Positions 1-64,000 of a DNA stretch of 64,000 nucleotides are shown piece after piece; positions within the stretch are counted from its first letter, which is position 1; the number at the start of each line of letters is the position of its first letter. The DNA lies in contig WGNA01000013.1 of assembly GCA_016124755.1 (NCBI GenBank), forward strand, positions 15,806 through 79,805, given 5' to 3'. The translations under genes were made by a program, and so were the position numbers. The DNA is from Bacteroidota bacterium. GTDB taxonomy: Bacteria > Bacteroidota > Bacteroidia > NS11-12g > UBA9320. The notes under the pieces were generated by a model. The model was not told the DNA's origin. It saw only the letters and a list, made by a program, of their open reading frames with translations, and searched no databases.

Positions 1-7
1 AGGATAA

Positions 8-1069
8 ATGAATTTAATAATCACAATTAAAGACCATTTCTGCATTGAAAATGTAACTCAACCGATCGCTAAATTTCTAAAGAAAATTATGCCACTTCCG
101 GTTCTGTTTAGTATGCTGATTGCACTCCAATCCGCTAATTCATACAGTCAGGTTCAGAGACCAAATATGGCATTGGAGATTGATTCTTCTCTTACAAAAC
201 TTAAAGCCGGTTGGCAATTCTATCATCACAACAAATTCATCTACATCGACAGCTCATTTATTCTCGTGATGAATGCTGAAGGAGAACCCATTAAAAACGC
301 ACGTATAATTCTGAGTAATGATTTGGGTTTTGGCGACACCATTTCGCAACATGGTCATGATGGCTTGTATTTTCTTAATTCCGAACTGATTCATGGAGTT
401 TATAGATTAGAAGTATCGGCAACGGGATATGAAACGCATGTTCGTCACTTTCAGACCTACCCGCAGACAAGATGCCGGATAACAGTGGCATTAGGCAAAC
501 CGGGAGATTATTACTTGCCCGATTATTTCCCGATATCAAATCCAAAGGAAGCCGTTACATTCACCATGAAAAAGCCATACAAGGATGCGGCAGAATTAGA
601 AATATACATGGCCGAATTCCGGACAGAAGTAAATAAACTAAGAAGAATGGTAAATCCAGACGATACCATTTATTTATTCAACAATTGTATGCAATGGCCT
701 GCGGATTCTTTAAAAAGAATTGAGTTCCGGGATGCGATTCAACAAAGTGAGATTCTGAAAACATACACACTTCAGGTTTTAGGAGGTTGTTCAAATGACG
801 GTGGTGCTTTTATAAATTCAATAGATTTCTGGATAGATAGTACCGTAAGTGAAAAAACGATTCGCACTGTTTTGGAACGGAATAATTTCAGCATTTATAG
901 GCTTCAAAGAGGTTATAATACCAGCACAAATCGCATGTATTGGAACATTTATACCACGTACGATTATCCGTTATCTAAAGATTTGCTGGTAGATATTCGA
1001 GAAGTGAATTTAGCTCTTCCGGTGATTATGATTGATGTGGATTCTCTGGTCGGTGCTAAAAACAACTGA
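8..1069 (+). CDS. hypothetical secreted protein
   Basis: ORF track. A signal-like segment MPLPVLFSMLIALQSANSYSQ starts at an internal Met (nt 89), so the true start may be 89. The stretch ARIILSND...GVYRLEVSATGYETHV weakly resembles a CarboxypepD_reg-type beta-sandwich. Confidence 0.5.
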   Translation: MNLIITIKDHFCIENVTQPIAKFLKKIMPLPVLFSMLIALQSANSYSQVQRPNMALEIDSSLTKLKAGWQFYHHNKFIYIDSSFILVMNAEGEPIKNARIILSNDLGFGDTISQHGHDGLYFLNSELIHGVYRLEVSATGYETHVRHFQTYPQTRCRITVALGKPGDYYLPDYFPISNPKEAVTFTMKKPYKDAAELEIYMAEFRTEVNKLRRMVNPDDTIYLFNNCMQWPADSLKRIEFRDAIQQSEILKTYTLQVLGGCSNDGGAFINSIDFWIDSTVSEKTIRTVLERNNFSIYRLQRGYNTSTNRMYWNIYTTYDYPLSKDLLVDIREVNLALPVIMIDVDSLVGAKNN

Positions 1070-1077
1070 TTCTAAAA

Positions 1078-1530
1078 ATGAAAAAAGGAAGTCGAAACTC
1101 GTTCGTACAAAGATCATTACTGCTGGGTTTAATATTTATGATTCTGGCATTTAATCAAAGGAGCAATGCACAACCGGGTTGTGGTAATATTGCGATTAAC
1201 ATACAAGATTGGAGGTCTGCCGGAGAAACAGTAAAAGTGAAAATCCGCCTTTTGCCACACAGGAAAAAACTGCGCAGTTTTAAAGTATCAGCAGCCGATA
1301 GTGTGTTTACATTCGAACATTCAGATGGTTCCATTTATTGCAGGTTAAAATCCGGACACAAAGTTTTAAAATTGGTTATAGATTCTTTGAGTTGCATTGA
1401 ACAATATCATTTTAACATGAGCGATTCACATGCGAGAACTGTGATTCTCATTCCCAAAGAAACCCACTATGAAAGTGGTATATCTCATCCCAAAAGCATT
1501 TTGTTGGTTGAGAGAAAGGAAAACTTATAA
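1078..1530 (+). CDS. hypothetical secreted protein
   Basis: ORF track. N-terminal hydrophobic signal LLLGLIFMILAFNQRSNAQ. Lies 8 nt after the previous stop. No family recognised. Confidence 0.5.
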   Translation: MKKGSRNSFVQRSLLLGLIFMILAFNQRSNAQPGCGNIAINIQDWRSAGETVKVKIRLLPHRKKLRSFKVSAADSVFTFEHSDGSIYCRLKSGHKVLKLVIDSLSCIEQYHFNMSDSHARTVILIPKETHYESGISHPKSILLVERKENL

Positions 1531-1758
1531 TCATATTAGAGACAATTCACAAGTTGGGTGATTTTTGTTGACCAATTGAGAACCTGAAGAATTTAAATAT
1601 TTCAATGTCCAAAGAGAGGCAGGCATTAACAACACATGATCTACATTCCCTAAAAATCTGAATTATATATTCTTCAAAACGACTTGTTGCGACCAGAATT
1701 TACAAAAACAGGAACACACACACTCACACTTTCCTAAATTCGGAAACTTTCGTTATTT

Positions 1759-2238
1759 TTGGATAATGAATGTCGTCGAGCTTTCAACAGGAATAGTAAA
1801 GTAAAATCAGTAAATATTTCTCCAGTTGTAAGATCAGACATCAAATCACTAACCAAAAGACGATATTTTTTTGACTGGAAAAAGGAATTTAGCACAGAAC
1901 TTTACAAACTCACTTTAAAAGAACAGAATGACATTTTGGGAATAATCTCCTTAGAAAGGATTCCTACAGAGTGGCGGGTTCATATCAGACTTTTAACTGT
2001 ATCCTCTGAAAATAAAGGATCTGGAAAAATATATGAAGGAATAGCAGGTAACTTACTGGCACATGCGGCCAAAATTGCAGTTAACGAATACGGAGAAATG
2101 GCATGCATATCACTTAGACCAAAGAGCTCCATTGTTCTACACTACATTTCAAAATACAACATGAACATTACCGGGACGACACTAAGTTTAGAAGTTCCCG
2201 AAATATTGGATCTAATAAACAAATATGAAAAAGACTAA
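1759..2238 (+). CDS. small GNAT-like acetyltransferase-fold protein (putative)
   Basis: 159-aa ORF with a TTG start and no in-frame ATG nearby. The segment NKGSGKIYEGIAGNLLAHAAKIAV resembles GNAT motif A (R/QxxGxG/A). Its 3' end overlaps the next ORF by 14 nt. Confidence 0.4.
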   Translation: MDNECRRAFNRNSKVKSVNISPVVRSDIKSLTKRRYFFDWKKEFSTELYKLTLKEQNDILGIISLERIPTEWRVHIRLLTVSSENKGSGKIYEGIAGNLLAHAAKIAVNEYGEMACISLRPKSSIVLHYISKYNMNITGTTLSLEVPEILDLINKYEKD

Positions 2239-2761
2239 GAAGATAAACAGTGAAAAAGAAGCATTTGAGTTTGGTGTGGACTCAAGATATAAAACTAATG
2301 CGGAAGCAGATACAGAGGCTTTATCACTCATGAAAGCACGTCTGGAAAGAATGAAATATGTAACCAAAGATCAAGTTGTAAAGGCAAAACTCATTCAACT
2401 GAGACTTAAAATGGAGGATTATCTAAAACAACCTGTTTATGATAATCAAAATCATTTTGCCCGTTTCCTTGAGTCATACATAGACGCCATTTATTCTAGA
2501 AGAATTGATTTTGCTAAAGATATTAATGTTAGTCCGGTTTATTTAAGTCAGATTATCAATAACCATCGGGATCCCAAAGAAGAATTTATCCTGAAACTTA
2601 TGATTCATTCCGAAAAAGCTTTTAAACATATTGTTGTGTTTCATGAGAACATATGGTTTCAGGTATATTTTCATGAAAAGATCTGTGACACTATGAATAG
2701 ACAAGACGTATGGAGGCCCAAAATTGAAAAAGAGGTTAAACTCACAGAACCAATTGGGTGA
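2225..2761 (+). CDS. XRE/HigA-like helix-turn-helix protein
   Basis: 178 aa. The central segment FAKDINVSPVYLSQIINNHRDP is a typical XRE-family HTH. It overlaps the upstream GNAT-like ORF. Confidence 0.55.
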   Translation: MKKTKKINSEKEAFEFGVDSRYKTNAEADTEALSLMKARLERMKYVTKDQVVKAKLIQLRLKMEDYLKQPVYDNQNHFARFLESYIDAIYSRRIDFAKDINVSPVYLSQIINNHRDPKEEFILKLMIHSEKAFKHIVVFHENIWFQVYFHEKICDTMNRQDVWRPKIEKEVKLTEPIG

Positions 2762-2880
2762 AATATCATTGCATTAATTCTACTGCATTTTATACTACAT
2801 TCTAAATTCTCAAACCTCATTAAATCCGTTGTTCCAAAAGATTGCGTATAAACTCAATTAAATTCAACCATATCCCTACA

Positions 2881-3675
2881 ATGACAACCCCAACCGAAAT
2901 ACCTGATTTCCATAATGACTTTTCTGAAGTTAACGGACTCAAAATGTATTACGAAATGTATGGAATTGGGAAGCCTTTGGTGCTGATTCATGGTGGCGGA
3001 TCCACAATTCAATCCACCTTCGAAAAAGTAATTCCGTTGTTCGCTAAAAACAGAAAAGTGATCGCCGTTGAATTGCAGGCACACGGACGAACAAACGACC
3101 GCAATGCAGACTTATCTTTCGAACAGGATGCAGATGACGTCGCCACACTTCTCAAAAATCTGAATATCGACAAAGCCGACTTTTTAGGATTTAGTAACGG
3201 CGGAACCACTACCTTACAAATTGCCATTCGTCACCCCGAAATAACAGATAAAATTGTGTTGGGTTCTGCGCTTTCCAAACGAAGCGGCGTCCCCGACTGG
3301 TTTTGGGATTTCATGGAAAATGCGCATTTAGACAACATGCCCAAACCATTAAAAACAGCCTACATGGCAGTCGCTACAGACCCCAACGGTTTACAAATAA
3401 TGCACGATCGCGATGCGAAACGAATGGTAAATTTCAAAGACATACCGGATAATATCATCAAGACGATTAATGCTCCGGCGTTAATAATTATTGGTGATAA
3501 AGATGTTATTACCATTGAACATGCAGTTGAAATGCACCGTTTAATTGCGAACTCCGAACTGGCGGTAATTCCGGGTGGCCATGGAGAATATATCGGCGAA
3601 ATAACCACTTTAAAACCGGAAACTAAGGAAAGTGAATTCGTAGTACCAATGATTGAAAAATTCCTGAATAAATGA
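2881..3675 (+). CDS. alpha/beta hydrolase
   Basis: HGGG oxyanion-type motif (LVLIHGGGS), nucleophile elbow GFSNGG, and a C-terminal GGHGEY histidine region. ATG at 2881 is preferred over the TTG at 2842 in the ORF track. Confidence 0.8.
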   Translation: MTTPTEIPDFHNDFSEVNGLKMYYEMYGIGKPLVLIHGGGSTIQSTFEKVIPLFAKNRKVIAVELQAHGRTNDRNADLSFEQDADDVATLLKNLNIDKADFLGFSNGGTTTLQIAIRHPEITDKIVLGSALSKRSGVPDWFWDFMENAHLDNMPKPLKTAYMAVATDPNGLQIMHDRDAKRMVNFKDIPDNIIKTINAPALIIIGDKDVITIEHAVEMHRLIANSELAVIPGGHGEYIGEITTLKPETKESEFVVPMIEKFLNK

Positions 3676-4169
3676 TTCTGGCGATTGATGTTCACTACCG
3701 GAATCTGGCGAAAACAGTTGCGATCAGCTTTAAGGATTGGGAATCAGAAGAAATTTTAGACATTAAAGAATCCCTCACGGCTTATGACTCAGAATACATA
3801 CCGGGAGAATTTTACAAAAGAGAATTGCCGTGTATCGAGGAAATTCTCACTCATTTTAATCTTCGCGATGTTGAATTAATCATTATTGATGGCTACGTCA
3901 CTTTAAATGATGAAGGAAAGCCGGGTTTGGGAGGCCATTTATTCCAGAAACTCAATTCCAAAATACCGGTAATTGGTGTTGCCAAGAAAAATTACAATGA
4001 AGCCGGCACCAACCAGATTAGTATTACAAGAGGTAACAGCAGGGCCCCTTTATTCATAACATCCCTGGGAATTAACCTGAATGAGGCTGCCTTATTAATT
4101 AAAAACATGAAAGGAGATTACAGAATTCCGGATCTTCTTAAATTGGCAGATCAAAAGAGTAAAGAATAA
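3672..4169 (+). CDS. nfi: endonuclease V-like protein (short form)
   Basis: Collinear with E. coli Nfi landmarks: AIDVHY (catalytic Asp), YIPGEF, IIDGY, GLGGHLF, PVIGVAKK, PLFITSLG, MKGDYRIPD. ATGA overlap with the hydrolase stop. Confidence 0.7.
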   Translation: MILAIDVHYRNLAKTVAISFKDWESEEILDIKESLTAYDSEYIPGEFYKRELPCIEEILTHFNLRDVELIIIDGYVTLNDEGKPGLGGHLFQKLNSKIPVIGVAKKNYNEAGTNQISITRGNSRAPLFITSLGINLNEAALLIKNMKGDYRIPDLLKLADQKSKE

Positions 4170-4170
4170 T

Positions 4171-4863
4171 ATGGCGAAAAATCCGAATGTTTCGTTGCAG
4201 GAAACGGCCAATTTTTATGCTGCTAAAACAGGCATCGAAATCCCGCAAACCATTTTAGATTTTTACGCTGATGGCGTTAATCAGGATGCAGAAGACGGAT
4301 TCATTCAGGCCTTCAAGGTAGAATATGAAAATGCCAAACAGGGCTATTTACCGGAAATGTCGATTTTAATCTCGGAAAGTTTTGCATCGGAAATCCTGAA
4401 ATTATATTTTGCCGTTCCGGAAAAGGAAAGAATCGAAACTACTTTAGCCCACATAAAAAACCACCCGTTCAATGAAATGGGTAATAAATTTTATTCTAAA
4501 AACAACCAATTATATCATTCGCACAACAATCAGCTTGTGGATGAAGATAACGACGTTTTTCTTCTGGATGAGATTTTTTACGCGGTGAAAGATTACGATG
4601 TAAAAGAGAACCAGTTTAATTTTTCACTTGTTCAGAAAGCTTATGAAAATTGCGGCTGTGATGATCAAAACATTAAGGTGATTCTGCTTTTATGGGCGCA
4701 TTGTGGCGGAGAAGGCGGGCTAATTGTAAAAGGCAAAAACACTGGATACGAAACCGGATACGCATATTTAGATGATGTTAAAATTCTGTATCAGAATAAA
4801 GTTTTTAGATATCCCGGCTTTTTGAAAGAGGAATTTGAAAAACCTATGATTAATCCGTATTAA
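4171..4863 (+). CDS. hypothetical protein
   Basis: 230-aa ORF starting 1 nt after the endoV stop. No signal peptide. A faint SMI1/KNR4-like N-terminus (IEIPQTILDFYADG) is not enough for a call. Confidence 0.45.
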   Translation: MAKNPNVSLQETANFYAAKTGIEIPQTILDFYADGVNQDAEDGFIQAFKVEYENAKQGYLPEMSILISESFASEILKLYFAVPEKERIETTLAHIKNHPFNEMGNKFYSKNNQLYHSHNNQLVDEDNDVFLLDEIFYAVKDYDVKENQFNFSLVQKAYENCGCDDQNIKVILLLWAHCGGEGGLIVKGKNTGYETGYAYLDDVKILYQNKVFRYPGFLKEEFEKPMINPY

Positions 4864-4883
4864 GGCTAATAATAGGTTACATT

Positions 4884-6779
4884 TTATCCCACAAAATACA
4901 TCTCCACCTTCCCCTTATTTCTCGCCTCAATCATGCCGCGTGGTTCGCAGTTAAAATGATCTTTAACCAAATTATAGGTGGTTTCCGAAATATTGATTTT
5001 CCCCGGTTCTGAATTCTGTTCCATACGCGCTGCCGTATTTACCGTATCACCCCAGATGTCGTATGCAAATTTCTTCACACCCACAATTCCCGCCACCACC
5101 GGACCGCTATTTATACCGATCCGAATTCGGAATACACCTCCCTTTTGGTTGTACTCTTCAATAAAATCCCGGATTTCAATCGCCGCCCGAACGATGGAAA
5201 CCGCGTGTTCCGGATTTTCTCTGGGCAATCCTGCAACCGCCAAATAAGCATCTCCAATAGTTTTAATTTTTTCAATTCCGTATTTGCCAATTATTTCGTC
5301 GAAAGCCTTAAAACAAAGATCCAGTTCGTGCACCAGTTCAGAAGGTGAAAGCCTCTCTCCCACTCCAGTGAAATTCACAAAATCGGTAAAGAGAACAGTT
5401 ACATTGGAATAATGCCGCGCTTCGGACGCACCGGCTTCTTTGAGTTCCATAGCCACTTCCCGGGGTAAAATATTTAACAGAAGCGACTCGGATTTATCCA
5501 TTTCCAATTGCAATTGCTTAGTTCGTTCATTTACCCGTTGTTCTAAAACAATATTCTGATCCCGGATTAATTGTTCATTTTTCTGGGATTCTGCCAACGC
5601 CGCTTTTTGGGCAATGTGTTTTTCCTTTCGGAAGGTATTAATCCGATCTGCCAGGGCCAACGATAGCATCACACCTTCGAATACACTTCCCAACTGAAAA
5701 CTGTTTAACGTAAAAAACCGGATCGGCAAAGCACCGTTAATTGTTAAAACATAAATTACGGCTCCAATCACCAATCCGCCCCACGACAAAACATAAAACT
5801 TTGCTTCCTTTCGTCCCCGGAATAAAAAATACAATCCGGTAATGAGCAGATAAAGCGATGTGAGTCCGCTTGCTAATTGTACTACTTCATTGGCCGCCAT
5901 TCTTTTTCCCGACAACTCAAGAATAACACCCACGCATAGAAGCCCGGCCAGCGTTAAATTGATGATATGAAGCAAAGGTGCCTGTTCACGCATTCTCAGA
6001 AAAGAAGACGAAAACCAGATACCTGCGGCAACCGTGAACGAAACGATAATATTCGGCAAATGCGGATTGTTCCATTCCACATGTGCCGGCCAAAATAGAT
6101 CGAAATGAAGTCCTTCCAAAACAAACATCATTGCCGCCGACATGAAAAGATACAAGCAATACAACACGTACAATTTTTCCCGAACCGAAAGAAAAAGAAA
6201 CAAATTATATAGCAGCAAAATGAGCATCACTCCGACCACGGCTCCATTAAAAAGATCATCGAAATGGATGTACGTGCTGAGTGTTCGGATGGTCCCGACA
6301 TACAACGGGAAATACATGCTTGAACCTGATTTCAACCGGAGATAAATGGTTGCATTTTCCTTTCCGATTGGCAGAATAATTTTATTGCTGTGAAGATAGC
6401 GACGGTTAAACGGGAATTGCATACCGGCCTGAATGGAATCGATGTGGTGATTCCGAACGATAAAACATTCGATAAGATCGAGTTCCGGATTTCCGGGTTC
6501 AACAAAAAGGTCTTCACCGGATTGGTTATCGACATCGAATCTCAGCCAGATGTTGTCGGACGTGTTACCAAAGTTGAGTCCGCGATCTGCATTGGGTGTC
6601 ATGGCGACTTCTCCGTTCACCAACCGACTCAGCGCAACATCATTTGCATCCCGGTAGATCTCCACACCTATTCCTGGCGCAGCAATTTCATGGGCATTGA
6701 CGTGAATTGTATGAGCTTGTAATCCGGGCACCAGACCACAGAAGACAAACCCCAGCATTATCAAAAGTCTCACGACCAA
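4884..6779 (-). CDS. 7TMR-DISM sensor class III adenylate/guanylate cyclase
   Basis: Signal peptide, extracellular domain, seven hydrophobic helices, a coiled coil, then a cyclase core: VTVLFTDFVNFTG, KTIGDAYLAVAGLP, RIGINSGPVVAGIVG, YDIWGDTVNTAARME. Confidence 0.9.
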   Translation of the reverse strand: MVVRLLIMLGFVFCGLVPGLQAHTIHVNAHEIAAPGIGVEIYRDANDVALSRLVNGEVAMTPNADRGLNFGNTSDNIWLRFDVDNQSGEDLFVEPGNPELDLIECFIVRNHHIDSIQAGMQFPFNRRYLHSNKIILPIGKENATIYLRLKSGSSMYFPLYVGTIRTLSTYIHFDDLFNGAVVGVMLILLLYNLFLFLSVREKLYVLYCLYLFMSAAMMFVLEGLHFDLFWPAHVEWNNPHLPNIIVSFTVAAGIWFSSSFLRMREQAPLLHIINLTLAGLLCVGVILELSGKRMAANEVVQLASGLTSLYLLITGLYFLFRGRKEAKFYVLSWGGLVIGAVIYVLTINGALPIRFFTLNSFQLGSVFEGVMLSLALADRINTFRKEKHIAQKAALAESQKNEQLIRDQNIVLEQRVNERTKQLQLEMDKSESLLLNILPREVAMELKEAGASEARHYSNVTVLFTDFVNFTGVGERLSPSELVHELDLCFKAFDEIIGKYGIEKIKTIGDAYLAVAGLPRENPEHAVSIVRAAIEIRDFIEEYNQKGGVFRIRIGINSGPVVAGIVGVKKFAYDIWGDTVNTAARMEQNSEPGKINISETTYNLVKDHFNCEPRGMIEARNKGKVEMYFVG

Positions 6780-7124
6780 AAATAGAGATTGTCGGGGGTA
6801 TGGTGGCAGATTTTGAAAAAAACCTCGCGATTATTGAAAGCCTAGTAAAGGATATGATGATTAAATATCCAGTAATCTAAAGGCAGGATTTGACGCTGAA
6901 TTACTGATTACCGATTGAACTACCAGTGTTGCATTTCCGAAATATTAATCTTAAACGAACTGGCAGCCTCAGCCTTGCATATGATTTATGTTTATCGTGA
7001 ACTATTTATTTAAAGTAGTTGCACCACCAATCAGCCACTAAACAAAGAACTGTAACAACAAAAAATGTCAATTTTCAGGTAACAATGGTTATGTGTACTT
7101 TTATCCCACCTTTCATCACTTGAA

Positions 7125-8663
7125 TTGAAAAACCTCACAATTAAGTTAAAGGAAGTTTATCTGCCATACCTACTTGTATCGGTCGGTTCAATTCTTTTTT
7201 ACTATCTGTTCCGTTGGCTATTCGACATTAAACTGGGAGTTCTGCCATTAAAAGATGAACTGCTCAATCTATTTATTCCGATGGCTGTTCCCTGGATACC
7301 CGTTTTAATCTGGTTGCGAAAAAGGATTAATATTCTCCGTATTTCAGATAAGCATTTCGGTTACCTGTTTATAATGGCATGGTCGATAGCCATTCCGATT
7401 ATAGTGAGTCAGAGTTATCTGGAAAAGGCTTCATTTGATTTGATCACTGTGAACAAGGTTTCTGAAATCAATAATCATCCGGATGAAAAATACTTTGTTA
7501 TTAATTCATTCCGCATTAATTCGACAAATGTTCCGGCGTACACCACTAACCGCACAACCGGAAGAAACAACGACAAGCTCAACTTTTATTTATATCTGGC
7601 TTGTCCGTTCGAGAATTCGAAAAACGTGTGGTACGGGATTAAATATCGCGATTACATCAGCAATAGGCAAAGTGATAAAAGAAAGAATTCCGAATTCCAG
7701 GACTTTATGGCAGATGCAGAAAAAGAATTTAAAAAATATGATTTCCAAAAAGTAACATACTTTGAAAGACTCCATCATAATGATGACAGGGATGGTTACA
7801 TTGAAGCTATTCGAAAACAAAATCCGAACGTAATAAAATCAGAACAAACAATTTTGATTCCTCAAACCACAATATTTTCCAAAAGAATGGGCAATACATT
7901 TATGTGGATTCTCGGCACGTTTGGAATAGGTCAATTTGTTTTACTTCTCATGATCACTATTCCAAAAATTGATGAAAGTATATTAAGCGATTTCAAAAAT
8001 AAAAAGCCCCATAAAGACGAAGAATTACGTTTTTTTCTGCAGTCAATCGACATAAGAGGGCACAATCAAGTAATAGCTGTTCTTTTATTATTAAATACGG
8101 CAGTTTTCCTCGCCATGACCATTTCTGGTATTAATATTATTTCGCCAACACCTCAGGAACTTTTGGAAATCGGCGGAATCAGAAGGCAAGAAGTTATGAA
8201 TGGAGAATACTGGAGGCTTATCACTTCATTTTTTATTCATGCAGGATTAATGCACTTATTGATGAATATGGCAGGCTTGTGGATGAGCGGATTGTTTTTG
8301 AAAAATATACTCAATCGGGGCAAATTACTTTTGAGTTACTTCTTCAGCGGTATTCTTTCCGGTATTACCAGTATTTATTGGCATGAAAACATGGTTGCTG
8401 TTGGGGCTTCGGGAGCTATATTCGGTCTTTTCGGATTAATGCTGGCCTTTTCGGTTTTTAAAGTTTATCCAAAAGAAACGAGAAGATTCGCCCTGGCCAT
8501 TTTGGGATTTCTGGGTGGAGGTAGTTTGCTGTACGGATTATTTGGTGGGATTGACAATGCCGCCCACATCGGAGGTTTGTTCAGCGGTTTTGTTCTTGGT
8601 GTAGTTTTCATTCTTATGGATAAAAAGGGGGTGAAGGAGAGAACTCAAACTACCGTTTTATGA
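7125..8663 (+). CDS. rhomboid family intramembrane serine protease with ~300-aa N-terminal extension
   Basis: The C-terminal third has rhomboid hallmarks: WRLITSFFIHAGLMHLLMNM, GASGAIFGL (catalytic Ser), AAHIGGLFSG (catalytic His). TTG start as in the ORF track. Confidence 0.85.
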   Translation: MKNLTIKLKEVYLPYLLVSVGSILFYYLFRWLFDIKLGVLPLKDELLNLFIPMAVPWIPVLIWLRKRINILRISDKHFGYLFIMAWSIAIPIIVSQSYLEKASFDLITVNKVSEINNHPDEKYFVINSFRINSTNVPAYTTNRTTGRNNDKLNFYLYLACPFENSKNVWYGIKYRDYISNRQSDKRKNSEFQDFMADAEKEFKKYDFQKVTYFERLHHNDDRDGYIEAIRKQNPNVIKSEQTILIPQTTIFSKRMGNTFMWILGTFGIGQFVLLLMITIPKIDESILSDFKNKKPHKDEELRFFLQSIDIRGHNQVIAVLLLLNTAVFLAMTISGINIISPTPQELLEIGGIRRQEVMNGEYWRLITSFFIHAGLMHLLMNMAGLWMSGLFLKNILNRGKLLLSYFFSGILSGITSIYWHENMVAVGASGAIFGLFGLMLAFSVFKVYPKETRRFALAILGFLGGGSLLYGLFGGIDNAAHIGGLFSGFVLGVVFILMDKKGVKERTQTTVL

Positions 8664-8801
8664 GATTTTTTCCAAACAGAATGGCTCTTTGCAATTCAAC
8701 ATTTTCAAAATATGTTTCTACAAAAAACCAATCAACACTTCCGGAAATCGCCACAGCTAAAATCCAATCGTTTTTGCAGTACCTTTCCACCAAAAAACAA
8801 C

Positions 8802-9224
8802 ATGGCACAAATTAACCCGCATATAAACTTCAATGGAAATGCCGAGGAAGCTTTTGCATTTTACCGATCTGTTTTTGGTGGAGACTTCGTAAACATAATC
8901 CGGTTTAAAGAAATTTCGAGCGCAGAATTTCCCGTGCCCGAACACGAAGCCAATAAATTGATGAACATTGCCCTGCCTATTGGAAACAGCTATTTAATTG
9001 CCAACGATGTTCCGGAAAGCATGGGCAGAACGAATGAAAAAGAAAACCGGAGTAAAATTTCGATTCGTGCTGACAGCAAAGTAGAAGCACTGAAATTATA
9101 CAACGGACTTTCAGCGGGCGGACAAACAGAAATACCATTTCAGGAAGATCCCTCAGGTTCAGTTTACGCCATGTTCCGAGACAAATACGGCATTGAGTGG
9201 ATTGTGAATTTTAATCCGGAATAA
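8802..9224 (+). CDS. VOC family protein (PhnB-like)
   Basis: MAQINPHINFNGNAEEAFAFYRSVFGG ... YGIEWIVNF fits the PhnB/3-demethylubiquinone-methyltransferase-like VOC fold. ATG at 8802 is preferred over the upstream start at 8712. Confidence 0.85.
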   Translation: MAQINPHINFNGNAEEAFAFYRSVFGGDFVNIIRFKEISSAEFPVPEHEANKLMNIALPIGNSYLIANDVPESMGRTNEKENRSKISIRADSKVEALKLYNGLSAGGQTEIPFQEDPSGSVYAMFRDKYGIEWIVNFNPE

Positions 9225-9230
9225 TTTTTC

Positions 9231-10118
9231 ATGAGGTCTTTTGTTATATATTCTATCATTATTCTACTTTGCAGTAATTGTTCTTGTGATGAAAAGAAAT
9301 CCGATCTTAAAATAAATATAATTTCTCTGGATTGGGAACATGACTCTATTTCACTGGAAAGGGAGTACCATTCCTTTATCAAACAGATCAAGCATGAGTA
9401 TAAGGATTATCCGAGATATTTAGTTGTTTACGATTCTTTGCAAAAGCATATTTTCCATTCTTGGCGCGAAATATTCAGAAATAATGAATGGACAGCATAC
9501 TCACAATGTTTTGGGGAATTTGGCGGATCTGTGGTATTCCAAGAAAACAATCAGAAGGACAACATTTATTTTTATCCATGTATTTGCGCATTATCCGTTG
9601 AATACTATGATAGCACTTTTTACATCATGGAATCAAGTGCTCATTTACATGGTTCCTCAAAAATTTCACGTCTGCCTAATCCAAAAAATCTTAAGAAATA
9701 CAGCTTAAACGATTTCATTGAGAACACAAATAATAAGTCACCAAATTTCCAAGATTGGAATTCGATAGGTGATGTAGTTGATAAGAGAATTCATATTATT
9801 CAATGGAAAAAAGAGGTGATGACTTTTGCTTTTCGACAAAAAGATATAAGCTACTTCCTTTTGACGGATTCTAAATCAACATACCTTAAAAAATTAGATC
9901 ACGACACTTTAATCACCTTAGACACATTGATAAATTACCCAACGTACGACTGGAATGACTTCAATATTGTTCAATTTGGCAGCAAGAGATTGATAAAATT
10001 TGAAAGTAGAAAAGATCGGGATTCATACGATTTTTATGATAAAATTGAAGGAATTATTTCCTATGCAAACGACACCCTTACCATTAAATACATGGTAAAA
10101 GAAAAACAGAAATGGTAA
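9231..10118 (+). CDS. hypothetical lipoprotein/secreted protein
   Basis: ORF track. N-terminus SFVIYSIIILLCSNCSC is lipobox-like. No family recognised. Confidence 0.45.
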   Translation: MRSFVIYSIIILLCSNCSCDEKKSDLKINIISLDWEHDSISLEREYHSFIKQIKHEYKDYPRYLVVYDSLQKHIFHSWREIFRNNEWTAYSQCFGEFGGSVVFQENNQKDNIYFYPCICALSVEYYDSTFYIMESSAHLHGSSKISRLPNPKNLKKYSLNDFIENTNNKSPNFQDWNSIGDVVDKRIHIIQWKKEVMTFAFRQKDISYFLLTDSKSTYLKKLDHDTLITLDTLINYPTYDWNDFNIVQFGSKRLIKFESRKDRDSYDFYDKIEGIISYANDTLTIKYMVKEKQKW

Positions 10119-10188
10119 GAGTAAAAAATTGTATTAATGGTAGGAGAATTTACCTCGATGTTATAAGCCCTAACGCAATCCATTCACG

Positions 10189-10968
10189 ATGAAATTCACT
10201 GCACTATTCATCTTCGCTTCATCGCTTTTATCGTGCTCCGGTCAGACTTCAGGCACAACAAAAAATATCCCAGAACGGGATTCCATAAAAATTGAGGAAG
10301 CAAGTGCTGTGGAGTTGTTCTATTCTAAAAACAAAGGGAATGATTCTGCCAGTAAGTCGTTAGGTACTGAGTCTAACGGTTCACTTATCAACGGGAAACT
10401 TTTACCATTTTCTGGCCCGAACTTCACCTACTTTGATACTTCCAGTTATTTGAACGGAAGAGCTTTTGTGAATCAAAACGTGAAAGAAATTCTTCTTGAA
10501 TCATATCAGGAATTGGCAAAGGATCTTCCACGCAGAAAATTTTTCATCATGGAATGTTCATTCAAAAATGGTGGCAGATTATATCCGCACCGAACGCATC
10601 AAAATGGATTAAGTGTCGATTTTATGATGCCACTTCTCCAAAACGGCGCACCCTATTACGCATTAGACACAATTGGCAAGGATCATTATTTTCTGGAATT
10701 CAACAATCAGGGTCAGTATTCTAAAGATACTTCTGTTTCTATTGATTTTAATTTGATCGCCCGGCAACTTTTAATTTTAGATAAAGTTGCCCGACTACAT
10801 GGAATGATGATTTCGAAAGTTATTATTAAAACCGAACTCAAAGACGAATTGTATGCAACCGAATATGGCAAATTACTGAGAGCTTCAAAAATATATGTCG
10901 TTCAAAGCTTAACGCCGGTAGTAAATGCGTTTCACGACGAACACTTTCATGTCGACTTTTTATTTTAA
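10189..10968 (+). CDS. mepA: penicillin-insensitive murein endopeptidase (MepA-like, peptidase M74)
   Basis: Lipoprotein-like N-terminus (LLSCSGQ). Metal-ligand motifs HRTHQNGLSVDF and HDEHFHVDF match the MepA HxxHxxGxDxD and HxH signatures. Confidence 0.75.
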   Translation: MKFTALFIFASSLLSCSGQTSGTTKNIPERDSIKIEEASAVELFYSKNKGNDSASKSLGTESNGSLINGKLLPFSGPNFTYFDTSSYLNGRAFVNQNVKEILLESYQELAKDLPRRKFFIMECSFKNGGRLYPHRTHQNGLSVDFMMPLLQNGAPYYALDTIGKDHYFLEFNNQGQYSKDTSVSIDFNLIARQLLILDKVARLHGMMISKVIIKTELKDELYATEYGKLLRASKIYVVQSLTPVVNAFHDEHFHVDFLF

Positions 10969-10998
10969 TAAGTTCCCCATTGAATCTTAAAACACTAT

Positions 10999-11117
10999 AC
11001 CGAAGTTGATCAGTTTTTGATTGTATTCTATTGTTTTTGATGGCTTCGAGTACCCACCTGTGAGTTTTAGGTACATACGTGGCGGGGGAGATATACTCTT
11101 GTCAATCTTGTTCAACC
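10999..11117. repeat. dispersed ~118-bp repeat, copy 1 (partner at 26496-26612)
   Basis: Shared blocks accgaag..gat.a.ttttt and ggctt(c/g)gagtaccc(a/g)(c)ctgtgagt with the second copy, aligned by eye. Confidence 0.6.
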
Positions 11118-11299
11118 TAAAATCATTTCGTTCCGGGTAAACCAACTGTTCACCGGCAACCTCTGCGAAATCAACTAATCCTTTTACTCATCCGATAATC
11201 TCCTGCACCCCTGCGTAAAAATGTCTTTACCTTTCCATTTCCGCTTAACTCAACAAAAAATAAGTGTTTAAACCTATCCGCTTTTTTGCAAGGAATACA

Positions 11300-11551
11300 A
11301 ATCATTCCGATCTTTCGTCCGGGGAGGGGTGGCTATTGCCCCAGCATTTTCCAACCAACATTAAGCATTTAATATTGCACGTCAATTGGATTTCAATTCC
11401 CGAATCAATTAACTTTCGTCCGGGGAGGGGTGGCTATTGCCCGCACTTTTTCCACACTACATTAAGCATTTAATTCTACACGTCAATTGGATTTCAATTC
11501 CCGAATCCATTATCTTTCGTCCGGGGAGGGGTGGTTCTTAACCCGCCTGCC
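11300..11551. repeat. 101-bp tandem repeat, 2 full units plus partial
   Basis: The unit start ctttcgtccggggaggggtgg occurs at 11312, 11413 and 11514, giving a period of 101. Units 1 and 2 are about 90% identical over the full length. Confidence 0.9.
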
Positions 11552-11647
11552 AACTTCCTAAAATCCTCATCCGCTTTCGAACTTCCTCTAAATACCTCCT
11601 GTTTAACCACTCGATCCATGGTCGAAAAATCGAAGGTAACTCTGAAC

Positions 11648-12007
11648 ATAAACTTTAACGTTTCTGTGCTTAATTAGATCAGCTTATTGGATCAATTCAA
11701 TCTTTGTTTCAACAAGTACAAAATGAAATATCCTAAAACAAGAATAGGATCGCATGGGTGGACCGTCGGAAAGGCGGGATAGCCGGCGGGAATTTGTCAT
11801 TTAGTTGAAAATCGGGGAAAGTGCTTGTCACTTCTATCACTAAATTTTCAACAAATGGGAAAGGGCGCTTGACCTGCTTTCTTTACGACTTGATTTTTTG
11901 CTTACATTTTTATCAAGAAAAGAGTAAGAAGAAAAGAGATGCTACATCGAACGCCAACCGATTTACAATCCTGGTGTATCCACAAGGAGAAGCATTTAAG
12001 CTTTTAG
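11648..12007 (+). mobile_element. MITE-like nonautonomous element, copy 1 (most degraded left end)
   Basis: About 360 bp, collinear with 55535-55884 and with the reverse complement of 40726-41070. Shares the GC-rich core ggatcgc(a/g)tgggtgg.c.gtcggaaaggcgggatagcc and the right end ggtgtatc...ggagaagcatttaag. Confidence 0.7.
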
Positions 12008-12120
12008 CCAAACCAAAACTATATGTCAATTCCCAAAAACCATGAAGATCATGTGCACGTATTGACGAACTCGAATCATGATTACTTATATTCGTTAAGG
12101 AAACCAGAAACAAATTAATC

Positions 12121-13059
12121 ATGAAAAAAATATCCCTCTTATTCATTATCGTTTTTAATGGTATAATAGCATTCTCCCAGATTCATACATACCGAGGGAT
12201 TTATGATTTGGATAGTTGTGAATTTGAAAGCCATTGTAAATTGCTCGTACTTGACACTTCCTCCTCAAACATTTGGCAGATTGGAAAATCCTCGAAATTT
12301 TTTTCTGATTCATTTACTTCATATTTAAGCACTCTGGTTACCGACACATTGTATCCGTATCCGGCAAAAAATCATTCTTATTTTGATATATTAATTCCAA
12401 ATCATCGAGGTTCCAATCTCATTGTAAGTTTTCTGCATCAATTTCAAACAGATACATTAATCGATGGTGGATATATTGAAATTTCATATGATTCCGGAAA
12501 AACCTGGAACAACGTTGTTTACGAAGAAGAAGTTCATCAACCGGAGGTGTTCGCAACAGAAAATTTATATGCTGAACAGGACACTGTAGCAGGTGGAATT
12601 CCCAGATTTTCAGGAAAATCCAACGGTTGGGTTTACACCCGAATTCAATGGGTATGGTTTTTTTATTTGGATTTCAATCCTCCAGATACATTGCACATGC
12701 GATTTCATTTTATTAGTGATTCAATGCAGACAAATAAAGCCGGTTGGATGATAGATAAAATTCTAGTGTCTATCGCAGAACTTCCGTTTTCTGTTGATGA
12801 GATTAATTCAGGTAATCCATTTATAAAAATAGAACCCAACCCGGTCGAAGATGTTGCAACAATCGAATTCGAACACTATCCCACAGAAGTGTTGAGTCTG
12901 GAGATATACAATGCACTCGGACAAAAAATAAAAATTATCGAAGACATACGATCCTGCCAAATTCAGTTTTATAAAGACAATTTAACCGGTGGGATTTATT
13001 ATGTTCAACTAAAAAACATGGATCAGGTTATTGGTACAACTAAATTGGTTATTAAATAA
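12121..13059 (+). CDS. T9SS C-terminal sorting domain protein
   Basis: Signal peptide plus a C-terminal Por_Secre_tail pattern: IEPNPVEDVATIEF...LEIYNALGQKI...GIYYVQLKN...TKLVIK. Confidence 0.85.
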   Translation: MKKISLLFIIVFNGIIAFSQIHTYRGIYDLDSCEFESHCKLLVLDTSSSNIWQIGKSSKFFSDSFTSYLSTLVTDTLYPYPAKNHSYFDILIPNHRGSNLIVSFLHQFQTDTLIDGGYIEISYDSGKTWNNVVYEEEVHQPEVFATENLYAEQDTVAGGIPRFSGKSNGWVYTRIQWVWFFYLDFNPPDTLHMRFHFISDSMQTNKAGWMIDKILVSIAELPFSVDEINSGNPFIKIEPNPVEDVATIEFEHYPTEVLSLEIYNALGQKIKIIEDIRSCQIQFYKDNLTGGIYYVQLKNMDQVIGTTKLVIK

Positions 13060-13112
13060 TAACGCTATTTCAACTTAGGCACCTCTCCCGACAAAGACCA
13101 AATTCAAAACCT

Positions 13113-13643
13113 TTAATACCCCAATTCTCCCTGTATATAAAACACAATCTCCGATTTAAGTTGTCCGTCCGGGAAGCTGTTTCGCGCCTTTCCCTTAAAA
13201 ATGAGATCAACATCGGTAGTGTCGTTGTAGTAATGTTCAAAATTATCTTTAAGCACTGAGGTTGGTATTAACAAACTCGCCATCTTTCCGGTAATTCCAG
13301 GAGGCAGAGAAGCAATCAAACCATTTTCTCCCCTTACCTCGGCACTTTCCATATCTTCAAATTTAAGGTTCACAGAATCAGCAATGCTAAATGTTATCTT
13401 AGTAAGATTGATATCCGTAACCCTTATGCCGGTGGACTTATCCGATACCATATTTCGAAGAGCCTGCATCGATACAGTGTACGGAATTTCGAAGGTTTCT
13501 CCGGCTTCAGTTGCATTCACATCCAGAATAAACGTGCTGGTTCTGTCTACCCGAATAAAACCCAGTGTATTATCACAGGAATAAAAACCCATTAAAAAAA
13601 TAAAGCCCAGAATGAAGTTATTAAATTTTTTCATCTCTATCAA
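13113..13643 (-). CDS. small lipoprotein, last gene of the envelope operon
   Basis: Lipobox FLMGFYSC. Starts 4 nt after the stop of the 738-aa gene. No family recognised. Confidence 0.6.
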   Translation of the reverse strand: MIEMKKFNNFILGFIFLMGFYSCDNTLGFIRVDRTSTFILDVNATEAGETFEIPYTVSMQALRNMVSDKSTGIRVTDINLTKITFSIADSVNLKFEDMESAEVRGENGLIASLPPGITGKMASLLIPTSVLKDNFEHYYNDTTDVDLIFKGKARNSFPDGQLKSEIVFYIQGELGY

Positions 13644-13647
13644 TTGC

Positions 13648-15864
13648 TTAATTTTTAGTATTAATAATCGCTACTTTTCGAGTCTCACTCAGCAGAGATT
13701 CGGCGCCGATATCTGTCAATATCTTTACGGCATAGGAATACGTTTTACCGCTTTTAATTTCATCATCCTGAAAAGACGTATTGTCTCCGGTAAATTCAAA
13801 ACTCTTGTAACTTTCCATCACATTCGAATCCAGTGGTGATGTACGATAAACCGTAAAAAAGACCCGTTCATTAGGTTTACAAAACAGAAAAGAATAATTC
13901 CACGAGAGCATCACCTTTTCAAAATCTTCGTTGTAAACCACTTCAAAATTTTCAATTCCTTTTCTCAATCCGTTGTCGTAAGGAGTTGCCGCAATCGACA
14001 ATGAAAAATCAGAAACCAGATTACTGCTGTCAACCGCCTGAAGTGCGTATTCGTATTCCGTACTGGTTTCCACACTGCTGTCGGTAAATACCGTGTCTTT
14101 CGAACTCAGAACTGCGTATTCAACCAACGTTGAATCAAAGGGTGTTTTTCGCCACACCTTGGTATTTTTGGCATCTTCACTTGAACTCGGAATTATTTTC
14201 AACTGCAAAAAACTATCGCTCACAACAATTCTTTTTAATACAGGCGCAACCGGCGGAATTATATCCGGACGCGCAACTTTGATAATTTTTGAAGCGGCAG
14301 ACTGATTATAATGAAAGTCAAGTGCATAAACTTTGTAATAAATATTCCGGGTTAAAGTATTTAGTGTAACGGTATCAGTAAAAACACTGTCGCTGCCGGT
14401 TTTCGGAAGTGTGTCGTTTCGCTCGTATGTTTCCAGAAAGGTAGAAAACTCATGATCCGCCTGATTCGCTTTTTGAATCCGGTAGCCCATAAAATCCTTT
14501 TCCCGGTTTAATTTAATCCGCAGTGTAACCACGCCATTGCTGTCCATAGTGGCCGATGACCAAACTGGTGCAGTGGGAGGAATTGAATCGACTAATAAAA
14601 GATAAACCGGATTGGAACGAAACATATTTCCGGCTGTGTCAATCGTTTCTATTATATAATAATTCGGTTGGTCTGCACTAAAATCCACATCCCGAAACTC
14701 GGTGATATTCGGGCTTAAGAGTGCATTATTTATTTTATTACTAAAAGTTCCATGCGTTGAATTATCCCGAAGTACATTAAAACCCGCGAGATCTCTTGGT
14801 GGTCCGGTAAGTTCCCATTTTATAACTGCTACTTTTTCACCTGTTGGTTCCGGTGATGGAACAAAAATGCTGGAAAAAGGAGTTCTGTCCCGGGCCATGG
14901 CTTCTATGGTACCGACAACCACTTCATCGGCAAAAAGGGTGTGACCTACGATTCGGTATACATACGGAACATATAATTTAACCATAGTATCCGCCAAGGT
15001 TCCAATGCTTCGTTTTAATGAATCGGTTTCATCATTTATCATGATCATTTCCGAATTAAGTCTGGTATAAGACTTTCCACCATCCTGTGATCGCTCAAGA
15101 CTGTAACCAATTAAAGGTTCTTCTGCTATCAGCCAATGCAGTGTTATATTCACTTCGTTTTCAATCGCGGTAAGTTTTGCCTGTGCGTTGGTTTGATAAG
15201 GTTTTGTCTCTGTTTCAATTTCTGTCGGATCAAGTGTAAGACCTTCTTTCGGCGACTTTAATTCAATGGAATATTTGTATTTCATTCCGGGTGTAACCGT
15301 TTTATCAACCCATCTCAAACCCATCGCTTCTGATGAAACCCTGTCGTTGCAGGAAGCCAGAATCGAAAACAAAAACATCAGATCATTTTGTGCTTTTGCC
15401 ATTTGAATTGCGGAAAAATCCGATATATCTGTCGGGAGATATTTGTTTCGGTTTATTACTAATTCATACGCCATTTTAAAATACCGGTATTCTTTTGAAT
15501 TGGTATCTTTAAACTGATTCAGTGTTTTATCCCAGTCTTTTTTAGCCCATGTTTTTACGGTTGCTACTTCTTTGTATTTCGACCATTTCCCATTTTCAAG
15601 GTCACTTCTTTTAATGAGATATCCATTATCAATTCCGGCTGAAAGCAATTCGGCATCACTGGTAAGCCAACGGAGAACAATACTGTCGTTAGCTGTTCGT
15701 GGCATCAGGGCAATTTGTGCTTTTTCCTCAACCATTTCCTTTTGAGCTTTCACACTTCCGGAGAAAAATAAAAGACCGGCAGTAAACAGCATATATATTA
15801 TCCGGTTCATTTTAATTGAAATCATTTGTACGAATTGATTATAAAAAAACCCATTAACTTCCAT
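13648..15864 (-). CDS. secreted protein with about six FN3-like modules
   Basis: Six recurring modules show an 'x-L-x-W ... GY/F-x-(V/L/I)-x-R' pattern (IVLRWLT..GYLIKRS, ITLHWLI..GYSLERS, VIKWELT..GFNVLRD, LRIKLN..GYRIQKA, LQLKIIP..KVWRKT, VMLSWNY..FTVYRTS). The signal peptide MNRIIYMLFTAGLLFFSGSVKAQ starts at the Met at nt 15810, so the true start is probably 15810. Confidence 0.65.
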   Translation of the reverse strand: MEVNGFFYNQFVQMISIKMNRIIYMLFTAGLLFFSGSVKAQKEMVEEKAQIALMPRTANDSIVLRWLTSDAELLSAGIDNGYLIKRSDLENGKWSKYKEVATVKTWAKKDWDKTLNQFKDTNSKEYRYFKMAYELVINRNKYLPTDISDFSAIQMAKAQNDLMFLFSILASCNDRVSSEAMGLRWVDKTVTPGMKYKYSIELKSPKEGLTLDPTEIETETKPYQTNAQAKLTAIENEVNITLHWLIAEEPLIGYSLERSQDGGKSYTRLNSEMIMINDETDSLKRSIGTLADTMVKLYVPYVYRIVGHTLFADEVVVGTIEAMARDRTPFSSIFVPSPEPTGEKVAVIKWELTGPPRDLAGFNVLRDNSTHGTFSNKINNALLSPNITEFRDVDFSADQPNYYIIETIDTAGNMFRSNPVYLLLVDSIPPTAPVWSSATMDSNGVVTLRIKLNREKDFMGYRIQKANQADHEFSTFLETYERNDTLPKTGSDSVFTDTVTLNTLTRNIYYKVYALDFHYNQSAASKIIKVARPDIIPPVAPVLKRIVVSDSFLQLKIIPSSSEDAKNTKVWRKTPFDSTLVEYAVLSSKDTVFTDSSVETSTEYEYALQAVDSSNLVSDFSLSIAATPYDNGLRKGIENFEVVYNEDFEKVMLSWNYSFLFCKPNERVFFTVYRTSPLDSNVMESYKSFEFTGDNTSFQDDEIKSGKTYSYAVKILTDIGAESLLSETRKVAIINTKN

Positions 15865-18800
15865 GTGTAGTGAATCCTACTTTTTTAGTAGTCGTCTTCA
15901 TCACCTGTCCGTTTTTATTTTTAACAGGTTCCCAATTGCCCTGCGCATTTTTTACCATTAGTGTTGCGGTAACCCAAGTGTTGTAATAATGGCTGTAAAT
16001 AAATCGCTTGTTTCGGGCGTATCCATAATAAAAGAAAGTTCCCAGAGAATATCCGTCACCTTCTTCTTTCATCACTCCGTTTTTATATCGCATATCCCAG
16101 GCTGAACTCCATTCGCCTTTCGGACTACCTGGATAATCGGCATCTGCGCCCGGATTAGCGAGAATTTCACCATCCACAAACCACTGCAGATCAACCGTGT
16201 AAATTTTCTGAACCTTCACACCGTTTTCCATCACATCCATTTTGGTTTCGTAGGTATATGTCCCGTCTCCAACGTACCGGCAACCAAAAAGTGAAACAAC
16301 CTGTACCGGTGTCATACGGTCGGTATAACCGGAATTGTGCATGGCAAATTCACCAATCTCCACCATGTCATTCATGTCCATATCCAACAATTCGTCTGCA
16401 TCGATGTCTTTGCCAGTAGTTCTTCTCGGCCTGCATACGGTTCCGTAGGTAAAGGGAACCGAAGCCCGTATATTAATAGTGATGAAAATTACCTTGAGTC
16501 TGAAGTTTCCGGCCACACGACCTTTAGCCCAGATCGGATCGGGTGCACCTGCCTGCATCATACCGGCTCCACCGAGTGATGCGCTAACGAGACCTTTGAA
16601 TCCAACACTCGCAGTCGCCCAGGCCGCAATTCCACCACGCGCATACCAATAATTAAAATCATCGGTAACGCAGCCATTATCTGGTCCGAATTGTTCCATA
16701 CATAAATTGAGTTCCGCACCCACACTAAAACTTCCGCTGAACGGACCAACACTCACACCTCCGGATTTATTAAACCCGATACCGAAATCGAATCCCTTTC
16801 CACCTTTTGCATTTTCATCAACCGGTTCAGGAACAGACCGAAAAGATGGATCAACGCTTTGGAGACCGGCTAATGTCACGGGTTGAAAACTACTGTTAGT
16901 TATCAGATTATTTCCGGCCCGGAAATACGACCAACTGTTAATTCCATAGTATTTTATTCTATTGGGTACGGTAGGTGTTCCAACGTGCAGATACCAGAGT
17001 GGTTCTCCCCCGCCTTTATTCTTTTCAACATGCAATGCTAATGTAGCCTGTTCGGTAGTTTGGATCATGACGATTCCCACCGTAGGATATTTAATGTCGA
17101 CCTTTACATTGAGATCAAAAATATCCGTGGTAAAATCATAATTGGCCACCAGATTTCCTTTGATCGGCGCATGCGTACGGTCATCCAATCCCGCACCGAT
17201 AAAGCCCGACCCACTTAATTTAAGGTAATTGATTCCTCCGCTGCTGTTGAATTCAGCCCCGAAAGCCACATCGCCGTTGAAGGTTTTATCCGACTTAGTA
17301 TTCACAAAAATTCCGGTAATGTTAAAGCCAAAAGAGACAGATGGATTCGGAGAGAATGATGCACCCGATGAACCGGAAGTAACATCCGATTTCGCATTGT
17401 TCACTTTGCTCACATCCATTGTCGGCATGTTTCCGGCCTTCATGTGATACCACGCTGCAACACCGGCGCCCTTAAAGCCCAGAGGCCCCACCATAGGTAC
17501 CGCATTTTTCAATATCATCTGAGCATCGGCATACCAATATTTAAAATTTCCTGTAGTTTGCTTTATTGAACCAAAGCGAACTTCTGCTTTTAATTCGCCG
17601 GCTTTTTTAAATACCGCCTTTGCCTTTCCCCAAAAACCGTCACCGTAAACTGCATCACCGTTATAGTACACTAACGTTCCCGACAAATCCACCGCTGCCA
17701 GTTTTGCGGAAATGGAAATCGAATCAATACCGGCACTAAGAAAGGCCGGTTTGTAAATATTATTTTCTTTTCTAACTCCGCCTTTTAATAATAAGCGCGT
17801 CGATCCGCTGATGTTATCTCCCACATTAACGGCAATCTTCATCTGCAATTGAGCAACGGCTTCGAAACCATAAATTTCAGGTGCTTCTGTTAAACTCATT
17901 TCGCTGATTGTAAAGCCAAATCCGGCTACTTTCTTTTGCGGACTTGCGAAGGCGAATTTGGCATCTTTGTTAAATGCCAGCTTTCCTTTGGTTTTCGAAT
18001 TATCGTAATTAAAACCGAGCTTTTCGAAGCGCATGCCCATGCTCAGTTCCAGTTTATCTACTTTTTTCTCTAACGACAGCTCTCCGTTTAGTTCCACTTT
18101 TGCGGTAACGGTTCCTTTGTTTTTTCGTTTTTTGGATTTAACATAAACCAACTCAATTACAGAAGTTTCTTCCAGATCGAGTACGGCACCGCCAATGAGA
18201 TCCGTGTTTAAATTTCCATCCGGAGAAATGGTGATCTGTGTGGTTGCGCCTTTCTTTTTATTGGCTGCGGTCCAACTGGCTTCATAATTAATGGCGTTTT
18301 TATCCTCACTCGAACTTTTGGTAATCGGTAAAACCAATTGTCCGGTTACCGCTGCTTTTTTTATCGATTTGCTCACAATGTCGATTTCCACGCACTCGAT
18401 ACTCGCCTGAAAATCGCCCACATTTCCGGAGGATAAATTAATTAACGGGTTGTTTTTATCCCCGACTTTCACATTGCCGGTTACACCCATTTTGGTAATA
18501 ATAAAATTGTCGAGACTTAAGGCTATTCCCGTGGTGTCGGTTCCTTTATTATAAAATTTAGGCAACACAAACTGAGCTCCTTTTAAATAAAATCCTTTGA
18601 AAGTATTCCCTTTATCACCTACATAACCCGAAGGGAATTTCATACCATCAACATTTCGGGAATCGGAATTATCAAACACCAATTCGTTAACCGATAATTC
18701 CACTCCGTCGAGCCCGTTTATTTCACACGGATTAATACTTAAAGATAAAATCCAGTCTTTTAAATTCGTGATATCCGCAACTGCCCTACCCACGACTTTT

Positions 18801-21580
18801 TCATCCGGAAGCGGGTCTCCTTCTTCCTTTATCGGTGTAAGCCAGTCACGTGGAAATGCAACATCCACCGTTGCCATCAGGTTTTCAAAACCTTTACAGC
18901 CCCATTTAATATAGGTTCCCGAATTATAATCCGTGCCGGCAATAAAGGTTACGCCGTATGAATTGTTGTCGGGATTTACGATGTTAAAATTTTCTAATAA
19001 TACCAGACTTGCTCCGCCACTTGAAGGCGTTGCCGAAGAAAATTCAATATTGGTCGCGGCAAACGAAATATCGTCGCTGGTTCCGTCTCCACGGTCAAAC
19101 GGCAGAGTTGCCATACATACCAGTGTATTTTTAGAAGGTGTAAACTTCATTTCACTGATCATAATCGTATAGCCAAATAAATTATTAATTCCCAACGGAA
19201 GGGTGGCCATAATTCCGCTTTGAACATTTTCTATATTATCATCCAGATCCTGATCAGCGATTAGTTTTTTGCTTTTATTTTCATTCAGCTTTTGTTTTAC
19301 TTTTTTAGCATTCTCTTTAGTGAGTTTACCTCCGCCCGCACCTTTTAAAAATCTCGGAACGTCGCTGATATTTTCGTCCCGAACCGCATGCACTTCTCCC
19401 GATGTAACGGTGAGTGCAGTATTTATCTGCAAACCTTCAAATTCAACCTGCAATGCCGATTTTAGCCAGGCGACTACAATTGAACCTTTGCCTTTGTATG
19501 TCGAACCGGTTTGATTTATTTCCGTAACCAGCATGCTGAAATTGCCAATTTTTACGAATTTGTTTTTCAAATCCGCTCCGGTTTGCATTCCCTTATTGGA
19601 AATTACTTTTTTATTTCCATCACAATCGGTTAGCTCGAAATTGCTGCTCGTGCTGGTAGTCGCGTCTGTATAAAATATTCGATTTAATGATCCTTTTCTA
19701 ATGGTAGTTAGCGGCATAACCTGCACATTCCAGCTCATGGCTCGAGGTGCTGGCATATCATCTCTTGTCAAGGTTAATTCCGTGATATTTCTGACCGTTG
19801 TATCAAAGTACACTTCAATGGATCTGCCATTGTTAATTTTCAGACTTAACTTGTAGAATACTCCATCAGCTCCGATATCATTTAAATTACTGTTCCATTT
19901 AAAATGAACCCCGGAATTAAAATCAATAGCTGCGATCTTTGCTCCATTCGATGGGTAAACTAAGGTCGGGACTTCCGGTTTAGTTGCCAGCACCGTAAAT
20001 TTTCCACGTTCTGAATAGCCTTGCTGAGTTCCGGTTTTACTGCCAATCGGATAAGATGGAATGGTATTTTTATCCATCGCAATTATTTCCCACTCATACG
20101 ATTTGTTAGCGACTAATACATCTTTTAACTTTATGCTGATGTGATTGTCCTGATCAACATATCCGCTCTTAACCAATTGTTGACTCGTTGCGTCGTACAA
20201 CTTGACCCAATATCTCACCCCGTTTCTGAACGGAGAAACAACATTCCATTTAAAATCAATTCCTGCTACCGCTTCGGTCCATTGTACATTAGTATTGTTG
20301 GTGGGATAAACCAATGTTGGTTCTTTATATTTAACAATAACAGGCTTAGTCGTAAAAATAAAATGATTGGAATATTGTCCATTTGGAAACCGCACACGCC
20401 ACAAGTATTTTCGGTTATAATTCAAGGTCATCGACAGTGGGAGCCTGAAAATACCGGTAGAAGACGAGTATGTTTTTCCAGATCCAATTCTGGTGTATGC
20501 AGTATAAGCTCTGAAATCACTGGAGAATGGCATTGACATCGGGATTTCATAAATTTCAACTCTGGACAGACCACTCGTTTTAGTCCAGGATAAATTAACA
20601 TATCCTTGTCGCGGATCAACATACGCTTCATTTGCAGGCGCGATCAATTGCAATTGATACTGAGAGGTTGAAGAAACATTTCGAGTTGTATTCAACGTTG
20701 CGATAACGGTAAAGGATCTTAGTTCGGAATACCCTAAATTCTCTCCCTCATTTTTCCCGATGGGCTGATTTGTTGTTGCATCAAATGCCCGTACTCTCCA
20801 GATGTAGCGATATGTATACTGACTTCCTAACTGCTTTCTTTGATTAATTTTCTGGGCCGCATCAGTCCAGACATAGGAGTTACTGTACGAAAAAGATCGC
20901 ACGATCGGAATACCTGCAAGTGCCTGTAAATCGCTGACCCCATTGTTTACTTCATACATTTCGAATTGATATCTCACCGGTTTGGGATACACCGGAGCAA
21001 CCGCCTTCCATTGAAAAACCTTTCCGATTGCGGCCGTTTCTGAAAATCCAGAGTTGTCTGTCGGAAGTAGTAATGTTGGCTCCTGATATTCGGTAAGTAA
21101 AAAAGAAGCACAGGCTTTTGAACTAAGTTCTATCCCATTCGGATTATGCACGGTTACACAAATGTTGTAACTGCCCGGATATAATTTCCCGGATGCCAGA
21201 TTTACAGCAGAAAGATTTACATCAAATGAATTATTATCCCATAATTGATTAATGTAAAAAATATTAACTCCGGGATTTAAATCTACTATTTTGCTTTTCG
21301 TCCAGCTTGCCGTTACTGCCCTTGTCCCCGATTTATCAACCACCGCTGAAACCCGAATTCGGGAAGAGGTTTGTAAACTGTTTATAATCATCACTCTCAA
21401 CACACTCGGATCCTTAAGCCATTCCAGCGCAAGAGGCGGCGGACTGGTTGCCACGAAAACCTGCACCGATGTAATTTGCTGCGCACTTGTTCTTCCAATT
21501 ATTAATGAAAAAATCAGCAACAACAAAAACCGGATCGAACCACCGGATAAATATTTTATTTTATTATTTGGACGATTCAT
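15854..21580 (-). CDS. 1908-aa secreted giant protein of unknown family
   Basis: Uninterrupted 5.7-kb ORF. Sec-type signal IRFLLLLIFSLIIGRTSAQ, four N-terminal repeat modules, then about 1300 aa of Gly/Asn/Ser-rich sequence of beta-type composition. No T9SS CTD at the C-terminus (ends ...KKVGFTTHGS). Confidence 0.85.
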   Translation of the reverse strand: MNRPNNKIKYLSGGSIRFLLLLIFSLIIGRTSAQQITSVQVFVATSPPPLALEWLKDPSVLRVMIINSLQTSSRIRVSAVVDKSGTRAVTASWTKSKIVDLNPGVNIFYINQLWDNNSFDVNLSAVNLASGKLYPGSYNICVTVHNPNGIELSSKACASFLLTEYQEPTLLLPTDNSGFSETAAIGKVFQWKAVAPVYPKPVRYQFEMYEVNNGVSDLQALAGIPIVRSFSYSNSYVWTDAAQKINQRKQLGSQYTYRYIWRVRAFDATTNQPIGKNEGENLGYSELRSFTVIATLNTTRNVSSTSQYQLQLIAPANEAYVDPRQGYVNLSWTKTSGLSRVEIYEIPMSMPFSSDFRAYTAYTRIGSGKTYSSSTGIFRLPLSMTLNYNRKYLWRVRFPNGQYSNHFIFTTKPVIVKYKEPTLVYPTNNTNVQWTEAVAGIDFKWNVVSPFRNGVRYWVKLYDATSQQLVKSGYVDQDNHISIKLKDVLVANKSYEWEIIAMDKNTIPSYPIGSKTGTQQGYSERGKFTVLATKPEVPTLVYPSNGAKIAAIDFNSGVHFKWNSNLNDIGADGVFYKLSLKINNGRSIEVYFDTTVRNITELTLTRDDMPAPRAMSWNVQVMPLTTIRKGSLNRIFYTDATTSTSSNFELTDCDGNKKVISNKGMQTGADLKNKFVKIGNFSMLVTEINQTGSTYKGKGSIVVAWLKSALQVEFEGLQINTALTVTSGEVHAVRDENISDVPRFLKGAGGGKLTKENAKKVKQKLNENKSKKLIADQDLDDNIENVQSGIMATLPLGINNLFGYTIMISEMKFTPSKNTLVCMATLPFDRGDGTSDDISFAATNIEFSSATPSSGGASLVLLENFNIVNPDNNSYGVTFIAGTDYNSGTYIKWGCKGFENLMATVDVAFPRDWLTPIKEEGDPLPDEKVVGRAVADITNLKDWILSLSINPCEINGLDGVELSVNELVFDNSDSRNVDGMKFPSGYVGDKGNTFKGFYLKGAQFVLPKFYNKGTDTTGIALSLDNFIITKMGVTGNVKVGDKNNPLINLSSGNVGDFQASIECVEIDIVSKSIKKAAVTGQLVLPITKSSSEDKNAINYEASWTAANKKKGATTQITISPDGNLNTDLIGGAVLDLEETSVIELVYVKSKKRKNKGTVTAKVELNGELSLEKKVDKLELSMGMRFEKLGFNYDNSKTKGKLAFNKDAKFAFASPQKKVAGFGFTISEMSLTEAPEIYGFEAVAQLQMKIAVNVGDNISGSTRLLLKGGVRKENNIYKPAFLSAGIDSISISAKLAAVDLSGTLVYYNGDAVYGDGFWGKAKAVFKKAGELKAEVRFGSIKQTTGNFKYWYADAQMILKNAVPMVGPLGFKGAGVAAWYHMKAGNMPTMDVSKVNNAKSDVTSGSSGASFSPNPSVSFGFNITGIFVNTKSDKTFNGDVAFGAEFNSSGGINYLKLSGSGFIGAGLDDRTHAPIKGNLVANYDFTTDIFDLNVKVDIKYPTVGIVMIQTTEQATLALHVEKNKGGGEPLWYLHVGTPTVPNRIKYYGINSWSYFRAGNNLITNSSFQPVTLAGLQSVDPSFRSVPEPVDENAKGGKGFDFGIGFNKSGGVSVGPFSGSFSVGAELNLCMEQFGPDNGCVTDDFNYWYARGGIAAWATASVGFKGLVSASLGGAGMMQAGAPDPIWAKGRVAGNFRLKVIFITINIRASVPFTYGTVCRPRRTTGKDIDADELLDMDMNDMVEIGEFAMHNSGYTDRMTPVQVVSLFGCRYVGDGTYTYETKMDVMENGVKVQKIYTVDLQWFVDGEILANPGADADYPGSPKGEWSSAWDMRYKNGVMKEEGDGYSLGTFFYYGYARNKRFIYSHYYNTWVTATLMVKNAQGNWEPVKNKNGQVMKTTTKKVGFTTHGS

Positions 21581-21588
21581 GTTCTCTT

Positions 21589-23370
21589 TTAAAATGAATA
21601 TGAGGCAAATAGTCTGATGGAATTTTCGGTATAATTCACCCCTGGTTTGCGGGTACCGTATTTATAAAAGTTGTATGTTCCGTTGGCGCCCAGATTCAGT
21701 TTCTTTTTAAAGATGTAAGAAAGCATTACTGAGATGTTCGAATTTTTATCAGCACTGTATTCATCCAAAGCGGTATTCATAAAATTTCCCTGCACGGTAG
21801 TGTTGAGATTTTTCTCTTTTCCAAAAGGATATCCCACTGATGCAGAAACCGTATTTACTTTAAGTTGTCCCGCATAAATCTTATTTTCCATATAAGCGTC
21901 TGTTAGATTTATGGTGAGTGGCGTTTTGGCAAATGCGATTGAATAACCGCCCACGTAAACACGTGTATTGTTGTCTGCAAAGGCTCCGCTTACTACGTTA
22001 TAATCCTTGAATTTACTGAGATTAAAAGATCCGATAAAAGTGTGAGATGTCTTTTCCCTTCGAATAATATAGCTGCTGTTTACACTAATATTGTTGTTAA
22101 TATTTTGCAATCGGAAGGTGTCGTTCACCACTGTGTTCCGCATTCCGAAATTTGAAAAGGTGCCACCTAATGTCCAGTTTTTAGTGAGAATAAAACTCGT
22201 ATTAACCGAATACAAATCCTGATAGGTGGTTGATGTTTTATTTTCCAAAAGGTTGTCGATTCTTCGACCGGCCGAAACATTAATACCTACTCGTTCCTTA
22301 AACAGTTTCACATACGGCTCTACAAGAATTTCCAGCCTGTCGGTTTGCAGAAACGGAAAATTAAGTGTGTGATAGTCGGAGGTGTACAGCTTACCGGAAA
22401 TTTTAGCTCCCCATTTTGTTGCCGCATAACCAATGGCTGCTGTTGAAGCCAATCCGTAGCGGCTTGTGAGTCTTGGTTTAAAAGTTTTGGTGAGCCATCT
22501 GGGAATATTGAGTTCAAAGGAATCAGACTCTAATGCATCGTCTTCCAAATCCACTGATAGTGCAGAAATCGCCATTTCACCCTGAACAAAAAATTTAGAA
22601 CCAATACACAGTTTACCATCGAGACTTGTTACCGCATTTTCCATGGCATGAACACCGGTGGTGGTAACATTTGCGGAGTTTTTATCGTCCATGTGTTTCA
22701 GGGCAATCACGTAGAAATGTGATCTTTCCTCCATGCCGTATCCGATTTTAAAACCCGCAGATGTTCGTTTGTAGGATCCGGGAAGATTTGCATTAGAATC
22801 GGTGCTCACTCCCGGTTGGGAAATACCGTAAAAGGCTGCCAAACGAAATTTCTTTGGCTTCCACAAAAAACCACCTCCGAAAAGCGGCAGACTGCCACAC
22901 GTAAGTTCGGAGTACTTCGGAACTTGCGTTCCAAGATTTGCCGTAAGATTTTTATAGGTCGGATTGAATGACAGGTTGTTGTAATTGTTCACCAGATCCT
23001 TAAGTCGGAAGTTAGCCGGAATAGGTGTACTGTACTGCGAAACCTTCGATTGAACCATGTACGAAATGTTAAATGGCATTGAAAATTTTCCGACGCTGAG
23101 TTGTGCATTTGCAAACAACATGGTTTGAGAAGGTGAACGGTATGGAGTGTAAAATGTATCGTTGCTTGAATAATTAAAGAAATTCTGGCTTGCCCCCAAC
23201 GAGCCGGATAATTTCAGTTTAGGGGTTTTGGATTTTTCATCTTTGGAATCGCTTTGAGCCAGAAGTGTTACCGGGATCAACAGTAAAAAAAGCAAGTACG
23301 TCAGCGTTTTTACGACAGCGTTTTTCATGAAAATTATCCCCTGACTACGACCAATTGGTTTCTGTTTCAT
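21589..23370 (-). CDS. outer-membrane beta-barrel-like protein, first gene of the envelope operon
   Basis: Signal peptide TYLLFLLLIPVTLLAQ (start possibly the Met at 23328). Alternating hydrophobic pattern throughout, and a C-terminal ...IRLFASYSF with terminal Phe as in OMPs. Ends 8 nt before the giant gene's start. Confidence 0.65.
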   Translation of the reverse strand: MKQKPIGRSQGIIFMKNAVVKTLTYLLFLLLIPVTLLAQSDSKDEKSKTPKLKLSGSLGASQNFFNYSSNDTFYTPYRSPSQTMLFANAQLSVGKFSMPFNISYMVQSKVSQYSTPIPANFRLKDLVNNYNNLSFNPTYKNLTANLGTQVPKYSELTCGSLPLFGGGFLWKPKKFRLAAFYGISQPGVSTDSNANLPGSYKRTSAGFKIGYGMEERSHFYVIALKHMDDKNSANVTTTGVHAMENAVTSLDGKLCIGSKFFVQGEMAISALSVDLEDDALESDSFELNIPRWLTKTFKPRLTSRYGLASTAAIGYAATKWGAKISGKLYTSDYHTLNFPFLQTDRLEILVEPYVKLFKERVGINVSAGRRIDNLLENKTSTTYQDLYSVNTSFILTKNWTLGGTFSNFGMRNTVVNDTFRLQNINNNISVNSSYIIRREKTSHTFIGSFNLSKFKDYNVVSGAFADNNTRVYVGGYSIAFAKTPLTINLTDAYMENKIYAGQLKVNTVSASVGYPFGKEKNLNTTVQGNFMNTALDEYSADKNSNISVMLSYIFKKKLNLGANGTYNFYKYGTRKPGVNYTENSIRLFASYSF

Positions 23371-23530
23371 CCCTCTTCAGCTCAAAATCGTTTTGCCAAA
23401 GATGATTTAAACCATGTTTCCTGTATGTGATGTTGGGACAAATGGAAACTCACTTGGGACGAGTGGATTTAAGCGAACAGAATTGCCGTAACACTACCCG
23501 CGAAATGGGAAAAACTTGTTTGAAAAAAGG

Positions 23531-24304
23531 TCAGTTTTGCGCTGAAGAATCGGGCAACTTCAGCTTTGCTAAAAGCTCATCGCGGTTTGAGCGTGAAACC
23601 GGAATTTGTGCATCTTCAACTTGTACTTCATGTGAATCCACCTTATTCACATGATTGAGATTAACGACATACGATCGGTGAACCTGCAGAAAGTTCCCGT
23701 CGGAGACGAGGTTCAGAAATCCTTTTAATGTGTAGCGAATTACTTCCCGCTGATCAGATAAATGCAGTTCTAAGTAATTTTTAAATGCCTGAATGTAGCG
23801 GATATCAGAAAAGTAAATTTTCTTATAAACCGAATTATTTTTAATAAAGATGGATTGCGAATCGTGCAGCAATCCTACATCCGGATCATTGTGTTCATCC
23901 GAATCTGTTGGAGTTGGTTGATTTTGTTTTGAATAATTCTTTAAGGCAATTTCAATCGCCGGATACAAATCCACCTTTTTAAAAGGTTTCACCAAATAAG
24001 CAGAAGGCAACGTTTCAGCAGCGTTCCGGATCGTATTCGGGTCGTCGTACGCTGTTATGTAAATGATTGGTATGTTGTACTTTTTCCTGATTTCTCCACC
24101 CAGCCAAACGCCATCCTTTTCTCCTCCGAGATTTATATCCAACAGGGCGATATCGGGTGAAGTTTCCCTGAGAACCTCGAGAGCCTCCTCTGCATTCATG
24201 GCATCACCCACCACGCGATAGCCCATTTCATCCATATAGGTTCGCAACAAATCAAGTGTTATAAATTCATCGTCAACTATAAAAACCCTGATATCCCGTT
24301 TCAT
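23531..24304 (-). CDS. LytTR-family response regulator
   Basis: REC domain (VFIVDDE..., DIALLDINL, VKPF) followed by LytTR DNA-binding motifs (IRYIQAFKNYLELHL, FLQVHRSYVVNLNHV). Confidence 0.9.
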   Translation of the reverse strand: MKRDIRVFIVDDEFITLDLLRTYMDEMGYRVVGDAMNAEEALEVLRETSPDIALLDINLGGEKDGVWLGGEIRKKYNIPIIYITAYDDPNTIRNAAETLPSAYLVKPFKKVDLYPAIEIALKNYSKQNQPTPTDSDEHNDPDVGLLHDSQSIFIKNNSVYKKIYFSDIRYIQAFKNYLELHLSDQREVIRYTLKGFLNLVSDGNFLQVHRSYVVNLNHVNKVDSHEVQVEDAQIPVSRSNRDELLAKLKLPDSSAQN

Positions 24305-24379
24305 CAGCCACTACACTACTTACACCTGCAAAATAAGGCCTTCCTGCGTACAATGAAAGATGTAAATCAAACAATTTTA

Positions 24380-26326
24380 TTAACCGGAAACCACTTCAAA
24401 AGCGCTCCCGGCAGAAAGATGTATCTCATTGAGTTTTGCTCCCAATTGACGGGAAAGTCCCCGGATCAGCGACATACCCAAACCACCCTGATCCTTCGAT
24501 GAAGATGTATTGTTTATACCGGTTCCATTGTCTTCCACCCTTAAATAAATACCACTATTCGTTTTTTTATAGATCACCTTAATAATCCCATCATTCCGAT
24601 TATTAAAGGCGTGTTTAAAACAATTCGTAATGAGTTCATTAATAATTAATCCCAGCGGAATCGCCTGTTCAATGCTGATGTTTGTTTTATCCACTAAGGT
24701 TATTATTTCAATATTTCTATCATCCGATTCATATGATTTCAAAATATTGTCTACCAATAATTGAATATAACTATCTATTTGAATAGCGTTGATGTTTCCA
24801 CCCTGATGAAGACTCTGATGAACCAAAGCCATCGAAAACACTCTACTTTGGCCCTCCCTCAGTAATTGCCGGCTATGCTCATCTGTTGTTTTCGACGCCT
24901 GTTTTTCCAACAAACCGGAAATGATTTGCAGATTATTCTTTATTCGGTGATGCAGTTCCTTTAACAAAATATCTTTCTCGGATAATGATTGCTCCAACAG
25001 GGATTTTTGAGTGGAAATAATCCGGTTATCGTTCCTGATTCTGTAATATATAATTAATGATCCTGTTAAAACAAATATTAAGATCAGTACAACCACTATA
25101 TTTAGTTGTCTTGCAGACCTGCCTTCCAACTCAGCCTGCACCATTTCTTTTTTGTGTTGCTCCACCTGCACCTGCATTTCCGCCTGCCAGATCTGACGTT
25201 TGTCGTTCCGTCGATTAAGACTGTCAATCAATTTATCCGCCAGTTTGTCGTAATGAAAAGCATTAGCAAAATCACCTTTTATTTCAAACAGATTTACCAT
25301 ATTTTTATAAAGGGAAAGCGGTTTAAAATAGTTGCTCTGCATGTTGGAACCCAGTTCGTTCATCAAAAATTCTGATCGTTTGATATGACTCCAGGCTTCA
25401 TCGTATTCCTTATATCGGATGTTCATTTTGGTTAAGGTTTGTAATGCATCAAACTCCGCATTCACCTTAATCTGATCCTGAAAATTGTCCGTGACTTTCA
25501 ATCGCATTTGCCCGGTATCCAGATATTTTTTGCTCAACGGATACTTCCCCTGATCATAGAGATATTCTGCCATATTTAATGCAGAAAGCGCACACCAATA
25601 ATTGTGAACCCAAACTTCACCGTCTGTGTAAGATCTGAGCGTGTCGCACAATCTGTAAATTTTCTGCGCATAATTAAAAGCCATTTCCGGCTGATTCATA
25701 TCCTGATAAATATTCTCCAGCAGATTTAGCATTAATATATAAAACTGAGAACTTTTTCGGGCTAATGACTCAGCCTTTAATAAACATTCCAATGCACGCC
25801 GACGATCACCCAGTTCATAAAAATTTCTCCCGATATCGTATAAAGTGCTTTCAATCCAATAAAATTCGAAGGGCTTTATTCCCATAGATTTAATATCTTC
25901 ATAACAACTCAGGTAGTAATAATAGACCTGTTGTTCAGAGATTAAATTTCGTGCATAACCCTTGATCGCTTTGCGGAATTTAACAACAACCTGTTCTGCT
26001 TTCAGATTATTTTTATTCGCTATCTCCTCAAGCCGCTCGTCACATTTTTCGACCTCATCCTCAGTAAAGTCGTATATTCCTGTGAGATTACTCACTTGAA
26101 AATTCCAATAAAACTCTGCCTTAATATCTTTTTTGCTTTTGATGATTTCCAAATACTGATAGTATTCTTCCTTCGTGACCTTTTTACTTCTTATATTATA
26201 AAGGTCAAATTCCTGCATACGTTCCCGGTTTGTTTTAAGGCTTGCAAAATGTTCTGTATTCGGAGAACCGGAGACAGTTGAGGTAACCCACCCTAAAATC
26301 ATCAAAAAGGCAATGCGTATTTTCAA
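24380..26326 (-). CDS. sensor histidine kinase (HisKA_2 type) with TPR-like extracytoplasmic domain
   Basis: Signal peptide, about 400 aa of helical TPR-like repeats, one TM segment (IVVVLILIFVLTGSLIIYY), an H-box LHHRIKNNLQIISGLL, and HATPase_c motifs (NELITNCFKHAF, DNGTG, GLGMSLI). Confidence 0.9.
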   Translation of the reverse strand: MKIRIAFLMILGWVTSTVSGSPNTEHFASLKTNRERMQEFDLYNIRSKKVTKEEYYQYLEIIKSKKDIKAEFYWNFQVSNLTGIYDFTEDEVEKCDERLEEIANKNNLKAEQVVVKFRKAIKGYARNLISEQQVYYYYLSCYEDIKSMGIKPFEFYWIESTLYDIGRNFYELGDRRRALECLLKAESLARKSSQFYILMLNLLENIYQDMNQPEMAFNYAQKIYRLCDTLRSYTDGEVWVHNYWCALSALNMAEYLYDQGKYPLSKKYLDTGQMRLKVTDNFQDQIKVNAEFDALQTLTKMNIRYKEYDEAWSHIKRSEFLMNELGSNMQSNYFKPLSLYKNMVNLFEIKGDFANAFHYDKLADKLIDSLNRRNDKRQIWQAEMQVQVEQHKKEMVQAELEGRSARQLNIVVVLILIFVLTGSLIIYYRIRNDNRIISTQKSLLEQSLSEKDILLKELHHRIKNNLQIISGLLEKQASKTTDEHSRQLLREGQSRVFSMALVHQSLHQGGNINAIQIDSYIQLLVDNILKSYESDDRNIEIITLVDKTNISIEQAIPLGLIINELITNCFKHAFNNRNDGIIKVIYKKTNSGIYLRVEDNGTGINNTSSSKDQGGLGMSLIRGLSRQLGAKLNEIHLSAGSAFEVVSG

Positions 26327-26495
26327 CTGTTTAAAGTATGGAATGATTAATAACCCGATGCTGCATTTCGTTCATTAAAAGTACGTTTTTGCGAATGCGA
26401 TTGGCACGAGTCAAAAGTAGCGAAAAGCAGTTTAAGCACTAATTGAGAAAATGTTACGAACGAATCCATTTGTGCCAATTGGATGCTCATGTTAC

Positions 26496-26612
26496 ACCGA
26501 AGCCGATTAATTTTTAGGCACCTTTCAATTCCGAAGGCTTGGAGTACCCGACTGTGAGTCTGATATTGTTAGGTTGAGGGCGAGTTATACCCTTGAGAAT
26601 TCTTTTGAGCCA
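26496..26612. repeat. dispersed ~118-bp repeat, copy 2
   Basis: Aligns by eye with 10999-11117. Lies in the 530-bp divergent intergenic region between the kinase and the amidase. Confidence 0.6.
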
Positions 26613-26855
26613 GGAATCTATCCACGATGGGTAGAAGTGTTGAGATGAAATACGCAAAAAACAGAACAGGTTCCATCAACTTTTTTCTTTTCGAAATCGA
26701 CGAACAACCAATGCATGATTCTTTTATCTTCGTTAGTAAAGTCACACGTTAAACTTTGACCTGATGGCAGTAAATAATTTCTGCATTCAGGTCACCTTCA
26801 CCGCCTTTCAAATTTTAATCGAACTGAATATTTTTTTGAACTAAATTTTATTAGA

Positions 26856-28475
26856 ATGAAACCAAAAACAAAAAAAACGCTGAAGTGGATCGGTATAGGA
26901 TTCGGTTCACTTTTATTAATTGTAATTGCTCTCGGAATTTATGTTTATTCTCTGATTCCCAAATTCGAGGGGAAGTGCCCGCCTCTTCAATCTTATTTAT
27001 TTGAAAAGCCTAAATCTACAATCCCCGTTGAATGTAAGTTTATTTATAAGTCCGCATCGGAACTCGCTGAACTAATTAGAACCCGACAGGCAACCTCTTA
27101 TGAAATTGTGAAAGAGCATATCGATTACATAAAAAATAACAATTACAAGTACAACGCAATTGTTTGGCTTCGGGAGAATGACGCTCTGGAAGAGGCCAAA
27201 AAAGCGGATGCTGTTGTTGCACATGGAGACAGTTTGCCAATACTGCACGGGGTTCCGGTAACCGTTAAAGAAATGTTTTGGGTAAAAGGATTAACCAATA
27301 ATCTGAATGCAAAAATGACCGGAGGATTTATCGCTCCCGAGGACGGGGAATTGGTGAAGCAACTCAAAAAGTGCGGTGCCATTATTCTTGGAACTTCCAA
27401 TGTTCCTTTTATGTTGGGAGATTTTCAAACCTACGGAGAAATTTACCCTACATGCAACAATCCGTACAACATTTCCAAAACACCTGGAGGTAGTTCCGGA
27501 GGAAGCGCCGCTGCCTTAGCTGCAGGATTTACACCACTGGAATTGGGAAGCGATTTAGGCGGAAGTATTTCTGTGCCATCCGCATTTTGTGGCATTTACG
27601 GTTTAAAACCTACGTATGGAACCTTGAATATTACTCAGGGCTCCGGACCGGATACCATCACTAAATACTCCAGATTTGCCATGGCGGTTCCGGGACCGAT
27701 GGCACGTTCCGCGAAAGATTTGGAATTGATGTGGTTGGCTCTAAAAGAAACATCAATAGACCTACGATTTCAAAAAAGTGTAGTCTGGAAACCGTCTTCC
27801 GACAAATTACTAAGCCAATATAAGATCAGTTATACCGACGACTGGCAAAAGGCTTCTGTTGGAACAGATGTTAAAGAAAAAATGCAATGGCTTATTAATG
27901 TGCTAAAAGAACAAGGCGCCACCTCTAAAAGAGAAGTTCCTCAATTAAACGACGCAATGCAACATTCGTTTTTGAAATCCTATGCACTCATGTTCGCCGA
28001 AAATCAACCCTGGATTATGCGAAAATTAATAAGTATGGATTTCAGCAAATTTGATGATGGCTTGGTAAACATGTCTGCCTTTTACGATGCGATGAACCAT
28101 CCGGGTGATGATAATTGGAAGCTATGGCAAAATGAAAATAATAAACTCATTGAATCGTGGGAAGACTATTTCAAGACTGTCGATTTTTTAATTTGTCCGG
28201 TAACGTACGGAGCGGCATTCGACAAATGTGAATTAGGCACACCGATCAAAACCAAAGACGGAACAATCCCTTACACCTTCTATTCATTCCCATATTCCAT
28301 TGTATTTGCGGCAACCGGACATCCGGCGGTAACCATTCCGCTGGGTCTCAACAGTGAAGGAATGCCAATTGGGGTTCAAATTGTCGGCAAATATTATTCA
28401 GAACCTGAACTATTGCATTTCACGAAACTGCTCGAACAATTGTTACCGGGATTTCAAAAACCAAAAAGCAGTTAG
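26856..28475 (+). CDS. amidase-signature enzyme with N-terminal membrane anchor
   Basis: Amidase signature GGSSGGSAAALAAGFTPLELGSDLGGSISVPSAFCGIYGLKPTYG. N-terminal TM segment IGIGFGSLLLIVIALGIYVY. Confidence 0.9.
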   Translation: MKPKTKKTLKWIGIGFGSLLLIVIALGIYVYSLIPKFEGKCPPLQSYLFEKPKSTIPVECKFIYKSASELAELIRTRQATSYEIVKEHIDYIKNNNYKYNAIVWLRENDALEEAKKADAVVAHGDSLPILHGVPVTVKEMFWVKGLTNNLNAKMTGGFIAPEDGELVKQLKKCGAIILGTSNVPFMLGDFQTYGEIYPTCNNPYNISKTPGGSSGGSAAALAAGFTPLELGSDLGGSISVPSAFCGIYGLKPTYGTLNITQGSGPDTITKYSRFAMAVPGPMARSAKDLELMWLALKETSIDLRFQKSVVWKPSSDKLLSQYKISYTDDWQKASVGTDVKEKMQWLINVLKEQGATSKREVPQLNDAMQHSFLKSYALMFAENQPWIMRKLISMDFSKFDDGLVNMSAFYDAMNHPGDDNWKLWQNENNKLIESWEDYFKTVDFLICPVTYGAAFDKCELGTPIKTKDGTIPYTFYSFPYSIVFAATGHPAVTIPLGLNSEGMPIGVQIVGKYYSEPELLHFTKLLEQLLPGFQKPKSS

Positions 28476-28511
28476 TTACGTATGATTGCTCCTTGTACCG
28501 AAACCAATAAA

Positions 28512-28846
28512 AAAGTACGATTTCAGATCGACGTTTTTTGATCGGGTTTGCGAAAATCTGCGAATAACTTTGCGCGATTTTGCGGTAAATACCCGCCTTC
28601 GCCATATCAGGATCAAGATAAAAAAGCAATTTTCATTATGGCTTCGGCGGGTAATAAAGTACGATGTAAGATCGACGATTTTTGATCGGGTTCGCGAAAA
28701 TCTGCGAATAACTTTGCGCGACTTTGCGGTAAATACCCGCCTTCGCCATATCAAGATCAAAATAAAAAAGCAATTTTCATTATGGCTTCGGCGGGTAATA
28801 AAGTACGATTTCAGATCGACGATTTTTGATCGGGTTTACGAAGAAG
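28512..28846. repeat. 144-bp tandem repeat, 2.3 units
   Basis: The unit marker gtacgat(t/g)t(c/a)agatcgacg occurs at 28515, 28659 and 28803, giving a period of 144. Units are more than 90% identical. A partial copy of about 30 bp lies at 28972-29004. Confidence 0.9.
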
Positions 28847-29063
28847 AGTAATGTGAATTTCTGCGGTAATTTTTGTGGTTAAAAATATCACTTCCCGATT
28901 TGACTTAACAATTCTTTAAGTCGGTAGCGGGGACGCTACCGACAGTTCTGTTGTTCTCGAAGGGGAGAAAAATACAATGTAAGATCGACGATTTTTGATC
29001 GTAATTGTTCCTCAATTTTCGGCAAATCACTGGAAACCGTATTTTTGGAGAAACTCAATATCA

Positions 29064-29510
29064 ATGCGTCAATACCTCACTTTAATCCTGTTGCTAACCG
29101 GATTTGCTCTGCATACTTCTGCTCAAAAGGTACAAATGGATACTCTTGGAATCACAAATGGTTCCGTGCACATGAAAGGCAGTTTCCCGTACACCAAATT
29201 CCTGAAAAAGAGTAAAAGCCAAACCAAACTCGCTGTGCATGTTTGGTATAACCCGTCGGGAAGCTCCATTAACAAAAGTGAAATAAAAGCCGGGAAAGAT
29301 GAGGTGTATTTCTTATACGGACGAAATCTGAAAACCGGTCAGTCTGAAATGGATTTTAAATTCGGAGCCAATGCTTTAAAAGAATTCTCCGGAAAAAAGG
29401 AAAAAGATCTTCAGGAATTCATTGACTTCTTCCTGTTTGACATTTTCCCGAATCAACATTTTAATGCCGATAAAGCGATGGAGGCTTTGCTCGAAGCACT
29501 CGAAAAATAA
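29064..29510 (+). CDS. hypothetical secreted protein
   Basis: The signal peptide MRQYLTLILLLTGFALHTSAQ starts at the ATG at 29064. The upstream part of the track ORF (from 28995) runs into the repeat remnant. Confidence 0.5.
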   Translation: MRQYLTLILLLTGFALHTSAQKVQMDTLGITNGSVHMKGSFPYTKFLKKSKSQTKLAVHVWYNPSGSSINKSEIKAGKDEVYFLYGRNLKTGQSEMDFKFGANALKEFSGKKEKDLQEFIDFFLFDIFPNQHFNADKAMEALLEALEK

Positions 29511-29923
29511 TGGCTTCTATAAAAAGTATTAGATTTAATTTCCAATTTTTAATCCCCTATTGGAAGTACTGGTTGGTGTATTCCTCGTTTGTTAATGCTC
29601 TTAAAGTTAAGCATTCGGAAACAGAATTAAAATCGAAAATGGAGAAAGCCGGAAATTCAATGCATTTGGTTCCCGATTCATTTCAGTCTGTAAGTATCAG
29701 ACATGAAAACTATGTAAAGGAAAGTCAATATTCAGACACCTTTCAACATTTAGCCGGAATTGGAACAACCTTTTTTGGAAGCACAACTACGATTCACGGT
29801 CCGGGAATGGATAACCGAGGTTTTCTCATTCTTGCAATCATTCAGGATTATTTCAAAAAATCGACTTTATACCGTGATCTTAGCAGTGACACATCTCCAT
29901 TAGATTGGATAATCACACATTAA
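29510..29923 (+). CDS. hypothetical protein
   Basis: ORF track. Its start abuts the previous stop (TAATG). No family recognised. Confidence 0.4.
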   Translation: MASIKSIRFNFQFLIPYWKYWLVYSSFVNALKVKHSETELKSKMEKAGNSMHLVPDSFQSVSIRHENYVKESQYSDTFQHLAGIGTTFFGSTTTIHGPGMDNRGFLILAIIQDYFKKSTLYRDLSSDTSPLDWIITH

Positions 29924-29929
29924 ATCAAC

Positions 29930-30895
29930 ATGATGCATTCTAGATTTTGTTTACTGATTACCCTCTTACTGTTGAAAAACAACGGAATTTCTCAATCCTG
30001 TTTTCTGTCGCCGAATGTTGTTTGCAATTTCGACACTGCTGTTTTTCAAGCCGAAACTGTTGACTCATATAACATCGGTTTCAATCAATCAATAAAGTTT
30101 CATTCAAAAGATAATCCCACAATACCAGTAACCATAGACATCGCTACCCTGCCCAACTTGATGCATATTCAACCAGATGCATCAACCTTAGATTTTATGT
30201 TGCAAATTGAGTATGAACACTTACAAGATTCAAATAAAGATATCAATATCCAAAAGGTTCACTTAGGTAAGTACAAAGGATTGTTTTATTCAATACAAAA
30301 ATTCGATTCTGTCATAAATCAGAACACGCTAAACAATATGCTTATGCTAGATTCATATCAACCAGATTGTATCATAAACATAGTGGTTTCAAGTCGCAAT
30401 ATGAGTTCTTTCATAATAGAAAAAGATCAAATTATTAAACAAGCTCAAACCTTCATCGAAGGAATTAAAACATTCCCCGTTTCACATATAGAATACACCA
30501 GAAAATCACTTTCAAATTCTGCTACGATCATGGTTGACTCTATACCCCAAACAACTCGCTCCAACACAAAAAGAAACAAGATTCAAACTCCGAACTTTTC
30601 ATTAAAAATAAATCCAGATTCGATTAATGATTTCTTGTACACCCGTCAATGGAAAATCACAGTAATGGGATGCAATAGCCCATTTACCAGAGTCGTCAAG
30701 ATACCTGTGGAAGATTTTGGCACCGACAGTTCATACAATTATTATAATTTTTTCTTCCTTCCGGGTGAAGAAATGATCTTTTCTATCAACGACAGAACTC
30801 CCGGACTTATAACAAAAAACGGCACATTAATTATAAAATCGGATGAAGGAATTCCAGTTGAAATCCCTTTCACTTATCAGTACTTTAATCCGTGA
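29930..30895 (+). CDS. hypothetical secreted protein
   Basis: ORF track. Signal peptide FCLLITLLLLKNNGISQ. No family recognised. Confidence 0.5.
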   Translation: MMHSRFCLLITLLLLKNNGISQSCFLSPNVVCNFDTAVFQAETVDSYNIGFNQSIKFHSKDNPTIPVTIDIATLPNLMHIQPDASTLDFMLQIEYEHLQDSNKDINIQKVHLGKYKGLFYSIQKFDSVINQNTLNNMLMLDSYQPDCIINIVVSSRNMSSFIIEKDQIIKQAQTFIEGIKTFPVSHIEYTRKSLSNSATIMVDSIPQTTRSNTKRNKIQTPNFSLKINPDSINDFLYTRQWKITVMGCNSPFTRVVKIPVEDFGTDSSYNYYNFFFLPGEEMIFSINDRTPGLITKNGTLIIKSDEGIPVEIPFTYQYFNP

Positions 30896-30898
30896 AAT

Positions 30899-31978
30899 TT
30901 AATTTGAAGTTTTTACCAATTTATCCGTTCTCACAAAATAGTAGGTAATCGTAAAATCACCACTTCTCGAACCATTGGAATATTGATATCGAATCGGGAT
31001 AATCAAATACATCCCGTTCTTAGTTAGATGCACGGAAGGTGGAAACTTCGGAGAGTACGAATGACCCGGACAATCCGCACAGAGAACAATATCAGTCCAG
31101 CACAAATCCGATTGATACATGCCGTCGTTTTTGTTCAGATAAATATCGTTGTATTTACCCTTGGAATTGGTGGTTGGTGCTTTTTCGTTTTGGGTATTTT
31201 CATCAGTAAAGAAACCCACCACGTTTGATTTCTGCGATTCCCAACCGAATCTTTTCACCGCATAAAGTGTATACAAAACACGATCTGCCCGACTGTCGAT
31301 AGTGGTAATTCTCTGTGGTGTTGAATCAATTGAGTTCAAAAAATCAGCAACCGATTGAAAGGCATCAGAGCTCATAACATTATTATGTGCAAGCGTATCA
31401 AAAACTCCTGAAATGTAAGAACAATTGAGAAGTGGTGGAAGATGATAATACCGCCCTTTGATCGTCCAGATTATGGTTTCACCAGAGCTGAGAACAAAGG
31501 TCAGTTTTTTAACAAACTCTCCTTTTTGCCCTTCGTGATAAAGCATTAATGATATGAGATAGCTGTATCCTTGTTCCAATGAATTCGGGAATTCCTTTAC
31601 TGCATGCGGAGCATCGATTTCAATTTTTCGAAATGAAACGCCCACAGTTTTGCCAATGTATTTAAATGGAATTCCGTATTCCGCACTATCTGACGGTGCG
31701 ACCAAACCCAAATCAATGGTAAACCGGTTTGCCGCAATCGGATAAATCGTATCGGTATAATACTGATCTTTCGCCACAGAAAACTGCGATATCGAAATTA
31801 ACAGCAGCACCGGAATTAATATTTGTGTAACAGACTTCAACCGAAAGTTTTTTCGAAATTTAGTAATCGGATCCGAATCGTAAACATTTGGCGAAAAAGG
31901 AATTGACCGGCGTACGGAAATTGTCCATAAGAGTGATTTACAAGGATTAAAATTCGTGCGATCTAGAACCGAAGTCAA
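30899..31978 (-). CDS. hypothetical secreted protein
   Basis: ORF track. An internal signal-like segment ILIPVLLLISISQFSVA suggests the real start is downstream of 31978, possibly at a non-ATG codon. Confidence 0.45.
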   Translation of the reverse strand: MTSVLDRTNFNPCKSLLWTISVRRSIPFSPNVYDSDPITKFRKNFRLKSVTQILIPVLLLISISQFSVAKDQYYTDTIYPIAANRFTIDLGLVAPSDSAEYGIPFKYIGKTVGVSFRKIEIDAPHAVKEFPNSLEQGYSYLISLMLYHEGQKGEFVKKLTFVLSSGETIIWTIKGRYYHLPPLLNCSYISGVFDTLAHNNVMSSDAFQSVADFLNSIDSTPQRITTIDSRADRVLYTLYAVKRFGWESQKSNVVGFFTDENTQNEKAPTTNSKGKYNDIYLNKNDGMYQSDLCWTDIVLCADCPGHSYSPKFPPSVHLTKNGMYLIIPIRYQYSNGSRSGDFTITYYFVRTDKLVKTSN

Positions 31979-32063
31979 CGAACAAACATTCGTGCAACGA
32001 AAATTTAAATTACAACAGATTAATCTGATCCATTTAAACTAAGTTGCACCAAAAGAAAGAACG

Positions 32064-32492
32064 ATGCAAACCGACGAAAGCAAATCAGCAGGAAACGATT
32101 CCAATAGCGACAAAGCTCCAAAAGTAACCGGTATCGGCGGGATATTTTTTTTCATGGACAATCCGAAAGAAACTAAGGATTGGTACGCCCGCAATCTGGG
32201 AATTGAAATCAACGATTGGGGAACTGCCGGTTTCGAATCCCGTGATCTCGATAATCCGGAAGTGGTTCACAATCTTCAATGGGCACCATTCAAACGCGGA
32301 AGTGATTATTTCTCACCATCCGAAAAAGATTTTATGATCAATTACCGGGTTCAGAATATCGAAGCACTGGTAGATCAACTCCGAAATAATGGCGTCACCA
32401 TTCTCGACGAAATCACAACGTACGATTACGGTAAGTTCATTCACATTATGGATTCGGAAGGGAATAAAATTGAACTTTGGGAACCGAGTTGA
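32064..32492 (+). CDS. VOC/glyoxalase family protein
   Basis: VTGIGGIFFF..DWYARNLGI ... YGKFIHIMDSEGNKIELWEP. Clear paralog of 49108-49650. Confidence 0.75.
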   Translation: MQTDESKSAGNDSNSDKAPKVTGIGGIFFFMDNPKETKDWYARNLGIEINDWGTAGFESRDLDNPEVVHNLQWAPFKRGSDYFSPSEKDFMINYRVQNIEALVDQLRNNGVTILDEITTYDYGKFIHIMDSEGNKIELWEPS

Positions 32493-32717
32493 GATTGGAA
32501 TTTTGAATTTACGATTATCTCATTTCATTAACATGTGTTGTTACATGCAGATGAATTCTATTTATTAATGCTCTCATCAATCATTACCGGATTAGCAAGC
32601 ACCATTTTAGCCGGAATTATCTTCTGGTTGTTTCGAAAATATTATCCAATTTCAGGTAACAACTATCAATTAAAAGCACCGATCTAAACATTATCGAAGG
32701 AATTCAAAATTGTTGAT

Positions 32718-33353
32718 ATGCTATCGTCTCTATGGGCACTGGTTGTGACGCTGGGGTTAACAATTCCGTATTACTATATCTTCAACACACTATTCGATCT
32801 GGGTTTTCAATCGATGCAATCTGATGGATATTTAATAACCACGGACTTTTATTCGTGGGCAGTTGTTTCACTATTCTTTTCCATGGCATCAGCAATCGCA
32901 GCTATACCTGTTTTCCAAAAGAGATTTTTGAAACTGCGTTTTGACGAATATATCGCATACACCAATGCACGATATCGCTTTAATAGCGGCAGAGTTGGTA
33001 AGATGCTAATGAGTTTTTTATTTGTTGTTGGCCTGCTTATTTTGATTTTAAACTCTAATCATTACGCACATTTTGGAACCAGCAAAATAGAAATATCGGA
33101 CTTTTTTCAACTAAATACTTCGCATTACACGTATGATGATATTATTGATATTAAATCGGTAAAAAATAAAATATCTCCCAATGGCAAAAGGGTTCTCCAG
33201 CCACATTTTATAATCGAATTCTCGGATTCTTACAAATGGAGCACAATGCAGAATAGCACAAAGGATTATGCAAAAGATTCTGTCATGGTTGAATTTGTAT
33301 TGCAGAAGACCGGTCTCAGGCTTCAGCATCTGGAATATGATTTAACGCAGTAA
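32718..33353 (+). CDS. hypothetical membrane protein
   Basis: ORF track. Three hydrophobic helices in the N-terminal half. Confidence 0.5.
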   Translation: MLSSLWALVVTLGLTIPYYYIFNTLFDLGFQSMQSDGYLITTDFYSWAVVSLFFSMASAIAAIPVFQKRFLKLRFDEYIAYTNARYRFNSGRVGKMLMSFLFVVGLLILILNSNHYAHFGTSKIEISDFFQLNTSHYTYDDIIDIKSVKNKISPNGKRVLQPHFIIEFSDSYKWSTMQNSTKDYAKDSVMVEFVLQKTGLRLQHLEYDLTQ

Positions 33354-33358
33354 ACTCA

Positions 33359-33387
33359 ATGAGAGAATACCTGTTCTCACTTTTTTT
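33359..33387 (+). terminator. putative intrinsic terminator
   Basis: An imperfect 7-bp stem (gagagaa / ttctcac, one mismatch) with a 6-nt loop, followed by T7, 6 nt after the stop at 33353. Confidence 0.45.
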
Positions 33388-33475
33388 CTGAAAACTGTTT
33401 TAGTTTTGATAAACCCGATCCTGTATCAGGATTATCGTTCGTGCATCAACCCAAAAACATAAAACAGAATTTAAC

Positions 33476-34654
33476 ATGCCTAAATCAATCGTTACAACCG
33501 CCCTATTGATCTGGATGGGATTAACAGCAGCAGCCCAGACTTCTACCTACGACTCTTGTCTGGCCAACGGAGAACAATTATATTTAGTAGTAAAAACCAA
33601 CAATGTCGAATATTATGGTTTTATCAAGAAAGACGATGGAAGAGAGATTTTATTAATCACTAAAAACATCGGAAAAATCTTTATTAAAAAAGAAGAGATA
33701 AAAAGCATGACCGCTGTATCACCGGAGGAATTGGTAAAAACAGAAGATCAATACGGCGATCTGAGAACCGAAGGTCCGTTTACAACGCGCTATTTTTTCA
33801 CTACCAACGCGCTGGCTATTAAGAAAAAGGAAAACTACGCCATGTTGCATTTGTATGGCCCGGAGGTTCACTTCGCGGTGACCGACAATTTCTCCTTAGG
33901 CGTAATGACATTGTGGGGCGGGAGTCCGATAGTATTAGCCGGCAAATACTCTTTTGAGTCCAAAACTAAAAACCATTTTGCGCTTGGAAGTATGGTTGGA
34001 AATTCGGGATACATTAAAAATGGAAAATATTTCGGCGGTTTACACTGGGCTACTTTTTCTAGAGGAAACCGGATTTCGAATGTGAGCTTTTCTGTTGGAT
34101 TAGCGCACATAAACAACAACGATTATAAAAATGTTGGTTCTGCATATAACTGGACCTGGAAGTATAATCCGACCTATTATACAGAAGAAACTTCGATGCA
34201 AAATGCCTTAGCTTCACATTACCCGAACAAAGACATTTTCGGAAATCTGAAAGCTAAAAAGGCATCGCTGGCTTTGGTAACCGGACTTGCCGGAATTCAT
34301 CCGGTTGGAAAAAAAGCGAGCATCATATTCGACATGATGGTACTTTTTCATCAGGTAAACGGCATTGAAAGTTTGTCAACCACCGATGTTGATGTAACGT
34401 ACACATATTACGATTATAATCAGGGAAACGTTACTAAAACTAATACTGCCACCGTTTCTGAGAATCATATTGTAACAAAAACTTCCGCTACTTTTCTTAT
34501 AATGCCGGGAATGCGGTTTAATAATAAATACGGTAGTGCTTTTCAGGTAGAATTAGGCATGCTTTCCACGCCATTATCCGGATTCACTGAAAAAAACGGA
34601 ATGGAACGATTGATTATTCCATTGCCATTGGTCACCTGGTTGCGTACATTTTAA
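33476..34654 (+). CDS. hypothetical secreted/outer-membrane protein
   Basis: ORF track. Signal peptide ALLIWMGLTAAAQ. Composition rich in Gly, Asn, Thr and Tyr. Confidence 0.5.
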   Translation: MPKSIVTTALLIWMGLTAAAQTSTYDSCLANGEQLYLVVKTNNVEYYGFIKKDDGREILLITKNIGKIFIKKEEIKSMTAVSPEELVKTEDQYGDLRTEGPFTTRYFFTTNALAIKKKENYAMLHLYGPEVHFAVTDNFSLGVMTLWGGSPIVLAGKYSFESKTKNHFALGSMVGNSGYIKNGKYFGGLHWATFSRGNRISNVSFSVGLAHINNNDYKNVGSAYNWTWKYNPTYYTEETSMQNALASHYPNKDIFGNLKAKKASLALVTGLAGIHPVGKKASIIFDMMVLFHQVNGIESLSTTDVDVTYTYYDYNQGNVTKTNTATVSENHIVTKTSATFLIMPGMRFNNKYGSAFQVELGMLSTPLSGFTEKNGMERLIIPLPLVTWLRTF

Positions 34655-34759
34655 AATGCAACAGATAAGGATTTTCGAAAATCATTCTTCTTTTTAAAAC
34701 CTTTCGATTCGGTTCGGGTTACATTCATTAATGTATTTCTGAATTATTATAAAAACTAA

Positions 34760-35716
34760 ATGAAAAAATCAACCAAATTAGGAAACAGTAATTTAAACAT
34801 CAACCGTATCGGATTAGGCTGCATGGGTATGTCGGAATTTTACGGAACGTTTGATAAAAACGAATCGATCCATACACTACATCAGGCCATTGAACTCGGG
34901 GTTAATTTTTTCGATACTGCCGACATGTACGGATGGGGTGCTAATGAAAAACTTTTAGGCAAGGCATTTAAAAACAAGTGGAACGATGTGGTTCTGGCCA
35001 CCAAGTTTGCGGTTATGCGCGGACCTAATGGTGAATTTCTGGGAATAAACGGCAAACCGGAATACATCCGAAAAGCGTGCGACCAGAGTTTGAAAAATCT
35101 GGGAACCGACAGCATCGATTTGTATTACATGCACCGTCAGGATCCGGAAGTGGAAATTGAGGAAATTGTTGGGGCGATGAGCGAATTGGTGAAAGAAGGA
35201 AAAATTAAAAACATCGGTTTGTCGGAAGTTAATGCTGAAACCTTGCGCCGGGCTCACGCTGTTCATCCGATTTCTGCATTACAAACCGAATATTCATTGT
35301 GGAGTCGTGAACCGGAAAATGAAATACTCGATGTGTGCCGGGAACTCAACATCACATTTGTGGCATACAGTCCGTTGGGACGTGGTTTTTTAACCGGAGC
35401 GATCACCAATCGGGAGACGTTGGAAAAAGGAGATTTTCGTTTAAACAATCCGCGGTTTACCGAAGAAGCTATGAAAGAAAATATGCGTTTTGTAGAGGTG
35501 ATCGACGGCATTGCACAACAAAAAGGAGTTACCAAAGCACAGGTTGCACTGGCATGGGTTCTCGGAAAAAACGATGAAATAGCGGCCATTCCCGGAACTC
35601 GGAAAGTTCACCGACTACAGGAAAATCTTGGCGCTTATGAAGTAGAATTATCAGAACACGATTACGCAATTATCAATAATAACATTCCGGGCACAACGGT
35701 AGGGAGCCGGTATTGA
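34760..35716 (+). CDS. aldo/keto reductase
   Basis: AKR motifs GLGCMGMSEFYG, FFDTADMYG, ATKF, LYYMHRQD, GLSE, AYSPLGRGFL. Confidence 0.9.
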   Translation: MKKSTKLGNSNLNINRIGLGCMGMSEFYGTFDKNESIHTLHQAIELGVNFFDTADMYGWGANEKLLGKAFKNKWNDVVLATKFAVMRGPNGEFLGINGKPEYIRKACDQSLKNLGTDSIDLYYMHRQDPEVEIEEIVGAMSELVKEGKIKNIGLSEVNAETLRRAHAVHPISALQTEYSLWSREPENEILDVCRELNITFVAYSPLGRGFLTGAITNRETLEKGDFRLNNPRFTEEAMKENMRFVEVIDGIAQQKGVTKAQVALAWVLGKNDEIAAIPGTRKVHRLQENLGAYEVELSEHDYAIINNNIPGTTVGSRY

Positions 35717-35925
35717 GTGAATAACACATTTTAAAAGGACGGCACATTGTAGATACTGGAATAGGAATACACCAATTTGATTTTGCTACTGATTTTGTGG
35801 TGCAATAAAAACTCACCCCCTACTCCCAAAATATTTAACCTCCCGATTACACCTTGCAACAATCGAATGCCTTAAATTCGATGTGCCTGAAACCTCAATG
35901 GTCAGGTATTTTTTATCAGAACCAG

Positions 35926-36399
35926 ATGACGCAGAAGAAAATCAGCATTCCGAAACCGTGCGAATACGGTTGGGATAACATGGCGCTCACAAGCGATCGA
36001 AAAGGCCGGCATTGTGCAGCGTGCGACAAAGTTGTTGTGGACTTCACCAAATTATCAGTTGAGGAAATTATATCCTTTCTTGAACAACATGAGGGATCGA
36101 GAGTTTGTGGTTACGTTAACACCATCCATACGAACAATCCCAACAAAATTCAACGCACCTCCCTCCTTTTTCATGATTTTATTGATCGAAAGTTCCGAGC
36201 CGGATTCATAAAAAATGTGGGTTTGGTGGTGGCCGGATTTTTCCTCTCATTAACAGGTTGTATAATGACAACTGCTGGTGAAATGTCGGAATGTGTGCCG
36301 GCCGTTACAGATTCAACCCAGTCGGATTCGTTCCTCTTTCATCCGGATGATAATTTAGATTTTAATTCGGAAATGAAGGAAGGGGAACTCAATCCATAA
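35926..36399 (+). CDS. hypothetical protein with N-terminal Cys motif and one TM segment
   Basis: IPKPCEYGWDNM...HCAACDKVVVDFT plus a TM segment VGLVVAGFFLSLTGC. ATG at 35926 is preferred over 35854. Confidence 0.45.
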   Translation: MTQKKISIPKPCEYGWDNMALTSDRKGRHCAACDKVVVDFTKLSVEEIISFLEQHEGSRVCGYVNTIHTNNPNKIQRTSLLFHDFIDRKFRAGFIKNVGLVVAGFFLSLTGCIMTTAGEMSECVPAVTDSTQSDSFLFHPDDNLDFNSEMKEGELNP

Positions 36400-36408
36400 A
36401 ATTTCCAA

Positions 36409-36906
36409 ATGTTTAGAACAGCCATCGCAATATTGTTTGTTTTAATAACATGTTGCTCCACAGCACAAAATCAAAAAAGATGGCTATTCGAACAGATCGG
36501 TTTTCAGTGTATGAGTCCATGTTATTTCTCGTTTGGATTAGGTTATCAATCGGGAGACCCGATAATTCCGGTTAGAAAACAAAACTCAAAATATAATTTT
36601 AATGGTTTTATTCTTTCCTATAACCGATCCATTCAAGAGAATAATTACGGTAAACGCGATTGGGGCACTTCCCTTCAATATGCTATTTATTCATTCGGGA
36701 AAAATCTGCCGTTTGTTACCGCAGTAGAAGCTAATTATAAATCCGTTAGTCATAAAAAACACTTCGGAATTAAACCGGGGGTCGGTTTCACCTACAAGTG
36801 CTTTAATCTTGTATATGGTTACAATTTCGACTTCAATAAAAATCCTGAACAGCGCATTTCGCAACATGAAATACTTTTAAGTTATTGGTTTAAGCTGGAG
36901 ATTTAG
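36409..36906 (+). CDS. small OMP-like hypothetical protein
   Basis: Signal peptide AILFVLITCCSTAQ. Alternating beta-type pattern. Confidence 0.45.
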   Translation: MFRTAIAILFVLITCCSTAQNQKRWLFEQIGFQCMSPCYFSFGLGYQSGDPIIPVRKQNSKYNFNGFILSYNRSIQENNYGKRDWGTSLQYAIYSFGKNLPFVTAVEANYKSVSHKKHFGIKPGVGFTYKCFNLVYGYNFDFNKNPEQRISQHEILLSYWFKLEI

Positions 36907-36943
36907 ACAGAGGAATCCAAGATGCAAAAACACTAATTTACCG

Positions 36944-37372
36944 ATGCCCGAAATAATTCTGTTCACCGAAATTAACGCACCGATAGAACGCGTTTTTGAT
37001 TTGGCCAGATGCATAGATTTGCATGTGAAATCCACAACCGGCACCCGGGAAGAGGCAATCGCGGGTCGCACTTCAGGACTAATGGAAATACATGAGACCG
37101 TTACCTGGAAAGCCCGTCATTTTGGAATTACTCAGAAGTTGACCGTTCGGATGACCAATTATCAAAAACCGGATTTCTTTATTGATGAAATGACGAAAGG
37201 TGCTTTTAAAAGCATGCAACACCTGCATTCTTTTTCTTCAATAAATACTTACACCATTATGAAGGATGAATTTATCTATGTCGCACCTTTAGGCATAATA
37301 GGAAAAATCGCAGATACCTTGTTTTTAAAAAAATATATGACGAATTTCCTCATCAACAAAAACAAAGAATAA
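36944..37372 (+). CDS. SRPBCC family protein
   Basis: The N-terminus EINAPIERVFDLARCIDLH and the size of about 140 aa are typical of the START/Bet v1-like superfamily. Confidence 0.65.
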   Translation: MPEIILFTEINAPIERVFDLARCIDLHVKSTTGTREEAIAGRTSGLMEIHETVTWKARHFGITQKLTVRMTNYQKPDFFIDEMTKGAFKSMQHLHSFSSINTYTIMKDEFIYVAPLGIIGKIADTLFLKKYMTNFLINKNKE

Positions 37373-37479
37373 AACGTGTAGCAGAATCAAGCGAATGGAA
37401 AAATTATCTTTTTATGAAGACAAAATCATACCCAAAAAATAGCAAATATTAACATCTGAGTTACGGATCATTCATAGAT

Positions 37480-37920
37480 TTGGCTTCAATGAAAAAATTA
37501 CAAACAGAAATCGCGATAAATGCACCGGCAGAAACGGTGTGGTCTGTACTAACGGATTTTGAAAAGTTTGGTGAATGGAATCCTTTTATTAAATCGATAA
37601 CAGGAGATAAATTTACCGGTGGCAAACTGACGGCTACTTTGCAACCAGCCGGAAGTAATGGAATGAAGTTCAAACCTGCTATTCTTCGATATGAAGAAAA
37701 TCGTGAGCTGCGATGGAAGGGTAATTTATTGGTTGGCGGAATCTTCGACGGAGAACATTTTTTTATTTTAGAAAAAGTAAGTGATTCATCCACCCGCTTT
37801 ATCCATGGAGAAATCTTCACCGGCATTCTGGTTCCGTTTGTAGGCGCCATGCTCACGAAAACCAAACAGGGTTTTGAGATGATGAATGAAGCGCTGAAAT
37901 TACGTTGCGAAAAAAGTTGA
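37480..37920 (+). CDS. SRPBCC domain protein
   Basis: TEIAINAPAETVWSVLTDFEKFGEWNPFI is a classic SRPBCC N-terminal strand-helix motif. Confidence 0.8.
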   Translation: MASMKKLQTEIAINAPAETVWSVLTDFEKFGEWNPFIKSITGDKFTGGKLTATLQPAGSNGMKFKPAILRYEENRELRWKGNLLVGGIFDGEHFFILEKVSDSSTRFIHGEIFTGILVPFVGAMLTKTKQGFEMMNEALKLRCEKS

Positions 37921-37940
37921 GCCCAAAATCTCATCGGCTT

Positions 37941-38330
37941 CGGAATAATTGCGAGACTTTGCGGACATAAATTGCTTTAGTTTATTTCACACAACGTCAC
38001 TACGTTATTCCCCCAAACAAATTATCTCTAAACGGCAACTCTGCTTTTCAAGGCAAATAATGCAAAGGACTCCAAGAACTCTGAAATTAACCGCAGATTA
38101 ACGCAAAGTTGTTCGCAATGGAACGCAATTGAATTGTCCTCAATTTACTGGGTTACTCTGCTCAAAACATAACGTGACTTTGCGGTTTAAAATGGTTCAG
38201 CACTTTTAATACAACGGCACTACGTTGTCCTGTCAATCAAATTACTGTTAAGAGGAAACTCTGCGCCTCAAAGCAAATAATGCGGAGAACACAACGATTC
38301 ATTATTTCTAAAATATTTTAATAACCATTA
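37941..38330. repeat. 221-bp-period duplicated intergenic element
   Basis: gactttgcgg occurs at 37955 and 38176. About 130 bp after each marker align by eye (..acaacg(t/g)cactacgtt..aaattat/ct..aactctgc..caa(g/a)gcaaataatgc..). Confidence 0.75.
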
Positions 38331-38376
38331 CTCTGCGTCTCTGCGTGAAGTGATTCAGCTCATATGAATAAATCAC

Positions 38377-38483
38377 AATTCCCCATTACCCCAATTTATG
38401 CTGACAATGCAGAACCTTATTTCCTGCTGTTAAACTTCACTTATTAAGGCATTCGTCAGTAATTCCCCATTTCCCCAATTAAT
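38377..38483 (+). promoter_or_regulatory. two copies of a 23-bp motif AATTCCCCATTNCCCCAATTWAT upstream of the 38494 gene
   Basis: Copies at 38377-38399 and 38461-38483. The second abuts the start region of the downstream SRPBCC-like gene. Any function is inferred. Confidence 0.3.
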
Positions 38484-38493
38484 TTTGCACCGC

Positions 38494-39003
38494 ATGGAAA
38501 CCCAATTCAAAGTTTCAGTTACAACCATTTACGAATGCTCACTTGAAAGAGCATTTAAAACACCGATGTTGTGTGATGTCTCGAAAGTGCACACCGGATT
38601 CGGAATTATGCCTGCAATCACCCATTCAACCAACGACGAAAACTGGGGTAAGCCCGGATCATCAAAGAAAGTGTACGCAGCCAAATCCTTAACACAAAAG
38701 GGTGGATTTGCCTCCGTTGACAACGTGATCGAACGGATCGAAAATCAGTATTGGAAAATTGAAGTGAATCAGTTTCAGGCGTGGATGCTTGGGTTTTACA
38801 AGTTTATCGGAGAATGGGAAACTACGGAAATCAATCCGGATAAAATTCGGATCGATTACACGTACACCCTGTATTCCAAGGCCCCGCTGCTATATCCCCT
38901 TAACTGGATTTTTGCCAAAACGTTTTGGAAAACGTACATGAAAAGAGTGTTGGAAAACATTCGCAATATGGCAAAAAACAAAGAACCTTATTTGTATGAA
39001 TAA
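38494..39003 (+). CDS. hypothetical protein (possibly SRPBCC-like)
   Basis: ORF track; ATG at 38494 is preferred over TTG at 38485. The size and pattern are compatible with a START-like fold but this is not diagnostic. Confidence 0.45.
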   Translation: METQFKVSVTTIYECSLERAFKTPMLCDVSKVHTGFGIMPAITHSTNDENWGKPGSSKKVYAAKSLTQKGGFASVDNVIERIENQYWKIEVNQFQAWMLGFYKFIGEWETTEINPDKIRIDYTYTLYSKAPLLYPLNWIFAKTFWKTYMKRVLENIRNMAKNKEPYLYE

Positions 39004-39050
39004 ATTCGATTCATAGGTGCGAGAAAATTGTTTTTAATCGTTACCCGATC

Positions 39051-39905
39051 ATGCAAAAATGGGTTTATATATTTCTTTTAGTAAGTATAAGTTGTAAGTC
39101 GAATCACGAAGATTATTTCAAAAGAATTTCGGCAAATGACGAAAAATTAGAGGAGCCTAAACCTGGCGAATGGTTGCATGAACACAAAGAAAAAGGTCAA
39201 ACCTTCCAGAGATTTGTTCGATCAAATCCGACCAAACCTACCGCACTAAAGAACACTATTTCAATACAACCAATTGGCCTCTTCGACAACCATCAGAACC
39301 GACAATTAGAAAAGATGCGCCAATATCTGGAAGCTTTTTTTCAATTACCGGTTGAGATTTTACCAGCAATATCCAACCAGATAATTCCGGGAACCAAATG
39401 GCGTATCGGAAGCGAAAATCAGCATCAGATTCTGGCTCCCTATATTCTGGATTCCGTTTTAATAAAAAGAAAATCAGATAAAATGGTGGCGTTGATGGCA
39501 ATCAGTCAGCTTGACTTGTATCCGAAACCCGAATGGAACTTTGTTTTCGGACTATCTTCCTTAAAAAATAATGTGGGAGTAACTTCCATTCACCGGTTCA
39601 GAACCCGAAATCAAACCGGAACAGATACACTCCTTTTTCTGAGAAGACTATTAAAAGTTTCATCGCACGAAATCGGTCATATGTTCGGTTTGAAACACTG
39701 CATCGAAGCGCGATGTGTAATGAATGGCAGTAACAGTCTGGATGAAACGGATCGCGGCACATTGAGACTGTGTTCGCATTGCCAGCGCAAAATACAGTTC
39801 AGCATTCAGTTCGACCCGGAAGATCGAACAAAAACACTCCTGAATTTTTTGAATTCCATTGGATTTAAAGCCGATTATAAAATTCTCCATACGGATTTGA
39901 ATTAA
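39051..39905 (+). CDS. archaemetzincin-like zinc metalloprotease (peptidase M54)
   Basis: HEIGHMFGLKHCIEARCVMNGSNSLDETDRGTLRLCSHCQRK matches the archaemetzincin signature HExxHxxGxxHCxxxxCxM...CxxC. Confidence 0.8.
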   Translation: MQKWVYIFLLVSISCKSNHEDYFKRISANDEKLEEPKPGEWLHEHKEKGQTFQRFVRSNPTKPTALKNTISIQPIGLFDNHQNRQLEKMRQYLEAFFQLPVEILPAISNQIIPGTKWRIGSENQHQILAPYILDSVLIKRKSDKMVALMAISQLDLYPKPEWNFVFGLSSLKNNVGVTSIHRFRTRNQTGTDTLLFLRRLLKVSSHEIGHMFGLKHCIEARCVMNGSNSLDETDRGTLRLCSHCQRKIQFSIQFDPEDRTKTLLNFLNSIGFKADYKILHTDLN

Positions 39906-39951
39906 GATCGGCTATACATATATATCTTCACACACTTTTAACCTCGATCCA

Positions 39952-40545
39952 ATGAAATTACACTTCTCAAAAATTGCATTAATCGCTTTGCCGATTCTGG
40001 CTTTAGTTTTCTTCTCTTTCGATTTGCCAAGCGGTTGGTTTAAGGCCGGTGCAAATCCGGAAATGTTCGACATGGGTGTTGACCGCGGAGCCGGAAGAAA
40101 CAATGGAAACGCGGGTACCATAAAAAGTATCAAGAAAAGCAAAGATGCCTGGGGAACGCTGATGTCGACTTGTTTGCCCGGCAAATATTCAGCTAAACGC
40201 GTTCGCATGTCGGGTTACATTAAAGCCGCAGATGTTAAGGGTTGGGCGGGATTATGGCTGCGTGTAGACAGCGAAGGAGGCAAGACACTGAGCTTCGACA
40301 ATATGCATGATGGAAAAACCGATCGCTCCATCAGCGGAACCTCCGAATGGACAAAATATGAAGTAGTTCTCGATGTACCGAAAGAAGCGGCCAAACTCGC
40401 CTATGGTGTTTTATTAAGCGGCACCGGACAAATCTGGTTCGACGACATAAAATTCGAAATTGTTGAAAAAACAGTTTCAACAACCGGTAAAGAGCAAACG
40501 GATAACACACCTAAAGAACCGGTGAATCTGGACTTTGAGAAATAG
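39952..40545 (+). CDS. hypothetical secreted protein
   Basis: ORF track. Signal peptide IALIALPILALVFFS. The C-terminal part looks like a beta-sandwich (GWAGLWLRVDSEGG...IWFDDIKFEIV). Confidence 0.5.
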   Translation: MKLHFSKIALIALPILALVFFSFDLPSGWFKAGANPEMFDMGVDRGAGRNNGNAGTIKSIKKSKDAWGTLMSTCLPGKYSAKRVRMSGYIKAADVKGWAGLWLRVDSEGGKTLSFDNMHDGKTDRSISGTSEWTKYEVVLDVPKEAAKLAYGVLLSGTGQIWFDDIKFEIVEKTVSTTGKEQTDNTPKEPVNLDFEK

Positions 40546-40725
40546 GACTTTTTGTTCTAAATAATCAATTGAAGTTCGAGTTGTTTGTGGATGAGCGTGA
40601 ATTTCAAATACGAACAATTCGGTTATTCAGGTGAAATCCAATTTGAAAAGTTTAGGATAGTAAATTATCCTTTGTACTAGTTTAATGAAAGCGAGTATGT
40701 TTCGAATTTTTCATGATTAAATTTA

Positions 40726-41070
40726 AATGCTTCTCCGTTTAGATACACCAAGCTTGCAAATCAATTGGGGATCGAAAAACAATCTCTTTTCTCACTTTTT
40801 TCTTGATAAAAAAGTAAGCAAAAAATCAAGTCGGAAAGAAAGCTGCCCAAGCGCCCTTTATCATTTGTTGAAAATCTTGGGAAAGAAGTGTCAAGCACTT
40901 TCCCGATTTTCTACCAAATGACAAATTCCCGCCGGGGCTATCCCGCCTTTCCGACAGCCCACCCACGCGATCCTATTCTTGTTTTAGGATCCGCTTCGCA
41001 CGATTCATTTTGTAATTTTAATACAAACCACAAGTTGGTGTAAATGTGCGGAGAAACATTTAAATTGAAT
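40726..41070 (-). mobile_element. MITE-like nonautonomous element, copy 2 (best-preserved terminal inverted repeats)
   Basis: The left end atttaaatgcttctccgtttagatacaccaagcttg and the reverse complement of the right end, atttaaatgtttctccgcacatttacaccaacttg, are about 80% identical. The interior is the reverse complement of copy 3. Confidence 0.75.
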
Positions 41071-41105
41071 AAAGTTGTTTAACTTTCTTTATTAAATCAC
41101 GTTAA

Positions 41106-41786
41106 ATGAATCACTTCAATTGTTTAATGATCTTGTATATAACGAATAAGCCATGGTATTGGAAAGATGTCATTAATAAAATAAATCTTGAAGTAATTAT
41201 ACTAATGTTGGTATACCTTGGACATACTAATCCCGCATCGGCCAATCCTGTATCTCAACGCTCGACCACATACTCTACAGCTGCTTTGCAGTTCCGGGTA
41301 TTTCAAAACGGGCAACTCGCCCTCATTACACATGAGTTTTCATTTCGCGCAAGTCGTGTTTTACATAATGCCTGGAATGTAGGTTTGGGTATAAATTTTC
41401 ATAGTACAAACCCGTCCAACAACTTACGAGAAAATATCCACGGTGTTGGTCCGGGTTTATCAATCGGCTATCGAGACTATCGAATGTTTCGATTATTTTT
41501 TGTTGGTATTAAAACAGAAGTCTGGCAAATTCATTTTCAAAATCAGGGAAAAACCAATTCAACATTATATAATGGGAAAAACCTGTTTGTCCAACCGATA
41601 ATTGAAGTTGGCTATCTGTTTGATCTGAAACGATACTGGACATTATCCGCAGCCCTGCTTAATTCCTATAAGTTTAATCTTGTTCAAAAAGGAATTGCTC
41701 CAACCAAAGGCTGGATACCATTCGTACAATTAGAATTAGCATACATAATCAAATACCCGCGTATTCACGCCAATCTGAATTTTTAA
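41106..41786 (+). CDS. hypothetical OMP-like protein
   Basis: ORF track, start uncertain. Alternating beta-type pattern; ends ...VQLELAYIIKYPRIHANLNF with a terminal Phe. Confidence 0.45.
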   Translation: MNHFNCLMILYITNKPWYWKDVINKINLEVIILMLVYLGHTNPASANPVSQRSTTYSTAALQFRVFQNGQLALITHEFSFRASRVLHNAWNVGLGINFHSTNPSNNLRENIHGVGPGLSIGYRDYRMFRLFFVGIKTEVWQIHFQNQGKTNSTLYNGKNLFVQPIIEVGYLFDLKRYWTLSAALLNSYKFNLVQKGIAPTKGWIPFVQLELAYIIKYPRIHANLNF

Positions 41787-41880
41787 CCCGGCTAATGCTT
41801 TTATGCCTTTGTAAACATTTCAAAAATTCTCTTGCGTAGTCAAATGACTTCGTTTTTATTTGTAGCCACATAGCTACACA

Positions 41881-42204
41881 ATGAACTTGCGAAGAGACGT
41901 ATTTCAGGCCATTGCCGACCCAACACGAAGAGCGATTCTCACGCTTGTGGCGACACAATCCATGACAGCCGGTGCCATCGCTTCAAACTTTGACTCCGCT
42001 CGTCCAACAATATCCAAACACCTCCAGATTCTCACGGAATGTGAACTTCTCGAACAGGAACAAAACGGACGGGAGATGTACTACCACTTTAATGCGGCTA
42101 AATTCAAAGAGATAGCGGACTTCATTGAACCGTTCCGCCAACACTGGGATACGAAATTTAACAAGCTTGAAGTGGTGATGAAAAATTATCAGAAGAAAAA
42201 ATAA
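41881..42204 (+). CDS. ArsR/SmtB family transcriptional regulator
   Basis: [17 protein letters not shown] ... [14 protein letters not shown] is the typical winged-HTH ArsR pattern. Confidence 0.85.
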
Positions 42205-42205
42205 C

Positions 42206-42673
42206 ATGGAAAGAAAAACAGCAGTACAAGCCGAAGACAACCGGCAGGAAATTCACATCACACGGGAATTTGATCTGCCCGTTGATCTCGTTTTTAAAGC
42301 CTATACAACACCGGAATTATTAGAACAATGGATGGGTACCAAGGTAATAAAGCTGGAAAATTTTCCTCACGGCAGTTATCGCTTTGTAACGACAGATCCA
42401 ATGGGAAACGATCACGGATTTAACGGAACCATTCACGAATTTGAAATGAACCAAAAGATCACCCGAACTTTTGAAATGGAGAATACACCGTTTACCGTTC
42501 AGCTCGAATTTCTGGAATTTAAACCGCTGTCAGATCAAACCAGCAAACTCTCAATTCACAGCATATTCCGATCTGTAGAAATGCGGGATCAATTATTAAA
42601 AATGCCGTTCAAACAAGGAATTAACATGGCGCATAACCGATTACAATCAACCTTAGAATCCTTAAAAAAATGA
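42206..42673 (+). CDS. SRPBCC (AHSA1/Aha1-like) domain protein
   Basis: ITREFDLPVDLVFKAYTTPELLEQWMG. Sits in the common ArsR-AHSA1 gene pairing, 1 nt after the ArsR stop. Confidence 0.8.
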   Translation: MERKTAVQAEDNRQEIHITREFDLPVDLVFKAYTTPELLEQWMGTKVIKLENFPHGSYRFVTTDPMGNDHGFNGTIHEFEMNQKITRTFEMENTPFTVQLEFLEFKPLSDQTSKLSIHSIFRSVEMRDQLLKMPFKQGINMAHNRLQSTLESLKK

Positions 42674-43056
42674 AAAAACGAGATAAAATTATTTACTGGA
42701 TTGCCACTTGTTGGCTGGCATTGGGAATGGTTTCCACCGGTTTAGTTCAACTACTAAAAGTTGAGGAAGAAGTGCAGAACATGACTGTTCATCTGGGATA
42801 TCCGATGTACTTTATGACCATTCTCGGTACCTGGAAATTGCTCGGTTCCATCGCGGTCTTAATTCCTCGATTTCCTCAGCTAAAAGAGTGGGCCTATGCA
42901 GGATTTTTCTTTGCTATGACCGGAGCAATAATTTCCCGGATTGCTGTTGGTGATGCATTTACAGCAATGCTCCCAGCACTATTTCTGTTAACATTAACCG
43001 TTGTTTCGTGGTATATGAGACCGGAAAGCAGACGACTCATTCGTTCCAATAACTAA
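42670..43056 (+). CDS. DoxX-like membrane protein
   Basis: Four TM helices in 128 aa, with a DoxX-like pattern (WKLLGSIAVLIP..EWAYAGFFF). ATGA overlap with the upstream gene. Confidence 0.7.
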   Translation: MKKRDKIIYWIATCWLALGMVSTGLVQLLKVEEEVQNMTVHLGYPMYFMTILGTWKLLGSIAVLIPRFPQLKEWAYAGFFFAMTGAIISRIAVGDAFTAMLPALFLLTLTVVSWYMRPESRRLIRSNN

Positions 43057-43065
43057 ATTCACGGC

Positions 43066-43644
43066 ATGAATCCGAAAACAGATTTCTTTTTTGAAAAAGG
43101 CGGACAATGGAAAGAGGCTTATGAAAAACTCCGAATAATTGCCTTGGACTGCAATTTAAAAGAAGAATTAAAATGGGGTTGTCCGTGTTACACCATCGAT
43201 AAAAAAAATGTAGTGCTCATTCACGGGTTTAAGGAATACTGCGCTTATCTGTTCTTTAAAGGTGCCTTATTAGACGATCCGGAAAACATATTAATTCAGC
43301 AAACGGAAAATGTGCAGTCTCCTCGGCAGGTTCGGTTTAAAAGTGCCGAAGAAATTGTTGAATTGGAACCTGTTTTAAAAGATTATATCCGGCGTGCGAT
43401 TTCAAATGAAAAAGCCGGTTTAAAAGTCGAGTTAAAAGAAACAAAAGAGTTTCCGATGCCCGAAGAATTCCAGTTGGTTATAAATGAAAACCCGGACATT
43501 AAAGCCGCATTTGAATCATTAACTCCCGGACGTCAGCGCGGTTATTTACTGTACTTTTCTCAACCAAAACAAGCTAAAACACGGGAATCCAGAATTGAAA
43601 AGTCGGTTCCTCAGATCATGAATGGTAAGGGATTAAATGATTAG
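43066..43644 (+). CDS. YdeI/OmpD-associated (DUF1801-type) family protein
   Basis: EELKWGCPCYT...FKEYCAYLFFKG and the C-terminal FESLTPGRQRGYLLYFSQPKQAKTRESRIEK. Confidence 0.8.
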   Translation: MNPKTDFFFEKGGQWKEAYEKLRIIALDCNLKEELKWGCPCYTIDKKNVVLIHGFKEYCAYLFFKGALLDDPENILIQQTENVQSPRQVRFKSAEEIVELEPVLKDYIRRAISNEKAGLKVELKETKEFPMPEEFQLVINENPDIKAAFESLTPGRQRGYLLYFSQPKQAKTRESRIEKSVPQIMNGKGLND

Positions 43645-43698
43645 AAGCCATCTCAATAAAAGGGTTAAGTTTTACGGTGGGTTAAGTACTTTTTTTTA

Positions 43699-44334
43699 AT
43701 GCTGAATATGGAACAAAATCCGGGAGTTGATTTGTATTTGCAACAAGGTTGTATGCGCTGTCCGTTTGGAGGAACGCTTCAATGTAAAGTGCACAACTGG
43801 CCGGAAGAATTAAATCTGTTGCGAAGCATTCTGCTGGAAAGCGCACTCACCGAAGAGATTAAATGGGGAGTTCCTTGTTACACATTTGACAACAAAAACA
43901 TCCTTATTCTCAGTGCCTTTAAAGAGTATTGTTCGCTCAGTTTTTTCAAAGGTGTTTTGTTACATGATCCGGAAAATTTGCTCGATAAACCCGGGGAAAA
44001 CACACAATCAGCCCGATTGATAAAATTCACGAGCACCGATCAGATTGTGAAATCGCAAACTCAAATCGAGCAATTTATCCAGGAAGCGATTGACAACGAA
44101 ATTTCAGGGAAACAGGTTGAATTTCCGCAGAAACACAATCTGGAATATCCTGATGAATTTGTCAGGAAGTTAGAAGAAGATCCGTTTTTAAAAGCAGCAT
44201 TTGAATCGTTAACTCCGGGGAGAAAGAGAGGCTATATTCTGCACTTCTCCCAACCCAAGCAATCGAAAACCCGTGAGTCCCGGATTGAAAAATGTGTAGA
44301 GAAAATACTGTCGGGCAAAGGATTTTTTAATTGA
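43699..44334 (+). CDS. YdeI/OmpD-associated family protein (tandem paralog)
   Basis: Same motifs as the upstream gene (EEIKWGVPCYT, FESLTPGRKRGYILHFSQPKQSKTRESRIEK). The start could instead be the Met at 43708. Confidence 0.8.
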   Translation: MLNMEQNPGVDLYLQQGCMRCPFGGTLQCKVHNWPEELNLLRSILLESALTEEIKWGVPCYTFDNKNILILSAFKEYCSLSFFKGVLLHDPENLLDKPGENTQSARLIKFTSTDQIVKSQTQIEQFIQEAIDNEISGKQVEFPQKHNLEYPDEFVRKLEEDPFLKAAFESLTPGRKRGYILHFSQPKQSKTRESRIEKCVEKILSGKGFFN

Positions 44335-44435
44335 AATGGGTGAAGCTAATGTACGTTTGAGAACGTATATCCGGCGGTTCGTTAAATTTTACTTTGTGCG
44401 GTTTTGGTAAGAAATGGTGTTGACTATCTTTATCT

Positions 44436-44475
44436 CGCGGGCGCACGGGTAGAAGGGCTTAAGCCCTTTCTCACG
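44436..44475 (+). repeat. GC-rich palindromic hairpin element, copy A
   Basis: gcgcacgggt-AGAAGGGCTTAAGCCCTTTCT. The arms GAAGGGC/GCCCTT(T)C form a 9-10-bp stem. Confidence 0.8.
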
Positions 44476-44680
44476 GCAATCAGAAAAAGACAGAACTCCG
44501 CAAAATTTCACCATACTTTAGTCCACCCCAAATCCTTTCTGCGATTCCTTTTTACGATTCAGATCGAGCTGTCTTAACGGACAACAATGTTTCCATAGCG
44601 CATAGTAAATTACATGGTACGGTTGGTTCTAAATGACACGGTTGCGTGAAATCAATTAAAATACGGTTGTAACTTCAACA

Positions 44681-44720
44681 CGCAGGCGCACGCGTAGAAG
44701 GGCTTAAGCCCTTTCTCATT
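44681..44720 (+). repeat. GC-rich palindromic hairpin element, copy B
   Basis: gcgcacgcgt-AGAAGGGCTTAAGCCCTTTCT, 245 bp downstream of copy A in the same intergenic region upstream of trkH. Confidence 0.8.
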
Positions 44721-44827
44721 TTCAACGCGCTTCCATCTCCCCTCACCCTTTCCTTCAATACCTCAATCAAACATCCAATCAAAATAGTTGTTTCCTAAAT
44801 TCTCATCTATTTACGAGGTTTGCAGGC

Positions 44828-46573
44828 TTGAAATTAAATCTGAAAACGCTGTACAAAATTGCACTGGTCATTAGTGTGTTGGGTATCTCCGTTTTCATTT
44901 ACGATTTTGGCTTCACCCAGAGCGATCTCGTCCAACAGATAATTGACGGCTTCTACTTTCTGGTTCTTGGAGTTGGCATACTCTCCACAATCGCCCGGTA
45001 TTTCGAAAATCCAAATCTTTTCCGGCGCAAAGTTTTCTTGTTTGATCTGGCATCTGTTCTGTTCACGCTCTACATTTATTTCATGTACCTTTTTGTGGGA
45101 CAACCGTTCAAGACCGACCGGATATTAGAAAATCCTGTGTGGGTGGTTGCAGCGGTTATACTCACCTTTATCCGTGAATTTTCGACCGTTACCTTAAACT
45201 ACAAACGAACGGTTCTCAATCCGGCACAGGTTTTTGTTTTCAGTTTTCTGCTAATCATTTTTTCGGGAGCACTCTTTTTACTATTACCGAATGCCACATA
45301 CGAAGGCCTTAGTTTTATCGACGCACTTTTCACTTCCACGAGCGCGGTATGTGTTACCGGATTAATTGTGGTTGACACCGGAACGTATTTCACAGAATTC
45401 GGTCAGACCATTATTCTGGCGTTAATACAAATCGGTGGATTGGGCATTTTAACTTTTGCCAGCTACTTTAGCTATTTTTTCAGAGGCGGATCAACCTACG
45501 AAAATCAGTTGGCGTTGAGCGACATGACCAACTCCAAAAAGCTGAGTGAAGTATTTACTACTTTAAAATACATCATCTTAACAACCTTCGGAATTGAAAA
45601 CTTTTCCGCGATTCTGATTTTCATTTCTCTGGATCCGGAGATGTTCACTTCGGTGTATGATCAGATAACTTTTTCTGTTTTTCACTCGGTTTCTGCATTC
45701 TGTAATGCCGGATTTTCAACCCTTCAAAACAGTGTATATGAAACAGGTTTCCGGTTCAATTACATGCTGCAACTCACGTTAATTTTCACATTTGTGATGG
45801 GCGGCCTCGGATTTCCAATTGTATTAAACATCGTTAATTACACTAAATATAAATTCAAAAAACTCCTGACCGGAAGCCGTAAAATGGCACACAAACCTTG
45901 GGTTCTGAACCTGAATAGTCGAATCACCCTTTTCACAACTGTAACCATTTCTTTAGTTGCCTTTATCGTATTTTTCATATTGGAATACGACAACACACTT
46001 GCCGAACACAACACTTTCGGAAAGGTTGTAACTGCATTATTCGGAGCTACCACACCCAGAACCGCCGGTTTTAATTCGATAAATACTGCAGAAATGTTAT
46101 TCCCAACCACCTTAATGGTTTTTCTTTTAATGTGGATCGGTGCATCGCCAATGTCGACCGGAGGCGGAATAAAAACAAGCACTTTCGCCATTGCCACAAT
46201 GAACATTTTAAGTCTGGCAAAAGGGAAAACCCGTATTGAAGTTTTCCGTCGGGAAATTGCAGATATTTCGGTTCGAAGAGCATTCGCCACCATATCCCTC
46301 TCCTTAATTGTAATCGGATTTGGTGTAATGATGATTGCCATTTTCGACAGTAATCTCGACCTGATGGATATTGCTTTCGAATGCTTCTCGGCATACAGCA
46401 CCGTAGGGTTAAGTCTGGGAATAACGTCCCTTCTTTCAGACCCGAGCAAAATCATGCTGATCGGAATTATGTTCGTTGGACGGGTTAGTATGCTCACCAT
46501 CGTAATTGCTTTTTTCAAAAAGGTGAAACACAAAAATTATCAATATCCCACAGAGGAAATCACTATTAATTAA
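44828..46573 (+). CDS. trkH: TrkH/KtrB family potassium transporter
   Basis: Multi-TM protein with repeated selectivity-filter-like loops (SAVCVTGL, FCNAGFS, TAGFNS, MSTGGGIKT, YSTVGLSLG). TTG start as in the track. Confidence 0.9.
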   Translation: MKLNLKTLYKIALVISVLGISVFIYDFGFTQSDLVQQIIDGFYFLVLGVGILSTIARYFENPNLFRRKVFLFDLASVLFTLYIYFMYLFVGQPFKTDRILENPVWVVAAVILTFIREFSTVTLNYKRTVLNPAQVFVFSFLLIIFSGALFLLLPNATYEGLSFIDALFTSTSAVCVTGLIVVDTGTYFTEFGQTIILALIQIGGLGILTFASYFSYFFRGGSTYENQLALSDMTNSKKLSEVFTTLKYIILTTFGIENFSAILIFISLDPEMFTSVYDQITFSVFHSVSAFCNAGFSTLQNSVYETGFRFNYMLQLTLIFTFVMGGLGFPIVLNIVNYTKYKFKKLLTGSRKMAHKPWVLNLNSRITLFTTVTISLVAFIVFFILEYDNTLAEHNTFGKVVTALFGATTPRTAGFNSINTAEMLFPTTLMVFLLMWIGASPMSTGGGIKTSTFAIATMNILSLAKGKTRIEVFRREIADISVRRAFATISLSLIVIGFGVMMIAIFDSNLDLMDIAFECFSAYSTVGLSLGITSLLSDPSKIMLIGIMFVGRVSMLTIVIAFFKKVKHKNYQYPTEEITIN

Positions 46574-46585
46574 TTTAATAAATTG

Positions 46586-47272
46586 ATGAAATATTTAATC
46601 GTAGGACTCGGAAACTTCGGTTCATCTCTTGCTCAGAAATTAACTCTTCAAGGCCACGAAGTAATTGGTATCGACACCCGTATGCAAAAAGTGGATTTGT
46701 ATAAAGAAAAGATTTCCCACACTATTTGCATGGATTCCACCGACGAGTTTACGGTTGGCGGTCTTCCTCTCGATGATACGGACGTTGTGATTGTTGCGAT
46801 CGGAGAAGATCAGGGTGCCAACATCATGGCCACAGCATTATTTAAAAACATGCAGGTAAAACGACTTATCAGCCGGGCAATTAATCCGCTTCATGAAAAA
46901 GTTTTACAGGCAATTGGTGTGGATGAAATTGTTCACCCTGAAGAAGAAACTGCGGAGCGTTGGGCTAAAAAATTATGTTTGATGAATGTGATCGATTCGT
47001 TTGAACTTAGTGATGATTACAGCATAATTGAAGTTAAGGTGCCCGAAAAATATACAGGTCGAACTATTGGAGAAATCGGTTTTACGGATAAATTTAAAAT
47101 TTTAGTTCTAACCACCATCCGAAAAACAGAAGTAAAAAGTTTTTTAGGTAAAACCCGCACAGAACCCGTTGTTCAGGGTGTTGCCACTCCGGATACGGTT
47201 TTAACCTCTAATGAAATTTTAGTTTTATACGGAGCAAATAACGACTTACAACATTTTTTGAAATCGTTTTGA
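46586..47272 (+). CDS. trkA: TrkA/KtrA RCK-domain potassium uptake protein
   Basis: Rossmann motif MKYLIVGLGNFGSSLA followed by a TrkA_C-like C-terminus. Directly downstream of trkH. Confidence 0.9.
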   Translation: MKYLIVGLGNFGSSLAQKLTLQGHEVIGIDTRMQKVDLYKEKISHTICMDSTDEFTVGGLPLDDTDVVIVAIGEDQGANIMATALFKNMQVKRLISRAINPLHEKVLQAIGVDEIVHPEEETAERWAKKLCLMNVIDSFELSDDYSIIEVKVPEKYTGRTIGEIGFTDKFKILVLTTIRKTEVKSFLGKTRTEPVVQGVATPDTVLTSNEILVLYGANNDLQHFLKSF

Positions 47273-47303
47273 TTTCATTATTCTTGAATAAATCATTGGA
47301 TAC

Positions 47304-47870
47304 ATGAAAAAGATTGCCAAGCTCCTTCCTATAATTATTTTGTCGGTTTATCTGGCATTTACCATTATTGGAGGATTGAGAGGGTTTGTTTACCTGAATG
47401 GCGAACCCGTTGAAGTTCTGCTGAACTGGAAACACTGGCTTTCTTTAACCCTGCTTGTAATAAATTACATCGCCTGGTTCAAGTTCCGTAAATTCTTCAA
47501 ATACTCACTTTCCGTAACACTTCTTTTGGGGCTTACCGGTGTTATTTTGTTTTCTTACGACAATCTGAAAACATTTTACACTTTCAACTCCTTCGAATTC
47601 GAGGTGTTTCCCAGAGTAATTTTTGCAGCACTGGTTTCAGTGATTGTTTATTTTAAGGATTTCAAAAGACTTCTAAGTAATCTGCGAACCGAAGCAGAAC
47701 TGGATCGCAAGAAAACGGAACTTAAGACATTAAATAGCGAAACAGATCAATTCCGGTTTAAATTCGAAAAGTATTCTGATCAAAAACTCCTTCAGATTGC
47801 AGAAGATGAATCATACTCAGAAGCAGCCCGATATGCAGCAAAAAGTTTAATTGCAGAGCGGAGTGTCTGA
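47304..47870 (+). CDS. hypothetical membrane protein
   Basis: ORF track. Four hydrophobic helices followed by a charged helical tail. Confidence 0.5.
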   Translation: MKKIAKLLPIIILSVYLAFTIIGGLRGFVYLNGEPVEVLLNWKHWLSLTLLVINYIAWFKFRKFFKYSLSVTLLLGLTGVILFSYDNLKTFYTFNSFEFEVFPRVIFAALVSVIVYFKDFKRLLSNLRTEAELDRKKTELKTLNSETDQFRFKFEKYSDQKLLQIAEDESYSEAARYAAKSLIAERSV

Positions 47871-48229
47871 GTTTTAACATTCCATCAGATCTTTTCGCCA
47901 AAAGGTGACAATTATCGCGAATAATAAATCACTTATAAATTCACAAACCAAAGACTATCCTCACTTCCCTTACTTTCTATAACAATTCTTTAATTTTGGT
48001 TTCAACGTCAAAACATGCGGAAGTTTGTGATTAATTGTATAGTCCGGTTAGCTAACCGAAAAACTGGGCGGCGCTTTTAGCACAGGCCTGCAACGAATAC
48101 GGATCAGAAAATTATTGTACTGCATTAAAATGTACAGAATCGCTGAATTCTGTATTCCCATCGTATACATATCGACTTATTGTACCGTAATACTGTTTGC
48201 CGGAAATATATTCGCATCCGGCAACAACC

Positions 48230-48559
48230 ATGTTCACCGTCAGCGAAATATCCGGCGTTAAAGTCGCACAAATTGAAGGAAACACAATTGCGATAAGTTC
48301 AGTAGAAGACAGTACTGATCTGATCGGGAATTTGTATTTTCAGGGAATTCAAAAACTTATGATTCACCAAAGAAATATGGCACCGGAGTTCTTTGATTTA
48401 AGTACCGGACTTGCCGGCGAAGTTTTGCAGAAGTTCAGTAATTACGGAATACAACTCATAATTACCGGTGATTTTGAAAATGTTAAAAGTAAGAGTCTTC
48501 GCGATTTTATCCGGGAAAGTAATCGTGGGACTTTGGTGAATTTTATATCAGAATCATGA
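48230..48559 (+). CDS. DUF4180 domain protein
   Basis: FFDLSTGLAGEVLQKFSNYGIQLIITGDF...SKSLRDFIRESNRG matches my recollection of the DUF4180 core. ATG at 48230 is preferred over TTG at 48197. Confidence 0.75.
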   Translation: MFTVSEISGVKVAQIEGNTIAISSVEDSTDLIGNLYFQGIQKLMIHQRNMAPEFFDLSTGLAGEVLQKFSNYGIQLIITGDFENVKSKSLRDFIRESNRGTLVNFISES

Positions 48560-49035
48560 ATTCAGATTCTAAAACTCAAAGTCGCTTGTTATTGCCGTCC
48601 GAAAAGCAATTAATCCACGAAATTGCTGATTTGTATTTCAATGAATGGGGAAGTCCGGTTGAAAGAACAATCGTCAGGTTAAGTCGTCCCATGCCGAATG
48701 AGGATGACCTTTTTCAATTGATTTTGTCGAATAATTCGGATTGGATTACCACCGGAGGAGTTAGCCTGAATGTTAACATTCTCAACATTTATCCTGAGTT
48801 AAAAAAATTCGGACCGTGGATTTCCATGTTGTGCACAAAGCCGGAATATCGAAGCAAAGGTTATGGGGAACAGCTTCTAAATAAAATTGAAAAATCCTCG
48901 AAAGAATTCGTTAACGATAAACTGTATCTCTACACATTTACCGCTGAAGATTTATACCGTAGAAACGGTTGGGAAACTATTGAACGGGTGATGTACAAAG
49001 GGTACGAAACCGCTGTAATGGAGAAGAGAATCTGA
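48556..49035 (+). CDS. GNAT family N-acetyltransferase
   Basis: Motif A region EYRSKGYGEQLLNKIE. ATGA overlap with the DUF4180 gene. Confidence 0.75.
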   Translation: MNSDSKTQSRLLLPSEKQLIHEIADLYFNEWGSPVERTIVRLSRPMPNEDDLFQLILSNNSDWITTGGVSLNVNILNIYPELKKFGPWISMLCTKPEYRSKGYGEQLLNKIEKSSKEFVNDKLYLYTFTAEDLYRRNGWETIERVMYKGYETAVMEKRI

Positions 49036-49107
49036 GATTCCCTTATTTTCTGCTTCCGGAATACAAGTGTTTCCGATATATTGCAGAGACAATAAAGTGT
49101 TGTCGTT

Positions 49108-49650
49108 ATGAAAACTCGTCTCTTCGTTTACATGCTAACTCTTGTGATCTTCGGATGCTCCCCTAAACCCGAAACCGACAAACCCAAAACAGAGCCTGTT
49201 GTCGAAGAGACTCAAGTAACGGTTGAAGTGGATACAACTCCAAGAGTGACGGGTATTGGAGGCGTATTTTTTTACTCGGATGATCCTGCTAAGACTAAAG
49301 AATGGTACGAGCAAAATCTGGGTATGAAAACCAACGAATGGGGCGCTTCTTTCGAATTCCGGAACGCCAATCGTCCGGATGAAATTAATTATCTGGAGTG
49401 GAGTCCGCACAAAACCGGTTCTTCGTACTTTTTGCCTTCTAAAAAAGATTTTATGATCAATTACCGGGTTCAGAACATTAAAGGACTTGTACATAAATTA
49501 AAAGCGAATGGGGTAACCGTTCTTGACACAATAGCCGAGTACGAATACGGAAAGTTTGTGCATTTAATGGATGCCGAAGGAAATAAAATCGAACTCTGGG
49601 AACCGGTGGATAGTGTGTTTACGAATATGGGAGGGGTTACGAATAAGTAG
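49108..49650 (+). CDS. VOC/glyoxalase family lipoprotein (paralog of 32064-32492)
   Basis: Lipobox LVIFGCS and a Pro/Glu/Thr linker, then VTGIGGVFFY..EWYEQNLGM ... YGKFVHLMDAEGNKIELWEP. Confidence 0.75.
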   Translation: MKTRLFVYMLTLVIFGCSPKPETDKPKTEPVVEETQVTVEVDTTPRVTGIGGVFFYSDDPAKTKEWYEQNLGMKTNEWGASFEFRNANRPDEINYLEWSPHKTGSSYFLPSKKDFMINYRVQNIKGLVHKLKANGVTVLDTIAEYEYGKFVHLMDAEGNKIELWEPVDSVFTNMGGVTNK

Positions 49651-49692
49651 AGCGAAGAGGGAAGAGCAAAAAGCGAAGAGGGAAGAGCAAAG
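49651..49692. repeat. 21-bp purine-rich tandem duplication
   Basis: agcgaagagggaagagcaaa(a/g) occurs twice, immediately after the VOC stop codon. Confidence 0.7.
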
Positions 49693-49750
49693 GAGATAAG
49701 AACTGAGAGCGATTGCGTTCACTTGCCTGTATGGCTTTAGAAAGGTAGTA

Positions 49751-50428
49751 ATGTACGATGTCAGATTTACGGTTTGCGAAAGTTTGCCGATCAAGAATTG
49801 TCGATTGCACTTCGTCGTTCAGATATGGTTTTTCATTTTTGTAACTGTCGAATTATTCTCGTGCACTGAGACAGAAAATAAATCCGGACATTCACTTTTG
49901 GCAAATCCAAAAACGGCGATTGAAAATCCGGTTAAACAATTTATTCCGACGGGTTATGAAATACTGATAGAGAAAACAGGTGATCTCAATTTAGACAGCC
50001 TCCCCGATAAAATTTTAGTGCTGGACAGTATTGGTGAACGGGAGAATTATAGCCAACCACCCAAACGAATTATGTTACTACTATTTGGAATTGAATCCGG
50101 TGGTTTTACCAGAGCTTTTGAAAATTCAAATGCTCTGTACACGCACGATATGGGAGGTGCCGGTGGTTTCGAACCGTTAAGTGATATAAAAATCGATACC
50201 GGGTATTTTTCAATAGAGTTAGCCGGTGGCTGGGGACGATTTAATTGGGAATTGAATTTTATGTTTTTGTATGATCCTCCAACCGGAAAATTTAATCTGA
50301 TAAAAGTACATTCGTACAAAACAGCCTTACAAGACACAACACTAGTTGAGGACCAAACCGAACTAACATTGAAAGAAATCGGTAAGGTATCTTTTGAAGA
50401 ATTTTCTGCAGTTAATTACGACCTATGA
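49751..50428 (+). CDS. hypothetical lipoprotein
   Basis: ORF track. A lipobox-like segment FVTVELFSC suggests a later start than 49751. Confidence 0.45.
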   Translation: MYDVRFTVCESLPIKNCRLHFVVQIWFFIFVTVELFSCTETENKSGHSLLANPKTAIENPVKQFIPTGYEILIEKTGDLNLDSLPDKILVLDSIGERENYSQPPKRIMLLLFGIESGGFTRAFENSNALYTHDMGGAGGFEPLSDIKIDTGYFSIELAGGWGRFNWELNFMFLYDPPTGKFNLIKVHSYKTALQDTTLVEDQTELTLKEIGKVSFEEFSAVNYDL

Positions 50429-51339
50429 ATCTTTTAAAAACCCTACCTACCCTGATACTCACTATTTCGTGTAATCTTACTAATGCTCAGGATCAATTCT
50501 GGCACCCGGTTGGAACCCAATGGACATACACCTGCAACGAATATATATGGCCGGCTGAAACCAACATATTAACCATCGTTGACACCGCAACCATAATGGA
50601 TAAGCAGGTTTCGGTTTTAATCCGGAATTACACCACCTGCGATTTAAGACCCGATACAGAATATTTTTACAAGCACAACGACAGCCTGTTGTATTGGGAA
50701 CAAGAAGCGAAGGAATTCAGGGTTTTATACAATTTTGGCGCACAACCAGGTGATACTTTTGAGTTCAAAACCTGGAAAGGAATTAATCACGATTCGTCAA
50801 GAATTGTAGTTGATTCCATTGGATGGTTTTTGTTCGATACATTAAAGTTAAAGAAATATTATGTGAGGTTGGAAAGTTGGAATCACTTTTCAGGTAATTG
50901 GTATAATGGATCTCATATAATAATTGAAGATATCGGTTGTCTTTCCAATCTATTTTTATTGGCAGAAAACGGCGGGTGTGACGTAGTTCAATGCACACAA
51001 CTTCGATGCTTCACAATACCCGGCAAGCCAACCATAAGCTTTGTTAACGGTGAATGTATTCTTGATGTCCGAAAGATTAAAGCAGAATCAATTGAAATAT
51101 ACCCAAATCCTGCTGTTGAAAAGCTTAGCATTCGCTTCCCAATAGATCAAACAGAAACAATAATTATCCGCAATGCCACCGGTAAGGTAATTAAATCTGT
51201 TCGATCCAAAGACATCACAGATTTTGAATCTGAAGAATTTTGCATTTCAGTAAGTGATTTAAGTCCCGGGATTTATCATTTGTCTTTAGTATTGAGTAAT
51301 AGTTACAGATTGGCAAGTGCATTTTTCATTGTTAATTAG
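50425..51339 (+). CDS. T9SS C-terminal sorting domain protein
   Basis: Signal peptide plus a Por_Secre_tail pattern: IEIYPNPAVEKLSIRF...IRNATGKVI...GIYHLSLVL. ATGA overlap with the upstream gene. Confidence 0.85.
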   Translation: MNLLKTLPTLILTISCNLTNAQDQFWHPVGTQWTYTCNEYIWPAETNILTIVDTATIMDKQVSVLIRNYTTCDLRPDTEYFYKHNDSLLYWEQEAKEFRVLYNFGAQPGDTFEFKTWKGINHDSSRIVVDSIGWFLFDTLKLKKYYVRLESWNHFSGNWYNGSHIIIEDIGCLSNLFLLAENGGCDVVQCTQLRCFTIPGKPTISFVNGECILDVRKIKAESIEIYPNPAVEKLSIRFPIDQTETIIIRNATGKVIKSVRSKDITDFESEEFCISVSDLSPGIYHLSLVLSNSYRLASAFFIVN

Positions 51340-51377
51340 TTACGGTATAATCTCTTAAGCCTGTCGCCGTTAGCACC

Positions 51378-52106
51378 ATGAATTCTATGAAACATTTGAT
51401 TTTAACTTCCTCTGTTGTGCTTCTTTTAATTGCCATTTCTACCTTTTTCGCCGGCGCCCAAAGCGGACCATGGCAACTAAATTTCTACCTGAATTCTCAG
51501 TATACCGCACAGAGTGCTTTCCGGAAAACGAATATTGGGAACAACAATACACTCGTTAGCGGTACCACTTTTCAAACCGGCATTTTTTCTTTCGGAGCGC
51601 AAAAATTGATGAGTGACAAAACTGCGATTGAATTTGAACTGATGCCTGTTCAATTAAAGAGAAACCTATCTAAAATAACCACTTCCACACTCGGAGCAGA
51701 ATCGGTTACGGTCGGCTCCATCAACACCAAAATTAATTCGTACTGCCGCGTTCAATGGATATCATTTTTCAACTCTGCCAACCACCGATTCAGACCTTAT
51801 TTGGGTTATGGCTTTTTGGTAGGTTTCAATTCAGAAACTGACCTGCCGTTTAATTCTCAGACATTTCCGGTTTTGTCTTCAACCTTAAAAGTCGCGCTGA
51901 ATTTAGCTCCGGGTTGTTCCTGGAAAGTGAACGACTTACTCGCGCTTCGGATGGATTTTCCCGTTAATCCTGCTTCCATTGGAATCGAGTCCATGCGAAT
52001 TAAAAATCCGGTTTTTACGCCGGAACAAGAAATTCAACGCACGATTGTAGTCCAAATTCCATCTCCGGATTTAATGTTAAGATTTGGGTGTTCTATTCGC
52101 ATCTAA
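51378..52106 (+). CDS. outer-membrane beta-barrel-like protein
   Basis: Signal peptide VVLLLIAISTFFAGAQ. Alternating beta-strand pattern over about 220 aa. Confidence 0.5.
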   Translation: MNSMKHLILTSSVVLLLIAISTFFAGAQSGPWQLNFYLNSQYTAQSAFRKTNIGNNNTLVSGTTFQTGIFSFGAQKLMSDKTAIEFELMPVQLKRNLSKITTSTLGAESVTVGSINTKINSYCRVQWISFFNSANHRFRPYLGYGFLVGFNSETDLPFNSQTFPVLSSTLKVALNLAPGCSWKVNDLLALRMDFPVNPASIGIESMRIKNPVFTPEQEIQRTIVVQIPSPDLMLRFGCSIRI

Positions 52107-52168
52107 AATTTCTCCGACCCGATTTTCGAATCATTGATTGGCATATATTGCTGCGCTTTAAATAACAC

Positions 52169-52927
52169 ATGAACCTTCAAAAATTACTCACATTCGGGCT
52201 GCTGTTTATTTCAGTAAATCTGCTCGCTCAGCCAACATTCCGATCATCTGATACTACTCGCGGAACTAAACTGGAAATGGATTCCGTTCTGGCATTTACC
52301 GCTGTTTGCAGCGACTATTACCTCACCATTGATGAAGAAGGAAACACCATTGGCTACCCGATTCTCGACAGCACATTGGGTGACGCCGTCCACTTTTCCA
52401 CGACTTTGGATTTCTCGAATGAAGTCCGTGACATTCTCGGAGGAAAAAACGATTTATGGGTCGTTTACGAAAATGGAACCACGGCTCAATATAAAATTCT
52501 GGCCGGAGACATTGTATTTCAGAAAACACTTACCGGATCACAAATCGCCAATGCCGGCACTCCCGCAAAATATCTGATTGCATTTGATCAGGGAATTGGC
52601 GTGATTAATACCAAAGGTGAAATCTGGCTGCACCTCATTAAAAAGAAAGTTGAAAATGCCGTTCAGGTAAAATCACCTAAGATCGCAGTTGAAGGCGTTC
52701 CGGCGACCAACGTATTCCGGTACCGGCAATATGTAGTTGTGCTGAATGAAAGTGGTGATCTCTGGGCTCATGAAATAGTGGTAATTCCCGACGCCGTATT
52801 TATCTCTTTCGCCCGACAAATGAAAGGGCCGAAACTCCGCAACATTCAGCACGTCACCACATCCGATAATCTGATGTTTACTGTGGATGATCAGGGATTT
52901 CTAAAGATGTATATGTGCGCTTTGTAA
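52169..52927 (+). CDS. hypothetical secreted protein with repeated W-containing blades
   Basis: Signal peptide LTFGLLFISVNLLAQ. Recurring short motifs: NDLWVVYENG, GEIWLHLI, GDLWAHEI. Confidence 0.45.
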   Translation: MNLQKLLTFGLLFISVNLLAQPTFRSSDTTRGTKLEMDSVLAFTAVCSDYYLTIDEEGNTIGYPILDSTLGDAVHFSTTLDFSNEVRDILGGKNDLWVVYENGTTAQYKILAGDIVFQKTLTGSQIANAGTPAKYLIAFDQGIGVINTKGEIWLHLIKKKVENAVQVKSPKIAVEGVPATNVFRYRQYVVVLNESGDLWAHEIVVIPDAVFISFARQMKGPKLRNIQHVTTSDNLMFTVDDQGFLKMYMCAL

Positions 52928-53047
52928 AGTTCAGACGCTGACGATTACCGATACCGGATGAACAAAAATATTTTCCGAGCGTAACCTGAATTTTTCGATT
53001 TCGGGAAATTTTTTCTTGTTGTTTGTTGAAGTTTTGCTTGAAGTTCT

Positions 53048-53079
53048 GAGAAGGGCTTAAGCCCTTTCTTGCGCGCGTG
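53048..53079 (-). repeat. GC-rich palindromic hairpin element, copy C (inverted flank)
   Basis: GAGAAGGGCTTAAGCCCTTTCT-tgcgcgcgtg. Same core as copies A and B, with the GC-rich flank on the other side. Confidence 0.75.
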
Positions 53080-53277
53080 ATATTCAAAACAACCACATCC
53101 GGTTTAACCAGGTTTCATAATAACTCCATAAAAAACCAAACGCCTCTTCTAAGACCGAAACCGTTCATTTAGTCTCAAATCAATTCAAGTAATTTGAATT
53201 TGATGTGAGTTTGATGCACCGGTGATTTTCCTTAACTTCGATGTGCCACCAATTTTAAATCACTATGTATTAAAAAA

Positions 53278-53799
53278 ATGAAATACTCTGTTATCCTCTT
53301 AGCCCTTCTTGTCGCTTCCTGTGCTAAAAAATCCGGTAACATTAAAAATGGTGAAGAGGGATTTTACCTGCCGGATTCACTTTATACGATCATCACTTTT
53401 AACCCCGAATGGACATGGATGTTTACAAACGTCTTTCCCACCAACCTATCGCAAAACGAACTTTCGAAAATCGAATACATCATTGGGCGGGCCGTTCGCG
53501 AAAATGACGAATTGCAATCATTGGAGAAAGCTGTTCGAAACAATGAATCAGCGGAAAATCAAGAAAAAGAAGGTGGTTTTGAACTGGCAACCGACAATTA
53601 TCACCGACAATATGTTCCGGTAATCAATCAATACGGACAAAAGGAAATCTGGGTGAACTTTTTTTGTGGCGACCTGCATTCGTCTCAATGGAAGTCAGGA
53701 TTGGTTATGGTAAAAGACGGAGGGAGATGCTATTTTAATTTGAAAATCAATCTGCAATCAGAAACCTATTCCGAATTGCGAATCAATGGGGAGGCGTAG
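53278..53799 (+). CDS. hypothetical lipoprotein
   Basis: Lipobox LLALLVASC. No family recognised. Confidence 0.55.
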   Translation: MKYSVILLALLVASCAKKSGNIKNGEEGFYLPDSLYTIITFNPEWTWMFTNVFPTNLSQNELSKIEYIIGRAVRENDELQSLEKAVRNNESAENQEKEGGFELATDNYHRQYVPVINQYGQKEIWVNFFCGDLHSSQWKSGLVMVKDGGRCYFNLKINLQSETYSELRINGEA

Positions 53800-53800
53800 G

Positions 53801-53830
53801 ATTTAATGCTTCTCCGTAAACCTACACCAA
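53801..53830 (-). mobile_element. solo terminal repeat of the MITE-like element
   Basis: atttaatgcttctccgtaaacctacaccaa matches the left terminus of copy 2 (atttaaatgcttctccgtttagatacaccaa). No element interior follows it. Confidence 0.6.
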
Positions 53831-53879
53831 AAAAAACTCATTAGGCACCGGAAGCGGGATTGAAGAAGTTCGGAAAAAA

Positions 53880-54446
53880 ATGTTAAATCAGATTAAATAT
53901 TACCTTCACCTATTTCTAATTGCCACTCTTCTTTTTCTTCACTTTTCCTGCAATCACGCTAAACAATCATACTGTGCCTGCGCTCCTTCTAAATATACCG
54001 ACATGTTTCCGAGTACGGATGAATACACGGTTCATTTCGAATTAAAGGAGGCAATTGAATGTGCAAAGAAATGCGGTAAACCGTTGTTTATTCAATTTAC
54101 CGGACATGACGTTAAGATAGATGAAACGGACGAACTCATTATTAATTCCACAGCCATTCGGGAGAAGTTGTACCGCGATTTCATTTGGCTTCAGATGTAC
54201 CTTGATGATAAACGGGATGCCGATCCGGAAGATTATGTGCTCACCTGAAGAGGTGATACGGCAAAAAGCATTGGCAAGATAAATTTGTGTTTACAAAACC
54301 AATATTTCAATACCAATATGTTAGGATATGTTTTTACGGATTATTCACTTAATTCATCAGAAATATTCTCTTTCACAACTGATGAAGATGAATTCCTCGG
54401 CTTTTTAGAAACGGGTTTAAAGAAGTTCGGAAAGATCCGGAAATGA
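53880..54446 (+). pseudogene. degenerate thioredoxin-fold (DsbD C-terminal-like) gene with in-frame TGA
   Basis: KPLFIQFTGH has no following CxxC. The TGA at 54246-54248 is followed in frame by RGDTAKSIGKINLCLQNQYFNTNMLGYVFTD...FLGFLETGLKKFGKIRK*, which continues the expected family pattern. Confidence 0.5.
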
Positions 54447-54623
54447 TACAACATGAGTATCACCAAATCATCCCCTATGAATTTTATCTATAAGTGATTT
54501 GAAATGGACACAGAAACCAACAATTTTCGCAAGAACTGCTCCTTTCCTCATTCAGATAATACCAGTGGTCAAAAGGTGTTTGATACCACAAAGCGAAACT
54601 TCCATTAAATATTAACTTGCTCT

Positions 54624-55466
54624 ATGACCAAGCAGGTCAATCTAAAATTAACCTCCAGGATGGATTGCGTAAAACGAAATATTTGTTCTTCAATTCTTAA
54701 AATCCTTGTGGATATATGGATTATTTTCACATCTCTTTCCGATTCATTTGCCATTGCACAAGTACAATATACCAGCAACAACACGAATTCTGCAAATTTG
54801 GAATATGCGCAAAAACCTCCGTTAACAGACACCATTTGTAGTAATGATGCTTTAAGAGCACAAACCGAAATCATGGCTGGAAGGTTAAGTTTTATATACA
54901 ATGGAGATTATCGATTTGGTTTACCCCAAGAGGTGAGAAAATTATGTGATAGCATGAAGCTTTCATTTAAAAGTTCGGGTTATAATGATATCATCAGTAA
55001 CCAAATGAGATGGTGCTACGAAGTATTAATGGACGCGGCTTTGACAGATACTTTCGGACATGAATTTAAGGAAAAACTCATAGCACGAGCAAAGGAAAAT
55101 TTAAAAGATTCATTTAAATTTTCCGAAACATTTTACTTAGGATCCGCTTGTGAAATACCAACAAAGCTCCACTATCGCAAAGAATTCTCAGATCAATTGT
55201 ACAATCTGATCACTGATGACACTTCTTTTCAAAATGAATGGGGAATTCCGATTAACGCAGATTTATACATTCAAAAAACAGGTGAAGTCCGAAACATAAA
55301 TATTAGGGAAGAATATTTACCCAAAGCGTTAGTGGAAAAAATCAAGGATCTCGTATACCGATACATAATGATGGACTACCGCTACTGGCAGGCAGGTTCA
55401 ATATTTGGAGTTCCGGTTAACACGGTGATTACTGTCAATTTCACAATTGTGTACAAAGAACTGTGA
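54624..55466 (+). CDS. hypothetical secreted protein
   Basis: ORF track. A signal-like segment ILKILVDIWIIFTSLSDSFAIAQ is present; the start may be the Met at 54660. Confidence 0.45.
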   Translation: MTKQVNLKLTSRMDCVKRNICSSILKILVDIWIIFTSLSDSFAIAQVQYTSNNTNSANLEYAQKPPLTDTICSNDALRAQTEIMAGRLSFIYNGDYRFGLPQEVRKLCDSMKLSFKSSGYNDIISNQMRWCYEVLMDAALTDTFGHEFKEKLIARAKENLKDSFKFSETFYLGSACEIPTKLHYRKEFSDQLYNLITDDTSFQNEWGIPINADLYIQKTGEVRNINIREEYLPKALVEKIKDLVYRYIMMDYRYWQAGSIFGVPVNTVITVNFTIVYKEL

Positions 55467-55534
55467 TATCAAAATCCTCAAAATCTGAATTTTGAGAATC
55501 TGTTAAACTGGATGGTATTAAGATACCGCTTGTA

Positions 55535-55884
55535 CTAAAACTTTAATGTTTCATTGCACCAACTTTTTGTTAGTATTAAAAAAACAAATTGAATTGTGCG
55601 AAGAGGATCCTAAAACAACAATAGGATCGCGTGGGTGGGCTGTCGGAAAGGCGGGATAGCCCCGGCGGGAATTTGTCATTTGGTAGAAAATCGGGAAAGT
55701 GCTTGACACTTCTTTCCCCAGATTTTCAACAAATGATAAAGGGAGCTTGGGCAGCTTTCATTCCGACTTGATTTTTTGCTTACTTTTTTATCAAGAAAAA
55801 AGTAAGAAGAAAAGTAACCTTAAATCGATCCCAAACCCATTTACATCTTTGGTGTATCTTCACGGAGAAGCATTAAAACTTTAG
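55535..55884 (+). mobile_element. MITE-like nonautonomous element, copy 3
   Basis: About 350 bp. The interior is nearly identical to the reverse complement of copy 2. The ends are ctaaaactttaatgtttc... and ...gagaagcattaaaactttag, an inverted pair with a short deletion in the left one. Confidence 0.75.
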
Positions 55885-55921
55885 TAGATTGCGGGAATAA
55901 CAAACGCTCAACATAAAACCG

Positions 55922-56545
55922 ATGAAGGCTTCCGTTCAATGTAGAATGCAAATTGAAAATTTTTTCAGAGGTGCCTTAATTGGACTCATATTTATACCGT
56001 CTTTCGCTATTTCAAGAGGCATCGGCCCCTATTCAACCTACATGATATATTCAGGGATAACTAATTCACAGAGCCGACTTTATGCTTCATTCAATTTTCA
56101 ATACGAATTTTACCGCCAACCTTGTTCGACAGTTTATCATAAAAAATTCGGGCAGACTCAATATCGGGGAGTCGGTGGATCCTATTCTCATATTGCAAAT
56201 CAGCATACCGCCGGAATTAAAGGGTTTATCAATCCGTTTAACATTGAAGCGCGAACCGGATTTCATCAGGTGAATGTGCCGTACGTTTTTGTCGAAACGC
56301 AGTACCATTTCAAGTCTGCAAATGAATCGCCGGGCATTTGGACAAACGATTTTGGACTGGGTTTGAATTCTGTTTTATTGGAAGATCTTCGTTTCCCGAT
56401 CAAGTTATTCGGACAAATTGGCTATCGAAAATTCCCAAATAGATCGGGACAGAATAATGCAATCATTTTTGAAATAAAAGCAGGCATCGGTTTTAACCCA
56501 AAAGCAAAACGTCCGAGGGGATACTGCACCAAAAGAGTGATTTGA
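55922..56545 (+). CDS. hypothetical OMP-like protein
   Basis: ORF track. Hydrophobic N-terminus GALIGLIFIPSFAIS. Beta-type alternation. Confidence 0.4.
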   Translation: MKASVQCRMQIENFFRGALIGLIFIPSFAISRGIGPYSTYMIYSGITNSQSRLYASFNFQYEFYRQPCSTVYHKKFGQTQYRGVGGSYSHIANQHTAGIKGFINPFNIEARTGFHQVNVPYVFVETQYHFKSANESPGIWTNDFGLGLNSVLLEDLRFPIKLFGQIGYRKFPNRSGQNNAIIFEIKAGIGFNPKAKRPRGYCTKRVI

Positions 56546-56687
56546 AATTAATCCGAATCACGGAACCGGAAAGCAAAAATAAATTGGAATCAACACTTTA
56601 TGCAGCCAGAAAAGAAATCGAATTCAGGCAAACCGATGTGTTAAATAAGATTGATACGTGTATAACAACCGGAACTATTTTCGCCGC

Positions 56688-57149
56688 ATGATTCCGGAAT
56701 CCGATAAACATCTCTATTCTGTTCGCCCTTTGCGCTATGATGAAGATCGAAACAATGAATTATTCGCCACTCCCGAATGTCAGATGTTACTTGACATGTA
56801 CGAAAAATATTATCCGGAAAATGGTTTTAATCCTCCATGGATTGCATATCTGATCCTTCAGAATAATCAGGTTTTGGGTACCGGAAGTTTTACCGGGAGT
56901 CCGATTAACAACGAAGTCGAAATCGCGTATTGGACCTTCACTCAATTTGAAGGAAAAGGAGTTGCATCCTTTATTTGTGGCGAGCTAATTAGAATAGCAA
57001 AAACCGAAATTCCCCAAATTAAGATTGTTGCAAAAACATCTCCTGAAGAAAATGCATCTACTTCCATATTAAAAAAGTATCATTTTACATTTCAGAAAGT
57101 TGTTCAGGATCATGAAATCGGTGATGCGTGGTTGTGGACTAAAATGTGA
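56688..57149 (+). CDS. GNAT family N-acetyltransferase
   Basis: Motif A region QFEGKGVASFICGELIRIA. ATG at 56688 is preferred over GTG at 56658. Confidence 0.7.
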   Translation: MIPESDKHLYSVRPLRYDEDRNNELFATPECQMLLDMYEKYYPENGFNPPWIAYLILQNNQVLGTGSFTGSPINNEVEIAYWTFTQFEGKGVASFICGELIRIAKTEIPQIKIVAKTSPEENASTSILKKYHFTFQKVVQDHEIGDAWLWTKM

Positions 57150-57243
57150 GTTGCCATCATAACATCACGTCACGATTATATTGCGCTAAAGACAGAACGT
57201 ACAGATTAATTTCTAACTTCGAACTACAAGGAAGTCAAAAATC

Positions 57244-57585
57244 ATGAACATCAAAGACGCGCACATTACGGTAATGGTAACGGATCTCGATCGATCAGTT
57301 TCGTTTTATGAATCCATTGGTTTTAGCACAAAACAAAGATGGGGAAATCATTATGCTGAATTAACTGCACCCGGATTGAGCATCGGATTGCACCCAACCG
57401 AATCGGTTAATCCGAATGAAAGAAATATATCCATAGGACTCACAACCGACAATTTCGAAAATGTCGCAAAAGATTTAGATACCCTGAATGTTCAGTATAA
57501 TTTGAGAAATGAAGAAGGAGGAAACTTTATTGAATTCTCCGATCCCGATGGTAATCCAATCTATTTTATTAAACCGAAATGGTAA
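57244..57585 (+). CDS. VOC/glyoxalase family protein
   Basis: HITVMVTDLDRSVSFYESIGF ... FSDPDGNPIYFIK. Confidence 0.85.
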   Translation: MNIKDAHITVMVTDLDRSVSFYESIGFSTKQRWGNHYAELTAPGLSIGLHPTESVNPNERNISIGLTTDNFENVAKDLDTLNVQYNLRNEEGGNFIEFSDPDGNPIYFIKPKW

Positions 57586-57783
57586 TTTATTAGAGATGAT
57601 TTAAACCTAAATTTAAAAATCGCTCAACGGTGACCGCGGACAAATCAAGGCCGTCCGTAATCTAAGTTACATTCTCTTTCCGCCTGCTTCTTAAGATTTG
57701 TCTTAATCGTTATGCAACCTGCCCGTCTTCCCGGAGGTTAGCAGATGGCACATTAAACTCATATTTTATTATTTCTAAGTACA

Positions 57784-59046
57784 ATGAATTCGAAGAAAGA
57801 AGTATTGATCATTGGCGGTGGAACAGCGGGAATTATGGTTGCCGCAAAACTCCGAAAAGAGCACAAAGACGTTAGCGTCACGCTCATCGAACCTGCCGAC
57901 ACCCATTATTATCAACCGGCCTGGACATTGGTTGGAGCCGGAACGTTTGATTTTCAAAAAACCGCTCGTCCCATGAAAGACCTCATTCCACAAGGTGTAA
58001 AATGGGTAATGGATAAGGCCGTCGGTTTCGATCCTAAAAATAATCTTGTTAAAACAGAGTCGAACGGTGATCTCAGCTACGATTATTTAGTGGTTGCAAC
58101 TGGACTTGTGATGGAGCCTTCCATGATTGAAGGTTTGCAGGAAGGATTGGAGAAAGGAGTTGTTTGTAGCAACTATACAGATCCGAAACACACATGGGAA
58201 GTGTTGCGGAATTTCAAAGGAGGAAATGCCGTTTTCACACAGCCCACCACTCCGATTAAATGCGGAGGAGCTCCCCAAAAAATAGCGTATCTGGCCGCAG
58301 ATTATTTTAGAAAGAAAGGTATTGCAGATAAATCTAATGTGATTTTCGCAACACCGGGAACCGTAATTTTTGGTGTAAAACCGATCCGCGACACATTAAT
58401 GGACGTGGTAAACCGATACCACATTCACTTCAAACCATCGTATTCACCCTATCGAGTTGATGTTCAAAACAAGATCATTCATTTTAAACATACAGCTGTA
58501 GGTGAAAACCGATGCGTGATTAATGAAGACAACGATCTCGGCGAGAGTATGGTCGGTGATACAGATATCAGCATGCCGTTCGACATGTTGCATATTGCGC
58601 CTCCGCAGGCAGCTCCGAAATTTATCCGGGAATCGGTACTGGCAGATGGAAACGGATGGCTGAGTGTTAATCACAATACGCTTCAGCACAACAAATACCC
58701 GAATATTTTCGGTCTCGGAGATGTGGCCGATCTGCCAACTGCTAAAACCGGCGCTGCAATCCGCAAACAAGTTCCGGTAGTGGTGAACAACATCGCAACG
58801 ATGATGAAAATCAATTCCCTCGGACAAAAAGAATATAACGGTTATTCTTCGTGCCCGCTGGTTACAGGATACGGAAAAATGGTTTTAGCCGAATTCGATT
58901 ATGCCGGAAACTTCACCCCGGATCCGAAGCTGAAGCGAATGTTTGTCTTTAACAGCGATAAAGAACACTGGAGATTATGGATGCTTAAAAAATATGGATT
59001 GCCCTACCTATACTGGAACAAGATGCTAAAAGGCATCGACGTATGA
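57784..59046 (+). CDS. sqr: type II sulfide:quinone oxidoreductase-like FAD oxidoreductase
   Basis: FAD motif VLIIGGGTAGIMVA. HYYQPAWTLVGAG and IKCGGAPQKIAYL match SQRDL/type II SQR landmarks, and GLGDVADLPT is the second dinucleotide motif. Confidence 0.85.
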   Translation: MNSKKEVLIIGGGTAGIMVAAKLRKEHKDVSVTLIEPADTHYYQPAWTLVGAGTFDFQKTARPMKDLIPQGVKWVMDKAVGFDPKNNLVKTESNGDLSYDYLVVATGLVMEPSMIEGLQEGLEKGVVCSNYTDPKHTWEVLRNFKGGNAVFTQPTTPIKCGGAPQKIAYLAADYFRKKGIADKSNVIFATPGTVIFGVKPIRDTLMDVVNRYHIHFKPSYSPYRVDVQNKIIHFKHTAVGENRCVINEDNDLGESMVGDTDISMPFDMLHIAPPQAAPKFIRESVLADGNGWLSVNHNTLQHNKYPNIFGLGDVADLPTAKTGAAIRKQVPVVVNNIATMMKINSLGQKEYNGYSSCPLVTGYGKMVLAEFDYAGNFTPDPKLKRMFVFNSDKEHWRLWMLKKYGLPYLYWNKMLKGIDV

Positions 59047-59051
59047 AACAA

Positions 59052-59084
59052 AAAAAGTCCTGCTGAAATAGCGGGACTTTTTTG
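59052..59084. terminator. bidirectional intrinsic terminator between convergent sqr and rhodanese genes
   Basis: aaaaaAGTCCTGCtgaaataGCGGGACTtttttt: an 8-bp stem with one G-U pair, a 7-nt loop, and A/T tracts on both sides. Confidence 0.7.
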
Positions 59085-59123
59085 TTGGTTATGTTCTGAA
59101 TAATTCGATGAAAAATAATCGGA

Positions 59124-59429
59124 TTAATTACCAACCAGATAATTAACCTCCATCCATCCCCCACCGTTTACACACTCTATACCGTGAGAACGAAGAATGT
59201 CTGTTGCCATACCGCTTCGGTTTCCACTGGCACAGCAAAGCACCAAAGGCTTGTTCATTGCGCGCAGTTGCTCGATGTCGCGATCGATAGTCTGTAGCGG
59301 AAAGTTGAGCGAACCTGCCACTTTTCCTCCCATAAATTCACCGGGAGTGCGCACGTCAATAATCGCGGCTCCGTTGGCTATCATTTCTTTTACGTTTGCA
59401 GATGCCATAGTTGAATCAAAAAATCCCAT
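59124..59429 (-). CDS. rhodanese-like sulfurtransferase domain protein
   Basis: IIDVRTPGEF and the active-site loop CASGNRS. The start was chosen at MGFFDS (59429); the track ORF extends to 59477. Confidence 0.85.
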   Translation of the reverse strand: MGFFDSTMASANVKEMIANGAAIIDVRTPGEFMGGKVAGSLNFPLQTIDRDIEQLRAMNKPLVLCCASGNRSGMATDILRSHGIECVNGGGWMEVNYLVGN

Positions 59430-59660
59430 AGTTGTATTGTTGTTTCTTGTTAATTGAAAATCTTTCCGGCAATTCAATTCCGGATTGCTGATGCAAAGTT
59501 GTGGTGACTTTCATTTTTGCAAAGTGACAATGGTTACCCCATCCGTTTTGCAATTTGTAATTTTGGCTACCGAACATTTCAAAAATTGACCGAAAGAAAC
59601 AGAGGCAAGAAGTCATCCGACGACAAATATTTTTCTGCCAAATGGCTATCTGTTTTCACG

Positions 59661-60293
59661 ATGGCAGCCGACGATTTTTGTTATTTATTAAGTCGTGATT
59701 ACGGAAGTAATGCCGCTTTGCATGTTGTTGGCAACCGTTATCGACTCAACGCACGACAGCAAATGGCTCTTTACCGGATCGGTGTTGGCGAATCCCGGAT
59801 TGCCAACCGGAAATCGAAATGTATTTCTAAAGCAGATATTTTTTCTAAGCCGGTTTCAATAGATGGTTTTAATCTTTTGATTTTATTGGAAAGCGCTCTT
59901 TCCGGAGGTTATATTTTTCGTAGTCGGGATGGATTACTTCGCGATATGTCAAGCGTTCACGGGACATATAAAAGAGTGGCTCAAACTGGAGATGCGATTC
60001 GATTAACCGGGAAATTCTTGAAAGAATTGCAAGCATCATCAATTACCTGGTACCTTGACAAACCTGTTTCCAACAGCGGCAGACTTAAAACTTTGTTAAT
60101 GGAAATAGCGGAAGAACTAAATATTGACTGGAACGTCGAACTAGTTTTTTCTCCGGATAAAGTTTTAGCCGAAAGCAAATCTATCGTTGTTTCATCGGAT
60201 GGTTGGATTATAGACAATTGCGAAAGCTGGATTAATTTGGGTTCCGATATCATAGAAGACCATATCCCAAATGCGTTAATAATTGAGGTATAA
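59661..60293 (+). CDS. DUF434-like protein with PIN/NYN-like C-terminal half (tentative)
   Basis: The N-terminus DDFCYLLSRDYGSNAALHVVGNRYRLNARQ resembles what I recall of DUF434. The C-terminal half (VSIDGFNLLI...VVSSDGWI) looks like a small nuclease-type alpha/beta fold. ATG at 59661 is preferred over TTG at 59517. Confidence 0.4.
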   Translation: MAADDFCYLLSRDYGSNAALHVVGNRYRLNARQQMALYRIGVGESRIANRKSKCISKADIFSKPVSIDGFNLLILLESALSGGYIFRSRDGLLRDMSSVHGTYKRVAQTGDAIRLTGKFLKELQASSITWYLDKPVSNSGRLKTLLMEIAEELNIDWNVELVFSPDKVLAESKSIVVSSDGWIIDNCESWINLGSDIIEDHIPNALIIEV

Positions 60294-60301
60294 AAGCAGC
60301 T

Positions 60302-60874
60302 ATGGCAATTACTGTTTTTAAAAAACTCTTTCTGTTCGGATTGATCTGGTTTCTGTTGCATTCCGAATTTATCATTGCAGACGGATTAACTCAAGATCAC
60401 CAACATGCTGATTGTGCCTTAGTTTTGGGCAATACCGTTAATCCGGATGGAAGTCTATCTCCCAGGTTGGAAAAAAGATTGGAAAGAAGTTTTGATCTGT
60501 ACTCGAATCATCAGGTTGGTAAAATTATGGTGAGTGGCGGTTTGGGTAAAGAAGGATTTTATGAAGGGAGTAAGATGCGGGCTTATTTAAAGGAAAGGGG
60601 AATACCGGATTCGTGCATTCTGGTTGATAATTCAGGAAATAACACAGAAGCTTCAGTGATAAATTTTTTAGCCCTAAAGAGCAGGTATCAGCTACAAAGT
60701 GTAATTGTCGTTTCTCAATATTTTCATATTTCACGCATCAAAATGTTATTCCGCAAACACAGGATGAAAAAGGTGCTATCGGCGTCTCCATATTATTTCG
60801 AATGGCGCGATTTCTATGCTATTTTCAGGGAATTTTTCGCCTATTACCTTTATCAGATTTATATTAATAATTAA
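60302..60874 (+). CDS. YdcF/ElyC-like DUF218 family protein
   Basis: N-terminal TM segment, then ADCALVLGNTVNPDGSLSPRLEKRL...IMVSGG...EASVINF...VIVVSQYFHISR, the DUF218 pattern. Confidence 0.8.
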   Translation: MAITVFKKLFLFGLIWFLLHSEFIIADGLTQDHQHADCALVLGNTVNPDGSLSPRLEKRLERSFDLYSNHQVGKIMVSGGLGKEGFYEGSKMRAYLKERGIPDSCILVDNSGNNTEASVINFLALKSRYQLQSVIVVSQYFHISRIKMLFRKHRMKKVLSASPYYFEWRDFYAIFREFFAYYLYQIYINN

Positions 60875-60982
60875 AACTTAACAAATTGTCCACTCCTACC
60901 TCAACTCAAAATGCCTTAATTGATTTCCTGAAAGGTTTCCCGGAAATTGATCCGGATAAAATTGAAGCGATTGCTGCGGCCA
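60875..60982 (+). repeat. left direct repeat flanking the AbiE cassette (truncated copy of the crp-like gene's 5' end)
   Basis: About 95% identical to 62742-62849. It encodes the first 32 codons of the Crp-like gene, then diverges to a TGA at 60991. Confidence 0.85.
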
Positions 60983-61085
60983 ATCAACAATGATGCACAC
61001 TGATTCGCCAAAACTTCAAGATCCTTTAGAAATAATTTGAGATAAACACCGAAAAAGCATACCTTTCTCAAATATTTACTACCAA

Positions 61086-61877
61086 TTGAAAGTTTCGGAT
61101 TACATCAGACATCTTCAATCCATCGAAGAATATTCATTTTCTCTTAATGAAATAATATCCAATTCTTCAAAAAACACTTTAGCAATAAAACGTGAGATAT
61201 CCAGATTAATTGAGAAAAAACAAATTCTGAATCTCAGGAAAGGATTTTATTTAATCATACCACCTCGCTATTCAAACTTGAATAAATTACCTATTCAGTT
61301 ATACTCAGAAAAACTGTTTACTTATTTAAATAGAAGGTATTACATAGGTCTGTATTCTGCGGCTAAAGTTCATGGAGCAAGTCATCAACAAACGCAAAGA
61401 GATTATTTCATTATTGAAACGCCTAAACTTAACTCCATTCGCAAAAACAGTTTTGATATCCAATTTTACACTTGCCGTAATTGGCCTGAAAATAATATAA
61501 ATCAAAAAAAATCTGATGCCGGATTTTATCAGGTGTCGTCTCCAGCTTTAACATTCATCGACCTTATTCATCATCACTCAAAAATTGGCGGGATTAATCG
61601 GATGTTAGCTATTTTAGAAGAATTAATGGAAGAAATAACCGAAGAGGACGTGCGCCAACTCCTGGCTTGGTACAATAATAAAAGTACATTACAACGTGCC
61701 GGATTTCTATGGGAAGAACTTCATGGTTCGGGTGCTGTTGCAGATTTATTTTTCGAGAAGATAAATAAAGAGCAATTTTATCCGGTTCTGCTCAGCATGA
61801 GCAAAAGCAGTAAACCCGGAAGTGTGAAAAATCGTTGGAAAATAGATGTGAATATCAAGCTTGAAAGCGACTTGTGA
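61086..61877 (+). CDS. abiEi: AbiEi-family type IV toxin-antitoxin antitoxin
   Basis: N-terminal wHTH-like region ending LRKGFYLIIPP (the AbiEi pattern ..rG.Y). 263 aa. The stop overlaps the start of the AbiEii gene (GTGA). TTG start. Confidence 0.7.
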   Translation: MKVSDYIRHLQSIEEYSFSLNEIISNSSKNTLAIKREISRLIEKKQILNLRKGFYLIIPPRYSNLNKLPIQLYSEKLFTYLNRRYYIGLYSAAKVHGASHQQTQRDYFIIETPKLNSIRKNSFDIQFYTCRNWPENNINQKKSDAGFYQVSSPALTFIDLIHHHSKIGGINRMLAILEELMEEITEEDVRQLLAWYNNKSTLQRAGFLWEELHGSGAVADLFFEKINKEQFYPVLLSMSKSSKPGSVKNRWKIDVNIKLESDL

Positions 61878-62665
61878 TTGCTAAACCGTACATAGCGCAA
61901 TGGCAAAATCACGCTCCTTGGAATAATTTTTCTCAAATTGAACAAGACCTTATAATTAGTCGTGCTTTGGTAGAAATTTTTTCTGATGATTTTCTTCATG
62001 AACATTTAGCTTTCAGAGGAGGTACAGCCCTGCATAAATTGTATTTGAATCCGGCTCCCAGATATTCTGAAGATATCGATCTGGTGCAGATTAAACCCGG
62101 ACCTATTAAACCGATCATTCAACGAATTGGTGAGGTTATCGACTTTTTTGAAGAAAATCGAAAAACAGAAAATCGTGGACATGGAATTAAAGCAATTTAT
62201 CGATTCACATCTGAATATGAAGAAATAAAGATGCGCTTAAAAGTAGAAATTAACTGTAAGGAACACTTTAATGTTCTTAATTGGGAAAATCTTCCCTTTG
62301 AAATGAACAATGGTTGGTTTTCGGGCAAATGCCATATTCGAACGTATAATATTAATGAACTTCTTGGCACCAAACTGAGAGCATTATACCAAAGAAGCAA
62401 AGGACGCGATTTGTTTGACCTTCAATACGCTGCAACCCAAACAGATATTGATCCCGATGTTATATTATACTGTTACCAACGCTATATTGAATTTGCCACT
62501 GAAAAAAAGCCACCAACTCAGACTGTATTTTTACAAAATATTACAGCAAAAGAGAATGACCCAAATTTCGTCGGAGACATCGAAGGGATACTGAGACCTG
62601 AAATTAATTACCAAAAGACAGCGGCGTTTGACTGGTTAAGATCAGAATTAATTGCCAGAATGTAA
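61874..62665 (+). CDS. abiEii: AbiEii/AbiGii-family nucleotidyltransferase toxin
   Basis: EQDLIISRALVEIF...LAFRGGTALHKLYL...RYSEDIDL is the AbiEii nucleotidyltransferase signature (GGTAL...R.SeDiD). Confidence 0.85.
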   Translation: MIAKPYIAQWQNHAPWNNFSQIEQDLIISRALVEIFSDDFLHEHLAFRGGTALHKLYLNPAPRYSEDIDLVQIKPGPIKPIIQRIGEVIDFFEENRKTENRGHGIKAIYRFTSEYEEIKMRLKVEINCKEHFNVLNWENLPFEMNNGWFSGKCHIRTYNINELLGTKLRALYQRSKGRDLFDLQYAATQTDIDPDVILYCYQRYIEFATEKKPPTQTVFLQNITAKENDPNFVGDIEGILRPEINYQKTAAFDWLRSELIARM

Positions 62666-62741
62666 ATTATGTTTCTGGCATTCAAAAAATTAAGAATGAA
62701 GACAGTTCAAAAACTTACGCACATAAACTTGTTAAACTAAT

Positions 62742-62849
62742 AACTTAATAAATTGTCCACTCCTACCTCAACTCAAAATGCCTTAATTGATTTCCTGAAA
62801 AGCTTTCCGGAAATTGATCCGGATAAAATTGAAGCGATTGCTGCGGCCA
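62742..62849 (+). repeat. right direct repeat (5' end of the intact crp-like gene)
   Basis: Partner of 60875-60982. Confidence 0.85.
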
Positions 62850-63352
62850 TCCCGGTAATTGATCCTAAGAAAGGAACTATTTTAGTTAAAGAAGGTGAAA
62901 TTCCGAAAGCCTGTTATTTCGTATTAAAAGGAATGATTCGCGAATATGTTTTCGACGATGGAAACGATCGTACGATTGGCTTTTATACCGAAACTCATGG
63001 AACGGTTTCTTCAGATCATTTCACCAATCAAACACCGTCTGATCGTTTTCTTGAATGCGCCGAAGACTGCCTTTTAATTGCCGGCGATCGTGAGAGCGAT
63101 CAATCGAATTATGAATCATTTCCCGAGCTGGCAGCAATAACGCGAAACATGTTGGAAGCCGATCTCAACCAAACCAAAAAGAACTTCACCTATTTTGTGT
63201 TGGCCTCACCCAAAGAACGGTATCTGCAATTATTAGAAAGCCGGCCAGATCTGTTTCAGCGGGCACCTCTTCATCAAATTGCAAGTTATCTGGGAATGAC
63301 CGCCGAGTCGCTCAGCCGGATCCGGAAACGAATTATTCCGAATTCCATTTGA
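62753..63352 (+). CDS. Crp/Fnr family transcriptional regulator
   Basis: cNMP-binding fold (KKGTILVKEGEIPKACYFVLKGMIREYV) and a C-terminal HTH (HQIASYLGMTAESLSRIRKR). TTG start. Confidence 0.8.
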   Translation: MSTPTSTQNALIDFLKSFPEIDPDKIEAIAAAIPVIDPKKGTILVKEGEIPKACYFVLKGMIREYVFDDGNDRTIGFYTETHGTVSSDHFTNQTPSDRFLECAEDCLLIAGDRESDQSNYESFPELAAITRNMLEADLNQTKKNFTYFVLASPKERYLQLLESRPDLFQRAPLHQIASYLGMTAESLSRIRKRIIPNSI

Positions 63353-63354
63353 TT

Positions 63355-64000
63355 TTATTTCCCGCCTTTCATCAGCATCCAAATTGCAAGTCCGACTTCG
63401 CCTAAAATCATAGGTAAAATAAATATGGCTTCCACCGAGGCTCTTTTTAATTCATAATCTTCAACAAACCACGCTGCTGAATTACTAACGATATAACCGA
63501 TGCCGGCGATCAAAAGCAAACCTGCCAGTATTCTTTGCATCCATTTCTTTTCACATACCAGTTTTGAAAGCAAGACGAGATGAATTCCAAAAACAATAAG
63601 TCCATTTTGCCAGATCGCTTTGAAAGTAGAAATGGATTTTATTGCACCTGCATCTCCATTGCCTGCCTGAATCCAAGCACGAACCAGAAAGCAAATTCCG
63701 ACAGCCAGAATTGCGGAATAAACCAACCGGAAAACCGCCATCCAAACCGAACGCGAAGTGTTCTTAGAGCGGTAATAAGAGAACAAGGAAATCGAAACCA
63801 AAACGTCGAGCAGAAAGATAAAAACCCAACCTATCACTCCGGTTGCAAGCGTAATTTCACCAGTAAGCAATAGTGTAATTGCGCTGTTTTGATCTGCGCC
63901 AAAAACCGGATTGAACACCAATCCCATTACCACACCCGCAAGAACAGTCATGAGCAATAAAGAAGCACCGGTAACAACAGCGGCTCTTCGTTGAGAAAAA
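63355..64000 (-). CDS. DUF4386-like membrane protein (5' end beyond the window)
   Basis: Multi-TM ORF. The frame stays open upstream of the Met at 63957 to the window edge (..RRAAVVTGASLLLMTVLAG), so the gene is probably truncated by the window. Confidence 0.55.
   Translation of the reverse strand, partial: FSQRRAAVVTGASLLLMTVLAGVVMGLVFNPVFGADQNSAITLLLTGEITLATGVIGWVFIFLLDVLVSISLFSYYRSKNTSRSVWMAVFRLVYSAILAVGICFLVRAWIQAGNGDAGAIKSISTFKAIWQNGLIVFGIHLVLLSKLVCEKKWMQRILAGLLLIAGIGYIVSNSAAWFVEDYELKRASVEAIFILPMILGEVGLAIWMLMKGGK

Follow-up and report, generated by a model that had tools for sequence, protein, structure and literature searches.

A conserved gene cluster for a large outer-membrane barrel, a giant modular protein and an FN3-array protein: a possible signal-controlled anchoring or export module in Bacteroidota

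What kind of envelope system could be served by a tightly packed set of genes for an outer-membrane beta-barrel, a giant 1908-aa protein, a protein with FN3-like modules and a small lipoprotein, preceded by the genes of a two-component system? The initial annotation of the 64-kb stretch of DNA analysed here (the window) had proposed an undescribed assembly, adhesion or export system under dedicated signal control. The features of the locus are given below from upstream to downstream.

24380-26326, minus strand: HisKA_2 sensor histidine kinase (open reading frame and Pfam domain matches)
23531-24304, minus strand: LytTR response regulator (Pfam Response_reg and LytTR)
23434-23461, minus strand: putative LytTR-regulator site, direct repeat CGTCCCAAG / TGTCCCAAC (21-bp period; 64-91 nt 5' of the barrel ATG)
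23397-23404, minus strand: candidate -7 promoter element CATCTTTG (read by eye in the sequence)
21589-23370, minus strand: predicted outer-membrane beta-barrel, 593 aa (AF2 model, Foldseek)
15854-21580, minus strand: giant protein, 1908 aa, whole open reading frame (translation)
19661-21580, minus strand: giant aa 1-640, signal peptide and FN3-like module array (translation, Flavobacterium relatives)
18011-19585, minus strand: giant aa ~666-1190, repeatable all-beta unit "R" (tandem copies in relatives, AF2)
16421-18010, minus strand: giant aa ~1191-1720, terminal all-beta unit "T" (single copy in the family, AF2)
15854-16420, minus strand: giant aa ~1721-1908, weakly conserved C-terminal tail (drop in coverage, low pLDDT)
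13648-15810, minus strand: predicted secreted tandem-FN3 protein, 720 aa from the signal-peptide Met (orthologue profile; the 738-aa open reading frame runs to 15864)
13113-13634, minus strand: small lipoprotein, ~173 aa (orthologue alignment; the open reading frame runs to a TTG at 13643)

The verified coordinates place the four structural genes on one strand in the dense packing initially described. The barrel and giant genes are separated by 8 nt, and the giant gene overlaps the 738-aa open reading frame by 11 nt, or is separated from it by 43 nt if the signal-peptide Met at 15810, which is favoured by the orthologue alignment, is the start. The lipoprotein gene follows after 4 nt, or after 13 nt with the conserved ATG at 13634 as the start. 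Judged by this spacing, the four genes are probably co-transcribed. The regulator and barrel genes lie 160 nt apart. A simple terminator model gave no fit 3' of the lipoprotein gene, and no cis-regulatory RNA of Rfam was matched within 10500-27500. N-terminal Sec or lipoprotein signals can be read in the translations of all four structural proteins. Directly adjoining the operon is a T9SS cargo gene (12121-13059, 312-aa protein).

Sequence and profile searches of Pfam, NCBIfam, PADLOC, PHROGs and PDB returned no family for the barrel, the giant or the lipoprotein, and for the FN3-like protein only sub-threshold NCBIfam matches and generic FN3 arrays among the PDB profile matches. Neither barrel nor giant showed a POTRA, ShlB, TPS, TamB, SprA_N, LptD, usher or PorP_SprF signature in profile and structure searches. 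The T9SS C-terminal domain (Por_Secre_tail, TIGR04183, CHU_C) was found by Pfam and NCBIfam in none of the four structural proteins, and the same libraries picked it up in the adjoining 312-aa protein. Hence the earlier statements that the set lacks T9SS C-terminal domains and POTRA or TPS-like motifs, and that giant and barrel fit no known family, all held in these searches. A defence-system or phage origin of the operon was rejected, as PADLOC and PHROGs gave no matches, the BFVD Foldseek search was empty and no plasmid was matched.

The first structural gene had been read as an outer-membrane barrel with a terminal ...YSF, and its confident AF2 model (pLDDT 82.7, pTM 0.69) agrees, with ~24-26 strands that begin right after the signal peptide and with plug, POTRA and periplasmic domain all absent. 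The best Foldseek match is MtrB (6r2q_B; E 6e-9, TMq 0.54, 11% identity), with a TM-score that is explained by the generic fold of large barrels. Next in rank are TBDT barrels, ushers and SlpA, and the ushers FimD and PapC reach a TMq of 0.27-0.44 over their barrel portion only. In the nearest solved folds, MtrB and the usher barrels of FimD and PapC, a partner protein is enclosed by the barrel or passes through it. All 22 barrel homologues are unnamed and without a Pfam domain; the stretch of aa 94-190 is the best conserved. A common ancestry of the barrel and the giant core was considered and dismissed, since hhalign shows no relation.

The giant protein starts with a short cleavable Sec signal and, according to its translation, has no membrane anchor. 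The signal is followed by the FN3-like array, in which the signature Y-x-W-R-V-x-A ... G-x-S-E recurs, then by the R and T units of ~500 aa each and finally by the tail. Flavobacterium proteins named "fibronectin type III domain-containing" share the first ~300 aa and a ~60-aa segment with the giant, and the protein P0031 has only the N-terminus in common with it. Beyond this array, an all-beta core of ~1050 aa can be aligned over giant aa ~690-1720. Exhaustive HMMER searching gathered 1255 representative clusters of this core at E<=1e-3 and 531 at E<=1e-30, compared with only 2-11 giants recovered by a word-indexed homologue search. The members are free of Pfam domains and named only "hypothetical protein", so that the giant core is not an orphan but part of a very large unnamed family. 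Within the family, the stretch N-terminal to the core varies from 1 to 2393 aa, and this high variability contrasts with the conserved C-terminal core. Self-BLAST of the giant detected no sequence-level internal repeats; in relatives, the R unit occurs in six tandem copies with a ~600-aa period (P0070, 5511 aa) or in 6-7 copies (P0142), followed by a single T unit. Such a six- to sevenfold multiplication of the R unit resembles fibre-forming adhesins.

The AF2 model of the giant has a low pTM of 0.43, and Foldseek found no global fold match to it, with TM-scores of only 0.1-0.2. In this model the R unit consists almost entirely of beta strands, and the T unit, the part predicted with the best confidence, is composed of ~26 long strands. 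The T unit contains long Gly-rich hairpins, which are Gly/Ala/Ser-rich and amphipathic, as well as the conserved residues Cys1637 and Cys1716; its Foldseek matches to LptD, SlpA, porins and ApoB100 are local and of low TM. Family coverage falls beyond aa ~1720, where the pLDDT is also low. Neither HExxH nor another catalytic motif is present in the giant, and the positions of its Cys residues permit no CXXCH haem motif.

As a single sequence, the FN3 protein falls under Pfam detection. A profile built from 13 orthologues, in contrast, matches the FN3 arrays of titin, RPTP-delta/sigma, DCC and neogenin with E from 8e-12 to 1e-3, and those of titin and RPTP-delta with 8e-12 to 1e-5. This identifies the 738-aa protein, as far as its profile tells, as a true FN3 array and gives substance to the "FN3-like" label it had received. 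The lipoprotein carries the lipobox ...FYS-C, whose Cys is kept in all eight orthologues, as are Met4 and Lys5. Searched against PDB, its profile found no relative and no LptE.

Nine distinct loci of other genomes, all of them uncultured MAGs, contain the complete set of six genes, from kinase and regulator through barrel, giant and FN3 protein to the lipoprotein. The proteins share 27-52% identity with those of the window, and the order, including the kinase-regulator pair, and the tight spacing are strongly conserved although the flanking genes differ. A looser set of giant and FN3 protein, in some cases with the barrel, is found in Ignavibacteria, Chitinophaga, Saprospiraceae and Flavobacterium, often together with a gene for a T9SS SprB-repeat cargo. 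The linkage thus covers Bacteroidota and Ignavibacteriota and persists there with rearranged gene order. In every informative locus, these four groups included, the FN3-protein gene adjoins the giant gene (8/8 for the distant loci). The barrel was found in six of the ten listed distant loci (L002, L008, L016, L017, L021 and L024), and the Ignavibacteria loci comprise giant, FN3 protein and barrel only. Two Saprospiraceae loci have giant and FN3 protein with no detectable barrel within the flanks examined, and the barrel is therefore perhaps not obligatory. Candidate barrels of L020 and L022 were discarded, neither being homologous. Flavobacterium L008 was likewise not accepted as an orthologous locus, because its 688-aa protein is not a barrel and its 202-aa protein is not the lipoprotein. 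Taken together, giant and FN3 protein, often joined by the barrel, form the stable evolutionary core. Specific to the close clade are the two-component system and the lipoprotein, whose gene is absent from the distant loci.

The two upstream genes were confirmed as a LytTR regulator (Response_reg 2.9e-21, LytTR 4.3e-17) and a HisKA_2 kinase (HisKA_2 1.6e-25, HATPase_c_2 6.8e-10). The kinase possesses an N-terminal signal/TM segment, an extracytoplasmic domain of ~380 aa and a TM helix near aa 409-430. Of the TPR-like sensor initially described, the large helical domain stands; TPR matches (TPR_12) stay under the Pfam cut-off. Kinase orthologues lie beside the operon in L003, L005, L007 and L012-L015, and the regulator adjoins the kinase in all close loci whose contig reaches far enough. 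The sequence YGTCCC(W)3 stands twice ahead of the barrel gene, as a direct repeat with a 21-bp period, an arrangement that is unique within the window (0.12 expected by chance). In 9/9 distinct orthologous loci, the barrel gene is closely preceded on its own strand by the corresponding pattern [GT]TCCC-N16-[GT]TCCC, and orthologous barrel upstream sites account for 14 of its 17 matches in the 0.98 Mb searched. The consensus of the Bacteroidota -7 promoter element is TAnnTTTG, to which CATCTTTG, 27 nt 3' of the second repeat, is a near match; a similar box follows the second repeat by 25-27 nt in L003, L005 and L007.

Classical LytTR-regulator sites consist of two ~9-bp repeats with a 12-bp spacer, as for AgrA, ComE and PlnC. 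The repeat found here shares this geometry and, as in the AgrCA, ComDE and PlnBCD circuits with their receiver-LytTR regulators, stands just 5' of a (candidate) core promoter, and we regard it as a putative binding site of the regulator. It differs from known LytTR boxes in reading YGTCCCWWW. The circuit also differs in its kinase, which is of the HisKA_2 type with a large periplasmic helical sensor instead of an HPK10 polytopic peptide receptor, in the absence of a peptide pheromone or exporter gene and in its Bacteroidota host. No relevant publication on LytTR systems of Bacteroidota turned up in a literature search. Since the conserved LytTR-type repeat precedes every barrel orthologue, the regulator can be tied to the operon, which strengthens the earlier suggestion of dedicated signal control.

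Among known systems, two-partner secretion (type Vb) resembles the locus in having, directly 3' of an outer-membrane barrel gene, the gene for a beta-rich partner of very large size that is exported by Sec, and in the one dedicated barrel per giant substrate that is proposed here. However, TpsB belongs to the Omp85 barrels, with 16 strands and two POTRA domains, whereas the barrel here has ~24-26 strands and no POTRA, and TpsA combines an N-terminal TPS domain with a beta-helix, whereas the giant begins with an FN3-like array and has its conserved module at the C-terminal side; ShlB, Bac_surface_Ag and POTRA_2 gave no Pfam or NCBIfam match at E<=0.1, and Haemagg_act gave none in Pfam. In the MtrAB complex of Shewanella, the 26-strand MtrB is also a plug-less large barrel, its lumen filled by the partner protein, but sequence kinship is lacking (no MtrB_PioB Pfam match) and the giant has no CXXCH haem sites. 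LapA/LapE-type RTX adhesins and inverse autotransporters, giant modular adhesins held in an outer-membrane channel, share the plan of a conserved anchor module, tandem beta units of varying copy number and a distal array that varies as well; T1SS genes, RTX repeats and a retention module are absent here by Pfam, and inverse autotransporters have barrel and passenger in one protein, unlike the separate genes of the window operon. Chaperone-usher pili comprise an usher barrel with plug and N/C domains, a PapD-like chaperone and pilins; Usher, PapD and Fimbrial gave no Pfam matches here. SprA_N, the domain that marks the T9SS translocon SprA/Sov with its 36-strand barrel, was found in none of the four proteins.

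As no search placed the set in a known system and its synteny persists in other genomes, the initial proposal of an undescribed assembly, adhesion or export system is supported, with the role at the surface as its conjectural part. We tentatively favour the reading that the operon is a module which, under the control of a signal, anchors a modular surface fibre in the outer membrane or exports it there. Under such a mechanism, the helical periplasmic domain of the kinase would sense an extracytoplasmic cue and the kinase would phosphorylate the LytTR regulator, which would bind the 21-bp-spaced repeat and activate one barrel-giant-FN3-lipoprotein transcript. All four proteins would be carried over the inner membrane by Sec, and BAM would insert the plug-less ~24-26-strand barrel into the outer membrane. 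Because the giant lacks a T9SS C-terminal domain, it would need an alternative route to the surface, and the barrel may be its dedicated anchor and/or conduit. The conserved C-terminal T unit would dock at or in this barrel, with the R unit and the variable N-terminal FN3-like array projecting from the cell as an extended fibre. The FN3-array protein could be a stalk or an adaptor in this structure, and the lipoprotein could plug the barrel or help in assembly. The contacts between these proteins, the surface exposure and the anchoring or export role are what we infer, and the complex could also be periplasmic. The weak barrel-like Foldseek matches of the T unit suggest in addition that this unit might itself insert in the membrane instead of docking in the barrel. 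A bolder version, which we consider rather doubtful, would see in barrel, giant and FN3 array an unrecognised T9SS-independent export and anchoring pathway of Bacteroidota and Ignavibacteriota, a new secretion or display type in which a plug-less barrel threads and holds a modular fibre and which is switched by LytTR in this clade.

The same components could alternatively serve gliding, or adhesins secreted by the T9SS, as an accessory platform, in which a scaffold of giant, FN3 protein and barrel organises SprB-type adhesins and the window clade is a derivative with its cargo encoded elsewhere. Its appeal lies in the distant loci: L021 (Chitinophaga agrisoli) has the order giant, FN3, SprB-like, barrel, L018 and L008 (Flavobacterium) likewise have, in or beside the set, a protein that combines SprB repeats with a T9SS C-terminal domain, L022 has another C-terminal-domain cargo between giant and FN3, and the host genome itself carries T9SS cargo genes, including the one adjoining the operon. 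The SprB/SprF and SprC/SprD proteins of Flavobacterium gliding come from the same phylum and are likewise encoded in one operon, where a barrel and accessory proteins accompany a giant surface protein. Given the SprB-repeat T9SS cargo in distant relatives of the window cluster, an identity with SprC/SprD was suspected. Table S2 of PMC10288586 assigns CHU_C to SprC, PorP_SprF and SPOR to SprD, and PorP_SprF to SprF. SprB and SprC bear T9SS C-terminal domains, SprF and SprD are of the PorP_SprF type and SprD has SPOR in addition, but none of these domains and no SprB repeats are present here, nor is the barrel a PorP/SprF by Pfam. Judged by their domain content, giant and FN3 protein were accordingly not accepted as paralogues of SprD and SprC. 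With no SprB-like or T9SS-domain gene inside the operon in the nine close loci, and only giant, FN3 protein and barrel in Ignavibacteria, we judge the platform unlikely.

Improbable in our estimate is an envelope-internal giant, i.e., a periplasm-spanning or outer-membrane-lining beta scaffold or lipid conduit comparable to the LptD/Lpt bridge, AsmA/TamB or ApoB, with barrel and lipoprotein as LptD-LptE. Full-length LptD (E 1.5e-6), together with ApoB100, is the best Foldseek match of the giant core, and a ~26-strand barrel with a ~175-aa lipoprotein recalls LptD/LptE; yet the TM-scores of just 0.11-0.20 indicate a local beta-meander likeness, and Pfam detects no LptD, OstA, LptE, AsmA, TamB or YhdP signal. 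TamB/DUF490 and AsmA/YhdP domains are absent from the window giant and 24 further family members, no TamB structure is among its Foldseek matches, and a short cleavable signal peptide without inner-membrane anchor does not suit such a bridge. LptD-LptE is essential and universal, whereas the operon is accessory and patchy, and the distant versions lack the lipoprotein. The tandem R units and variable FN3 arrays, too, suit an extracellular fibre over a bridge of fixed length. Even less credence is given to a toxin or pore-former, either secreted or acting on contact, that is exported via the barrel and inserts its T-unit hairpins in a target membrane. The amphipathic character of these long hairpins would fit, the Flavobacterium proteins sharing the N-terminal ~300 aa bear an HELGH zinc-protease motif, and induction by LytTR is common among bacteriocin and toxin loci. 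The giant itself, however, has no catalytic motif, an immunity-like gene is absent, PADLOC and PHROGs are empty, and FN3 arrays, of which the conserved partner is one, typically belong to structural surface proteins. That unrelated secreted proteins became neighbours by chance is scarcely credible, as nine loci repeat the gene order and its close packing despite differing flanks, the association holds over two phyla with rearranged order, and the conserved regulatory repeat is found only before the first gene.

Surface proteins of Bacteroidota are thought to be delivered mainly by T9SS and lipoprotein export. In the widespread set described here, with more than 1000 clusters of the giant core in at least two phyla, a dedicated large barrel is joined by a giant modular protein with neither a T9SS nor a lipoprotein signal. 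Should the set prove to be a machine for export or anchoring, the known secretion routes of diderm bacteria would be extended by a new one, a large block of "hypothetical" giants in environmental Bacteroidota would be accounted for, and the R and T units would represent new folds. The conserved LytTR-type putative operator may offer a way to induce the system, and would define one of the few LytTR regulons outside Firmicutes and Proteobacteria.

The six minus-strand genes were found exactly where the initial annotation had placed them, and their spacing was confirmed. Going from the lipoprotein gene to the regulator gene, the first gap measures 4 nt, the second is an 11-nt overlap (43 nt apart with the alternative start), the third measures 8 nt and the fourth 160 nt.

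Genes of the six-gene set
13113-13643, minus strand: lipoprotein (ORF)
13648-15864, minus strand: 738-aa FN3 protein (ORF)
15854-21580, minus strand: giant, 1908 aa (ORF)
21589-23370, minus strand: barrel, 593 aa (ORF)
23531-24304, minus strand: LytTR regulator (Pfam Response_reg and LytTR)
24380-26326, minus strand: HisKA_2 kinase (Pfam HisKA_2 and HATPase_c)

Orthologue alignment favours correcting two starts, the likely ones being the signal-peptide Met at 15810 for the FN3 protein and the ATG at 13634 for the lipoprotein. The Pfam matches uphold the assignment of the regulator/kinase pair, while the TPR character proposed for the extracytoplasmic part of the kinase stayed sub-threshold. 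The flanks, a convergent gene for a 312-aa T9SS cargo protein (12121-13059, plus strand) and a divergent amidase gene (26856-28475), are unrelated to the operon. Small T9SS cargo genes with a Por_Secre_tail directly adjoin the operon both here and in the homologous locus L003 (5709-6908; 17-649), which may be a coincidence in cargo-rich genomes. A 631-aa 7TMR-DISM receptor fused to an adenylate/guanylate cyclase domain (4884-6779, minus strand) is a further membrane sensor encoded close to the operon, with no obvious connection to it. The stretch 10969-12120 contains no ORF; in it, a 101-nt unit occurs in 2.3 head-to-tail copies of 88-100% identity (11310-11544, plus strand); its core, CTTTCGTCCGGGGAGGGGTGG, is found nowhere else in the window. 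This repeat has no Rfam match, and its fold is not more stable than that of shuffled sequences (z = -0.24).

None of the described protein families takes in any of the four structural proteins. At E ≤ 0.1, Pfam-A gave no matches and NCBIfam nothing near its curated cut-offs, the few matches of the FN3 protein and the lipoprotein lying far below them. PADLOC, PHROGs and PDB sequence searches with the single proteins returned none, nor did PDB profile searches for the giant and the lipoprotein. When 13 orthologues of the 738-aa protein were combined into a profile, it matched the FN3 arrays of titin and RPTP-delta in the PDB (E 8e-12 to 1e-5). Therefore, this protein, initially called only FN3-like, is a genuine tandem-FN3 protein.

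All 22 homologues of the barrel are unnamed and lack Pfam domains. The AF2 model built from their alignment is confident (pLDDT 82.7, pTM 0.69). In it, an unbroken beta-meander begins at residue 53 and runs through about 24-26 strands as far as the terminal YSF, in agreement with the outer-membrane barrel without POTRA proposed from the sequence; no plug, POTRA or periplasmic domain is seen in the model. The best-conserved stretch is aa 94-190. Foldseek against the PDB placed MtrB at the top (6r2q_B, E 6e-9, TMq 0.54), followed by TonB-dependent transporter barrels, FimD/PapC ushers and SlpA, all at 7-13% identity. The protein is thus a generic very large barrel. Its size class is that of barrels enclosing or passing a partner protein, but it is a member of none of those families.

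Relatives of the giant numbered only two by word-indexed search; searching exhaustively with HMMER, with aa 640-1839 as the query, raised this to 1255 representative clusters (E ≤ 1e-3), of which 531 reached E ≤ 1e-30, in proteins of 1400-5500 aa. The conserved core (aa ~690-1720) is preceded by 1 to 2393 aa across these relatives. It comprises two all-beta units: R (aa ~666-1190), which is repeatable, and T (aa ~1250-1700), which is terminal and follows the R units in single copy. R occurs six times with a ~600-aa period in the homologue P0070 (5511 aa) and 6-7 times in P0142 (4237 aa), implying very long modular proteins made from an undescribed ~500-aa repeat. None of 28 family members scanned has a Pfam domain above cut-off, and all ten clusters looked up, from Ignavibacteriales, Kapabacteria and Bacteroidota MAGs, are named only "hypothetical protein". 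Modelled by AF2 from an alignment of 25 sequences (pLDDT 76, pTM 0.43), aa 640-1839 consist almost entirely of long antiparallel hairpins. Foldseek found only local similarity, to LptD (E 1.5e-6 but TM 0.11-0.20), SlpA, porins and ApoB100, and none among viral models. The giant contains no HExxH or CXXCH motif.

The N-terminal 640 aa of the giant are made up of arrayed FN3-like modules. Flavobacterium proteins annotated as "fibronectin type III domain-containing" share the first ~300 aa of this array and a segment of 60 aa, but differ elsewhere. Among these, P0031 (L008 10001-15127) and its relatives P0027-P0036 (1250-2600 aa) show, beyond the common module, a zinc-protease-like HELGH motif and a TANFOR-domain match below threshold; they look like a second family reusing this module.

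Conservation of the structural genes with the kinase/LytTR pair, initially proposed as a check, was borne out: MAGs of Bacteroidia/Bacteroidota contain nine distinct loci, each with the full set. Identity to the window proteins is ~50% for the barrel, 40-52% for the giant, 45-51% for the FN3 protein and 23-33% for the lipoprotein. The flanking genes vary, as does the placement of the regulatory pair (upstream, downstream or divergent). Two contigs, L009 (CAZGVO010000007.1) and L013 (CALRIT020000006.1), are labelled "uncultured Bifidobacterium sp." and "Vulcanococcus limneticus", respectively; their content is of Bacteroidota type, with T9SS C-terminal-domain proteins and the operon, and the labels are probably wrong. 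The label "Bacillales" of L019 is also doubtful.

LytTR regulators such as AgrA, ComE and PlnC classically recognise two ~9-bp direct repeats separated by a 12-bp spacer. Between the regulator and barrel genes lies a putative site of this kind, CGTCCCAAG-N12-TGTCCCAAC (23434-23461), unique in the 64-kb window. The relaxed pattern [GT]TCCC-N16-[GT]TCCC occurs 17 times on both strands of 0.98 Mb (window and loci), 14 of them on the coding strand directly upstream of a barrel gene; every one of the nine distinct orthologous loci is represented among these 14. Several loci also have, 25-27 nt downstream of the repeat, a sequence similar to the -7 element of Bacteroidota. It is very probable that the neighbouring regulator acts on this candidate site and activates the operon directly, and we hold with high confidence that the genes form a functional unit under LytTR control.

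Among more distant loci, all eight that are informative have the giant and FN3 genes side by side. Several distant loci have a barrel homologue: L002, L008 (Flavobacterium sp. PL02, culturable), L021 (Chitinophaga agrisoli BN140078, also culturable), L016 and L017 (Ignavibacteria; order giant, FN3, barrel) and L024 (Lewinellaceae; barrel, giant, then an FN3/giant fusion). These loci lack a LytTR system, nor is a lipoprotein detectable in them, and two Saprospiraceae loci have no detectable barrel. In L016, a two-component pair of another type lies ahead of the Ignavibacterium cluster (6103-9119; HAMP-HisKA kinase and 451-aa receiver-domain regulator), so that dedicated signal control may recur with non-homologous regulators. 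T9SS cargo genes, often with SprB repeats, are inserted in several distant loci.

T9SS cargo between or beside giant, FN3 and barrel genes
L021 16324-21720: SprB repeats and Por_Secre_tail
L018 13239-19544: SprB repeats and Por_Secre_tail
L008 4733-9997: SprB repeats and Por_Secre_tail
L022 14538-16217: C-terminal domain only

Because these genes sit among those of the module, they suggest a functional tie of the giant family to T9SS adhesins in some lineages. That the module is a platform for such adhesins is unlikely in our judgement. The SprB-like neighbours also prompted a comparison of giant and FN3 protein with SprC/SprD, which their domain content rules out. An envelope-internal scaffold or lipid conduit is less probable again, the operon showing the defining features of neither TAM/AsmA nor LptDE. 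We regard a toxin or pore-former as improbable. Chance co-location of genes that recur together amid varying flanks is hardly credible. The leading explanation, which we hold tentatively, is a modular surface fibre anchored or exported by the barrel. The giant would form this fibre, since the barrel is plug-less and partner-sized, the C-terminal core of the giant is conserved while its distal part varies in copy number and length, an FN3-array protein accompanies it, and it has neither T9SS nor lipoprotein sorting signals.

The defining features of two-partner secretion, suggested initially despite the missing POTRA and TPS motif, are absent, as are those of SprA and T9SS cargo, SprC/D/F, MtrAB and chaperone-usher systems. 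In its working mode, which we infer entirely, the operon comes closest to split anchor-passenger or two-partner arrangements, yet it belongs to none of them and is thus rated as lying outside the known kinds. What is established is a conserved, probably co-regulated module, all parts of which are predicted to be exported.
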